This document shows, in pieces, positions 1 through 64,000 of a stretch of DNA of 64,000 nt; within the stretch, counting starts at the first letter, position 1, and every line of letters begins with the position of its first letter. The notes under the pieces are model-generated. The model was not told the DNA's origin. It ran no database searches and saw only the letters and a list, made by a program, of their open reading frames with translations. The position numbers and the translations under genes were made by a program. The stretch covers positions 1 through 64,000 of the forward strand of contig KZ538228.1 in assembly GCA_000934665.2 (NCBI GenBank), in the 5' to 3' direction. Source of the DNA: Catajapyx aquilonaris. Lineage: Eukaryota.

Positions 1-853
1 GTTGCTCTAATGAGTGTCACTACCTTCAGGTGGAAGGACATCATTATCAGCCCACGCCATCTACCTTAGGCTCAGAACTTATTGGACGACCCTCGTATGT
101 TGCGCAGAAACAAGCCAACCAATCAGCTTTTCTTCAGTGCAACATAATACCGAAGCAATAGTCGTGAGAGTGGTTTAGTAATGTCGTCACCTTTGCAGCA
201 TGTCGCAAGCACTGTGCCGCACGTCCAGATGGGTACGGAGATCCAGGAGCTGGCCTAATCTGCTGACAAGCAAGTTGTACGGATGAAGATTTCTATGTTA
301 TATTTGGATATTTCATATCTATTTTTTTCATGTGTATATTCAGAGAAAAGTTATTTTGCCGCAAGTGAGGCCACTTTTGTAAGTAGCAAATCCAGTAAAG
401 ATAATTGTGTCTTACTGCCTTATTTGGCTATTCGGAGGTGTAGTAACAATTTGTTACTACTATTTTGGTAATGCCCATTGCATTTTCTTCCTGTTGTTTT
501 TTATATACTTGTCACTTATCAGAATAAACAAGTTCAAGTACAACTAATCATAATCCCTTAATAATACTGTTTGGACTCCTCCCAGCATACCCATGATGTA
601 ATCTGCTGTTGCCCACATTCTGTTCAAGATTACACTTTAAAAAAATTGCAAATCATTTATCAAATGCGACTCTGCTGTATCATTAGGTCAGAGCCTGCTG
701 TGCATTATTCCTAAAACCATGCAAAATATTGCGCACACTTGTGTTCGGAGAAATTTTGTATACGCTTCCGTCTTTAGAGTCCAGTTTCAACAATTATTGG
801 TAGTTTACTCAACAGTGCATGCCTGTCACTATTAGAGACTGTTTAGCACCCAG

Positions 854-898
854 GTGATAATCTCTTATCACGGATTTATTTGCGAGATATAAATCAGT
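854..898 (+). promoter_or_regulatory. Candidate core promoter of copy 1: inverted GATA pair and TCAGT initiator-like motif, conserved upstream of copy 2
   Basis: gtGATAAtctcTTATCac at 854-871 and TCAGT at 894-898. The equivalent atGATAAtcTTATCag and tcagtt occur at ~2343-2385. Confidence 0.35.
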
Positions 899-953
899 AG
901 CTATGCTGATGAATGGCTTGCATCACAAAGAGGTTGCAACCGGACAAATTAAG

Positions 954-2024
954 ATGAAAGTATACTCTCCTATTGTAGACCATTGCTGCTTTTGTGTGTC
1001 GTTGAGGACTGGATCTCTCTCGTATGCGTACGTAACTCTAGTAAGTATTGCTACCCGTTAAAAGCTAGTTGGAAGATTAATGTCATAACATGTCAATAGG
1101 TGTGGTACGTTATATTTGCCATTGGATCCATCGCTTCGTTCGGGTTTGGTGTTGCATGGCTAGAAGAATCACATGGCAGGGTCAGAGATTTTGATGAATG
1201 TAAGCATAACAAGTAGTCAAACTATTCACTTATAGCCTGAAACTATCAATTTTTGTACATTAGCCTATGTCACAGGCAAGCTTGACTTACCTAGAATTAT
1301 TTTCACACAGATATGTACACAGGTATTACGACCATTTCGCTGACCACAACTATACCACTCTCAATTTCTGGGACCATCTTCAGTGCCATGCTGATCAACG
1401 GCATCCACAAGGTTAGGGTCACATTATAATTGGCACGAACATTGTTAATTCCAATTAAGTTCTCTCTCTGCAGGTGAACACAAGCCTCATGATACCGTGG
1501 ATTGCTCTCCAAGTTTTCTCAACAATTGACAGTGTCACTAGTGTTGTAGCTGCTTCCATTCTGATTCCGTCTGGTGCTACCATTGGCTTCAGTGTTGCCT
1601 TTGCAGGATTTGCAGTCCTAATAGAAATTACCGGCATCCTGGTTGTAACCAGTCATGTCCAGGTATCGTCATATACCTTGCCCTTGTAAATTCTGAAAGT
1701 AGTTGCGTAGTTATTGAATTTTTGTTGTTTTGCGACATCTATTTCCAGATAATTCAAAATTTTGCGTTATCTGATGCTCCCATGTAAATAAAAATCTATA
1801 TTTTCATGCAGTAAAAATATAACAAGTTATTTTGCAAATAAAGTTACTGATAATTTTAAAATCTTTCTTGGCAGGAAATTCTGAAGTCTAACGTGCCACC
1901 AGTGGACTACTACAATTTCGATCCAGCCCCTCAGCCTGCTCCACGGGTGATGCCCCAATCAGGGTTCAGGTTACCACCTGTGTCTGCAGCCGTACAAAAT
2001 AACTACCCATCAGTCCAGCATTAA
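954..2024 (+). CDS. Small multi-pass membrane protein, DUF4728/LAPTM-like, tandem copy 1 (~208 aa; C-terminal tail cut short by a frameshift)
   Basis: Exons 954-1040, 1100-1199, 1311-1411, 1474-1662 and 1875-2024 are joined by GT-AG introns in consistent phase. The N-terminus MKVYSPIVDHCCFCVSLRTGSLSYAYVTL is followed by hydrophobic segments and GIHK|VNTSLMIPW. The CCxCxxLRTG and G..K...L.PW motifs are typical of the DUF4728/LAPTM-like family (family call from recall, no search run). Confidence 0.7.
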
Positions 2025-2440
2025 TCAACCTTTTAACTTGGAAAGATTGGATTCAAATATGGGTAGACAAGGCTTGGCATGTAGCAACAGAGCACGTGAG
2101 ATGCGGAATGGACACAGACCTTGGACAACATAATCTAAGACTTTTTAAATAAATTTTGGCACAAAAGTTATGCTTATTGTTAGCGCTTACTACTTATGTA
2201 CCTGCTGATCGCCACATCTCATCCCATATGAAAGGTATGCATGTTTGCCAGTTTCAAAAAGTGATTGTAACTTCTCACATAATGTAATAAAATCCACCTT
2301 TTAGTTGGTAGTTTACTCCAAAGTATGTGACCGAGTAACCAGATGATAATCTTATCAGGGTTTTTAAATTGATATCAAATCAGTTACAATGCCAATGAAT
2401 GCCTTGTATCACACGTGAGGTTGCGACGAGAAGAATTAAG

Positions 2441-3493
2441 ATGAGAGCATACTCTCCTATTGTGGAGCATTGCTGCTTTTGTGTGTCGTTGAGGACCGGA
2501 TCTCTCTCTTACGCATACGTAACTCTAGTAAGTTACTACCTGTAACAAGGCAATTGCAAGATTCATGTCATAACATGTCAATAGGTGTGGTACGTTTTAT
2601 TTGGGATTGGATCCATTGTTTTGTTCGGGTTTGGCGTTTCATGGATCGAAGCACCACATGGCATGGTCAGAGACGTTGACGAATGTGAGTATAACAAACT
2701 CTTCGCTTAAATGGACTGAAACTATCAATTTTTCATATAGATACGTAGTGATTGCCTACCTCACAGGCAAGCTTGATTTCATGGTGATTTTCCTGGGATT
2801 GTTTTTATACAGATGTCTACACAGTTATTACGACCATTTCGCTGTCCACGACTCTACCACTCTCAATTTCTGGAACCATCTTCAGTGCCATGCTCATCAA
2901 CGGCATCCACAAGGTTATGGTCACATTATAATCGGCACAAACATTGTTAATTCCAATTAAGTGCTCTCTCTGCAGGTGAACGCCAGTTTAATGATACCAT
3001 GGATTGCTCTCCAAGTTTTATCAACAATTGGTACTGTGACCAGCGCCATCGCCACTTCCGTTCTGGTGCCTTGTGGCGCTACCATTGGCTTCAGCGTTGC
3101 CTTTGCAGGATTTGCGATCCTAATTGAAATTACTGGCATCCTGGTTGTAACCAGTCATGTCCAGGTATAGTCGTACAGTCGTTACTAATAAATTGCAAGA
3201 GCAGTAAAATTCTTATGAGAAATTAACACTCAAATAAAATAATATTTAAACATCTTTCTTGCCAGGAAATTCTGAAGTCTAAGGTGCCACCAGTGGATCA
3301 CTACAAATACGATCCAGATCCTCGGCCTGCTCCACAGGTGAAGCATCCGACCACGATACAGCTTGCAGCCTGTATATGCTGTGGCTGTAGGAAATACAAT
3401 GATCCACCTAGACTCTTGGAAAGATGGGACTCAAATATGGACAGACAAGACTCGGTGTATGACATCAGGCCATCACGCCGTGTGAGATACTGA
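2441..3493 (+). CDS. Small multi-pass membrane protein, DUF4728/LAPTM-like, tandem copy 2 (~234 aa)
   Basis: Exons 2441-2527, 2585-2684, 2813-2913, 2976-3164 and 3266-3493. The first four exon lengths (87/100/101/189) equal copy 1, with high nucleotide similarity. The protein runs MRAYSPIVEHCCFCVSLRTG to ...LLERWDSNMDRQDSVYDIRPSRRVRY*. Confidence 0.75.
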
Positions 3494-4015
3494 ACAGAGA
3501 AAGAACTTGGACCAGTACAATATGATTACATCAAATGCCGCCACATAGATTGTGCCGCAAAAGTTATAAGCATTTTGATAGCGCTAATGTGCCGGCTGAT
3601 AGCCAACAAATTCTAATCGTATAATTATCCAATGTCATTCTCTCATATGAAAGGTATGCACCGGAAATGTTACGTTGCTTGTGTACCGTTTCTTATCACT
3701 TCATACGGGCATTGCTGATAATAAAAAAATTGCATTTGCTAGTTTCGCAGTGAATGGTTACTCATTGGAATGTAATTAATCCACTTTTTACAGCCAAGTA
3801 ACATTTTAAATAAAGCCTTCACATTGATTACATGCCCAGATTATAATTGTTGCCACTGCTGCATAGGAAACCTGATATCGCAATTGATGGCCAGATAAGT
3901 TTTCTCCCTATGTCGTCACCTATCCTAGATGATAAAAGGGCTTTAGGTAAATGGCATTGGGGGTTAGTCTGTCATTTCATCACGGCTTACATCTGAGATC
4001 AGACAACGTTCCAAC

Positions 4016-5033
4016 ATGAGAAGACAGACTCCTATTGTGTCAAACTGCTGCTATTGCGTGTCATTGCGGACAGGTTCACTCGTTTTTGGATACATCTCAC
4101 TGGTATGATTCACTCATGATCCCAATAATTATGCAAGCTGATCGAAATTTTCTCAACAGGTGTGTTATGTTGTCGGTTCGGTTGGGTCACTTGCGTGGTT
4201 CGGAATGGCAGTTGCAGAGCTACTGGCATGGAGAGAATATTATAGGCCTATTGAGTCATATGAATATGTCATTGGTAAGTGATACATGAAAATTCAATTG
4301 TTATAGTGCACTCTTGTTCTGATCATGATCACTCGTAGGTTTCCCTATAATCATTACACTTTCAACAACTCTACCGCTTTCAATTGTGGGTTCAATCTTC
4401 AGCGGAATGCTAGTCAACGGGATCCATAAGGTTAGTAGCGCATGTGATTGAATCTACAGGAAGTTGTACTTTCACCATGTACTGCAGGCTCGTCCTAACA
4501 TCATGATTCCATGGATCGGACTCCAGTCACTGACACTCCTCATGACGCTGACAACCACTGTTGCCGTCTGCATAATCATGCCAGCCGGTGTGATCATAGG
4601 GAGCAGCGTGGCGTCCTGGGCAGTCGCCACACTTTACCAAGTCTGGAGCATTGTGATCATCCTTGGGCATGTGCAGGTACGTACACATTATCCTACCCTC
4701 GTTATGTAATTTGATATATCTGCAATCATTTGTTTATTGCAGGAAATAATCATATCCCAAGGGGCATCGTCATCGAACCCATACAACTTGAACTTGGGGC
4801 CTGTGATTCCCCCAGTGGACTACGAGAACTTCACACCTTCCGCTGATCTGCCTCAACTACGTTATGTGCCCGTCCTTCCCCGAGCCGAAGCAAACCCCAC
4901 CCAAAATGCTAACAGGAACGAACCCAATGGGTACCCAAGGAACTTGGAACGTCAAGGATCTAACGTGGGCCGACGCAACTCCACAAATGAAAACAGGCCC
5001 ACGGCCCACCAAGACAGACGCAACCGTTACTAA
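4016..5033 (+). CDS. Small multi-pass membrane protein, DUF4728/LAPTM-like, tandem copy 3 (~257 aa, more diverged)
   Basis: Exons 4016-4102, 4160-4274, 4339-4430, 4488-4676 and 4743-5033. Shared motifs: MRRQTPIVSNCCYCVSLRTG, LSTTLPLSI, NGIHK|ARPNIMIPW, HVQ|EII, PPVDY and NLERQGSNVGR. AATAAA at 5271-5276. Confidence 0.75.
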
Positions 5034-5270
5034 TTAACAACTTAAACATACAGCCAATTTAAACAACCTGAACTTGAAGCGTGCTCAGTAAATTGTTACT
5101 GTGGGAAGCCAGTAGTTTTATATCGCATCTGGCGGCTTGACCATATGCGCAAGAAGCTTGTAATCTAATCACCATGTTTGCTGATGCCAACGGCAGATAT
5201 ACGTCGGCAGCAGTAAATTCCACTCCAACTCAAGTCATCTCTCTCGGCTTGGGGTAGGTGACAAAATTCA

Positions 5271-5299
5271 AATAAAAAGTCAGTGTTGTGATGTTTATT
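5271..5299. terminator. Two convergent poly(A) signals: AATAAA on + (5271-5276, copy 3) and AATAAA on - (5294-5299, LARP1)
   Basis: Both hexamers are read directly and lie between the two convergent stop codons. The + signal is followed by a GT-rich tract. Confidence 0.5.
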
Positions 5300-5717
5300 G
5301 AAATATATAATTATATTCACAGACCATAATATTTTTTTTCCTCAACATTGTTTACCTTGGCAATAAAGAGTAAAAGCAACATGATTGCTTTTTAATAATG
5401 TTTTTTTTTTACTTACCAAAGTGGATACAAAGAGACATTAACAAGGTGGTTCCCGAATAAGTGACGTGCTTTTTTGGCATGATTGGAAGAGAAAAAAAAA
5501 AACCATCATGTGTGTCGGCTCTAACACAAATTACACACGATTCCATAAAAAAGTACACTTGCAGAACCAGTAAACGATACAAATAATCAACAGCATAATA
5601 ACCTTCCATTTTTGTATTTCTTCATTGCTATTGCAAGAACACCTATTTCATTTAAACCCCCTTTAACTCTCTCTAAAGGCACCAAAAGCCACTCACGACA
5701 AAAAAAGAAAATTCACC

Positions 5718-5742
<25 letters not shown>
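5718..5742. repeat. (TA)n microsatellite in the presumed LARP1 3' UTR
   Basis: Uninterrupted TA dinucleotide run. Confidence 0.9.
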
Positions 5743-5748
<6 letters not shown>

Positions 5749-7325
5749 TGTATATATGTCCATACAATTATGTATTACACATGCATATAAAAAATAAGGC
5801 CTGTTGACGGCCGTATTTCCAAAGAGGAGAGGTCTGGATTAGGGACAAAAAAAATCCTTTCAACCACTTGTGCACACTCTCTCCCCCTCCCCAAAATCTA
5901 CGGAGGAGGACAAAAATTCTTTGCGCAATTATAATTAGCCCTACTTCCAGCCTACAAGCACGCTTTAAACACTCACGTACTCAAGCTTCCAAGAAAACTT
6001 TCAAACGAAAAATTATGTTAACTGTAACCCTACGATGCACTGCTCCCCAAACCAGCAAGACATTATGAGCTTTTTTAAAATTTTTCTATAATATATTTTT
6101 TTCAACTTCCTACAGTTCAGGGAACGGGAGGAATAATCGTCACAGAAAAAAAAACAAGGCCTATGCTAATTAAACCCGCTAAGTAAACAGTTAGTTATAA
6201 ACCAACACCCAAAAAAAAAAAAAATTACCTAAGCTAAATGAAGTACAGTCCAGTGGCCGCCCTGGTCCCTTTTAACCGGAGCTAGTAAATACCCCCCCTT
6301 GAAAAAAATAATTCCCCCCGGAAAGAAAGAAATAGAGAAAGAACCACCCCCTGCTAACGCTACTTGACCCACATTATCCGTTTCATGGTGTTGGAGAACA
6401 AAAAAACAAAAATCACATGCAAGGCACATCAAAAAACTTTCTCAGTCACTTCCGCTAACTTGTTGCAGACTGTACATAAAAGCAGACTTACTTTTTACTG
6501 AGCATCAAGAACCCAAAAAAGAGTTCCCAAAAAAATGGAACAAATTTAAAAAAAATTACAATGTGCCTGCCGCAACATTTATGTTGATTTATAATCTTAT
6601 GCTCCCAAAGTGGCAAAAGAAAAAAAATGCTCAAAACAAATAATTAACCAACAATAAAATTAACAAAGAGAGGGGAGTAGAAATGAGTTTTTTTTTTTTT
6701 GTTTTGATATGTACACGTGTGTTGTTATATTTACAACATGACTTGTCCGGAGTTAGCTGTCTGCATAAATAAGTTTTACAAGAGGTTTGCAGAAACTTTT
6801 TGCAAGATCCCAAAGAAAAGAATATAAATTGCCGTCCTGCTGAGCCATTTGGGAGCATGAATCACATATCAAAAATATGGCTACCAAGTACCCTAACGAA
6901 TTTTTTTTTTAACCAGCTAATTTTCAGTTTTTTTTAACCATGTCACTCACTCTAAATGTTTAAAAAAGAAAAAAACAAATCTGACAAGTACAGTGCATGA
7001 GAAAAAAAAAAAATTATAACAGGCCCTCATTGCGACTAACAAACAACAAATAAGCACACCCATACATATGCATGCTTCGTAATGGGGGGGAAAAAAAATC
7101 ACTGACTTGTTTTGGTCATAACGACAAAAACATGATCGCATTTTTCTAAAAACACCGGTACACTTCAAATAAACCTTGTCATGATTGAAAACATCTTTTT
7201 TTTTTTTAACCAGTTTAAAAAGGCTAACAGTTGAGACAGGTTTCCTTCCTGCAAGGGGCAGAAAAAATAAGCGCAATAGAGCCACATGGGCACGAAATAA
7301 ACCCACCGTTGGAGGGTCAAGCCTT

Positions 7326-10300
7326 TCATCTCTCTGTACTTTCAGAGCTCTCCGACTGAGCTTCCTGTAGACTGTTCGAGGATTTCATTGTGAGCTTAGG
7401 TGCTGCTTCGGTCGACGTTCTTCGGCCTCCGATAGCCGAGCTGCAAGACACATATCGTCTCCTTGCTCCAGCCCCAGGACTGGACGACAACTGACCACCA
7501 GAAGTGCTGGGGCCAAATCCAGGGGCGGATCCCTGGTTCTTCCCGACACTACTGCCTCTTCTGGTTTTGTCTGGTTCTGACGCACGTCGCTGACGATGCG
7601 ACGAGAATTCACATGCGCTCTCCGAGGTACTCCGATTGCGGCGGCCACGGCGACCGTGTTCATCTATATCCAAGGGCTGACAATTCCAAACAGTTAACAA
7701 GTGAAGCAACTGAATTCCAGTAGCAAAAGGTACAAATTGGAACACTAGAACGCTTCTTCAGTAAATCAGGTAATAAAAGAATGCCCTCAAAAATGAAAGG
7801 CCCGTCGAGATCAAAGAACTTGCAGGAAGAACTCACCTCTAAAGCCCGGAAGTCATCAACAGTCTTGAATTTGGATAAGAATTCTTTGAGCTTGGGATCG
7901 ACTTCAAGCTTTTTGCTGTGCTTGTAATACTTCAGGAAAGCCCAGAACTTCTCCAGACCGTACAGCTGACCTGCAAATATAACATCAAAAAAAAACATCA
8001 AGCCTTGTTGACGCAAATCGAGCGAACACAATGCTACGAAACAAGCAGCCAAACTCTCTGCCTATAACAGCAATGAAAAAACAAGTAAGAAGCTAACCAT
8101 TTTCGTAGTCCCTCAGCGTCTCCTCCTGGAAGTTCTCGTAAATGACAACCCTGAACTTCTTCTCGAGGCCATAGCTGTAGAACCTGAAGAGGCACTCAAG
8201 TCCGTAGCGGTGACCTTCCAAGGCATCCTCGCAAGCTAGCGAACGAAATTCTTCATACATTTTCTGGTTGAAGTTTTCTCGAAGGAAGAAGGACCAGAAT
8301 CGGAACAGCGTGTTCATCTCGGACGACTGACCATGCCCCAAACGCTTGCGCTCTGCAACAGGGATTAAGAAGCAGCAATTAAAACTTCTGGTGCACTCAC
8401 TTGCCCGATGTTTACAACAACGGTAACCTTCAAATAGCTTTATACTTCAGAAATTGCATGGCATTCACCATCCCCAATTTGGGCTCTGTTGGGGAAAGAA
8501 GACAAAAAAATTTGCAAGTTCATCACTAGTCTTGATCATCAATCATGTTTCCATCTACTAATTGCACGATGTGCAACTCACTACGTCACAAATTAGACAA
8601 GACTTAAGATGTATCGAAACCACCATGACACGTTTGCAAGCAAAACGCACTGCAGACTTTGAACGTACGGACTTCACATATCTCGCAGGCACATGCGCAG
8701 AAACATTATTAGTTTTACCTTTGAGGCACCGCGCTCTGAACTTATGGTAACCCTGTTGTGTGAATCCGTTTGCCTCCAGGAGTGAGTGAGACGGGTGCTG
8801 GAATGGTGGCAGGGCCTGCGGAGTACTTCCATAGCTGCTTGACAGTGTTGGGTCACTCACAGGACTGGTACCACTAGGATCAAAAGAAATTACGTTATTA
8901 AGCATTCCCTTTTAAAAATTGCGTTGGACAGCACTTGAGCGGACAAACGCTGCGTCCAAATAATTTTCAAATGAACTGAAATCTCTTTGAATATTGACCT
9001 GAGAGAGCCACCCCTTGGCCTATGCTCCCTTGCGTCCATGATCCATCCCACGTGATATTCCACCGGAGAATTTCCATCCCTGTTTCTCGACTTCCTAGGA
9101 CTTCGCCCCACAGACTCGTCTTCTTTCATAACTGGATAGAAACGCAGATGCTCCCTAGGAACTCCTGAACCCTGGCTGACTCGGGGCTCTACCATCTGGA
9201 CGGAAAAGAGACATTCGCATCATAAGTCGCCTTTGAAATTATTGCGAATTTTCATTCCCTGTCATTCAACATTATTAGTCACACGTGGGTTTCTGAGGGC
9301 CATTTCATAAATTTGGCAGAAAAATTGCTGAGTGAGAAATACTTTGGCAAGGGAAATTAGTAAATTTCCACGTGCAAGTAATTTTGAGTGTGTTAGTTGA
9401 GACTGCAAGGGTGGTACGCTGACCTCGTCTGACTGTGCAGCTCCTTGTTCGAGCATGCTAGGTACCACGGGGGTATTGACTGGAGGTGGCGGTGGTGGCA
9501 CTTCAGGGTTGATAAACTTGGGCACAGGAGGAGCAATCTTCTCAAAGTCCTCTTGCGTAATCAGTTTCACAGTCTTGAATGATTCTTGGGACTGTTATCA
9601 AGCAAAAGTGGGGAAGGAAACAAGTTATTAGATGATCTCAAAAAGTCGCCCACGATAAAAACACAAAATTCCAGACAACTCACGTGCTCATTCTGCATCC
9701 TGAAGAGATCCTGCTCATAGTAATAAAGCCCGTCGTGAATGTTTTGCGCCACATCCTGCAGGCTTTTAACCCTTGTTGTCCAAACTCCTGTCCGGTCGTA
9801 ACCTTCATGCTTGGGGACTCGACTCGCCCCGGTTGGCAGTGGTTGAGGAGCTGATGGGTGGTACTGGGGATTCTGAGTCACTATCACCAACTTGCTCACA
9901 TCCAAGTCACTCAGCTCAAAGTCCGAGTCATCAGACCTGCAAACAATGAGAACAACATGCCAAAACTTCCCAACTCAATACACTGAAGTTTACACTAAAA
10001 ATTCAACTCACCATTCCGTGAAAGTATTGTGTCTCCCTGGCATAACGTCTAGCTCTTCGTCAAAAAGGAAGTCCCTCTCTTCTGGAGCTTGACCTTGGAA
10101 AGAATCCCTCCGCTCGCTCCCAACGCTGCACTCTGACATGCGGGACATCCTGTCTGTTGACATGCGGTCACGGGGGGATGCCTTTGCTTTCTTTTTGACC
10201 TACGCAATAGAATGACGGAATAAGAATCACAACAGCTATGTAAACCACACAAGGAAAATGTTCGTAGCCGAATCTTACAATCCTGTGCATTGAAGTTCTC

Positions 10301-13300
10301 CCATGGGCTTGACGACTTACATAAAAAAAATTTAGCAATTCCATATTAATGCAACTCCAATTTGCAATCAAAATGATTATTCCTCGACTGTAAAATTCAT
10401 TAAGTTGCGCAATCATCACACTCACGTTACACACCAAATCGCAGCAATCACCACATTTTCCTTGTGTATAAAACTTCACACACACTCAAGCTTAGGAGCT
10501 AAAAAGCCAAAGCACTGGCAGGAAGAAATATCTGAGGAAAAGGAAATAAAAAGCGTTGCACGGACGTCTCAGGTGGTTTTGTTTTGGCTCCAGGCGGACG
10601 CAACTTCCCCAGACACAGAGGAAGGAAAGAAAAAAGAGTGAAGACGAACCATTGCTCTCACCTCCCTCCAGATTTGCTCCACTTCCTCGCTCATCAAGGG
10701 TTTGTCTGACTGTCGAGTCGGGGTGGTAGGAGTCTTCTGTTGGCTTATGGAAGTGGGATTGCGAGTGGAGGTGGAAGTAGGGGGAACAATGGACCTTGAA
10801 ACAGGTTCATGTTGAGCAGGCAGTTCAGGTGAGGATTCAGGCAAAGAGTTTGGTTTCGTGACTTCAGCTCCTGACGGCAGTGAAGGTGGAGCTGGAAGTC
10901 CAAAAGTCATAAGGTGAGAGACTTGACTCAATGTGCACAAAAATTTTCATTAACGAGTCATTAAGTGGAATCAGAACAGTTTTATCTTTCACTTGCCATC
11001 AGTTGGGGAAAGAAGACATTATTATTTGTGATGTTCATCACTTGCCACATTTTCATTTCAGTCGAATCAACGAACACATGTTCTTCTTGCGCTTTTGCAC
11101 ATTTGTATCTGCGGAAATCTATAAATGTTAACTCTTTACCTTTTTGCTGATCTGTGACAGCATCCTTCTCCTCGGCCTTCTCTGCCACCTTCCCTTCCGT
11201 AGTCTCCACTTTTTCTTTGGCCACTGCAACTTCCTCCACTCCTCCGCTAGCAACAGGAACAAACTCAGGCACATTAGGGTTGAGGTTATCAGGGCTGCCT
11301 AATGGCCCATTGCTGAGGTTGAGAGGCTGGGGCAGAACGTAGGCAGTGTTGCGGGAGAAGCCGCCAAGCAGTGGCTGCGGGGCAAACTGCGCCACAGCGT
11401 CTGGTATGGGCCAGGTCTGTGGGTTGTGCTTCGTGCGCACTTTCCTCTCCTCCTCACGCAGCTCCAGGTGAGGGGAGGTACGGAGAGAGTCTGCTATAAG
11501 GGTCAGGTCGCACGTCAGCTCACGAACACGAGGGAATGAAGCAATCAAAGTGAGTGGCAGGAAGCCCTCGGGATCCATCTTTCTCCGGAGGTAGAAGTCA
11601 CGGACCAGATTATCTTCACTGAAGTAATACTCGCTGCAAGATGTAAAACACGAGTTAATATCCGGTCAAAATTAATCTCAAGACTTTAATAAACCATCTT
11701 TGCTTATTATGTGGCATCAGATACACTCTTTCTTTCATCAAATTCAGTTGGGGAAAGAAGACATTGAATTTTGCGTATTCATCATTTACTACAATTTATC
11801 AGAATATTGTAATTATTGTCCAATTGTTATTAACTTGGAAAAATGTGACTGGAAGAGCGGATTAATCCAACTCACATCTGCTTCCTGACAAACTCTTTGA
11901 GCGTGCTGTCTGCCAGTTGACTTGCTGCTGTCCCTCCAGACCCTGTCGTAGTTGCCTTTACAGTTGTTGTTGTTGTTGTCCCTCCCGTTGCTGCACTCCC
12001 ATCCACTGCTCCCCCAGGAGGTGGAGAGACCACCCCACCATTGACAGGTGTGTAGTTATTGTTGTAGTATTGGTAAGAAGAGTTTACATAGGGAATGACA
12101 AAGGTTGGATTAGATGGAAGATAGTCCAGCACTGTGTTGTAGTCTGGCGGAAAATCAAGGTAGTCTTCTGGATACTCCCTGGAAGGTGTTGTGGATCCAC
12201 CGCCCCGAGGGCCGCCCCCGCCACGTCCCCCTCTGGTTCCACCTCTTCCACGAAAACCCCTTCCGCTAAAGCGACCACGGCCTCGACCTGCACCTCGGGG
12301 GTACTCTGAACGGTCCTTAGGATCTTCCCGAGATGAGCCATCTAGGTAGACACACATCGTTAAAAACTAGCTTCGCAAGCTTTTCAAGTCTAGAATGATT
12401 GTTCACAGAAAACGACACAAAAGCAATGGTTCAATGCGAATAACATTTCCTTGGAAGCTACCCGCCATGAATGAGTGCAGTTCACTCACTGGAAGTAGCC
12501 ACAACAAAGTATCAGAAATCCTGAAGCATTCATATTATCAAAAGGTAATAATGTCACAAATTTTCATGTGCATTCACACGCTGCATAACTACAACCGAAA
12601 ACAATAGGGGGGTAGCACAGCACATCAATGAAGCAGCAACGGCTTGTGCAGTCATTCATATGCATCACCTCAAAATATTGCATGCCCCTTAGTCTCAGAA
12701 ACCTTTTCTATTCAAACTCCATGAATGCCCATTTACCAAGAAATGACAACCTGATGGCATTGTCTTGTTATCAAAATGGTTGGTACAAAACAATATACAG
12801 TAGCCAATGGTCATAACTGTTCCAGAATGGCTACTTCCCACACACCTTGATCTGCCCCACGTTCAAAGGACCTCTCCGAACCAAAACGAGGTGACCGCTC
12901 TGTCCTGCTTCGGTTGTAGTCATTCCTGGTAGTTGTCAGGTCTAGGCGAAGCCATTTTTGCTTTGGCACTGCCAAGAAAAATAAAAGCAAGTGTCACTCC
13001 CTTGAAAACAACACCCTTTAGTTGTGACATGCAAACCAGGCCCAATGCAAACTTAGTATTGTTACATAATTAACAGTGACAGCAATTTGCCTCTGAAGTT
13101 CCAAATGGCACACCAAAATGCAAAGCACATTTACGACTCATCATTCATGCAGCACACTAGGTGGAGAAAACTACCCATGACTGTGACCTGCCTCACCTTT
13201 CTTTTTCTTGTCCTTTGCGTCGCCATCTCCTGAGCCTTCCCCGTTTTCACTCCCACTCTTCTCCTGAGCTTCAGTCCCTCCGGCACTGGCATCCGGTGTC

Positions 13301-16300
13301 TGCGATACTATCGAGTTTGACTTTTCCACTGCACGGGAGTGCTGTTGGTGGTGTGCCTGAGAGCTTTGCGCTGGGCCTGACGACATGCTGGGAGGCCGCC
13401 GTTTCTACATGACACCAAATATTTGTGAAGCCTTGGTTGTATGCAGCCACAATTTAGCAAAGTAAATATTTGTAGCAAAGACGTCACCACGGCTACCACG
13501 TATCTAACCACCACTTGCGCGCTTACTAATACAAGTGCTAACTGTCATAATTTAAAATTCTGCCAACGTCAATTTAAATGCATAATCCATTTAACAAAGG
13601 CATTTACAGGGGCTCACTTATAGCTACTACAATTCACTAAGCTTAAATATTCTCGCTTTCACGCTACCAAGTTGTTACAAAACCTGACCCTTGAATTACA
13701 ATAGTTATCAGACAGTCATTATGACTTGCCTCACTGACTGCTACGTGTAGGTAATGGGAAACAAATGCTTATTCAAGATTTCGGGAAAACCCATTTCCAT
13801 TACAAATGTGAAAAGGCCACGACTGTCAGTCAGGACGCAAGTCTCCAGCAGTGTTTATTCAATTTGCAAAAGTTCAAGTCTAAAGTGAAGAGCTTTCTAC
13901 TGTTGCAGCGTTACGATGTACTTAAAAAAAGAGTCTGTCATGGACCACATCCAATGCGACTTAATTACCTTGACAGCCTCAACGATGTGAACCTCGTCAA
14001 GCGTGGGCCAATCGTTCATGTCTGCAAAGTTGCTGGCTTTGTGGTTGATTCTCTTAGCATCACAGCTGGCTTTCACGATGGTTGGCTTCGAAACAGGAAC
14101 TGGACCGTTCTCTACAGTGCCAAGGAAAAAAGAGAGAGAGAGAGAGATAAAGACATGTCACACTATTGATTCTGTTGCAGATTGTGATGCAATTCCTGTC
14201 CAATATAATTAGACCTACAGAAATCTTCATTTAACCCTCCTGCAGTAAACAAGTGCGATAGGGCAATGCAAATCCTCCGTGAAGGGCATTTCTTAGTTGG
14301 CCAATTTTATTAAGCTCACTTGTATGCGGCTACCATTAAACTCAATCCAACTTGACAAAAATTTGGAACAGTGTCAAAACACTTCATTGTGAGTCAATTT
14401 TTACATACACCTTGTAATGTTTAATTTTTCCATATGAATAGTCCACGCATCCCCAACATTATTCCAAGGCTGAAAAAATTATTCCAGCTGCACATAAATC
14501 AACATGTCAGCTTCCCTTTCACAACCACATCCCAGTAATAGTCGAAGCTTCAAAAGTCCAACGACCAATTACCAACAGCTATTAAAACATAGTTGCTTGT
14601 ACTACACCCTACATAAATAATTTTAGGACTGATAAGCTGCAGAGAGCAAACATTTAAAAAAATTGGCAAATGAGTCCAACTGGTCAATCCTAATCGGATT
14701 TGCAGAGGTCTGTTGGCAAATGTGACTTCTCAGTGGGCTGTTCCTGGGACAAGGCCACAGACAGACTGTTATGGGGGGGACCTAAACTGCTCCGATGGAA
14801 CCAAGTTGAAGGCCACAGATAAAGGAGGTCAAGTGGGACAGGTCATTCAGTGTCAGCTTATTTTTTTCCCCCCATCCCTTACTCAATACGATATGGGAAC
14901 ATCTAATATGTATTAATTTTCAATAAAAGTACTGTCAGGTCATGCTGTAGTGCACACGACCGGAAAAACAATTTTTCATTGCCAATGTGAGAAGAGGAGT
15001 CATTTCAAGGCACATTTCAGGAGGTTTATGATCTGACCACGTTTCATTTACTACGCCAGCCGTAAATCACCAGGAATGATCACTTTCGTCATAAACTTAA
15101 TTTTTAAACCACCTGTAATAAGAAATTCGGAATTACTCCACTTCATGTAGTACGGTACATTACACTGCAACCGTCTCCCATGATAACAAGATTCATTCAA
15201 AAATTCGCGCTTCATATGAAATAACATGGTATATGTGGGAAATATGTCAGCTCCATTTACTTATGTACACAAGTGAACTAATGGCTAGCATTTAAGTCAA
15301 TGTCAAGCAACAAGGTTGATCCAAAAAATTTCATAACCACATGTCAATATGCAGCATGTGCCTGTCATAACTGAGTCAATATAACCAACATTATGCAGCG
15401 ATTCAAAATGATAGAAATTTTCTGTTGGCTTATATTAACCAGTCAAATGAGTAAATCTCACTACTTTAGTTAAATCTAATATGAACCAACATATGAGGCC
15501 ATAAAAGTTCCCCTGATGAGTCATGATAAGGCCGCACACCTGCGCCGATTTTTCCCGGAAGAGACGTCACCGTAACAATGACAACAATGCAAACTTCCAA
15601 AAAAAATAACGACTGAACACATTTTAAATAATTTCCACATTAGTTTTCACTACCATATCACATGTCCACAACGCAATTATCTTCGCACAATGCGAAAATG
15701 CGTCGCAGATTCGGCTATACGATACTGGGCGACACCATCACTTTTAAAAAAAGCCCGCATTTACATCACACCACGCACACAAGCCAACGAGACAACATTG
15801 CATTGTCATCCCAATAATTGACACATCCGACCACGTCCCCAAACTCCGCGAATAATTTACTCAAGCACAATATTTGCTGACAAGTCCCCCTCCCATCAAG
15901 ACACAAATCACACGACCATCCACTAAATGGCAAGCAGGCACGAACTCCTTACTCATTAAGGAGATCCTCCCCCCCACACAACTAGCACCTGTGGGTCACA
16001 AGTCTCCTACAAACACTCTGCTCATCATGTAATATGAGGCAAGGATGCCACGTTTCGTCTACCTGTGTGCATGGCAACACCGGTTGGCATGCGCACTAAA
16101 CGGGTTATTTTAGACAGTAAACAGACGAGAAGCGTGAGATGGGGTACAGCAGTAGGGGGGGGAGAGGACACCCCCGAAAATTTTTCGAGAGAGACTTGCC
16201 AAGAAACTTTGGGTTAAAGGCCCTACCAACCTTCCTTCAAGCGGCGATACTCCCACGAGATAACACGCCATTTTTTTATTTAAAACAAAAATAGTGGAAC

Positions 16301-19300
16301 TAATTTCTTTAAAATGTTACATAACAATTTTTGCCAGGAGAGATAATTGACCTATCTGTACTGAGGTGCAAGCAATAATTGCTGTGCATAACCTGTCTCT
16401 TTTTATCAGGCGTTGAATCAAAACGGTATTCGAAGGGAAAGCAAAATGGACATACCAAAAATTACAGATCAGAATTTCAGAATGTTGAAAATATTTTCTC
16501 TTTAATATTTGTGTTCGTTCAATACTATTCTACTCGTCCTAATACAGATGCTGTAATTTGCGCAGGATTGGTCAATATTCAGATTTTTAAAAGGAGAAAG
16601 AGTCCGATTTTATGCAAATATCTGGCATTTGAAAGTCGAGCAAAAAAAATTTTTTTTGTGTATTTTAAATGCCACACTGGTAGATAATGCAATATTTTCG
16701 GGAGTTATATTGTTCACTAGAGTTCGGCTTTAATTAAATTGGCACGTATTAATTGCATTTTCCAATTGAATGATGTCACATTTTGCAGCCATGCTTTTGA
16801 AATAATTCGTTTTAGCAAACGTTTGCTTTAGTGAACAATATGAACCTTTTTTTATTTTTTAAAAAAAGCACATCGCCTACCAAATGCTATAAAATACGAA
16901 ATCTGCATAGCGCCAATTTGAAACGCCAAAAAAAATTTATCAAAGCAGTCAATTTTCCCAATTGAGGACTAATAAGACGGGAAAAATTGACAGCGTTGAA
17001 ATTTTTTTGGCATTTCACATTGGCTATCAAATATGCTAGGAAGCTTGCAGAATTTCGTGTTTTTAAAATGGCAATATTTTAATGGCGAAACTCAGACCTA
17101 ATAAGCATAATCTATTATTATTATTAGGAGCAACCTTCCAACTGCAAATTATAGTTCAGCAATAACATCAATCCCTTTCTCCCCCGCTTGAAAAACACTT
17201 TTTTAAAGTCAACACCACCTATAAATACCATTTCGAAAAATATACCCCGACAAAACAACTTTTCACACTTTTTTTTTTTTTTTTGCATACAGTTCAAGCA
17301 ATATTAAAACTCACATGTGACCCTCTGATCAAAACGTGCCCTCCTGACGCCGAAAAAAAAAAAAATCGCGCGCAACACACCAATTTCGGTCCACACTCCC
17401 GAGAAAACAACACAACCACTAAAAATAATTCCTCTCCATTCCCTCTCCCCCACACCCTTTCCAAACACCCCCTCCTCCCCCCTTCTCTCTCTCTCACACA
17501 CACATACAACGTCAGTGGTGAGACTATACGAGCAACTGCCACGTACGAACGCAATGTGAATGTCAGTTCCATACGTGAGTGGGAAGTGATAAAAAGGCCT
17601 CTTATCGGAGAAGGCCTGCCTGATAATTTCCCATTTTACGCCATGCAGACCTCTTCATATTATGTACTTTGCAGTGCGACGCTTCCTGTTGTCATCGCGT
17701 CATTACGCTATTGGCTTGCAACCAGGCTTTATACAACGCGACTCTAAAAGTCAGGACACATCGGTCAGTTGGTTTCTCCAATTGTTCCAACTCCACCTTT
17801 ATACTGACTGTCAACAATCTGCTAGTTGGCACAACTGGAAACCAACAATACAATCCAGACTTTACAGTCACCCTGTAGTTTGCTTCAAAATAAAAACATT
17901 GGGTGGAATTTTCCTCCCACTGCTGAGTTACTGCTAACTTAACAGTGCCAGTGTTGGCCATGGAGCGCTGTTAACCGCAAAACATTTAAAAGAGCATCAC
18001 TAAAAATGCTGCTCTGATGCTTTTTAGCAACAATAAAGCATTACAAGATGTTCAATGGGAGGCTCACCAGTGATGCTCTTTTAATGTGGGGGCGAAAAAA
18101 AAAATCGACCCATAATTTCATAATAATGTATCAGCCCGTATCTGAGGGCCACTGGAGACATTTAAAAAAAAAAATAGCCAGGTAATTCGGCTTCTGATAA
18201 CAATCCTGATTGAGTTTGGCCACCTTTTGCGAACCCAATCTCTTCCTCCCCTGATTGCATCACTTCAGGGTGGTGGGAGGGAAAAAAAATTGCCCTGCAA
18301 TTACGTCTCTGAAAAAAACTGCTGCTGCCAAAAAGCTTTGGCGTCCCTTCCCCAAAAAACCGGTCCAGACTTTTAAAACTCTTTCCCCCCCCCCCCCTTC
18401 TTTTTACCTGCCAACCCACCCCCATGGCCAAAAACCCGACTACTCCCCTTTTGCCGTTTTTTCACCCCCCACCACCACCAGGCCACCAACCATCCCCCAA
18501 CTTCTCCTAGAGCTTAAGCCAGCCAGCACCATTCACAGCCCAAGGCCAATGTCCTCCAACTCGGTTGGCCCAGTTTGCTACTCTTGTTCAGTTCCTCGTC
18601 CCTTCTCCTTTGGCAGGCAGGCCCAGGCAAAAGAAGTGAGCAGGTGTGGCCCACCTTCATGTCGACCTTACTTTCAAACCGCTATCGATATTCAAACTGT
18701 TAAGAAAAATATTTTGTACCGTTTTTTTTTTTTTTGATCGGACAGTAAGGCCCGAAGAAACTCCAGCAAAATCGGATGATGAAATCATAGTTTCGTAACC
18801 GGTAATAAATCAAGCCTATTTTCAGCCCACATTTTTAAATAACCGGACGGTTTAATATTGGCACTAGTTTCCAAATCAAAATGTCACGTGTCGAACCTGA
18901 CAGTACACTGCCACCTGTACCCACATATAGGCAAAGCACCTATTTCTGTCTCATTAATCCTTCCTAGATTACACCCGCGCTTCACAAAAACTGTACGAGA
19001 AGGAAAAAAATCACCATCATTTACTAAAATATAAATAGTCCTGCAACACTGCAAAGTGCACTCGCCTCAAAAAACCAGCCAAACCTGCTACACAGGTTCA
19101 AGCCCACCAGTTTAATAGACCCTATACTAATTGACGGCAGGTTTGACAACAACGACAAAATTACAAAAAGTATCACTGTCTTCTGACTCACAATGTTGCA
19201 GTTACAACAATGCACAATTTCGTAATTTCCAGGCTTGCAATTATTGTACGACAGGGTCTCTATAGTACCGTCTTAAAATAAAATGTAGGCCAAAACTCAA

Positions 19301-22300
19301 GCAAGGGACCATGCAAATTACACCTTTTTTCCACGCTTGAAATCCTCTTAGAGTGTACAAGTGACTCACATCTTAGCCGCAAAAAAAAAGTCGCAATTTT
19401 TTTTTCACGCTTCCCATGCCATTGTCTCCTCCAGTTATGCAACTTTTTAAGAAACATTGGTTGGTGGGAGAAGTGGGAAGACAAACAGGCCGATTAGTGG
19501 TTATCAACTAAAAACTGATATCGATGAAGTTACAGGTGCACACATTTAAAAAAAAAAAAAAAAAAAGACTGCGCATGATATGTTCTTAGCTGTAAGTGAC
19601 CTTCATGAATATGCATCAGGTTACTCAAAAGGTAGTCATAAAGTTGATTTTGAGCCATGTAATAACCTGGACAAAAATATTCACAGGTTTACACTTTTTT
19701 TTGTGCCTGTTATGCAACAGACGCACTTCAACATGTGCTGATTGCGTAACTCGTGCGAATTTTTTTCTCCACATCATTGCCAATTGTTGTTTACATTTTT
19801 GCATCTCTTTATCTTCATTTGCTCTACATTCGGAAGACCCATTTGCTTGGTAGCTGAATGATAAATGCCAAACAAGATGGTGGGTTCAATGAATATGCGA
19901 AATATCACCCACTTAACTGATCCATATGTTAATTACTTATTAATCGGAAGAGGCTGCCAAAAAAAAACTGTCCAATGTTACAAACACACGCGACATGCTT
20001 TTCGATCCTGACAATGGGCTCCCAAACACACATGAAAATTAATCACATGCACACAGCTGGCAGCTTGTCCACATGACCCTTGTAGCCACGTCATTACCTT
20101 GCTCGCAATTCTGGCAAGTCACCAGCTTTTAATATAAAAAAGGCATAACTACAATAACCAAAGCTGGTACTTCATGTAATGCTGCAGACATTTGCATCAT
20201 TCTGCACATCGCTTCATTGCTATTCAGAACCTATCGTCGGTGTTTTTTGTTCCCCTCCCAACATATTAACCTCGGTGTAAACACAATTACGTAACGACAA
20301 TGACACAGTACGTAGTGCTGCTGTGGTTAGTCCATATGGTAATGCAGAGTGAGACAGCACCTATTGCTTGAAGCACGAGAAGCTTCCCTTTGCGCGATTT
20401 TATCCTGAGTATGCAATTTGCATACGTTTACTGCACTCTGCATGTTTGCATGCACATAATGACGACTTTTAAAGCACAAAAAACGTATCATGGGCTTATA
20501 ACCGGTGGATTAAATGGCATGTTGGCTTAACTGTGGTACTGCCCACATTTTCTTACGAATTTCAAACATTGTTTTGAATGCAGATGTGCTCAATGCTTGT
20601 ACTAGTTAAGACTTTATTTTGCAGAACATATTGTAATGCCACTGGAGATTAGACTTACACATTGCCTGCAAAACAGTGTGTTATGCAAGAAGGAATCAAA
20701 CCATAGTTCAAGATGTTGGATAATTTCAAATGGAGATAACCATTGAAAATTGCCTGTGCACAAGATCACAAGGTAGTTTTGATAATACTCTTTCGCTGCA
20801 TTAGACACAGTAAATTACAGTACAATTTCTAAAATTCCCCTACCTAGTGCTTTGACCTCTGCTGAGTTGACCTCTGCTGGCGTAGGTCCAACGGAGCCAG
20901 CAGTGGTTGCTGTGGCGCCAACTGACCTCCGTTTAGTCCACGGGTTGACCCTCGGCGGCGGCGCCTCCACAAACTTCTTCTCTGTCTCAGGCGGCTCCGA
21001 GCCCACTGAACTCCTTTCACTAGCTTCATCTGGCAAACCATTACCAACAGGATTGGAGGATCTGCTTCGGCTGACGGCACTGCTCGGTGGGGCTGCATCT
21101 GTAGACGAATGTTTACGCGAGCCCGCACTTTTGGACCTAACAACTACCATGGGGTCCTCAAACTCTTCAGTCTCAGGACCACCGTTAGTCTGCTTTATGA
21201 CTGAGGTTGGGGCGGCTGCAGGTGGCGACACTTGTTTCACTGCAGCTGCTGTGTTGATAGGAGACTTTTGTGGGTCCGGCTTGAGAACTGGGTCTGCGTT
21301 TGGTTTGTGTCCAGACTGAAAAGATGGACAGGAGAAAAGTCATTCAATTATTTCACTCTCCAATCACATCCTTGCCAATCTGGCATTACCAAGTAACCGC
21401 TTTACTAAGTTACAGGCAAAAAAAAAAAAAAATTACAAATTCTTCCATATACACCACATTCCTCAGTAACATTTAATTCCCTGCAGATACATCAGTGTGG
21501 TACCAATAGGGGCAGCTGAATTAGCATTTATTTAAGTATCATGTACGTGGCCTCCACAAAGCCATTATTCAGAACAGAAGCAGTCACAACAGCTGCATCT
21601 ACGTCAGCAAATCATTGCAAGTGAGTACCGAGAGGAACTGAACATACACCAGGTACACACAATATTCTACCTACTATTTCCAGCAATTACCAGTTGCTGA
21701 GAACAGTTCGAAAAGGATGATGTTCCTGTAGTCATGGACCAAAATTTATCAGGATGGAGTCGCTTGACTTCATTTCATTCACTAAAATAGCAGCCATGCA
21801 CATATTCCATATTCATGACTCACCACACGATAATATCGGTTGTAACTGATACTTCCGACATGCCATTAAGAAGTCCTATTCATTACAATCTTCCGAGGAA
21901 GCCAGAAAATAATTATATGCAAAGCTGGATGCTGCAATGCTATTTGCAAACGAGTGATTAATACCAGATTTTCACTTGACTTTTCCTGCCTCAAAAGCAG
22001 TGCTGCCATGTGGGAGCCGTAACAGTAAACAACCATATTTCTGGCCTTCCATTGTTGTCATATATAGATACTGCAGAAGGGATCCTATATTTAACCTTGA
22101 TATTACAACTGTTTTTTATGAAGCAATTTTTTCACTTATTCTGGATTAATTTTCCAAAACTTTTTGCTCCTGATCCTTTCAATTCCACTGGTCCGAAGTG
22201 CAGGATAAAATGCCAAAATTTAATATCAACCCAAATTTTTGGGATTATTTGCCAAAATCTCATGGCATTTTGGGACAGAGGAAACTGGCCTATTGAACAA

Positions 22301-25300
22301 CACATCACATTACAATCGAATAGAAAGTAAATTTCTGCTGTATGACGTTTTATTTTTACAAGATGGCAAAACATATTTCTCATGCAAAAAATTCATGACT
22401 TACACATCTCCCAGCAAGTGTGATTTTCAATATTACTTTCTCATATGACTGGTTTCAAACCATCAGCAATCAACCCTAGTAGCAAAATTTTTCACACCTG
22501 CCATTTTCAATTAGCAAACAGTAAAATTTTCCATCCCTTTTACAGTGTCAAAGCCATTCACCACCTGCAGAAGTAAAAGTGAAAAGCCAATATGCATAAC
22601 TGCGTTGCAAAAGCCAAGACACTTTTTGTTATCCGGCTCAGTAACTTTTAGAAACTTTCATTAAGTTTAATGTAACAATGAGTAGTTTAAATTAAACAAC
22701 AAAGCTGCATGTCCCAATTAGCTGTGCAACAATTATCCTGCAAGGTTAAATGCATTTGCCATGTACTTGAGGATACTGTTAATCAACCCCACATAAAGAT
22801 AACATGTTTTCATAACACTAAGTCAATGTTTTTATCTTAACCTCATGTTGGAATATGATCTAAATCCATTTTCAAATAACATTTTAAAACGCTTTCCTAA
22901 CCTCAGATAACCTCTCGGTGGCAGCTCGAAATTATTATAATTGCAGCATATTTGACGCACTCAATCCGCTGCTGATATGCGAACATTCCACACAAAGGAT
23001 GTTTTACGAGCACCTTTATTCAGTGAGAATGCAGGGCTTCATTTATCACCTGCAACCACACACTTCATTATGATACTTCAATAGACTGATCCAACTACAT
23101 ATGGTCTACATCAGAAAGGAAAAAAGTACTGTATTACAAGTCCATTTATGATCCATTTACATTGTACGACTAATAAAAATGACAAAACTTATGGCACAAT
23201 AAAATTTCAAATTTGCTGTCGCATTAATGTCACTGACCTTACTCAGTAAGAACTGAGAAAATCTTTACTAATAGCATCTCATCACCTCTCGGGCGCTGAT
23301 AAAATAATGTACGCAATGTAAGTAAATAGTCTGCACTATCCTGTGAGCCTAGCAATGGCAGGTCGAATGGAAGTCCAGGGTTTAACCTTACGCCTTCAAT
23401 CTTTGATATGGATACATTACCCACTTCCATCTCCTGCCGGGACACACTTTCACTCTGTCTGCTCAGGGCTATAAGTAAAGGTCTCGTGCAATGAAGAGCC
23501 CAAAAAGATTAATGATTCGTTGTTGCAACGTATCTCCTAAAGTAGCATGTGATATACCCGCCTGTTTAGTAACGTAAAATGAATTATTCTTAACCTTTAG
23601 CTACCTGGCAGCTGTACAATTGAAATCCCTGGGCGAAACCTTTCCCAGAAATAAAGTAGCATTTTGATGTTTATTCCCATATTCTCAATCCAAGCCCTTC
23701 TGTAGTTAGATTTCCAGGAAGGTTAATTAATAGAAGACGTCCATTGCTTTTCTGGAACTTGATCTAGTTTATTCGGTTCTTCCGACTTCTGAAAGCTCTC
23801 GGCAGCGGTCAGACATAGTGGTGCTGGCAACGACAAAATCATGACGTCTGTATTTGCAGCTTTGTTTTTCTTCAGAAAGAATTCACTGCCTGGCATTGGC
23901 TCATTGTCAAATCACACCACCGCATACCTTTGGTGTGTGCTGTGTAGCACTTTCAAAGTGTGCGTTTACGGACAGGCATCGATTCCGTTTAAGTCTTTTA
24001 AGATATTGAAAATTGGTGCGTTAAATATCTATCAGGATTGAATTTCAATTGTACCACAATAATTATTACTGGAACTTGTTCGTAATATCAGATGAAAAAG
24101 AAACACTTAATTTTTAAATACCTGTAGTGAATATTTGGGTGTGAAAGATGAATATCTGCAATTTTCTCTGCAAAACTGCAGAAATATTAATTTTTATGAC
24201 AATGGCAGTTAATGATCAATTTTTTGAGTCCACAATGTTCACTAAAACTGCTGCTTAAATAAATCAATGCTCCCTCCTGGTTGCACAATGTGGTCAAATG
24301 GGGCTATTGCAATGGGGAATGCCCATATTTTAACTGCAGTCAAATATTACTGTTTGCAAACAATGTGACTTTCATAAAATTGGCCATCACCTGTCAAAAA
24401 TTAAATTGAAAATGCTGGCAGGTTCTTTGCACCTTCCACAGCCACATAAAATGCGAAAATTAGTGAACTCGCATCTTTCATGCCTTTTAAAAATCTGTTG
24501 ATATTAAAACCTTCCAATAAAAATATTATCATGGGCCACTGCATAATTAATCCTCGGTAACAATTTTCCTGAAATCAGTCCTCATTTGCACAGCATCATA
24601 ACTGATTTGGCAACATTGTCACCTCATAATTGTGTTGCATAATCAACATGCTGCCAAAACATCAAAATGGGCCAGTCATTCCCTCATAAGCTCATCGCAC
24701 TAACGTTACACTGTACACAACCCCCCCCCAATCTGACCATGAGTTACAAAGAAACCTAATCTGGCTACCTTGTGATGGGTTATCTCAACTCATTTCTTGG
24801 CCATCCCTCCAAGACTGATAAGGAACCATTTTCTTCTTCTAATAAACAAACAGCTAGCATAATTGCAAATTTTAATAATCATGTTACACTCAATTTCAAA
24901 AGCAATATTGACTGAACTTGACATGCTGCGTACTTTATACATGAGCGCATGTTCATGAATCGCAACAGCATGTGCATCGACATGGAGCAGGGCATAGGCA
25001 CAAACCGGTACAAACATAACTGCTAAGTACATGGGTATGTACGGAAGCAGGGTGCCAACTGGTATGTGCATGTGTAGGAAGAAATTCAGGGTGCCAACAG
25101 GTATGTGCATGTGTAGGAAGAAATTCAGGGTGCCAACAGGTATGCGCATGTGTAGGAAGAAATTCAGGGTGCCAACAGGTATGTGCATGGGCGCTAACAG
25201 AAGCAAGATGCCAACCGCTTAGTTCATGAGTATCAACAGACGCAGGGTGCCAACCGCTAAGTACACGGGTACACCAAAAGCAGGGTGCCAACCGTTATGT

Positions 25301-25900
25301 GCATGTGTACTAACAGAAGCAAGATGCCAACAGCTAAGTTCATGTGTATGAACAAACGCAGGGTGCCAACCGTTGTGCATGTGTACTAACAGAAGCAATA
25401 TGCCAACCGCTAAATGCACGTGCATTAAAATGAACAAGATGCCAACCACTGAATGCATGTGTATAAAAATGAACAAGATGCCAACTGCTAAATGCATGTG
25501 CATTAAAATAAACAAGATGCCAACGGCTAAGTACATGGGTCCAACAGAAGCAGGGTGCCAACCCTCACGTGCATGTGTACTAACAGAAGCAATATGCCAA
25601 CCGCTAAATGCATGTGTATGAAAATGAACATTTGCCAACCGCTTAGTACATGGGTGCAACAGAAGGCAGGGTGCCAGCCGGAACCCGCAGTGTTCCATTC
25701 CTTCCTGATCGAACCCCCCCTCCATATAATGTCCATATGCGCATTTTCACACCAGTTGGCACCCCTGCTCATCGGGTGTATTGTTGTGGGGGGGGNATCC
25801 GAGGGTTTACCTTGGCCTCTGCCTGCTTGGCCAGCGCCCCTGCGTATGAGCTCCCCTGAGCGGCGTCGCACTTGGCCATCTGCTTGGCTGCGGTGGCCAT
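7326..25900 (-). CDS. LARP1: La-related protein 1 (La motif plus C-terminal DM15/LARP1 domain), 16 coding exons, ~1308 aa
   Basis: Exons (-): 25900-25811, 21315-20844, 14111-13969, 13404-13197, 12968-12846, 12341-11876, 11633-11140, 10891-10662, 10199-10012, 9936-9684, 9591-9424, 9195-8999, 8873-8719, 8352-8098, 7970-7837, 7676-7326. All introns are GT-AG and phase-consistent. Hallmarks: [59 protein letters not shown] (La motif), [10 protein letters not shown] (PAM2-like), FLFDEEL...[60 protein letters not shown] (DM15). Exon 1, the exon 11 donor and the last exon are the least certain. Confidence 0.95.
8444..8530 (-). ncRNA. Intronic box C/D snoRNA, SNORD12/snR190-like, copy C (LARP1 intron 13)
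   Basis: The minus strand reads actagTGATGA...GTCTTCTTTCCCCaaCAGA...tggtga...CTGAagt. This gives box C 8525-8520, a 13-nt guide complementary to 28S rRNA GGGGAAAGAAGAC, D' CAGA, box D 8450-8447 and a short act/agt terminal stem. Confidence 0.8.
10965..11048 (-). ncRNA. Intronic box C/D snoRNA, SNORD12/snR190-like, copy B (LARP1 intron 7)
   Basis: The minus strand reads gtggcaagTGATGA...GTCTTCTTTCCCCaaCTGA...CTGAttccac. Box C 11040-11035, D' 11002-10999, box D 10974-10971, gtgg/ccac terminal stem. Confidence 0.85.
11710..11793 (-). ncRNA. Intronic box C/D snoRNA, SNORD12/snR190-like, copy A (LARP1 intron 6)
   Basis: The minus strand reads tgtagtaaaTGATGA...GTCTTCTTTCCCCaaCTGAattTGATGA...CTGAtgccaca. 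All four boxes are canonical: C 11784-11779, D' 11747-11744, C' TGATGA, D 11720-11717. Imperfect terminal stem. Confidence 0.88.
17982..18087. mobile_element. Short inverted-repeat (MITE-like) element in LARP1 intron 2
   Basis: acatttaaaagagcatcact (17982-18001) is the reverse complement of agtgatgctcttttaatgt (18069-18087) with one indel. Confidence 0.4.
25020..25680. repeat. ~39-bp-unit minisatellite (~16-17 units, some 36 bp) in LARP1 intron 1
   Basis: Recurring unit cagggtgccaacaggtatgtgcatgtgtaggaagaaatt with gradual divergence along the array. It explains the periodic pseudo-ORFs on both strands. Confidence 0.9.
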
Positions 25901-26329
25901 GCTTCTTCCTTCCCTCGCCTCCTAGGCCTGGAACCCCCACCACACAAGCAGCACGGCCTGTTCACTTTCACACCCCCCCACCCTCCTCCCCCTCCCCTCT
26001 CCCTCCCTTCTGGTTATTTACCACCCCTCCTTTTTTTTCCCCCTCCTCCGGTTTATCCAGCCCTGTTAAAAAAAAAAAAAAATAAGAGCCTCCAGGGGCC
26101 GGCCCCACTTCACTTGGCCCCCCCCTGCCTTGCCTAGGCAATCGCACTATCTCGGTCCGTCCGGTGTGTTTGGCGCAGTGTCGGAAGCAGACACGCCATC
26201 CACGCACACCGCACACGAGTCGCCTGCTGCACTCTGGAGGAATGGCGGATTTTGAGGAGGGGGGAGGGGGGGAGGGGGGGACAAGAAGAGAACGGAGGAG
26301 GGGGGGGGGAGGCTGGGTGTAGTTCATCA

Positions 26330-26660
26330 CCGAGACGAGAGAGGACTCTGCTTGACACACCAAATTATAATCAAATGAAACAAGTTCGGTCCATCCGACG
26401 CCATCTTCGATCCAACCGCAGTATCCACCAAATGCACAGTTCCGGACACAAAATGGCTGCCCGCACCTTCCATGTGGCTAACTCTACACCAGGCAGGTGG
26501 CTGCACTTACGCACTTTTTGGCACGTGTTTTATCTCCTCACACTTTTCCATGCCGCTTCTTTGTAATCGTCGCCACTTGCGCCCCATACCACGCCATATT
26601 ATTACACAAGTGGCGACAGACACACATGTGTGGACCCAAATGGCGGATTTCCCGGAATTT
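26330..26660 (-). promoter_or_regulatory. Probable LARP1 promoter / 5' end (GC-rich, several YY1-like AAATGGC/GCCATCTT motifs)
   Basis: GC-rich island 25800-26700 upstream of the LARP1 ATG, with gccatctt at ~26400, aaaatggctgcc at ~26450 and aaatggcgg at ~26638. The TSS itself cannot be determined. Confidence 0.45.
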
Positions 26661-26977
26661 TTATTGGAAGGGTTACTATAGTAGGCGCCCATGAGGCGCG
26701 TGGCTGGATTTTTCATGGGGGAATTTTTTGTCTGGTCCATAGGAGATTTTTTGCGAATTTTTTGTTTGCATATTGGTAATGACACTTTATGGGAGGAAAT
26801 CATTGCCACATCATTGATTAGGTAATATCAAGGTAATATATTAAGTAAGCGCAAGTTAGCGCGGTACTTTCTAATTGCAAAGGAGCGAACCTGTATCTGC
26901 AATAAATTAAATGCGGACTTATCATCATTAACATACTATCAATCATAACAACAGATATCACGACATTTCCGTATAAG

Positions 26978-27060
26978 GGGTGTGTTTTTGGTCCCTCTCC
27001 AGGAAGCTGGGGAAGGGGCGCTGAGGAGAGGTGGAAGCGGGCCGGACCAAAAACACACCC
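26978..27060. mobile_element. 83-bp MITE-like element with perfect 17-bp terminal inverted repeats
   Basis: gggtgtgtttttggtcc (26978-26994) pairs with ggaccaaaaacacaccc (27044-27060). Purine-rich interior. Confidence 0.6.
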
Positions 27061-28037
27061 AAGGAGTAGTCAGCGATGAAGGGAGACCAAACCCCACATA
27101 TGAACAAAATTAATACTTGTCAAAATAAAACTATAAACTACCTCCCCCCCCCCCCCAACCCAACTATCCATCATTAAAATGAAAAATTAATTTGTATAAT
27201 AATATTCATACTAATTGCATCAACAACTTATTAGCTTATTGCATAAACACAAATTCATATTAAAATAATTAGCAACGACAATAATTAGTGTAAAATTAAT
27301 TACATAATAATTTTATGAATTATCTCATTATTTAATAAAGCATTTTAATTCGCATTTTAATAAATTAATGCATTGTTGTTGTTGTTATACATTTTGGTTC
27401 AGTGCACAAAATATTGGCATCTATTCTGGCTAGTACCAGTAGGCTACTACATGATAATAAACATATGGAAAAATTGCAGTTTTTTGGCAGCATTGTTGGC
27501 AAGATGCAAATTTTTTCACGGTGATCATGTTGGACCTCTTGAGGGAGTGTCTTGCGACTTGAACTGTAAACATTGTCAAATAGGAGTAATGACACCTTCA
27601 GTCAGACATTACCGAAAGCAACATCTTTATTTCACAATGAAGTGATACAACGATTCATAAAGTTGCACGGCTAATAACATCAGGTCTGATAACTTTGCAC
27701 CAATGATGCTAATTGCATGTGAATACAAATATTGAAAATCTAATTAGTGCAACTGGAAGCTAGTGACTAGTTGCTTTTTTAGCTTTAGTTTTAATATAGG
27801 TGGCTCTTCGTCTTTGAACTCAACGTAACCCAATTGAATAGTTTGCTGAACTCTTTGTACTGGAAATGGTGATGAAAGGTACATGGTGGTATTAAAATCG
27901 CAGGCAGACATTCATCCCCATTGCTAAAGCACATAAATATAGCACGTAAAAAGAAATGTCAATTGCCATTTAATATAAATTGGACAGGGCACCCAATTAC
28001 TTTGTAATGAATAATCCAAAGTCAACATGGATTTAAC

Positions 28038-28112
28038 CAATGCAAGATTTGCTCTTGAAAGGCATCTTCAGGAAATTTCTGAAGATGCCTTTCAGGAGCA
28101 AATGTTGCATTG
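28038..28112. repeat. 34-bp-arm inverted repeat (hairpin) with 7-nt loop
   Basis: caatgcaagatttgctcttgaaaggcatcttcag-gaaattt-ctgaagatgcctttcaggagcaaatgttgcattg; 32 of 34 positions are Watson-Crick pairs. Confidence 0.9.
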
Positions 28113-28761
28113 ATAATGTTCAAGCTTAAAAACACAAAGATTTCTACACACCCTCTACATACATGTGTATTGGCAATCAAACAAAATTCAGATTACCACT
28201 CGGCTGGTAATTAACCGCATGTAACAATCTCACTCAGTCTTAGTTCATATACCTTTTTTTTCAATTAAAGCAATTATATAGTACTCTTCTTGATAGCAAT
28301 AATCTGGATATCTCAACTCGCTACCTATGCTTTATGCAACATGGTATTTGGCAATTTGTAACAGCTTTTGACACTTTCATGTGGGCTCCACAACCACGTA
28401 ATATGAGCCCCCTAAGCAAAAAGTACAGGGTGATGTGCAACACTGCTTAAAATTTCAGTAACCGGGGTTTACTGCACACATTCAGTTGTGTTCCCATCAT
28501 CTCCACAGAAAGTCGCAAGTTTCTCGGAGTCCGGTAAAAAATGTAATAAACTGACAAGTGCGACATGTAATGGGTGACCGGAAAGTCATGATAAAGTCTG
28601 TCTGAACCATTCTCTTTTCTCCCCACAATGACCTGTCACACTCCGGGGGAGCTGACCCTTCCTCAAAGTGTTACATAATTTATAGATAGCACTCATGCAT
28701 AGTGAGATATACAATATTACAACCCAACAACAGGCTTTTAACCGTCTCATCAATATCTACA

Positions 28762-28936
28762 TACGAGGGGTGTTCAAAAAAATGACAGAAGTTTTTCTAG
28801 ACAAACTCTATCACTCAATTTGCCACTTTGTTGTCAAGACATGTCGCTAGGTGCTGTCAGTAGCCGCAACGTACTGTTTGAGCCAGTTGACGCGCTATTT
28901 AAAAAGTTCTCTCTTTTTCTGAACCCTCCCCCGTCA
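28762..28936. mobile_element. Degenerate Tc1/mariner-type non-autonomous element
   Basis: Starts TAcgaggggtgttcaaaaaa, a mariner-like TIR after TA. Ends in a decayed inverted copy, tttttctgaaccctccccgtca. Confidence 0.45.
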
Positions 28937-29639
28937 TATTTCAAACAATTTTACAAGCTCAATTTTTTGGTATTCCGTACAGCACTATGCGACAGCGTGC
29001 CATCTGCAAAACAAAAATTTGACAACCTTCTTTTCTACTCACAGTAAAAATCCACTTGAGCTGTATGATGGTAAACACATGGCTCATGGGCATGTTACTT
29101 ACACATTTACGCAATAACTGGTTTCATTACATTTACAAAAACAAGGGTAGTATACAATGACCACAATATTAATTGGGCACAGATAGTAGGCAATTTGGAG
29201 AATTCATGCATTCATCTCGCTTCACTTAATAATTACATGTAACTCTTTTTTTTCTTCTGTCTCCAGTAGGAAATGCAGAAATTTTTATGCTATTTTGTAT
29301 GGCATGGCACTGGGATAAATCAATTTTTAAAAATCTTTTAAAAATAAAACATGAGGTAAATTGAATGTAGTACACACTCTGACAAAATTGAATGTAAAAT
29401 ACAATAAATTTGATTTGAATAGCTTGCTCTATTCCCATACACGTAGGACATTTTAAAGTTGCATCTTTGTAAATGACTGCCCAACATTTCGATTAGTCAA
29501 TAGAATCTGGATAGGTCTGCAACTGTAATGTCCATTGAGACCAATGGACTTTGAAGCAATTATTCATGAACACCATTGGCAGCAGATAAATCAATTTTCT
29601 TCCCACTGGAAACATTTTGATATTTTTCTCGGAGGGAAT

Positions 29640-33649
<4,010 letters not shown>

Positions 33650-35695
33650 CCCGACTCCGAAAGGGGCCACAGTCCAAGACTAAATGTTAAAAATTTACGG
33701 ACAGAAATTTTACAAACGTCCCTCAAAGAGCAGCCATTTTGACAAATACTGACGGAGTCAAGTGGGCGTCTTGAGATATGTATAACCACATTTTAACCTG
33801 ACAGCCAATCAGCCACATTCATTTTGGAAAATACAATTAAAAATGTGAGCACATTTAAATAAGTACGAATGTAATTAAAATTGATAGTAATTAGTCATTC
33901 ATTGTGGTGCTAATTTGACTCGATCACGTATGTCAGAATGTTTACACCTTCCAGCACATTATTCTTCAGCCAATTATAGGCCAGAACACAAGCTTTTTGA
34001 CCAATCAGAGTGTAGATGTTGGCTCGTCTAAAGGGGGCCTTGAACCCAAAAATGCGCGGGGACTTTGACACTTGCTCTGCATGCCTGATTTTGCAGAAAC
34101 GAAGTTTGCTAATTGCCTACAACACAAGGGTGGAATACCCTGGGTTTATTCTGGCTCACTTGGCAGTGCACACGTGTGGGTGTTTAACCGCTTAATACGC
34201 GGTGCATTGTACACATGCAAAGTAATGCTGCAGCAGAAAGTGCGTGTACCACCATTTCGGCCTGTACTCGATAATTTAATTATGTAGGACATCTCCAAAC
34301 AATAGCCATTGTTAAGTAGGCACAAACACTATAATAAGAACTAATAATAAACCTAGCTGGGGTGTCAGAAGAAGAAAAATCCCAGCACTGAATTAGCTCT
34401 TGCTATATAATTATGCAATTGACCAAAAGTGCGTAATCTCACAATAAATTAGAGTACAAAAATGTTTACTCCCAACTGGGAATAATCTTATCCAGAAAAC
34501 AATGTTAGCAAAAGCCCTGCAGCTAGGTTACATTATCGAAAATAAAGCAAATATGAGAAGATAGTGCAGTAAATGTAAAAGTGACAAGTCATTTCAACTT
34601 TCAGTTTCACACACATCGAGATGAAAATTATTCAGACGCTAATCAGTGGTAATTGAAACAGTTTTATCAGTACCAATTTAAGCAAACTGCAGGCTTTAAA
34701 TAAACTTGTTACTATCGTAAAACAGTATTACGCACTTTATGGCATGATTTATTATCGCGGAGTGTGTCGACTTACCAAGGACACATATGAAAATGATATA
34801 GGCGCGCCGTCACGTTTTCCCAGCGGTGGCGCACAAGTTCAAGGCCAAGACTACTACAGCTGTCAAAACTAGAGTATATGACTATACATTGTATGATACC
34901 AAGATGATACTCTTTGATTGACTATTACAGGGCCACATATGATAATAACAGGTGCTCCCAAATGTTTTATCACGGCTGAATTTGCAAGCCGTTGCCTTCT
35001 AGAGTATTTCTAGACATACTGTAACGGTATACCCGTTACCCCACTTGTCCTNGTCGTAATATCATGACCTCCCCCAATGATGCTATTAAACCCTTGGCCC
35101 CTTGCCAATTTGGCTGCACCTCAAAAAAAAAATTTAAAAAAATCAAATCCTAATGTCCCAAGTATTAGCTTATTCAGCGAGGCGTTACTAGCGGCTATTG
35201 TGCCCAATGCAGCAGCTAAGCTTGATTCGACCCCCAGAGAATTCCCACGTGTCGGATAGTATCGCTCTCTTTCGATTTGTTTTGTCAGTTGAAAAGCAGT
35301 GGCGCCTTCGAACGAGGCGACGCCGGGCGTCGGTTGTCCAGTAAGGACCACCAAGGGCTTGTTCATTAGAACTTTAGAAGGGAAAAAGACTGAGGGACTT
35401 GCAGTGAACCAAGTGGGTGAGAAAATGGAAGAGAAAGGAGGGGGGAGAGTAAAAACAAACAAAAATGACCGTTATTTTTTAAAAAAACAAATTCATTGGT
35501 ACAATTATTGTTCTCAGTATGGATGGTAATTAGAGGTGTTAAGTGGGCATTTTTGAGGCTGTCATATAGAAAGGTAACATGTGTACAGAGGCTGGAAAAC
35601 ATACAGCGACATGTCCGTACGCGAAGAGAGTTGGAAAAATTTTAGAAACTGTTCGAAATATTCCATTTGTAAAATCCTCTTCAGGTATTCTAAAA

Positions 35696-38600
35696 ATGAG
35701 CGAGTCGACAATGGGTTTGACTGCGAAGAAGTACGCGGTACTTCGCCACCAGCTGGATGAAATGGGGTACAAGCACCCGTTGGCCTTGGAGGCACTTCCT
35801 CTGGTGGAGCGACTCTTCAACGACCTGGTCAGAACCACAGAGAGCCTCAAGAAAGCCAAGGAGGCCGGTGCCAAAAAGGAGGAGGTAAAGCGTATGCTTT
35901 GTTATGCACCATTTGCTTTTTACATACCGCAAATATGAGCTAGTTGCATGTTTTTAATGTTTATACTGTGCATAGTGTATGATGCGAGGGGTTATTCACT
36001 AAGGGTAGTCCGTGTACACCTTCGTGGGTAGTCCGGGCAGTCCGAAGGGTTGTTCAGGTAGTCCGAGGGTAGTCCGTGTACGCAAAAAATGTAAGTGAAT
36101 AACCCCTCAGTATGCTGTTTTAACCAGAGGTTTTTAACTAAGGGTTAAACAAAATAATGAAACTTGCCGTAGAATTTTAGTAAATCGTCTAGAAAAAGTC
36201 TGTAACGTTTCTTAGTTTCCGAGACATTACATTTCTTCAGACTCTTATTTTAAATTTTATTTTTTTGACAATGCATGGATAATCTGCACGTGGATATGAT
36301 CAGTAGTACAGTGTACTTAGTGTTTTTAAAAAGCTGTAGTCTTGATTTTTGTTTGGTGCATTTACATGTGAGCGATTTGACGAGCAACATCTTCACCGAG
36401 GCTGAAATTAACAATCGATTTTCGCCTCAAGCAATATTGGTTACTTGGGTTACTCACCCTCAGCGAATATTTCTCTCGTCAAATCCCTCAACATGTAAAC
36501 ACACCTTAACGATATGCCAGATTGGCCTGTTGGCAGATCCTTATGACTATAAAACTACTGCTAAAACCTCTTGTAGATCCATTGATATGCGGCTCGTCAA
36601 ACATGTTTGAGGACACGTGTGACACACTGTCATTATTAATCGCAGTATTATCATTAAGTCGACCACAGCTCAATTCGTTTCGAATTAATCCACGCCCCAC
36701 GCAAGGTTGCCCCAAAGAGCCCAACAAAAGGGGCCTGAAAATGAGTTTCCTGCTCATTTTGTAGTCACCATTGATTTTTCCACTGATGTAAGAGCACGAG
36801 CCAAAAAAACTTCCGGCTTTGTTAAAGAATACTGCGGGGCTGAACGTACACTGATTAATGGAAAGGTGACAGGTGGTAGGAAAAGAAGGGGTGGGGGGAG
36901 TGAACGAGCATTGCATGACAAGCTCCATATAACCCCTCAGCTTTGCTCTTTTTTTTTATGTGTGACCTATATTGATTCGGAGGAAATTAAGGTTGGGTAG
37001 TGGGGGAGGAAGGAATTTGGGGTCTGCAAACCAGTGTGGGATGGGACCAAAATCACTGTCAGTCAAGTCAAGGTGAGCGCAAAGTGTTTATTAAGGGAAT
37101 TGGCCGCTCTCGTTGAATGTTGCTTTGAATTGAACCATTGAGGTGCCTAGGTTAAACACCTGACGATTAATACTTGTCAGTAAACATGGCTAAATTCTCA
37201 ACAGTGACGACCGTATGCAAATACCAATCGTGTAATGTCAGCAAGCAATGTGTTGCATTTATTCGTACTTTCTCTGTGTGGCCGTGATAGTTATTCCAGT
37301 ACAACCAATCATACTGCATAGGCCTCATTTACCGTATTTGACGACACTTTTTTCCCCCCTAAAAATGGCTCAAAAAATCTGCCTGCATCTTAGCCTATAT
37401 GTGAAAATCCACTAGAATCCTTTCTTTTCTGAATCTGATCTGCTGAAATGGATATCTATGCCATCAAATACGGTACACATGAGTGATTAGCATTTCTGAA
37501 CGATGAAATTGTTTGGAGCGAAAGTGCGTTTCGCCCCAAACGATCACTGATCAAATCGCATGTATGTAAACACGGCCTAATAATGCAGCTGTTACAGTGA
37601 ACAATGACAGGTTTATTGCAACAATTGAACCATGGTAATGGCCGTTGTTTACTACGCCTTGCACTACAGAACAGTTGTGAGTTCACTACTTTTTAGTGAA
37701 AAACACTTATCTGATTTTTAAAGTGGGGGTGTTTGATTAGAGAGCCAGCATGGGATGAAAAGCTTCCAAACTGCCGTCGCAGCTGGAAATTCCTGAGGTG
37801 GTGAAGGGGGTTAGGACATGGTGGGGGTCGAGGGGTAATTATTGCACGAGAAACGAGGAAGGGGGAGAGATCGATGGTTGGATCCAGGTGGGTCAGATAC
37901 TAATCATAACTCATGCACACTATTTGCTTACAGCGTTTTGGATTCAGTGTGGTCATGTGACAGTAATTTAATTTTTATTGCGATTAGTAAGTCGGTTTTC
38001 ATTGTATGTGTGTCTGGCAGACTAATTGCTGGTCAGTGATAGACCTGTCATGCTTGGATTAATTTCAAAGCGCTAATGGGTATAAACTGTGGCAGCTCAT
38101 AGTCGAATGTCATTTTGTAATAACTACCAAGGCAGTGCGACTGACAAGTGAGTGTTGCATGACTTCATTACTGTAGAAAGGATGTGTAATAATAGTCAGT
38201 ATTGCAAGCAATAGATGAAATCAGACTTGTGAAAAGTGAGTTGTTAAATTGTAGCGTGTCCTTTTGCTAAATTAAACTGTTGGACCTCAGTTCCCTAGAT
38301 GTTTCGCTCGGATCATTGCCAACCCAGATTGTTGCTCATCTAATTTTATGTCCATGAGATTCGCTGTTGGTCCTGTCAGATGCTGTTGTTTAGTGCGCAA
38401 AGAACTGATCTTGTTTGATATCAAGTCGAAATTATCAGCCGTCGTGGCTGGCAATAATATCAACTAAGTAAAGCACTGCTCCTGATTCCCTCGCATGGCC
38501 ACTGGATTTTACTTGCATTTTGTCCGATTTAAAAATTGAACGCCTACACTCGTATTAACTGCAAGCTTTTTTTTTTTAATTGCAGGAAAGTCACATTTTG

Positions 38601-41600
38601 ATCGAGTCGGTTCAGCCATACCAAGAGGAGACTGCTCATCTTACAAGAGAAGTCAATGATCTTCAGCGACAGCTCCTGTCTGTCAAGGAGCATCAAGTCG
38701 AAGAGAGGAGGAGTAAGTGGAAGGGGAAAATTTGAAATAAACGTAATGGGGGAATTTATTCTAACCTGAGAATGTCTTGAAATTGCGGTTTTAAAATGTT
38801 GAGTTGACTACAAAATGGGTTGCATGTTGTAAATGAATTTAAGTTAATTAGTCCATATTCAGTAACGGGGTACGATAAATAAAATAATAATAATATTGGA
38901 CAATTAATTTTTTTAATTAAGCAGTTTTCTATTGCCATGGAAATGCACTTCCAGGTGTCTGAATATTGATGGCAGGTGTTAGAATGTCGAAACGTAAGTG
39001 CATTGATTAGTTTTGGAAACAACATTATTTCCACTTCATTTAGCAAGAAACGTGTATGAATATGCGTGTAATAAGTTACAGAAAATTTTGTCTTTTGCTG
39101 TGATGTAACTTCAATTGAATAATCTGATGTAGCTCTTCGATATTCAAAGAGTCATTATTGAGGTGTAAATTTTTTTTTTTTTGCAAATTTCATTTTAGAG
39201 TTGAAGAACACTATCCGCAAGCTTGAGAGTGAGAAGGACGAGTTGGCGTTTGTTGCTGCGGAGTCAGCCAGCAGAGCAGACCTGCTGGATAAGGAAGTTC
39301 GCTCCAGGGGACACAAGATCGCCGTGCTGCAGGAGAAGTGCCTTGATCCTGTCATAACAATAACCGGTGGCGGTGAGTGCCAAAATGCAGTCCGAATCGC
39401 TGAGCAGTAATTAGGCTAAACATCATTTGAATTCTGAAAATATGTTACAAGTTGTTACAATTTTGGAGAATAATACAATCTACTGCAGCTTATGATTGAA
39501 CTAATTTTTTTCTTCCAGGTGACACAAAGCCTTCCTCTTCCTTACGTCGCCCCCGCCTGGAGATGTCCTACCTTCCACCCAACAACGAAGACCCCCGCCA
39601 GCACCGATGGAACGTTGTCCACGAGCAGGCGCAGAACCCGGTGGTTGTGGACCTCCTGTCGGCTGCGGACGCAAGAACCCAGCACATGAGGAACGAGCTG
39701 GAGTCCCTTCACACAGAGAGGAACGAGCTGCACACGAAGGTGGAAGAGCTCACAGAGAAAGTGGCCTCCCGAGAGCGACAGCTAGACAGGATGGCCAGGA
39801 AAGCTGCCAGGGGAGCCTCCCCGAAGGCCATGATGAATAGAAGGCCAGGTAAATGCCGCAATCACACCTGAGGGTATATACAGTGCACAGTGCAACAGTT
39901 GCATGCTATTTTCTTTTACCGAAGGTCCCACTGCAGACGTCATTCGAGCCCACATGGAATGCTTGTGTGTCGAGAAGTCGGGCCTGGAGAAACGGCTGCA
40001 GGAGGCAGTAGAGGGCCAGCACGATGCAATGCAGCGTGCGGTGCGACTAGCCAATGAACTTGCAGAACTACGTGGTCGCATCGGCCACCGCGGCACTGGC
40101 GGCAACAACATCCACGGCCAGCTGGATAAGGCGATGGCAGAACTGGAGACCCTCAGTGCTCGTAACGGGGACTTGCAGTCGGAGAAGACTCGCCTCTCTG
40201 AAATGGCAGCCGAGTGGGAGTCGAGGGCTAAAAGGGCCGAGGTAATGTTGGACGAGTTGCGGAAGGAGGGAAGGCGGTGCGACAGGGAGAAGAAGGAGCT
40301 GCTGGTAGAGCTGGAGCGACTGGAGAAGGAGGGTCCAGGGAGGAGGAAGGGGCACGCAGGGGCCAGCGGAGAGGACATATGTGACAGGGCAGTGTCTCCG
40401 TTTCAAGACTGGGAATCGGACCTTGACGCAGTAAGGAGGAAGAAAGCCGAGCTGGAGAAGGAGCGGGATAAGCTGAGAGCACGGGTTAGTTCTGCTTGTG
40501 ACGATTCTCCAGGATATATTGTCCATCTCTTTCTATCCTCAGTGCTCCAGAATAATGGCTTAATTAAGTGAAACTTGATGTGCCTTAACCTGCCTGCTCT
40601 TTGTTTTCAGGTTCAGATTCTGGAGCAGAACATGCCCCACAGGAGATCTGGTTCACCACCGCCCCACGACGCAGCTCCCAGGTCCTTGTCCCCGACGTCT
40701 GAATCTCTGGTGCGCCGTGCCGAGAGTGAGCGCATTCGTGCCAGGGAGGACAACCGTCGCCTTCGTGAAGAAAGGGACGCCTTGCAGCAGAAGTTTGAAA
40801 TGCAAGGAGCTGAGTGGGAGGTACAAAGCCGGCGGCTGGAGTTGGATAGAAACGACACCCTTCGTCAGTTGGCTGCCCAGAGGTCGTTGTACACAGGTAG
40901 GAAGAGTAAAGATGCCTCGACGTGGCTGCTTTTACAATTTTGATTCTTGTCCCAGGGGCTGAGGAGCAGCTGAGGTCTGCCCGATTGGAGGCGGAGGCGG
41001 CCCGGACTGAATCTGCAAATGCCCGGGTGCAGAGGGAGAGATTGGACAGGGCGCTGGCGGAGGCCAGGGAGGAGATCGCTCGCTTGAGGTCCGAGATCGG
41101 GTGTGCCCAGGGTCGAGCCAAGGCGGCCGAAGAGGATTGCATGGCGGAGCAAAGAAAGGTTGCCCAGGTGGAGCAGGAACTCCAGAGTGCCAAGCAGGCC
41201 ATAGCAAGGCTGGACAGGGAGAGGGACGATTTGAGGTCCAGGCTGGACGATCAGACGGAAGGACTGGCTGGGGTGGAAGCCGAGCTCAGAGCCAAGGAAG
41301 CGACACTGGCGCAGGCTTCGGAGGCCAACCGGGTACTGCAGCGAAAGCTCGAGTGAGTACCTTTTTACTCTGCCAAAATATTAAATGTAGGATCAGTTGC
41401 ACCGCTGAAGGTGTCTTGCCGAGAGTGAACAAAACTATTACATAAAATTAATCATCCGTGCAAAGCATGCCGTCAGTGGTGCAATTGGCCCTTACGCCAG
41501 CACGATCGTCATCATTAATGACATTTTATTACTGCAATAACTTACCATTATGCAGCGGAAAGCATTTTGAAGATGTGTTAGGGCAAGTGAGGTACCAAAA

Positions 41601-44600
41601 GGATTTGAAGGTAGCGTTACAATGAAGTTTCATATTTCAAGTCTGTACACAGAATGTTAACGTGTGCTCAAGATTAGTGGCAATCTGAGAACTAGGACAA
41701 GGCAGAGAACATGCAGAATAAATATTGCGATACAGTCTTAGTCCCCTACGTTCAACATGTGTTGTCACAATTTTCAGTCACATGAATTCGGTTAATTATG
41801 AGGATCAAGTTACAAGAAGTAGAAAGTCCGCTTGTTGACGCAAATCAGATCTGCTTTAGGATTATTATCAGTGTCTGCATTACACTGCTTTTAACAGGGC
41901 ATGCATTTTTCTGCGGTTATTGATGTGAAGTGCTACAAAGGGGCATCGGGAAATGATGTTTGAAAAGATATGGCAGGTGTTTACAAGTGTTAAGAGTAGA
42001 TAAGGACATGTTTTCTAAGTTGACACAACAGTTGTACTGGATGTTTTCAAGACACATGTTTGCTGTGGATAAATATCGTGATGAAAGTGTTTTTGGCACT
42101 TTATACGGTGATGGGGTCCGTCATCAGCGGCTCGTTACCGTTGGGGATTATTCAGCGTTAAGAACTTTGCGATCCTCACGGACGCCGGCGTGCACGACCC
42201 GTCATCTCCCGGCCTGAATCCAGGCATGCACGTGCACTGGGGCCTCCCAGATTGGTCCATGACCACCCAGTGGCCCTCTTCACACGGGCCCCTCTCCTTC
42301 AATCGGAAGCACTTGCGGTCATTCCCTAGGCCTTCGGAATCAATCGACGAGGTTAGATGGCTTCCGGAATCACTCCCACCGCTGCTGCCCGCAGATGGAA
42401 ACTCCACAAACCCCCCCTTCTGGTCACACTGGCAGACGAGGGGTCTCCCCGGCCTGGATTCCTCCCCGGCCAGGACCTGCCCAGGAGGACACGGCCCTCT
42501 GGTTCCAAGCTGGAAGCACATCCCGGATTCGGGATGGAAGGTGCGAGAGTCCGAGCGGTCACAACCACACCTGCCTCCGAGGCTTCCGGAATTAGCTCCA
42601 GGCGGATGCAAGTGAAACCCAGTCACCACCTGGCCCTTGGGGCACGAACCGGCCTCTCCGGGGCGGTGGCAGCGACGCTCCAGGTTCGGACTGTCGGGAA
42701 AGTCGGGCCCCATAAACAGGTGGCCTCTGGGGCAAGGGTTGGGCATACACCGTCCGGACTCCGAACCTGATGAAGAAGTAATGTTACTGACTGCAGCAAA
42801 CTGTTATAGAGAACAATGATTTTGCAAGGAATGCTATGTGCTCACCTGTCTGATTGCTGTCGGGAACCAAAAATTGTCCAGGACGACACGGTCCTCTGGA
42901 GAACAGAGGATGGCAAGACCCATCCGGATCCTCTCCAGGTAACGACACGAACCCTTCTGGACACCTGCAGAACTCTTCGTCTGGAGATGGAGGCGGCACC
43001 TTCCCCCTGCCCCTGCTCGATGGCGGCCTGAACCTCTTCCCGCCCTTGCACGGCCCCTGGGATCCCTCCTCGAAGCACATCTCGCTCTGAGGATGAAACC
43101 CTGGGAAATTGGGCCGGCATCCGCATGCTGTCCTCTGGTCGTCGTCCCTGAAGAAGAAGAGCTCTCCCCGCTCGCACGGCCCCCTAGTGAAGTGCTGGAA
43201 GCAACCTGAGGACGCAGCCCCGGAGACGCCAGCCGGTGGCCACAGGTGACGACGCATTTCAGGAGGACACCTGCATCTGAGGGTCCCAGACTCAGGATCC
43301 GGCACCAGCAGGTCGCCCCTGGTGCATGGACCCCTGGTGAGTATGGGCTGGCAGGCCGCCCCGGGGCCTGGCCAGAACCCCTGCCCCGGTGGGCACGGAG
43401 GAGGCAACCGGCAGCTGCCCCGCACGGATCCAGACATGGAGGACCTCCTGCCATCCATGTACTGACCCTCTGGACACTGGCCACGAGAGAACCTGAGGAG
43501 TATAATACATAATCATGGCCTTGTTCCCAGCCGTTTCCAGCAAACTGACCTCGGATGGCATGTCTGGTCAGGAGGCCACAGGAGCGTCTTGGGAGGGCAC
43601 CTGCATCTGGGCCGCTTGCTGGATGGGTCAAACACCAGCTCCTGGGTCGGAGGGCACGGCCCTTGCCTGAAGAGCTGGTAGCACCGGCCGTCCAGTGGCC
43701 ATCTGACCAGCTGCCAGCTGCGGGCAGAGCAAGGGTTGGCCACTGGGTCGGCCCACGGTGGAGGGATGACGCTGATGGGCATCCTCATCACCGCACCAGT
43801 CCATGTCAACGCCAGGAGAAGCAGCAGGGGCGAACCCAGGGGCGAACCCAAGGGCCGGGAGGGCATGGCATCCTGCGGGTTTCACAAGGGACAAGTGTCG
43901 TTATCTGGAGCTCAATTAGTCGTTTTCTCCACAAAATTTTTCAGCGGCAATCTCTCTCCGATTTGAGATTGACAGTGGTGGGCTACAAACACAAATTCCG
44001 TTTCGGAATTGCCAGGTGGTAACCACAATCGCAAATATAATTATTCTCGTCAGCGGAATGATGATGATGATGATGATGATGATGAGGGGCACCCACTTGG
44101 CAGGCCAACTGAAACGATGCTGGTCACGTTCCTTTCGCTTCACCAAAAGGACTTCCAAGGGAGGGAGAGAGGGGGAACGCGACAAAACAAGGACACTTGC
44201 ACAGTGTGTCATTTTTGCAGAGGAGAAAATTAAAAAAAAAAAAAACCTTACCACAGCGCGTGTATACACAATGCTTGGAATTGAATGTTTTAAAAGTCGG
44301 ATAAGAATCTAGCTGTACGAGGAAGTCTTTTGAAAGTGAAAATGAAGTTAGAGGAAGAAGGGGGGAAAAAAACCAGTTGGGCATGAAAGTGTTTTTTTTT
44401 TTTTTTGGTTGCATCACATCTTATTTGAGAGTGTAGGTGGGTACACCGCAATGAACCAAGAAAGATGCGGACGTTTTTTTTTTTTTTTGTTTTTTGTACT
44501 GGTTGGATGTACACAGTGAAAGAGAGCGAGAGAGAAAAAATGCGCTTCGGAAATTCGAAGTACGACGTTCCACTATAGAGTATACAGTGCCCATATGTCC

Positions 44601-47600
44601 GCTTAAAATAATACAAAAATCGTAAACAGGTACTATAACACTCGAACAAGATTGTCGCACTGTATCCGCGTCAATTACTGGATTACTATAACGCGCAAAA
44701 AGATTGTCGCGCTGTATCCCCGCGACAATCTTTATCAGTGTTATAGTCCGGATCTTTTCTATCGGCGTATACACTACACTATACGGAAATTGTACGTGAC
44801 AAACCGCATTGTCGCAAATTCCTATGCACTTTTTTTCGACACTTGAAAATTTGCGTTGTGTCCTCAGTTTGATTGTAAAATGCACTAACCTGAAGCCTTG
44901 CCCCGTTGTTGCCTTGTACTGTTTTTTTTTTTAGGTGATTTTGTTCGTGTGTGCTACACCTTTTCCTTTCGGTGGTCGGAAGGCCAGTGTGCGTTTTTGA
45001 AGGGTGGTCCTTGCGCAAGTAATAATAATGCGGAGGTAGTTGGTGGGGTAGTTGATGGGATGGGGGGGGGGGGGGGGTTGCAGCTTTCACTTCGTAAAGA
45101 GATGCAGGGGTCTGATTTCGGTGGGCAAGGAAGCGAAAGTAGAAGGTTGCTTGTGTGTGTGTGTGTGCGCGTACGAAAGGAAGCACAGAATGGTCATAAC
45201 GGGATTTGTCCGGCTTGAAGGTTGCGTGTTGTTGGGGGGGAGACCTCGGCCTTGACCTGGTCAACTGGTAGGACGGAGGAAAAAAAAAATTGGCGGATTA
45301 AACTGAAAGTGGTCTCATAAAGTATCGGGGCGCGGCCTCCTTTTGTAGCCTTTTTTTTTTTGTACATATAAAATGCATGGGCAAATGAGTCGAGTTTTGT
45401 GTGGCCTGCTTTTTTGCTTCGAAGGTCGACCAGATGTCTTGTCAGTCACGTTCGAAAGTTTTTGATGCATTTTGGGGCGCGATGATAGCGCACGAAGCAA
45501 TTACTGTACGCACAACAACCACATGGTTGATGAGCGATAAGAAGAACAGCCGCGTGGGTGCCGCAAACGGGCGCCAACTGGCACGTGCCAGATCGATCTC
45601 GCGGGGAAACTCTCTTCACATTAAACAGAAAATCCATAGCATAATATTACGAAATCATTGCCGAAGGAAATATTGTAGCCATATTTATTAGTTTCATAAT
45701 TTATTCAGTTCTTTTCTTTGCTAGTTTATTCGGTTATTTTTACCAGTTTATTTGGTTATTTCCTTACCAATTATTGATTTCTTCAGTTTTTACCTGTTTA
45801 ATTCTTCGGGATATATACTGGTCGTTCGAGATGGCCAGTTGGACTGTTCCTACCTGGTCATCGCTGGTAACCCCATCTTGATGGGAATATGCCGTGAAGG
45901 AAATGTATGAATGTATGTATGTATGTAATTCTTCGGGGGGGGGGGGTTGCCTGTTTCTTCAGTTATTTTTTACCAATGTATTTCTTCAGTTATTTCTTTA
46001 CCAATTTGTTCAGTTATTTTTTAACCAATTTGTTCAGTTATTTTTAGCCAATTTGTTCAGTTATTTTTAAACAATTTGTTCAGTTACTTCTTGACCAGTT
46101 GATTTATTCAGTTACTTCTTGACCAGTTGATTTATTCAGTTACTTCTTGACCAGTTGATTTATTCAGTTACTTCTTGACCAGTTGATTTATTCAGTTACT
46201 TCTTGACCAGTTGATTTATTCAGTTACTTCTTGACCGGTTGATTTATTCAGTTACTTCTTGACCAGTTGATTTATTCAGTTACTTCTTGACCAGTTGATT
46301 TATTCAGTTACTTCTTGACCAGTTGATTTATTCAGTTACTTCTTGACCAGTTGATTTATTCAGTTACTTCTTGACCAGTTGATTTATTCAGTTACTTCTT
46401 GACCAGTTTATTTCTTTACGTGTTTATGTGGTCTTGTATTGGCTTGCTCATTTATTTATTTATTTGCTGATAAATTTTTGAGGTAATTATAATTGGCTAA
46501 TGGTAGGAGGAGAATAGTCATTCCGCGGTCATTATTTTACGCCCTCCTTTTTATTGCTGCTCGTACTGAGGGGAGTTTAATTTTTATGGTTCCATTATGG
46601 TTTTCATTGTTTTACGAGTATGACAGCTGGATAATTGAGTGTGTTTTACATGATGGACTGGATATATGTGGGGGGACTCCATTCCCGGAAGTGTTCAGAG
46701 TTATATACGGTATTATATATATTTTTTGTTTTGTTTTTCATTAGAGAGGTTGGAAAAAAATTGCACTTTCGTGTCCACAGGAGAAGGCGAAAAGACAATT
46801 GGTGAAATGAAGGCGATGTCATGAGCAGTTCTGGCACGTTATGGGGTCCTTCTTTATGCTCCGGGAGTCCGATTTTGTGCTTATTCCAAGTGAGAGTGGA
46901 GGGGAAAGTCAGTTGTGTGTGAGGTAGAGGCGGGTAGAGGTGAGAGAGAGAGAGAGAGAGAGAGATGTTAGAAAAATGGAAGGTTGTTTGGGATTACGCC
47001 AGATGAAAACTGTGGGAATCAATCTAGAACTGTATAATAGCACGGCAAGAAGAAGGAGAAGAAAAGAATTAAAATATGTGACGCCCTTGGGGCCGGAAGT
47101 AGCCCCCTTTTTTTCATATAAATTTATTCCGCCTTCAGGGTGCCAAAAGGGGACTTCAAAGGAGGGCAGACTTAACATGAATTTTTGATCAGTTGGCTTC
47201 ATGATGTTAAAATATAATGTAACCTCCTTTCTGGTTGTAATTTCTGTGTAGTTTTTAGCTTCGGTGAGTTCATTTGCTCGTGGAGCTGAACGGATATTAC
47301 ATCAGTTCTAATCGCAGGGATCTGAAAATATGTTTTCCTGGGTCTGATGTAAAAAAATTAAAAAAAGCAGTATAAATAGAGAAGCCAGGTAAAAAAAATT
47401 ATGGTCTAATTTTTTTTTCTGTCAGTACTGTCGCCGGAAGGGGAACTTTCCACAGCCGGGGACTGTTATTATTTTTGTGTGTGCGGCATGTGAAAAAAGA
47501 AAAAGAAAAGAAAGGATAATATAGATCACAATGGGTTTCCCGAATCATGTCATGCTGCCCTCTCTTTTTTTCTTTTCTTTTTTCCTTTTTTTTTTGAGAT

Positions 47601-50236
47601 CTCCTTGAACTAACGGCGTAAAAATTTTCTGGTAACGACATGTTTTCCTCCAAGGATAGCGACCCGCTCAATAGCTGCAATCAAGCGTGATGACATCGCC
47701 GATAACATTCCGGTGTATAGCGTGCACTATTTTAGGAATTTTTGAAAGGTGCGATTAAATAAATTTGTGATGGTTATTATTACCATGTCTTGGGATTTTG
47801 GGGAGCACTTTCACGTTCATATTTCCATATCTTTGAATGAGGCTGGAAGGTGTTTGCCTGTGAAATAATATATGCTGGGTATACGATCTACGATATACGA
47901 TCTCGTAGTAATTTCCACCCTTGCAATAATATTTATGACTTACTTTCACTGTGAAATATGCTCTTTTCTTGGGACAGATAAGTCACGAAATTGCTCTTTG
48001 AACAATGAGTGTAAATGTTCCCTGTTTCGATCTGATTTTTGGCTCTTTATTCATTAGCGAGCAACTGGATAATCTCCGCCGTGAGGAAAGGGAATCCCGT
48101 CGTTTGGGTCGTGAGGTCGACCGCATGCGTGCAGAGGAGGAAGCTGCTGCTGCCAGGAGGGATGCCCTCCTGAGGGAGAACCGGCGTCTTCAGGAGGAGT
48201 CCCTGACGGTGACCGCCCAGGCGACCCAGGAGAGAGAGGAGGCCCGTAGATATTCCGAAGAGGCCGAGGAGCTGCGGGTGAAGGCAAAGAGGTACCTGGC
48301 GGAGGTGCGGCGCGTGGAGGAGATCGTGGCCCGCAAGGAGGAGGAGCAGGCCCGGCTCCTGGATCACTTCCAGAGCCTCTCGCAGGAGCATTCCACCCTG
48401 GAGAGCAGCAAGCAGGCCCTGGAGGCCACCGTGGCCGGGGCCAGGCTAGAAGCCAGCACCAGCCGGGATGAGGCCAGGCAGGCCCAAGAAGCCTTGCAAG
48501 CCTCGCAGAGGGAGCTTTCGAACCAGCAGCACATCGTCAAGGGGTTCGAGGTATGCTTGTAGAGATGCCGTCACCTTCAGGTGAAAGTGACCCCTTCGCT
48601 AAAAATTCTGAGAGCAGACTTACAAGAAGTTGTGTGATGTCACTTAGCACTTAACGACTCTCCAATTCGTAGGAGGTGTTTAGCGCTTCGTCGTCACAAA
48701 GCGAATTCATATTTGCATTGAAGTGACATCAGACTACTTTAAACAATGCTCTGAATGCTGTCCTTTTGAGAGGCTGATTAATTAAATGACCAGGAGAGCT
48801 CTTTTAATGAAAAGCGCATTGAGTGTGTTTATAGCAATTTGAACGCTGCAGAGCACAGCACAAGGAATTGCACGCCATAACCGCACTGAAATTTAGCCTA
48901 TCCTTTCAGGTCAGCTAAAATAACTCTTGAAACATTTTTCCATGCCTTGCCTAAACGATCGTAACTCTTGGACGCATCTTTTACTGTCCACTTCTAGCAG
49001 CACTGACGACACCCGTCTCCATCCATTTCGTGTTCTCGTTTCCATTGCACGTTTTATGTTCGTACTCCCAGTTTCGTGTGCACGTCCGAATGCACCAACA
49101 AAATATTAATATCTTTGCTTGCATGTCATTCTCGAGGAACCTGGGTCGGAAGCACTTGTTACATTCAAAGACCGTCTTGGCTAACATTTAACTTGGTTAC
49201 TGGGCTAACTTTTGCACAATTCCAGGATTATACCAACTGCACTTGTCCGAGAGATTTCCCGCAAGCTTTACTAGTTTCCTTTAACTTGGTTGAACTTTTA
49301 TGCATGAGATTTATGTTGGGCTTAAATTATTACTTTAGATTTTCTTCTCTCTCTTTTTTTTTTGTTGATGCACTCGAACCCTTCCCTGCTTTTACCTTAA
49401 CTTCCCTCTCCCCACTTTTCCTCCCTCTCTGGAGGCCCGAGCCAATGAAGCTTCCCACCGTGCCGCCCGCGTGGAATCACGCGTGCGCCAGTTGGAGCTG
49501 GAGAAGCAGTCCCTGGAGAAGGAGAGTATCTCTTCCCGTGAGCTGAACGCCCGCTTGGGACACCAGGCGGACGAGCTTCAGTGTCGGTTGGCGGAAATGG
49601 ATGCTATTCGGGCCCAGCTGGAGGCCTCGCTGGAAGGCTCCAGGGACGAGTCTCGCGCAATGTCAACCCAGCTGGAGGCACAGCGCGAGGCAGCCCGACG
49701 CCTGGAGGAACTCCTGGAGGACCAACGCGAGAGGGAGAGCCGCAGGTCGATGGCCGAGTCGGAGAGGGCTGGAGAAATGGAGCGTTCCAAGCGGCTGCTG
49801 AGGGAGACGCAGAGCAAGGCGGAAAGGCTGGAAGGGGAGAAGGCAAGGGTGCTTCGGAAGCTGAACGATCTGGAGGAGGAGGATAGCCGTCTCAGGCGGG
49901 AGTTGATACGGGAAAGGTCATGCTCTTTTTTGTGCTTGTACGATCACTAGGTACTGCTTGTAAGAATGAGTTACTAATGATGATGCGTTGCCCTACAGGT
50001 ACGAACGAGAAAAACACTGCCAGGAAGTCAAGCGGCTCAGGAAGCGTCTTGGCGACGGGGATGAAAGTGACGGAGGATCGGTCGTCTCTGAAGTATCATT
50101 AGTGCACACCAGCACCAGGACTTACGAGCACGATGCAGAGCACGTGTCCGCCCCAGCCTCCATGTGTTCACACTCTCCGGAAGGCTCGGAAGAGAGGCCT
50201 GCCACCATGTGCAGAAGCCACAGCGGAGACATGTGA
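35696..50236 (+). CDS. CEP135: Centrosomal protein CEP135 (Bld10), 10 coding exons, ~1091 aa coiled-coil protein
   Basis: Exons: 35696-35884, 38586-38712, 39199-39372, 39519-39848, 39925-40484, 40611-40896, 40956-41352, 48058-48550, 49435-49916, 49999-50236, all phase-consistent. The N-terminus KYAVLRHQLDEMGYKHPLALEALPLVERLFNDLVRTTESLKKAK...VQPYQEE matches the conserved CEP135 N-terminal domain. YLAEVRRVEEIVARKEEEQARLLDHFQSL and LIRERYERE match later CEP135/TSGA10 blocks. Confidence 0.9.
35986..36108. mobile_element. 123-bp MITE-like element with perfect 15-bp TIRs and internal gggtagtccg direct repeats
   Basis: gaggggttattcact (35986-36000) pairs with agtgaataacccctc (36094-36108). About five copies of (g)ggtagtccg lie inside. 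Confidence 0.65.
36355..36505. mobile_element. PIF/Harbinger (Tourist)-like MITE with ~30-bp imperfect TIRs in CEP135 intron 1
   Basis: ggtgcatttacatgtgagcgatttgacgag pairs with ctcgtcaaatccctcaacatgtaaacacacc, followed by TTA. Confidence 0.6.
37548..37580. mobile_element. Solo 3' end of the same MITE family
   Basis: ctgatcaaatcgcatgtatgtaaacacggcc+taa resembles the reverse complement of the 5' ends at 32657 and 36355. Confidence 0.4.
42135..43866 (-). CDS. Secreted cysteine/glycine/proline-rich repeat protein (DUF4789-like), 3 coding exons, ~531 aa, nested antisense in CEP135 intron 7
   Basis: Exons (-): 43866-43550, 43492-42846, 42766-42135, GT-AG and in phase. Signal-peptide-like LLLLLALTWTG is followed by about eight repeats of C[YF]x[LH]xx[RQ]GPC (e.g. 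CYQLFRQGPC, CFQHFTRGPC, CFQLGTRGPC, CFRLKERGPC). Family name is from recall of arthropod DUF4789 proteins. Confidence 0.85.
46081..46408. repeat. 28-bp minisatellite, ~11.7 near-perfect copies, with a decayed flank at 45700-46080
   Basis: Unit cagttacttcttgaccagttgatttatt recurs every 28 nt from 46081 to 46389. Confidence 0.95.
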
Positions 50237-50903
50237 AGACCGTGAACCAGTATTTGTTTTCCCCGTTTCTTCCAGGTTTCGGTTTCATTATTGTAGTCTT
50301 GTTTGATTGTGGCTTTTCCCTGCCACGGCCTGGTTGCACTGCAGAAGCTGTTTTCCCCCCCCCAAATAACGAGCCTTCAGCATTGCAACCGGACAGCAAC
50401 TTTGAGCAATAACCAGTCAACTAAAGATAAGACTGAGGTTGACGACAAGTACACGTTATGAAACTGGCTTTCCGTCCAATTTGTTGATCATGTACGCCTG
50501 CTAGCGTGACTGGCATTGCCAAAGTTTTTCGAAGCAGCGATGCACTTACAGTGACAATCAGCAGGCTATGCCACGATTGTTTTCTAATCATGAGGTGCAA
50601 GTGCCAAAGAAATGTAGTGAGAAAGCAAACCATGCTGCGCCTGATTGCATTTATTGAAACAGGTTTCTGAAAAAAGTACAACTCTCTCTTTTTTCCTTCC
50701 AACCCGTACCCCTCCCCTGTACATTCCGTGCACATCGGCAAATCATGTCTTTTGATGTATTTAAAAAAAAAGGTTGTGAAGGAAAATATGTGTTTCATTT
50801 GCGCTGATGTGAATGTAGGCTTGCAATAAGTAGAAAAATATAAATTTTTAAAAATTCAGGTCCCAACCATGCATGCTCATCTTTTCGTTGGACGGCAACA
50901 TGG

Positions 50904-53900
50904 TCACCACCCATCGTCAGTTGAGCCGTTGTTTCCTCCAAATGATATCTTGTGACTGGTGCTACTGCTGCTGCTGTCTTTGGCTGGTCGGTTGTCGGTC
51001 AGAGTGACCTTTGACTTGAAGATAGCACCGCTTCTCTGGGCCCTCGCGCTGATACTCGAGGCGTCGCTCTTGCTGGAAATGGTCGGAGACGCCGCAGTCT
51101 TTTTCCAGGCGGCGTCTAGGTCCACGACGATTGGCTCGGGAGACTTGGCTACAAGTTTAGGAGGGCTGGAGTCCCTCGTTGCTGGAGTCCAGTAAGCTTC
51201 TGTTCGGTTCTGCTCTTCACGGAGAGGTTGTGCCGCTTCAAAGTACAAGTTAAGAGGCGGAGCAGCTGGTTTGTCTGCATCAAACTGAGGTGGTTCAGGT
51301 GGTTGAAACGTGTCAGTGGGTGGCTGCAATTGCGACTCCTCCCTCTCATGCCCTCTCGTTAGTTGTAGAACCCCATGCGATTTATCAGCAGTGTCCGACT
51401 TCCCTCCTTCTGACTCGGAGGATTGCAGCGGCTTTTCGGATGGGTATTGCATTCTATTCCGGTTCATAGTTGGTTCTGCACTGGAAGGTTGCCGTTGAGC
51501 CACTTCCATTTCTGGATTAGATTTATAACCCGAGGATCTTGCCTTCTGCGCTTCAGAAAAGTTCTGTTCACGAATCTGACGATTTCCCCTACGATCCGAC
51601 TGCGGTCGTGTCACATCTGAACGTGCCGTCCCCGGCCTTTCAAAGCTCGCTTCGTCCCAAACTACCTGTGCCTCATGCTGCTTCTCCTCGGCATCCAACT
51701 CTTCATCAATCTGTGATTCTTCGGGATGGAGCTTTGTGTAGCTCAGATGTGGCTTTGCAGCTGGTGGACGTGGCCTCCTTGTCCTTTCCCCTTCCTTCCA
51801 ATGCCTAGGCCACCCCTCTCTCGACATGCCAGGAGATGCTGCGTCGTTGAAATCCGCCACCCTTTCCCCCCGACTCCTGTTAGCCGCATCCTGAACCCAA
51901 CTGGAGACAAACTTGTTGTCCCTTAGATAATGCGTATCGTGAGACAAAGTGCCCGACTTGTACGTCTTGTACTTCTGGTCCATCCTTTCCTTTTGAGCAT
52001 CAATCTCAAGCAGCCTCTCCCTGGCACCTTCTAAAACGTGGTCCGTGGGGCTGAGTTCAGCAGACGCCACATCTGCCACTACCGCAGGTACATCTCGAGA
52101 CTTTAAGCGGCTCTCGGCATTCAGGAGTTCCTGCTTGGTTTCCCGAATCCCCTCCTGGATCTCCTTAAGCTGATCAGGCAGGTTCAATAGTCGCTGCACG
52201 TCGTTTGCGCCCTGGTCCAAGCCACAATCGATGCTCAGGGTGTGGCTTCCCTCCTGGTTCAGGACTCGGTTGATGCTCGGAACAGGATCTAAGGCATTCT
52301 GATGCCTAAATTCCGGGTAATGTTGGGGATATTGAAGGTGAGTACGAGATGGAATCATGAAGGGGTAACTGCGCAGCGCAGACTCCTGGTTTGGAATGCT
52401 CCCCTCATTTGCATCGTGTGTGAATTCCTGCAATGCTGCACCACTCTGGCTGAACATTTTGGTCTGCACTGCAGCAGTCCGCATCTCAACGGCCTGTGTG
52501 GAAACTGTCGCCTGCTTTAGTTGCGGTTCTGCAGGAACTACCGGGGCTTCATCCTTCTGCATTGCTTTCTGCAGGAGCATCAAAACGTCCTGAAGAATGT
52601 GTTGTGAAGGTTCCTCGACCGGCAATGGCACTGGAGCTGCTTCCGGTGCTAGATCTGTCAAGGTCCCCTTATCCACCGTCAGAAATGAACGATGGACGTC
52701 CAAATCGTGTGCCTTGTTGACCAGCTGGGCTTCACGCAGCTGGAAAAATGGGAATGCAACACTCGGCTAGCAGACTTCAATCTGCAACTTACCTGCAGCC
52801 AGCTCTCCTTCTGGTTAAGCTCCTCTTGTCTCGTCCTGATCTGGTCCATCCCGGCAAGCACCTCCTGCCGCTGCTGGTGCAGCCCTGTCACCTGTCGTTG
52901 GGCCTCCTCTTCTCTCCGGGCTGCTCTGGCCTCCGTCTCTTTGACTCGTATGTCCGCCGACCTTTCCACCTCTTCCCGCCACTTGCGGAGCTCCTCCTTG
53001 CACTCAGCCTCCACCTGGATCCTCATCCTCGACTCCTCTCCCTCCTTAAACTTGGCCACCTCCGCAGCCACTTCCTCCTTCCTCCGCTTTTCCATCTCCA
53101 CCCGCATCCGCAACAGGTGGCTGTCAATGTCTTCATTCAGCGGCTTTTTCCGTGTCTGGTAATCCTGGTCGACCATCAGGAGGCGTTGATCCAGTGTCGG
53201 CGGGTCAGCCTGTGGGTCTGTTTGCGGCTGGCTCCAGCCGCGAGACAGCACCCGTATGATACAACCAATGAGCGACGGTCCTTTCCGATCCTGGTACTCC
53301 TTGATTATAGCCTTAAACTGTTCGGAATCAGCCGGGATTCCTAGGCACCCAACCAGGCCGTCCAGATCCTTCAACTCAAACCGCAGCTCATCCTGTAATT
53401 ATTGAAACGTGTCAACACTGCCACTGAACCGCATCGTACAAACCTTACCACAGTGGCTTTCATTGGCGTTTGGAGCGGCTGCGGAAGAAGAGCCGCCAGC
53501 ACCGGCGCCTCGCTTGCCAGCACCGACAGCGAGTAGTGGCAATTCCGTGCAGACAGATGCTCCGCCACCAGCAGATCCAACGCCTGGAGATGCGGCGCCG
53601 GCGGAATCCCGCTTCCCATCAGGTTCGGTACGTCCCCTTCCGCAGACTTCTTCAGCGCCGTCACTAATCGGTGACGCAGAATAGTCTGCAACTCCCGCAC
53701 TATTCCTTGCTGCTGAAGCCTGCGGACAAAACTCATGTACGTAATTTCAACGTGATGTACAGCGATACATGCGGAATGTGCTTCGTTACATAGTAATACA
53801 AAAAATAGATACACTGTAATTAGATTATTACCGTTTTACACATATTGTTACACATTAAATCACAGCAACATTCCATGTTCCGTACTGGACAAGTGCGCTT

Positions 53901-54079
53901 CGTTACATTCTAGTCATAATTACAGTAATGAACTGGGCAAATATTAATTTTCTGATTTTTATTCCATATTATTCAACCTGAAATGTCTATTTATCTTACC
54001 ATTCTGACAGCTTCTTCGTGAACTCCTCTTCAGTGAGTCCAGGCCAATTCGGACCGTCTCCCCAGCTGTTCATCTCCAT
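50904..54079 (-). CDS. OFD1: OFD1-like centriole/basal body protein (N-terminal LisH-like region plus coiled coil), 4 coding exons, ~928 aa
   Basis: Exons (-): 54079-54000, 53719-53449, 53392-52793, 52739-50904. LTEEEFTKKLSEWLQQQGIVRELQTILRHRLVTAL and LQALDLLVAEHLSARNCHYSLSVLASEA match the OFD1 N-terminus. LDQRLLMVDQDY, EVAKFKEGEESRMRIQ and QQRQEVL match OFD1 coiled-coil blocks. The C-terminal ~600 aa are low-complexity and unrecognisable. Confidence 0.8.
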
Positions 54080-54235
54080 TTTTTCCTCCCAAATAATTGC
54101 TCTAAATGTCCCAAAAAAATTAAGTTCAATTCTATTTTCAAAGGATTCCAATTTGTGTTCCAAAGCGATGGACGATCCTCCAATAGCAACAGGAGTGACG
54201 ATAGAGCGATACTTTTTTATATATATAAAAAAGAG
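54080..54235. promoter_or_regulatory. Bidirectional promoter between OFD1 and ETFDH (156 bp between the ATGs)
   Basis: Divergent start codons at 54079 (-) and 54236 (+). A near-palindromic ctttttt-atatatat-aaaaaag element lies at ~54212-54233. Confidence 0.7.
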
Positions 54236-56870
54236 ATGGCGTCGATCTTTGGACAACTGAGGCCCCTGTCTGCTGCTGGTAAATAATTTTTTTAATGGCT
54301 TTAATGGCCTTTAGAGGGTCTGGAAAATGGCGTTAAAATTGCGTCTGAATAGGGGCTACCACAATTGGTGGTTGCTAACAACAAGAAGGCCTCTGTTGTT
54401 GAGTGCTGAATCACTTAATTGTTGTGTAATTACTTCCCCTGCACAATTACATGCAAATACTATGAGTTGTAATTTATAACATTATAAATATAGTAATATA
54501 AATAGATTTAATGAAACTGCCTCTGTTGTCAAAAGGTCGTTGTAGACATCTTATCTAATCAAAGGTTGCGCAAACAATTGACGGTTGACATGTGCTGCGC
54601 TTGTTGAATATTTTTCAGGCGGTTTAGTACGTAATGGGCTTCAAGCGTCGCTTCGGTTGTGTCACAACCAGGAGCAGAGCTTTCCGAAGATTACGACTCA
54701 TTACACGATCGTTCCGAGAGACAATGATCCAAGGTGGAAAGGTTTGTGGGGGGTTGACAATTATTCGAAGCGAGCTATGTGTTGTGCTAATTGCAACTGT
54801 AATTGCAGATGTGAAGATGGAACGATACACTGACGACCCTGATGTTGTGATCGTTGGCGGAGGACCGGCCGGACTGTCAGCAGCAATTAGGTTAAAGCAG
54901 GTGGCTACCGAGAAGGGGAAGGATCTCAGGGTTTGTGTCGTGGAGAAGGCTGCCGAGCTTGGTAATTATGCAATTTTGTATTTTAATTCTCACTCTTTAA
55001 ATAATTTTTAATAAATGTGTGCCAAGACCCCCTTGGTTCAAACACTATGTTAGATGTTGCTTTTACATTTCAGGTGCGCACACATTGTCCGGTGCCTGTA
55101 TTGAGCCTCGTGCCTTAAACGAACTGATCCCCGACTGGTCTGAAAAGGGTGCGCCTCTAAACACGCCAGTAACTGACGACAAATTTTACCTACTGACTGA
55201 GTCGGGTCGTATTCCTGTCCCAATCCTGCCTGGGATGCCCATGCGCAACCATGGCAATTACATAGTCAGACTGGGCCATCTGGTGAAGTGGCTTGGAGAA
55301 CAGGCCGAGGCTGCTGGAGTTGAGTTGTACCCTGGTTATGCCGCTTCCGATATTCTCTTTGAAGGTGATGCCGTGGCAGGGATTGCTACCAATGATGTGG
55401 GGATAGCGAAAGATGGGTCTCCCAGAGAGGGAGTGTTCGAGCGTGGCATGGAGATGAGAGCAAAAGTCACAGTGCTTGCTGAAGGATGTCACGGGCATCT
55501 CACGAAACAGCTGGTGGCAAGGTACGGACTGCGGGACGGGAAGGAAGCTCAATCGTACGGAATTGGACTGAAGGAGCTCTGGGAGGTCCCCAAAGAGAAA
55601 CACAAGCCTGGAAGCATCCTGCACACTGCCGGATGGCCTTTGGTAACTTCATCTCTGGACAGGTTATCTAGCAAAGGGATTAATGTTTGCTCATGTTGAT
55701 CCATATCCACAGGATCGGAATACATACGGTGGTTCCTTCCTGTACCATCTGAACGAGCCGACTCCGCTTGTTGCTCTCGGATTTGTGGTTGGCCTGGACT
55801 ACCAGAACCCTTACCTGAGCCCATTCAAGGAGTTTCAGCGATGGAAAACACATCCTTCCATTCGACCCTTGCTTGAAGGGGGTACACGCATATCCTACGG
55901 TGCCAGAGCTCTAAACGAGGGTGGATTCCAGTCTATCCCGAAGTTGACTTTCCCTGGAGGTTGTCTCATAGGGTGTAGCGCTGGGTTTTTGAATGTGCCG
56001 AAGATCAAGGGAGTGCACAACGCTATGAAGAGTGGAATGGTTGCTGGCGAGAGCATAGCCGAAGCCTTACTGGATGGTGCGGAAGGTCTGCATTTTCCAA
56101 GTTACAATGTTTTATGTTATGCTGCCGTCAGCAGAGTAACGGAAAGTTCCATTTCCAGGCCCAGTTGAGCCCAAGACATACGAGCAGCGACTGAAGGAAT
56201 CGTGGGTGTGGAAGGAGATGCATTCGGTGCGTAATATCCGTCCGAGCTTCCACTCTAGCTTGGGTCTGTATGGCGGAATGGCCTATACCGGCTTGGTCTA
56301 CTACACGATGCGTGGGAAGGAGCCTTGGACTCTCAGCCACGGACATCCAGATCATGCTAGATTGAAGCCAGCTTCCGAGTGCACTCCAATTGAGTACCCT
56401 AAGCCTGATGGACAGGTGACATTCGACCTTTTGACTTCAGTGGCTCTGACAGGTACTAATCATGAAGGAGATCAGCCGCCCCATCTGACCCTGAAGGACG
56501 ACACTGTGCCTGTAAAGAATAACTTAGGTGTATTTGATGGACCTGAAGCCAGATTTTGCCCAGCAGGTGAGAAATTTGTGTAATCAGACAGTTCAGCGGA
56601 TTTTGTTGCTCTTTATTAAAGGTATGATGTACTGAAGTAATTTCCAACATGAGGCACCCAACAATCGAGTAAAACTCAATTGCAAAGTGAAACATCTTCA
56701 TTTCAGGTGTTTATGAATTTGTGCCTCTGGAGTCTGGCTCAGGTCAGCGCCTGCAGATCAATGCTCAAAACTGCATCCATTGCAAGACTTGCGACATCAA
56801 AGATCCGAGCCAGAACATCAACTGGGTGACTCCAGAAGGTGGAGGTGGACCTGCGTACAATGGGATGTGA
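54236..56870 (+). CDS. ETFDH: Electron transfer flavoprotein-ubiquinone oxidoreductase, mitochondrial, 7 coding exons, ~610 aa
   Basis: Exons: 54236-54278, 54619-54741, 54809-54961, 55074-55642, 55713-56085, 56159-56566, 56707-56870. Motifs: [30 protein letters not shown] (FAD-binding), [39 protein letters not shown] and [34 protein letters not shown] (4Fe-4S). Confidence 0.98.
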
Positions 56871-59659
56871 TTTTCCCTCGTGTTCAAGAAGGCGGACTTT
56901 ATCGCAACATCACATGTTAATGGACAATTCAATCGCTGTATAGAAATGTAGATATTTTTTGGTATTCAAAGAGTATTTTGGTACATATTTTTCCTGTTGC
57001 TATGGTCTCAGGTTCCTTTTTTTTTTTTTAGAAGCGTATAATTACCAACTTGGTGCAAAGTTGCGGGGAGAGTTTCGCTATGTAGGTGGCATCTAATTTG
57101 GGATAGAAATGGTGTTATATGAATTATGTAAAGGGGCGACTGTAATACTGCATGTATCCATTTCTTGCATGCAATGGCTGAATTATTGAACTCAAATATT
57201 GTAATTACGAGAGTTATACTATAAACAATTTGTTTAGAAAATGTGTACAAATAAACAAGCAACAAAACATTTATTTTATTTATTCTGCGGTATAATGTTA
57301 TCATAAGCAAATGTTTCGCATTACTGTCAGAATTGCTCAGGAAAATGGATTTTGCTGTTTTATTAAATGTGATTGTTTCGTGATTTGTTGATCTTACCTA
57401 GTAGACCTAAATATTTGGTAGGGAGGTCATTCACATTTCGGAGATATGCCGGTGTTTGACAGCCAATCGGATTCTATTTTTCTTTGTGTATGAGCACAGT
57501 TCAAAAGTTGACTAATAGACCTCATTAGCGAGATACCTTACAAGCGGCTACGTGCATGATACGCATTGTGTCGACTACTGTCATTGCCCACGCGCACAGA
57601 AGAATATTAGTCCTGTTACACAGTATCATAATAAGCCACAATCTTTTTCCTCTGCAACTTGAAAACCAAACAAGAGTAAGCCCCACAACTTTCTTGATTA
57701 ACTCTGATCTGCTGAACACAAAAGCGCTCTTTTGAAAGTTGAACAACCTCCTGAATGATTTAACTTTTATTCCCTCCTCCCCATATACTATATAACTCCT
57801 CTCTGGCTTCTGCGGCCCATCAAACAATGAGCATGCGGGAAAACTGGGGCTTCCTTAACTTATTCAGTAGATGGGAGCCAGTCAGTAACCTCGTATTGAT
57901 ATAACTGCATGCGGTTGTGTATATGTGTGCACATGTCAAGCTCCTCAGATTCACATGTAATTTTCCACTGTTGCATGTGATATCGAACCGCTTTTCTCCC
58001 TCCCTTCCAACTATAGCAGCTCAACGCCCCCACCCTCGAAAAATCGAAGCAAGGCTCCTGACCCTTCCCAACATCCACCCCTCTACTAGTCTCTATATAC
58101 TCGCTGGGTCAATGTCTCCAAGACAGCAGGAGAAGGTCGCCTACCCTCCCTCAATGTTCCCCAGTTCCCCAGCACCCCTTACTAGGATTTATTGAGCACC
58201 ATGACTCTCTTTTTTTCTCTCTCTCTCTCTCTTTCGGTAGTGGTCGACTATCGTCCTTGAATTGGACGGGAAGCAATTAGGGAAGACGTAATTAGACATA
58301 AGTGCGTGTAAAAAGGGGAGAGGGCAAATCGGTTTGGAAAAGGTTACACACAGTTGTTGGACATGAAAGTTTTATCCTGGATGTCTAGTTCCAACTAGGC
58401 AATCCGCAATACACACATGTTGGGATGGAGAGACTAACAAGCAGGATACAGTGTAAAACATCTCTCTCGTAGTATAAATGGGAAAGTTTGTCCATATGTT
58501 GGTCCCATCTACCTAACCCACTTTTGGACTGCTGAGAGTACTGAAATTTGGCACACTGACCTCGTACGTGGTGTTTTCAGTGGAAGGTCCGAAAACTGCA
58601 CTTTTTTGAGTCTAATAAATTACTCGAAATTTAAGATTTACTGTCATACATAATTGGCTAGAGTATGCGACTCTGGTTGTCCGGGGTGTGGCACAGCCAT
58701 ATATGTGAGGGATGTGGTACTATATCTCAACCGTTTTTGCTACATTTTCAAAAACACAAGTTACGCGCATGTTGTTTGACAATTAGCGATTAGATCATCG
58801 ATATAATTGTGTGAAAGGCAATCAATTGTTGCGTGATGCTTCAGTGTACCGCAATGCATGTGACTAATACGTGTACAGTGACCTTGTTATTTTCAGAAAA
58901 TTGAGTAGGGTCAGGGCTTTTATTGACGAGTTTTCTAGGAAGGTTCACCGAACGGAATTTCGGCACAGTCATGGGGTCTACTACTCTGCGGATATTATAG
59001 GCACCGTCAGACCGTCTAGCGTTTTTTAGTTCGAGTACATCAGACCTGTTTGAATCATTGGGAAAACCCGTAACGAGCCACGGAGTCGCACTGCTCTTCT
59101 GCGAAAATCCCTGGCTAATCTGGAAACTACTATCGTTCATGCCGCTTTTAGACAAATTGATTTTTAGCCGTATAAATAGTTTCGTTACCGATGATTTAAT
59201 TAGATCGCGTGTGTATACCCAAAATAACTAGTTATTTCATGACATTTTATTTTCCTCCTCTGCTACAGTATGTATTATTGATTTCAACAACAATCGACAT
59301 AGTAAAATGTGTGTGTAACTTATAGATAGGGCCTACACACATAGCCTACTAAAATAATGCACCTACTGTAGATATCATGATAATAATTACATTTATACGC
59401 ACCATTTTCACATTTATAGTAGCCTCCTAAATAGTGCAAGCATTTTTTTTGATAAAATGTGTGTAATAATAATAGGCATACTCTCAAAGAAATATTTCAA
59501 ATTATTTTTTGGCTCACTATTAGTTATTTTCACTTAAATTCCGTTTAAAAAGATAAGTCATTTTATATTATATGCATTCAAATTAAATGCGACTCGTACT
59601 TATAGGTTTTTTAAATATAAAATTACTAAAAAATATATAAACAAATAATTATATAAAAT

Positions 59660-60070
59660 GTATATAAGGTGTGATTTCGTCTCATTTATTCAAAAGTTGC
59701 TGAATTTTGAGTTGAGATTCACTCCAAAGAAAAATGGCGTCTACTCGGAAATTTGATATTGATTATAATTAAGTAATTATATGTATCTGTGTAAAATAAT
59801 GTTATAATAAGGTAATGATTTTCCACACAGTATTCAAAAGTTGCTCTTTCGAGTTGGGATTCACTCCAAAAATGGCACCAACTCGGCTCGCAGAGTTATT
59901 TTCACTTCAACTCAATTAAAAATTTTGAGTCAGTTTCATTCGATATTGATTCTAATTGAATATTTATAAATGTATGTCTCTAAAATAATGTTAATTAGGT
60001 GTGATTTCCACTCATTTCTTCAAAAGTTGCTCTAGTTGAGATTCACTCCAAAAAAATGGCGTCTACCAAT
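59660..60070. repeat. Three diverged direct repeats (~140-190 bp period)
   Basis: The core ttcaaaagttgct...gagattcactccaaa..atggc recurs at ~59689, ~59833 and ~60019. Confidence 0.75.
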
Positions 60071-60860
60071 AAGTGATATGTCACTCGGCAATAATTCGAT
60101 TAAGCAAGTCCCTATAATTCCATCCGTATATTTTTTTTAAATCAATCGATTTGATCGCATTACCCTTGGCTCCAGCCTGAGGGAGCAATATTTATCAAAG
60201 ACTACCTTGTTTTGGTTCTCGTTTCTGGTGGGGGTTGGTTGGTTTCCACTCTCTTGGGTTTATTTGGGAGGGTTTGAGTTGGGTTGTGTGTTGGGAAGGG
60301 TGGGTTGGTGGGTATATCCTGATGCCGACGCCGAAGTGACGTCACCGTCGAAGTGGTCCTGTCGAGTTAGGGATGGCGAAGGGAGAGAAAAATCACATGG
60401 TATTGAAAGGCGGGCCCCGCTCTCTTTTGTTCGGACTTTGGGTGATTCAGAGGCCCAGCTGGCTTTTATGCAGACCTGATTTTCGGAGAGGGTGATGCTG
60501 CTGGGGCTGGCTGGCTGGGGATGGAGGGTGGTGGGATGGCGCGGGGTACAGCCCAGAAGGACCCTCAGTTTGGTCTTTCATTCATCTCCCGGATCCTCTT
60601 TGTTCGGCACACGAGTCCCGGATTAGGGAAGGATTGTGTTGCCTCTCTCCATCTGGCTCATCTAACCTTGTCTCTGAAAAAGTTCTAGCGTCACTTTGTC
60701 CCCATGCTCTGCGAAAAAACTGCAATTAAAGGTGACAAGTTAGCTTGAAACATGTATTTGTGGAAATACCTTTTTTGGGGGAAGAAAAAAATCTAGAATA
60801 TGACCCACATACAGGGCGGCATTAGGAAAATAGTTAGAAAAATTGTTCAAATTTTGCTCC

Positions 60861-61225
60861 ACCCTCTAAAATACTTTCAACTCGATGAGCGATGATTTTC
60901 ACTATTTCTTCTACTTGATTTGAATCCCATTCTTTTAGAGTGAATATGACTAGATCACTTTGAAATTTTTCACTCGCAGCTGAGCGAAATGAGCAGACAA
61001 TTCGAGTGAAACCATCACTCGTATTCGAGCGAAAAACCACTCCAATTGAGCGAAATTGATTTCACTCAATGAGTAATAACCCCACTCATTCTCACTCTTA
61101 TTTCGAGTAATTTTCCAGTCAATTAGAGTTAAAGTAAATTTTTTCGGAGAGAAATTCACTCAACAAAAAGAGCATATTTTGAAATTGCTCATTTTTTTCA
61201 TTTTCACTCGAAATTTTTAGAGAGT
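60861..61225. mobile_element. Possible MITE-like element with short imperfect TIRs and an ACTC/GAGT-rich interior
   Basis: accctctaaaat at the 5' end versus tttttagagagt at the 3' end, with many internal actcg/cgagt/actca motifs. No TSD seen. Confidence 0.35.
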
Positions 61226-61259
61226 CATATTAGTACCTTATATGTATTAATTTGCTGAT

Positions 61260-61296
61260 GCTCCTCCTCCTCCTCCTCCTCCTCCTCCTCCTCCTC

Positions 61297-61331
<35 letters not shown>

Positions 61332-61357
61332 GTTGCTGCTACTGCTACTGCTACTGC
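61260..61357. repeat. Compound trinucleotide microsatellite (CTC)n-(CTA)n-(CTR)n
   Basis: Directly visible; gives rise to the spurious poly-Leu ORF 61252-61455. Confidence 0.95.
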
Positions 61358-64000
61358 AGATTTTGGAGCGTATATCGCCTATACTTATTCATAGAAACAG
61401 TGCTCTTTGCACAGTGATTTTGACCCCCTTTTGCACCCACTTCGCATGCCCATAATTTCAACCACATCAGCTGCACCGATTTTTATCGAATCCCAGTATC
61501 GCACCTGTTAACACGCTAACCTTCTTTTTACGTCCTGGAGGGCTTCCTGGAGACTTCCAGAGGATAATTCCTCCTTTGGGGGGGCTTGTATCGAATGTCC
61601 CAGAGTGTTATGGGTTTGGTAATAGGGGCCTCCGGATTTGGCAGTGCAGATAAGGGGGGCACGCTTCGGAATTAAGCCTTGTGGCCGGTCCAAAAGCAAG
61701 AGAGAAAGAAGTTGGGGGGGCCAACCCTTATTCTTTTGTTCAGCATCCCCCTTGCTTCAGATGACGCGTGCTGCTCAAGCCCCCCCTCTAGCATCCCTGA
61801 CCCATGCTATATAGTTCCCCCTATACTCTTTGTTGATCGCAGGACTGCAATTTTCTGAGAGGCAGATAAGACTGATTATTATGCGAGCTTTCTTTCATTG
61901 AATTAGGTGCCCAACCTTGGGATTTACTATGGCGCACTTTGGTCTATAAAAGGGAGGCTGTGCAAGAGGGGGAGATTTTTTTAACAACAGGATATTGGCC
62001 TCATGACTGTTTATTACTGATGCAGGAAGTGGTTATTAATAACAGGCGGAAGTTAAAGTGTGAATTGTTGAATTATTTAGTTGCCAATATTTGCTTAATA
62101 TTTCAATTTCATTCGGTCTCCAATGTTGGTAAGTGTTCTTTCCATGCAATAAAATTTATATTCCTGCTAAATGTGACACCACGAGTCACAGCTGGCGTTG
62201 GTCGGATTAGATTGCTACGCAACAGTGACCGCTGCGGTTTAAGTCATGCAATATAGAGTCATGAAAAAAAGAGACGGTTGCAAACAACCAGACATGTCCT
62301 AATAAGTTTTTGCAACAGAATGAGCTTACATTCAATAAACATGGCAGTGAATATTTATTTGAGCATTCCGCCAAAATTTTCATGTAAAACAACCCCCCCC
62401 CCCCTACTCAGCACTAATAAGTACAAACACCCCGCCATTTCCCCCTTCATGTGCGAATTCCCTGCGTGCAAAGTTAACCCCTCGAATTAATTTTGGGCGA
62501 CTTGACCACTTTCACGGTCATCATCTCGCCTAACCCACCACATAACGAGTACAAATTACTGGACCGATTTAATGCGGCAACGTTTTACAGCACGTTTGGT
62601 CCCGTCCCTTGAAAAGTACTCAAATTTTTGCCCCTTTCCCCTCCCCCGGAAAACTCTTTTGCTGACCAATCATCCGGAGAAATCCGGGGGTCCCAAAAAT
62701 GGGTGGTGGGGGGGGGGTCAATCTCATCCAATAATCCTGTAGATATAGCCTCATCTCAAAAAAAAATCCTACCCTGACGTAACAATTAGACCAAACCCAC
62801 CCTTACATGCTATACAACCCTGCGTGATTCACAACCCCCTGACTCACGCATGCAGTGTTGCCATGTTGTGAATGATTATTGTCCACACAAAGGAAAAGAC
62901 TCGAAAAAATTGTGTGTTACAAAAAAAACGAGTTTTCAACAACGGGAACTATTATTGTTATTGCCTTTTTTTGGAGTTGATTTATGCTTTTTTAAAAAAA
63001 TGGTGGGGGAAATGGTGCCCATATTCCATAGAGAAAGGAAGAGAGAAAAAAATGGCCACAGAAATTGATTTTTGTACAACACAGTGTGCAAATGGCGCAT
63101 AAAGGATCACGTTTGGGCGCATATGTTTGCGGGTTGCCTGGAGGGGGGGTTGGACGCTTTTGTGTTTGTTTTCACAAAATGCGTTTGCGTGCCTTTTCCC
63201 AAGTCATACCAGGTCAAAAACTTTTGCTCGTTTCAATTTATGGTAACTATAAAAAAAGTGGGTCTCCAAAGTGAGGGAACTCAAAATTGTCCGGATTTAT
63301 TGCTGTAATGAATAATTATATTGACAGACGTGACAAAATTATGTGATACAGAATTGTCCGGAACTGAACTTTTCAGGAAATTGTCATAAAAGGTGCGTTT
63401 ACCCCCATTATTTTCATAAAAATGGCGTATGTGCATGTAAAGGAGAAAACCTGATGAGATAAGTACACAAGATAAAAATTATAATATTATAAAATATGGC
63501 CGTAATGAATAATTAATGGCACAAATTATGTGATACGTTTCAGGCAAACGTGACCGCTTCTCATCCTGTCAGTTCAAGTGTTGCAGTTTCACCTTCTTGA
63601 TTTTCCTGTGAATTACAATGCGTAATTATTGCGCAATTGTTATGAGCTTCAATATCATGCGGTGCACGTTCTGTTTAGAAGGTGTCGAACATAAGTGCCG
63701 CCCAGCTGCGTCCATTATTATCATACAAAACATCACTCCCACGATCCATCTTTTTGTATTGTTGAAAGCTATATAGAAGGCACACAATTTCCATCATCAT
63801 CATGATTGGATAATCTCGCGCTTGATTTACCACCGAGCAAAATTGCTCTCTCAAAACTCATTACAAATAATTTCGAATTGAAGACTTGCTTGGTAATATA
63901 ACGAGCCCATTTGTAATCAACGTACGCATGTCTCTCTTGGCCCACTTTAGTCTCCCCTACTCATCATATGAGACATGCATGCTGGAAAAGGATTACCCGA

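Follow-up and report, generated by a model that had tools for sequence, protein, structure and literature searches.

In Drosophila, the box C/D snoRNAs Me28S-G2703a/b/c (CD53a-c) form a set of three paralogues of 81-88 nt that cluster in a stretch of about 570 bp in a single host gene, Uhg5, and guide modification of 28S Gm2774 (PMC11014333). Human SNORD12/B/C occupy introns of a single host, the lncRNA ZFAS1, as a preliminary description of the locus reported here had stated, and an antisense element upstream of their D' box directs 28S Gm3878 (3899 in the newer numbering). In fission yeast, snR107 is encoded in an intron of mamRNA, methylates G2483 and has extra roles in meiosis (bioRxiv 10.1101/2024.10.03.615557). 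S. cerevisiae snR190 is 190 nt long, non-intronic, co-transcribed with U14 and non-methylating. Both yeast RNAs use an element upstream of D' to pair with the helix H73 sequence of the large-subunit (LSU) rRNA, and a second functional antisense element before box D (ASE2 or box B); the human SNORD12 copies are credited with a 'relatively small ASE2' (bioRxiv 10.1101/2024.10.03.615557). The orthologous guanosine is methylated in Drosophila (score about 0.95), human, Xenopus, Arabidopsis and Dictyostelium (PMC11014333, tables S3/S4).

Here we describe a related set of elements in a 64-kb stretch of DNA, referred to as the window, in which three introns of an invertebrate LARP1 gene each carry a candidate box C/D snoRNA. 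Judged by their sequence, these elements are probably paralogous intron-encoded snoRNA genes and the functional counterparts, within LARP1, of SNORD12, Me28S-G2703, snR107 and snR190 (Table 1). The preliminary description had claimed that three LARP1 introns share a sense-strand 15-mer, and GTCTTCTTTCCCCAA indeed occurs three times in the window, always exactly and on the minus strand only, with no additional site at up to 2 mismatches in the whole 64 kb. In shuffled sequence its mean count was 0.24, and a count of 3 was reached in 0 of 100 shuffles.

Table 1. Coordinates of the LARP1 host gene and of the three candidate snoRNAs in the window.
Feature	Position	Strand	Remarks
GTCTTCTTTCCCCAA sites	8489-8503, 11003-11017, 11748-11762	minus	0 mismatches
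LARP1 host gene, part seen	7660..21339	minus	10 introns confirmed by spliced contigs
La exon	11140-11633	minus	
LARP1_HEAT exons	about 8090-8352 and 7819-7974	minus	
Host intron, copy A	11634..11875	minus	242 nt; directly precedes La-motif exon
Host intron, copy B	10892..11139	minus	248 nt; skipped in run X1 spliced contig
Host intron, copy C	8353..8718	minus	366 nt; skipped in run X1 spliced contig; directly precedes first LARP1_HEAT (DM15) exon
Candidate snoRNA copy A	11710..11793	minus	~84 nt
Copy A box C	11785-11779	minus	AUGAUGA
Copy A guide	11762-11750, plus AA	minus	
Copy A box D'	11747-11744	minus	CUGA
Copy A box C'	3 nt past D'	minus	UGAUGA (consensus)
Copy A box D	11720-11717	minus	CUGA
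Copy A terminal stem			UGUAG/CCACA, one A.C mismatch, 4/5 positions paired
Candidate snoRNA copy B	10965..11048	minus	~84 nt
Copy B box C	11041-11035	minus	GUGAUGA
Copy B guide	11017-11005, plus AA	minus	
Copy B box D'	11002-10999	minus	CUGA
Copy B box C'			UGAAAGA, degenerate
Copy B box D	10974-10971	minus	CUGA
Copy B terminal stem			GUGG/CCAC, 4 bp
Candidate snoRNA copy C	8444..8530	minus	~87 nt
Copy C box C	8526-8520	minus	GUGAUGA
Copy C guide	8503-8491, plus AA	minus	
Copy C box D'	8488-8485	minus	CAGA
Copy C box C'			UGGUGA, degenerate
Copy C box D	8450-8447	minus	CUGA
Copy C terminal stem			ACU/AGU, 3 bp
Copy C internal hairpin	8494-8489 with 8477-8472		CCCCAA with UUGGGG; sequesters CCCCAA of guide

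The identity of the host as LARP1, likewise proposed beforehand, is confirmed by its Pfam domains, with a La match (1.4e-18) and LARP1_HEAT matches (4.6e-45 and 4.6e-12); LARP1_HEAT is found on 8093-8446. The best protein matches come from arthropods and nematodes, identity being 44-49% among those that score highest. Spliced LARP1 contigs came from run X1, whose kind is not on record, and they give GT..AG ends (CT..AC on the plus strand) for the introns of copies B and C. The joint of the copy A intron (11634-11875) is absent from the listed spliced-contig joints, and this intron was deduced from GT..AG ends together with the reading frame, which runs from VRKQ into IEYYFS and matches homologue P0004 (KKQIEYYFS). 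The listed pieces and depth bins of run X1 give no cover on the three elements and are uninformative about expression. With regard to the earlier numbering as introns 6, 7 and 13, the spacing stands, copy B lying in the intron directly after that of copy A and copy C six introns past B, whereas the absolute numbers rest on the 5' exons. All three copies lie on the host sense strand, and the distance from the end of box D to the 3' splice site is 83 nt in copy A, 79 nt in copy B and 94 nt in copy C, which fits the previous figure of ~73-91 nt, counted from the stem ends. A box D located 79-94 nt (optimum about 70-90) before the 3' splice site favours the processing of intronic C/D snoRNAs.

All three copies follow a common register of RUGAUGA, 16-17 nt, guide, two nucleotides, C(U/A)GA, 23-34 nt and CUGA, with box C to box D distances of 69, 71 and 80 nt and with D' beginning 2 bases past CCCC in every case. 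The expected succession of box C, guide, D' (CTGA or CAGA) and box D is thus present in 3/3 copies. The terminal stem that had also been assigned to each copy fared less uniformly, being 4 bp in copy B but weak in copy A (4/5 paired) and copy C (3 bp); when a scan demanded 4 or more contiguous base pairs in the terminal stem, copy B alone passed. Fold stability showed no excess over shuffled sequences in any copy (z -0.42 to +0.71). C/D snoRNAs usually fold no more stably than shuffled sequence, and the result lends the candidates no support. A relaxed scan of the whole window returned two other C/D candidates, at 49977-50091 (plus strand) and 30610-30558 (minus strand), both of which are without an rRNA-antisense element.

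Among the paralogues, the guide is identical at 15/15 positions, box C at 6-7/7, D' at 3-4/4 and box D at 4/4, whereas the intron flanks, compared with the same aligner, are identical at 33-36/60. Because boxes and guide are near-identical and the flanks remain at this level, the conserved parts coincide with the functional ones. The earlier view that the D' guide alone is conserved was too narrow, given that conservation extends to the boxes, to the AA dinucleotide and, in copies A and B, to the region of the terminal stem. The D-side spacers of the three copies differ (13-17 of 24-34 positions identical), and a search of the D-box guides against proxy rDNA found no convincing target, returning G.U-rich matches of 9-12 nt that were no better than those of shuffled guides.

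The suggested Rfam search for SNORD12 and snR190 yielded no support at threshold: at the gathering score, the whole window gave 0 matches to any family, and the SNORD12 covariance model left all three copies unrecognised. For copy C, the best sub-threshold family was RF00581 SNORD12 (15.9 bits at E 0.69, the gathering score being 43), in an alignment that depends on guide and D' and leaves box C unplaced. At E<=10, copies A and B lacked rows for both SNORD12 and snR190 and matched generic C/D families only, the best for copy A reaching 20.6 bits. The Rfam SNORD12 consensus reads UUUCCCC, two bases, CAGA, a register equal to that of the copies and with the CAGA seen as D' of copy C. An snR87-like Rfam row at 10310-10408, located in a 462-nt intron, had an E of 2.9 and no box D and was dropped.

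When compared with 28 eukaryote-type LSU stretches, which serve as proxies and are not the species' own rRNA, 13 of the 15 guide bases pair perfectly with GGGGAAAGAAGAC in 28/28. This 13-nt element, GUCUUCUUUCCCC, comprises positions 3-15 upstream of D' and is Watson-Crick complementary to GGGGAAAGAAGAC, whereas the AA adjoining D' faces GC in 27/28 stretches. Accordingly, the notion that the 15-mer represents a conserved 28S segment holds for 13 antisense bases but not for the unpaired AA. In a comparison of the window with 1705 conserved rRNA 11-mers, the sole antisense matches of at least 13 nt were the three guides. On the proxy LSU, guide geometry places the D'+5 position at the third G of the GGGG run in GGGGAAAGAAGAC (H73), as had been predicted. 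Since the yeast C2392 lies within the snR190-paired sequence (PMC8536666) and the target context in the LSU stretches is GC-GGGG, this third G is yeast G2395 (snR190), equivalent to human G3878 (SNORD12/B/C), S. pombe G2483 (snR107) and fly Gm2774 (Me28S-G2703a-c). The proposed identity with the SNORD12/snR190 site is thereby upheld, and sequence anatomy, introns, complementarity and site identity can all be taken as demonstrated.

A metagenome scan for box C followed, after a gap, by the 13-mer and NNNNGA returned 35 loci, of which 14 read as eukaryote-like C/D snoRNAs, alike in layout and size. In the 13 relatives measured, box C and box D are 69-76 nt apart and the terminal stems range from 0 to 8 bp. 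The CAGA D' box recurs in L031 and L033, L033 visibly has its antisense element engaged in an internal stem, and the C' region of copy B, GUGAAAGAUA, is found again in L010. A tblastn comparison of 120 LARP1 homologues with the 35 loci gave 0 matches at E<=1e-4; as many contigs are only 2-5 kb long, this result leaves room for LARP1 hosting in close relatives. Pfam analysis of 140 ORFs, each 80 aa or longer, from 14 loci indicated a host at only two of them, Ribosomal_S19 at L031 and an RSE1/DDB1/CPSF1 propeller at L022. Domains were also present near L012, L015 and L033, where a clear host relation is absent, and the remaining nine were without a Pfam match in ORFs of this size. Hosts thus vary among the metagenome relatives.

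We weighed these data against three other explanations. That the shared motif is not a guide but an intronic regulatory element rich in pyrimidines, for example a LARP1 or splicing-factor site, or else a dispersed-repeat fragment, appears very improbable. LARP1 does bind pyrimidine-rich 5' TOP motifs, and UCUUCUUUCCCC is a pyrimidine run of 12 nt. However, a protein site needs no box C 16-17 nt upstream, no C(U/A)GA 2 nt downstream and no CUGA 23-34 nt beyond, and the perfect 13-nt rRNA match, common to snoRNA-like loci of other eukaryotes, would be left unexplained; moreover, the window holds no further copy, even at 2 mismatches. A less remote, though still rather unlikely, explanation is that some copies are live while others, most likely C and possibly A, are decaying duplicates that form no stable snoRNP. 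Copy C combines the variant D' CAGA with a 3-bp stem, a degenerate C' and a guide-masking hairpin, and copy A has a mismatched stem, copy B alone passing the stem scan. Decay should nevertheless erode the 15-mer, box C and box D, which are intact in 3/3 copies within surrounding intron at baseline. The features that appear irregular also have precedents: CAGA is present in the Rfam SNORD12 consensus and in two metagenome relatives, terminal stems in the 13 measured relatives go down to 0 bp, and the antisense element is likewise engaged in an internal stem in L033 and in yeast snR190 (PMC8536666).

It is also conceivable, but in our estimate improbable, that the RNAs are made and act mainly as pre-60S assembly chaperones or placeholders, without methylating the G. 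Yeast offers the model, as G2395 is unmethylated and snR190 acts by base pairing under regulation by the helicase Dbp7; the degenerate C' of copies B and C matches the cause suggested for the missing guide activity of snR190 (both from PMC8536666). On the other hand, the orthologous G is methylated in the five organisms listed above and, with snR107 as guide, in S. pombe (bioRxiv 10.1101/2024.10.03.615557), D' and C' of copy A are both consensus and 3 nt apart, and the chaperone and methylation roles are compatible.

We thus favour the interpretation that the three elements are probably real snoRNAs, new members of a family already known, and that their translation-related host is new, the guide having presumably been copied locally into three introns of this protein-coding gene. 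In the mechanism we envisage, the spliced LARP1 intron would be debranched and each snoRNA released by exonucleolytic trimming, with Snu13, Nop56, Nop58 and fibrillarin on the C/D and C'/D' motifs protecting the RNA. GUCUUCUUUCCCC would then pair with GGGGAAAGAAGAC in H73, which lies next to the peptidyl-transferase centre at the root of LSU domain V, placing the third G opposite position 5 for 2'-O-methylation by fibrillarin. The pairing may also keep the helix open while early pre-60S particles assemble, a role demonstrated for snR190 in yeast. We infer processing, snoRNP assembly, methylation and activity for all three copies.

The preliminary description had considered the arrangement undescribed, and in agreement with this, we found no literature report of LARP1 as a snoRNA host, and 'larp' is absent from the text and the Drosophila snoRNA tables of PMC11014333. 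The family and its target are already known, as is the layout of three copies in adjacent introns (fly Uhg5, human ZFAS1, Xenopus), and the sole new element appears to be the host gene LARP1. LARP1 is a translation regulator of ribosomal-protein and other TOP mRNAs, and snoRNAs often change hosts. Their hosts are typically translation-related genes, according to PMC11014333. The LARP1 arrangement fits this known pattern of frequent host change and translation-related hosts. Because LARP1 controls ribosomal-protein and TOP mRNA translation, hosting guides for the ribosome's catalytic region would couple two branches of ribosome production through a single transcript. A more far-reaching scenario, which we regard as improbable, is that in this lineage the guide moved from a dedicated non-coding host into LARP1, was kept in three introns clade-wide and had its output tied to LARP1 transcription and splicing. 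If true, LARP1 would be a growth-regulated, host-gene-like transcript through which translational control of ribosomal proteins is connected with rRNA modification or with the folding of pre-60S particles. The locus would add one more lineage to a guide-RNA family ranging from Dictyostelium to humans, and another independent case in which a single host retains the family in three of its introns. For annotation, it provides three candidate snoRNA genes that Rfam-based pipelines would miss.

Set beside the described systems, the LARP1 elements resemble the fly Me28S-G2703a/b/c in being box C/D guides of the orthologous G and in their boxes, the fly RNAs having box D CUGA and a box C, AUGAUGA, identical to that of copy A (PMC11014333); they differ in having a protein-coding host, whereas Uhg5 is a non-coding 'U snoRNA host gene', a comparison made from tables, not sequences. 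Human SNORD12/B/C likewise comprise three copies in introns of one host, and there too the host is non-coding. Like snR107 and snR190, the copies have an element upstream of D' that pairs with the H73 sequence, and copy C has the internal stem onto the guide described for snR190 (PMC8536666), but no conserved counterpart of the second antisense element was found when the three copies were compared with each other and with proxy rDNA. Their intronic location is shared with snR107, whereas snR190 is unlike them in length and setting and does not methylate, as they are predicted to do. Elsewhere, the family resides in lncRNAs (ZFAS1, Uhg5, mamRNA) or is linked to U14, while here it resides in protein-coding LARP1; in the SNORD12/snR190 family, function is not defined by genomic setting.

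Copies A, B and C are three candidate box C/D snoRNAs whose host had been named as LARP1 in the preliminary description, and this assignment held. The gene is encoded on the minus strand, where Pfam identified a La domain and two LARP1_HEAT (DM15 region) segments (Table). LARP1 homologues match the locus exon by exon, and the highest-ranking database hits for the La exon carry the name LARP1 and come from arthropods and nematodes; identity among the best-scoring matches is 44-49%, so that protein collection holds no close relative. Intron positions were taken from X1, the one public sequencing run containing this stretch of the window, whose spliced contigs match the exons exactly. Ten introns, all with GT..AG ends on the minus strand, are missing from these contigs; two of them are 8353-8718 (copy C) and 10892-11139 (copy B). 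Among the joints listed for X1 there was none for copy A; from the GT..AG ends, the frame ...VRKQ/IEYYFS and the LARP1 homologue P0004, which reads KKQIEYYFS there, we infer that its intron spans 11634-11875. The intron of copy B directly follows that of copy A and the intron of copy C lies six introns further on, which agrees with the earlier numbering as introns 6, 7 and 13, provided that there is one further intron towards the 5' end.

Features of the window and of two metagenome loci
Feature	Location	Strand	Box C-box D (nt)	Box D end to 3' splice site (nt)	Description
Copy A	11710..11793	-	69	83	C' consensus UGAUGA, 3 nt past D'
Copy B	10965..11048	-	71	79	C' degenerate (UGAAAGA)
Copy C	8444..8530	-	80	94	C' degenerate (UGGUGA)
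La ORF	10982-11665	-			Pfam La, 1.4e-18
LARP1_HEAT ORF	8093-8446	-			Pfam, 4.6e-45
LARP1_HEAT ORF	7660-8061	-			Pfam, 4.6e-12
ABHD18	29643-32574	-			Pfam
Three DUF4789-bearing ORFs	42138-43881	-			Pfam; GC-rich stretch
LisH-bearing ORF	53374-53835	-			Pfam
ETF-ubiquinone oxidoreductase	54628-56580	+			Pfam
Host of metagenome relative	L031:1819-2254	+			Ribosomal_S19 (RPS15-type) exon just upstream of snoRNA relative, same strand
Host of metagenome relative	L022:682-2308	-			Snorna relative flanked by RSE1/DDB1/CPSF1-type beta-propeller exons

The 15-mer GTCTTCTTTCCCCAA, previously noticed in three LARP1 introns, indeed occurs at exactly three sites in the 64-kb window (8489-8503, 11003-11017 and 11748-11762), all on the minus strand and with no further site at up to two mismatches; three matches were reached in none of 100 dinucleotide-preserving shuffles. 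Around it, the copies share a common layout, in which RUGAUGA is followed after 16-17 nt by GUCUUCUUUCCCC-AA, the D' box (CUGA in copies A and B, CAGA in copy C), a 23-34-nt stretch containing a C'-like motif, and CUGA. The distances from box D to the 3' splice site, 79-94 nt, fall in the range favouring processing of intronic C/D snoRNAs. Terminal stems had been described for every copy. This stands for copy B, whose 4-bp stem made it the sole LARP1 element recovered by a scan for at least 4 contiguous bp, while the other two are weak (4/5 positions paired in copy A, 3 bp in copy C). The predicted folds are no more stable than those of shuffled sequences, as is normal for this RNA class. In copy C, the guide end CCCCAA (8494-8489) is also complementary to UUGGGG (8477-8472), which lies between D' and C' on the minus strand, and the two can form a 6-7-bp hairpin (8472-8494) that mimics the rRNA target.

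We then aligned the copies segment by segment, using the intron flanks as baseline of the same aligner. Identity was 15/15 in the guide, 6-7/7 in box C, 3-4/4 in D' and 4/4 in box D, against 33-36/60 in the flanks. Copies A and B form the closer pair, with 7/10 and 8/10 identities in the two stem regions and 12/17 in the spacer. Conservation had been attributed to the guide only, which proved too narrow, as it extends to the boxes and to some adjoining positions. Judged by this alignment, the parts kept are those that a C/D snoRNP would require.

As a proxy for the 28S rRNA of this species, a prokaryote genome collection was scanned for GGGGAAAGAAGACCCTGTTGAGCTTGAC, yielding at least 28 stretches of eukaryote-type LSU rDNA. 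Counted upstream from D', guide positions 3-15 each form a Watson-Crick pair in all 28 listed stretches. Since GGGG is preceded by GC in 27 of these stretches and by TT in none, the duplex is limited to 13 pairs and the AA beside D' lies outside it, unpaired in 27 stretches; the 15-mer is thus antisense to 28S along 13 nt, not over its full length as proposed. Position 5 from D' is opposite the third G of GGGG in the proxies, matching the earlier D'+5 prediction, and the target nucleotide would be the third G of GGGGAAAGAAGAC in 28S. In yeast, the sequence paired by snR190 includes C2392, a near neighbour of G2395, the predicted site (PMC8536666); together with the GC-GGGG context, this means that G2395 must be the third G. 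When both strands of the window were screened against 1705 rRNA 11-mers common to at least four proxies, no antisense match reached 13 nt apart from the three guides, the remaining matches being 11-12 nt long and at about chance level. The screen also drew attention to three head-to-tail copies of a ~39-nt unit at 25078-25166 (-). The proxies themselves (L036-L063) comprise at least 28 records labelled bacterial or archaeal with an exact 28-nt eukaryote-type LSU motif, in L036 inside a 1.16-Mb contig and in L060 and L062 twice on one 24-kb contig, and probably reflect eukaryotic rDNA contamination or chimeric assembly.

Comparison with Rfam for SNORD12 and snR190, suggested earlier as a check, gave no support at model level: no element in the 64-kb window reached a gathering score. 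Relaxing the threshold to E<=10 brought up only generic C/D families, at 10-21 bits, for the 3.7-kb region and for copies A and B searched individually. For copy C alone, the best family was RF00581 SNORD12, with 15.9 bits versus a gathering score of 43 (E 0.69); the alignment is carried by CUUcUUUCCCCAaCAGA, leaves box C unplaced and is not model membership. The SNORD12 consensus nevertheless has its guide and D' in the same register as copy C. Guide and D' of copy A (11742-11760, -) match positions 59-77 of the Tetrahymena TtnuCD5 model, its 3' end, at 15.1 bits, which hints at a ciliate snoRNA with the same antisense element beside a D-type box. An snR87 row at 10310-10408 (-; 20.9 vs 37 bits, E 2.9) was set aside as probably due to chance; it falls in the 462-nt LARP1 intron 10198-10659 with GUGAUGA just upstream, and a box D CUGA is absent. 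Elsewhere, window 1-5000 (+) holds three ~1.5-kb tandem units with similar short ORF strings (e.g. 953-1099, 2440-2679, 3968-4108). They may represent a small multi-exon gene triplicated in tandem; Pfam found no match in two long ORFs there.

Relatives were sought in metagenomes with the pattern TGATGA, 5-30 nt, GTCTTCTTTCCCC, NNNNGA. Among 35 loci, inspection identified 14 as AT-rich and eukaryote-like with a correctly spaced box D; the 21 remaining loci were mostly GC-rich chance matches or lacked a suitable box D. Thirteen of the 14 were aligned, L019 being omitted as a near-duplicate of L011, and all have the layout of the three copies, with 69-76 nt from box C to box D. CAGA D' boxes recur in L031 and L033, and L010 shares the C' region GUGAAAGAUA with copy B. 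L033 also has a CCCC/GGGG internal stem resembling the copy C hairpin. No LARP1 homology was detected in the flanks of the 35 loci (120 LARP1 queries, E<=1e-4). Pfam analysis of 140 ORFs in the flanks of the 14 eukaryote-like loci indicated a host for two, L031 and L022 (Table). The host of the guide therefore differs between lineages, which is usual for snoRNAs.

The snoRNA interpretation stands, corrected as above for duplex length, terminal stems and the extent of conservation. Very probably, A, B and C are real box C/D snoRNA genes of the SNORD12/Me28S-G2703/snR107/snR190 type, and LARP1 is very probably a new host. The arrangement had been put forward as undescribed, and at the level of literature-search result lists we likewise found no paper on LARP1 as snoRNA host; the LARP1 passage seen in PMC4792531 concerns a microRNA neighbour, and for the Drosophila snoRNA map (PMC11014333), 'larp' is absent from the text and from the supplementary tables examined. 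According to the same paper, most protein-coding genes that host snoRNAs encode ribosomal proteins, ribosome-biogenesis factors, translation factors or RNA-binding proteins, a class that LARP1 fits. The three elements are useful to annotate and neatly connect two branches of the translation machinery, and they stay within known biology.

Guides for this site are known from distant eukaryotes. In PMC11014333 (supplementary table S4), fly 28S Gm2774 is given five counterparts in other species: human G3878/3899 (SNORD12, 12B), yeast G2395 (snR190, predicted), Arabidopsis Gm2396, Xenopus Gm3050 (SNORD12 in three copies) and Dictyostelium Gm2661 (CD2/3). The fly guides, Me28S-G2703a, b and c (81-88 nt), all lie within ~570 bp of the lncRNA Uhg5 (PMC11014333). 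According to the preprint 10.1101/2024.10.03.615557, which takes S. pombe snR107, S. cerevisiae snR190 and human SNORD12/B/C as orthologues, the human genes occupy consecutive introns of ZFAS1, and S. pombe G2483 is methylated by snR107. Yeast G2395 is unmethylated and snR190 acts as a chaperone; an internal stem onto its antisense element is described, as also seen in copy C (PMC8536666 for yeast).
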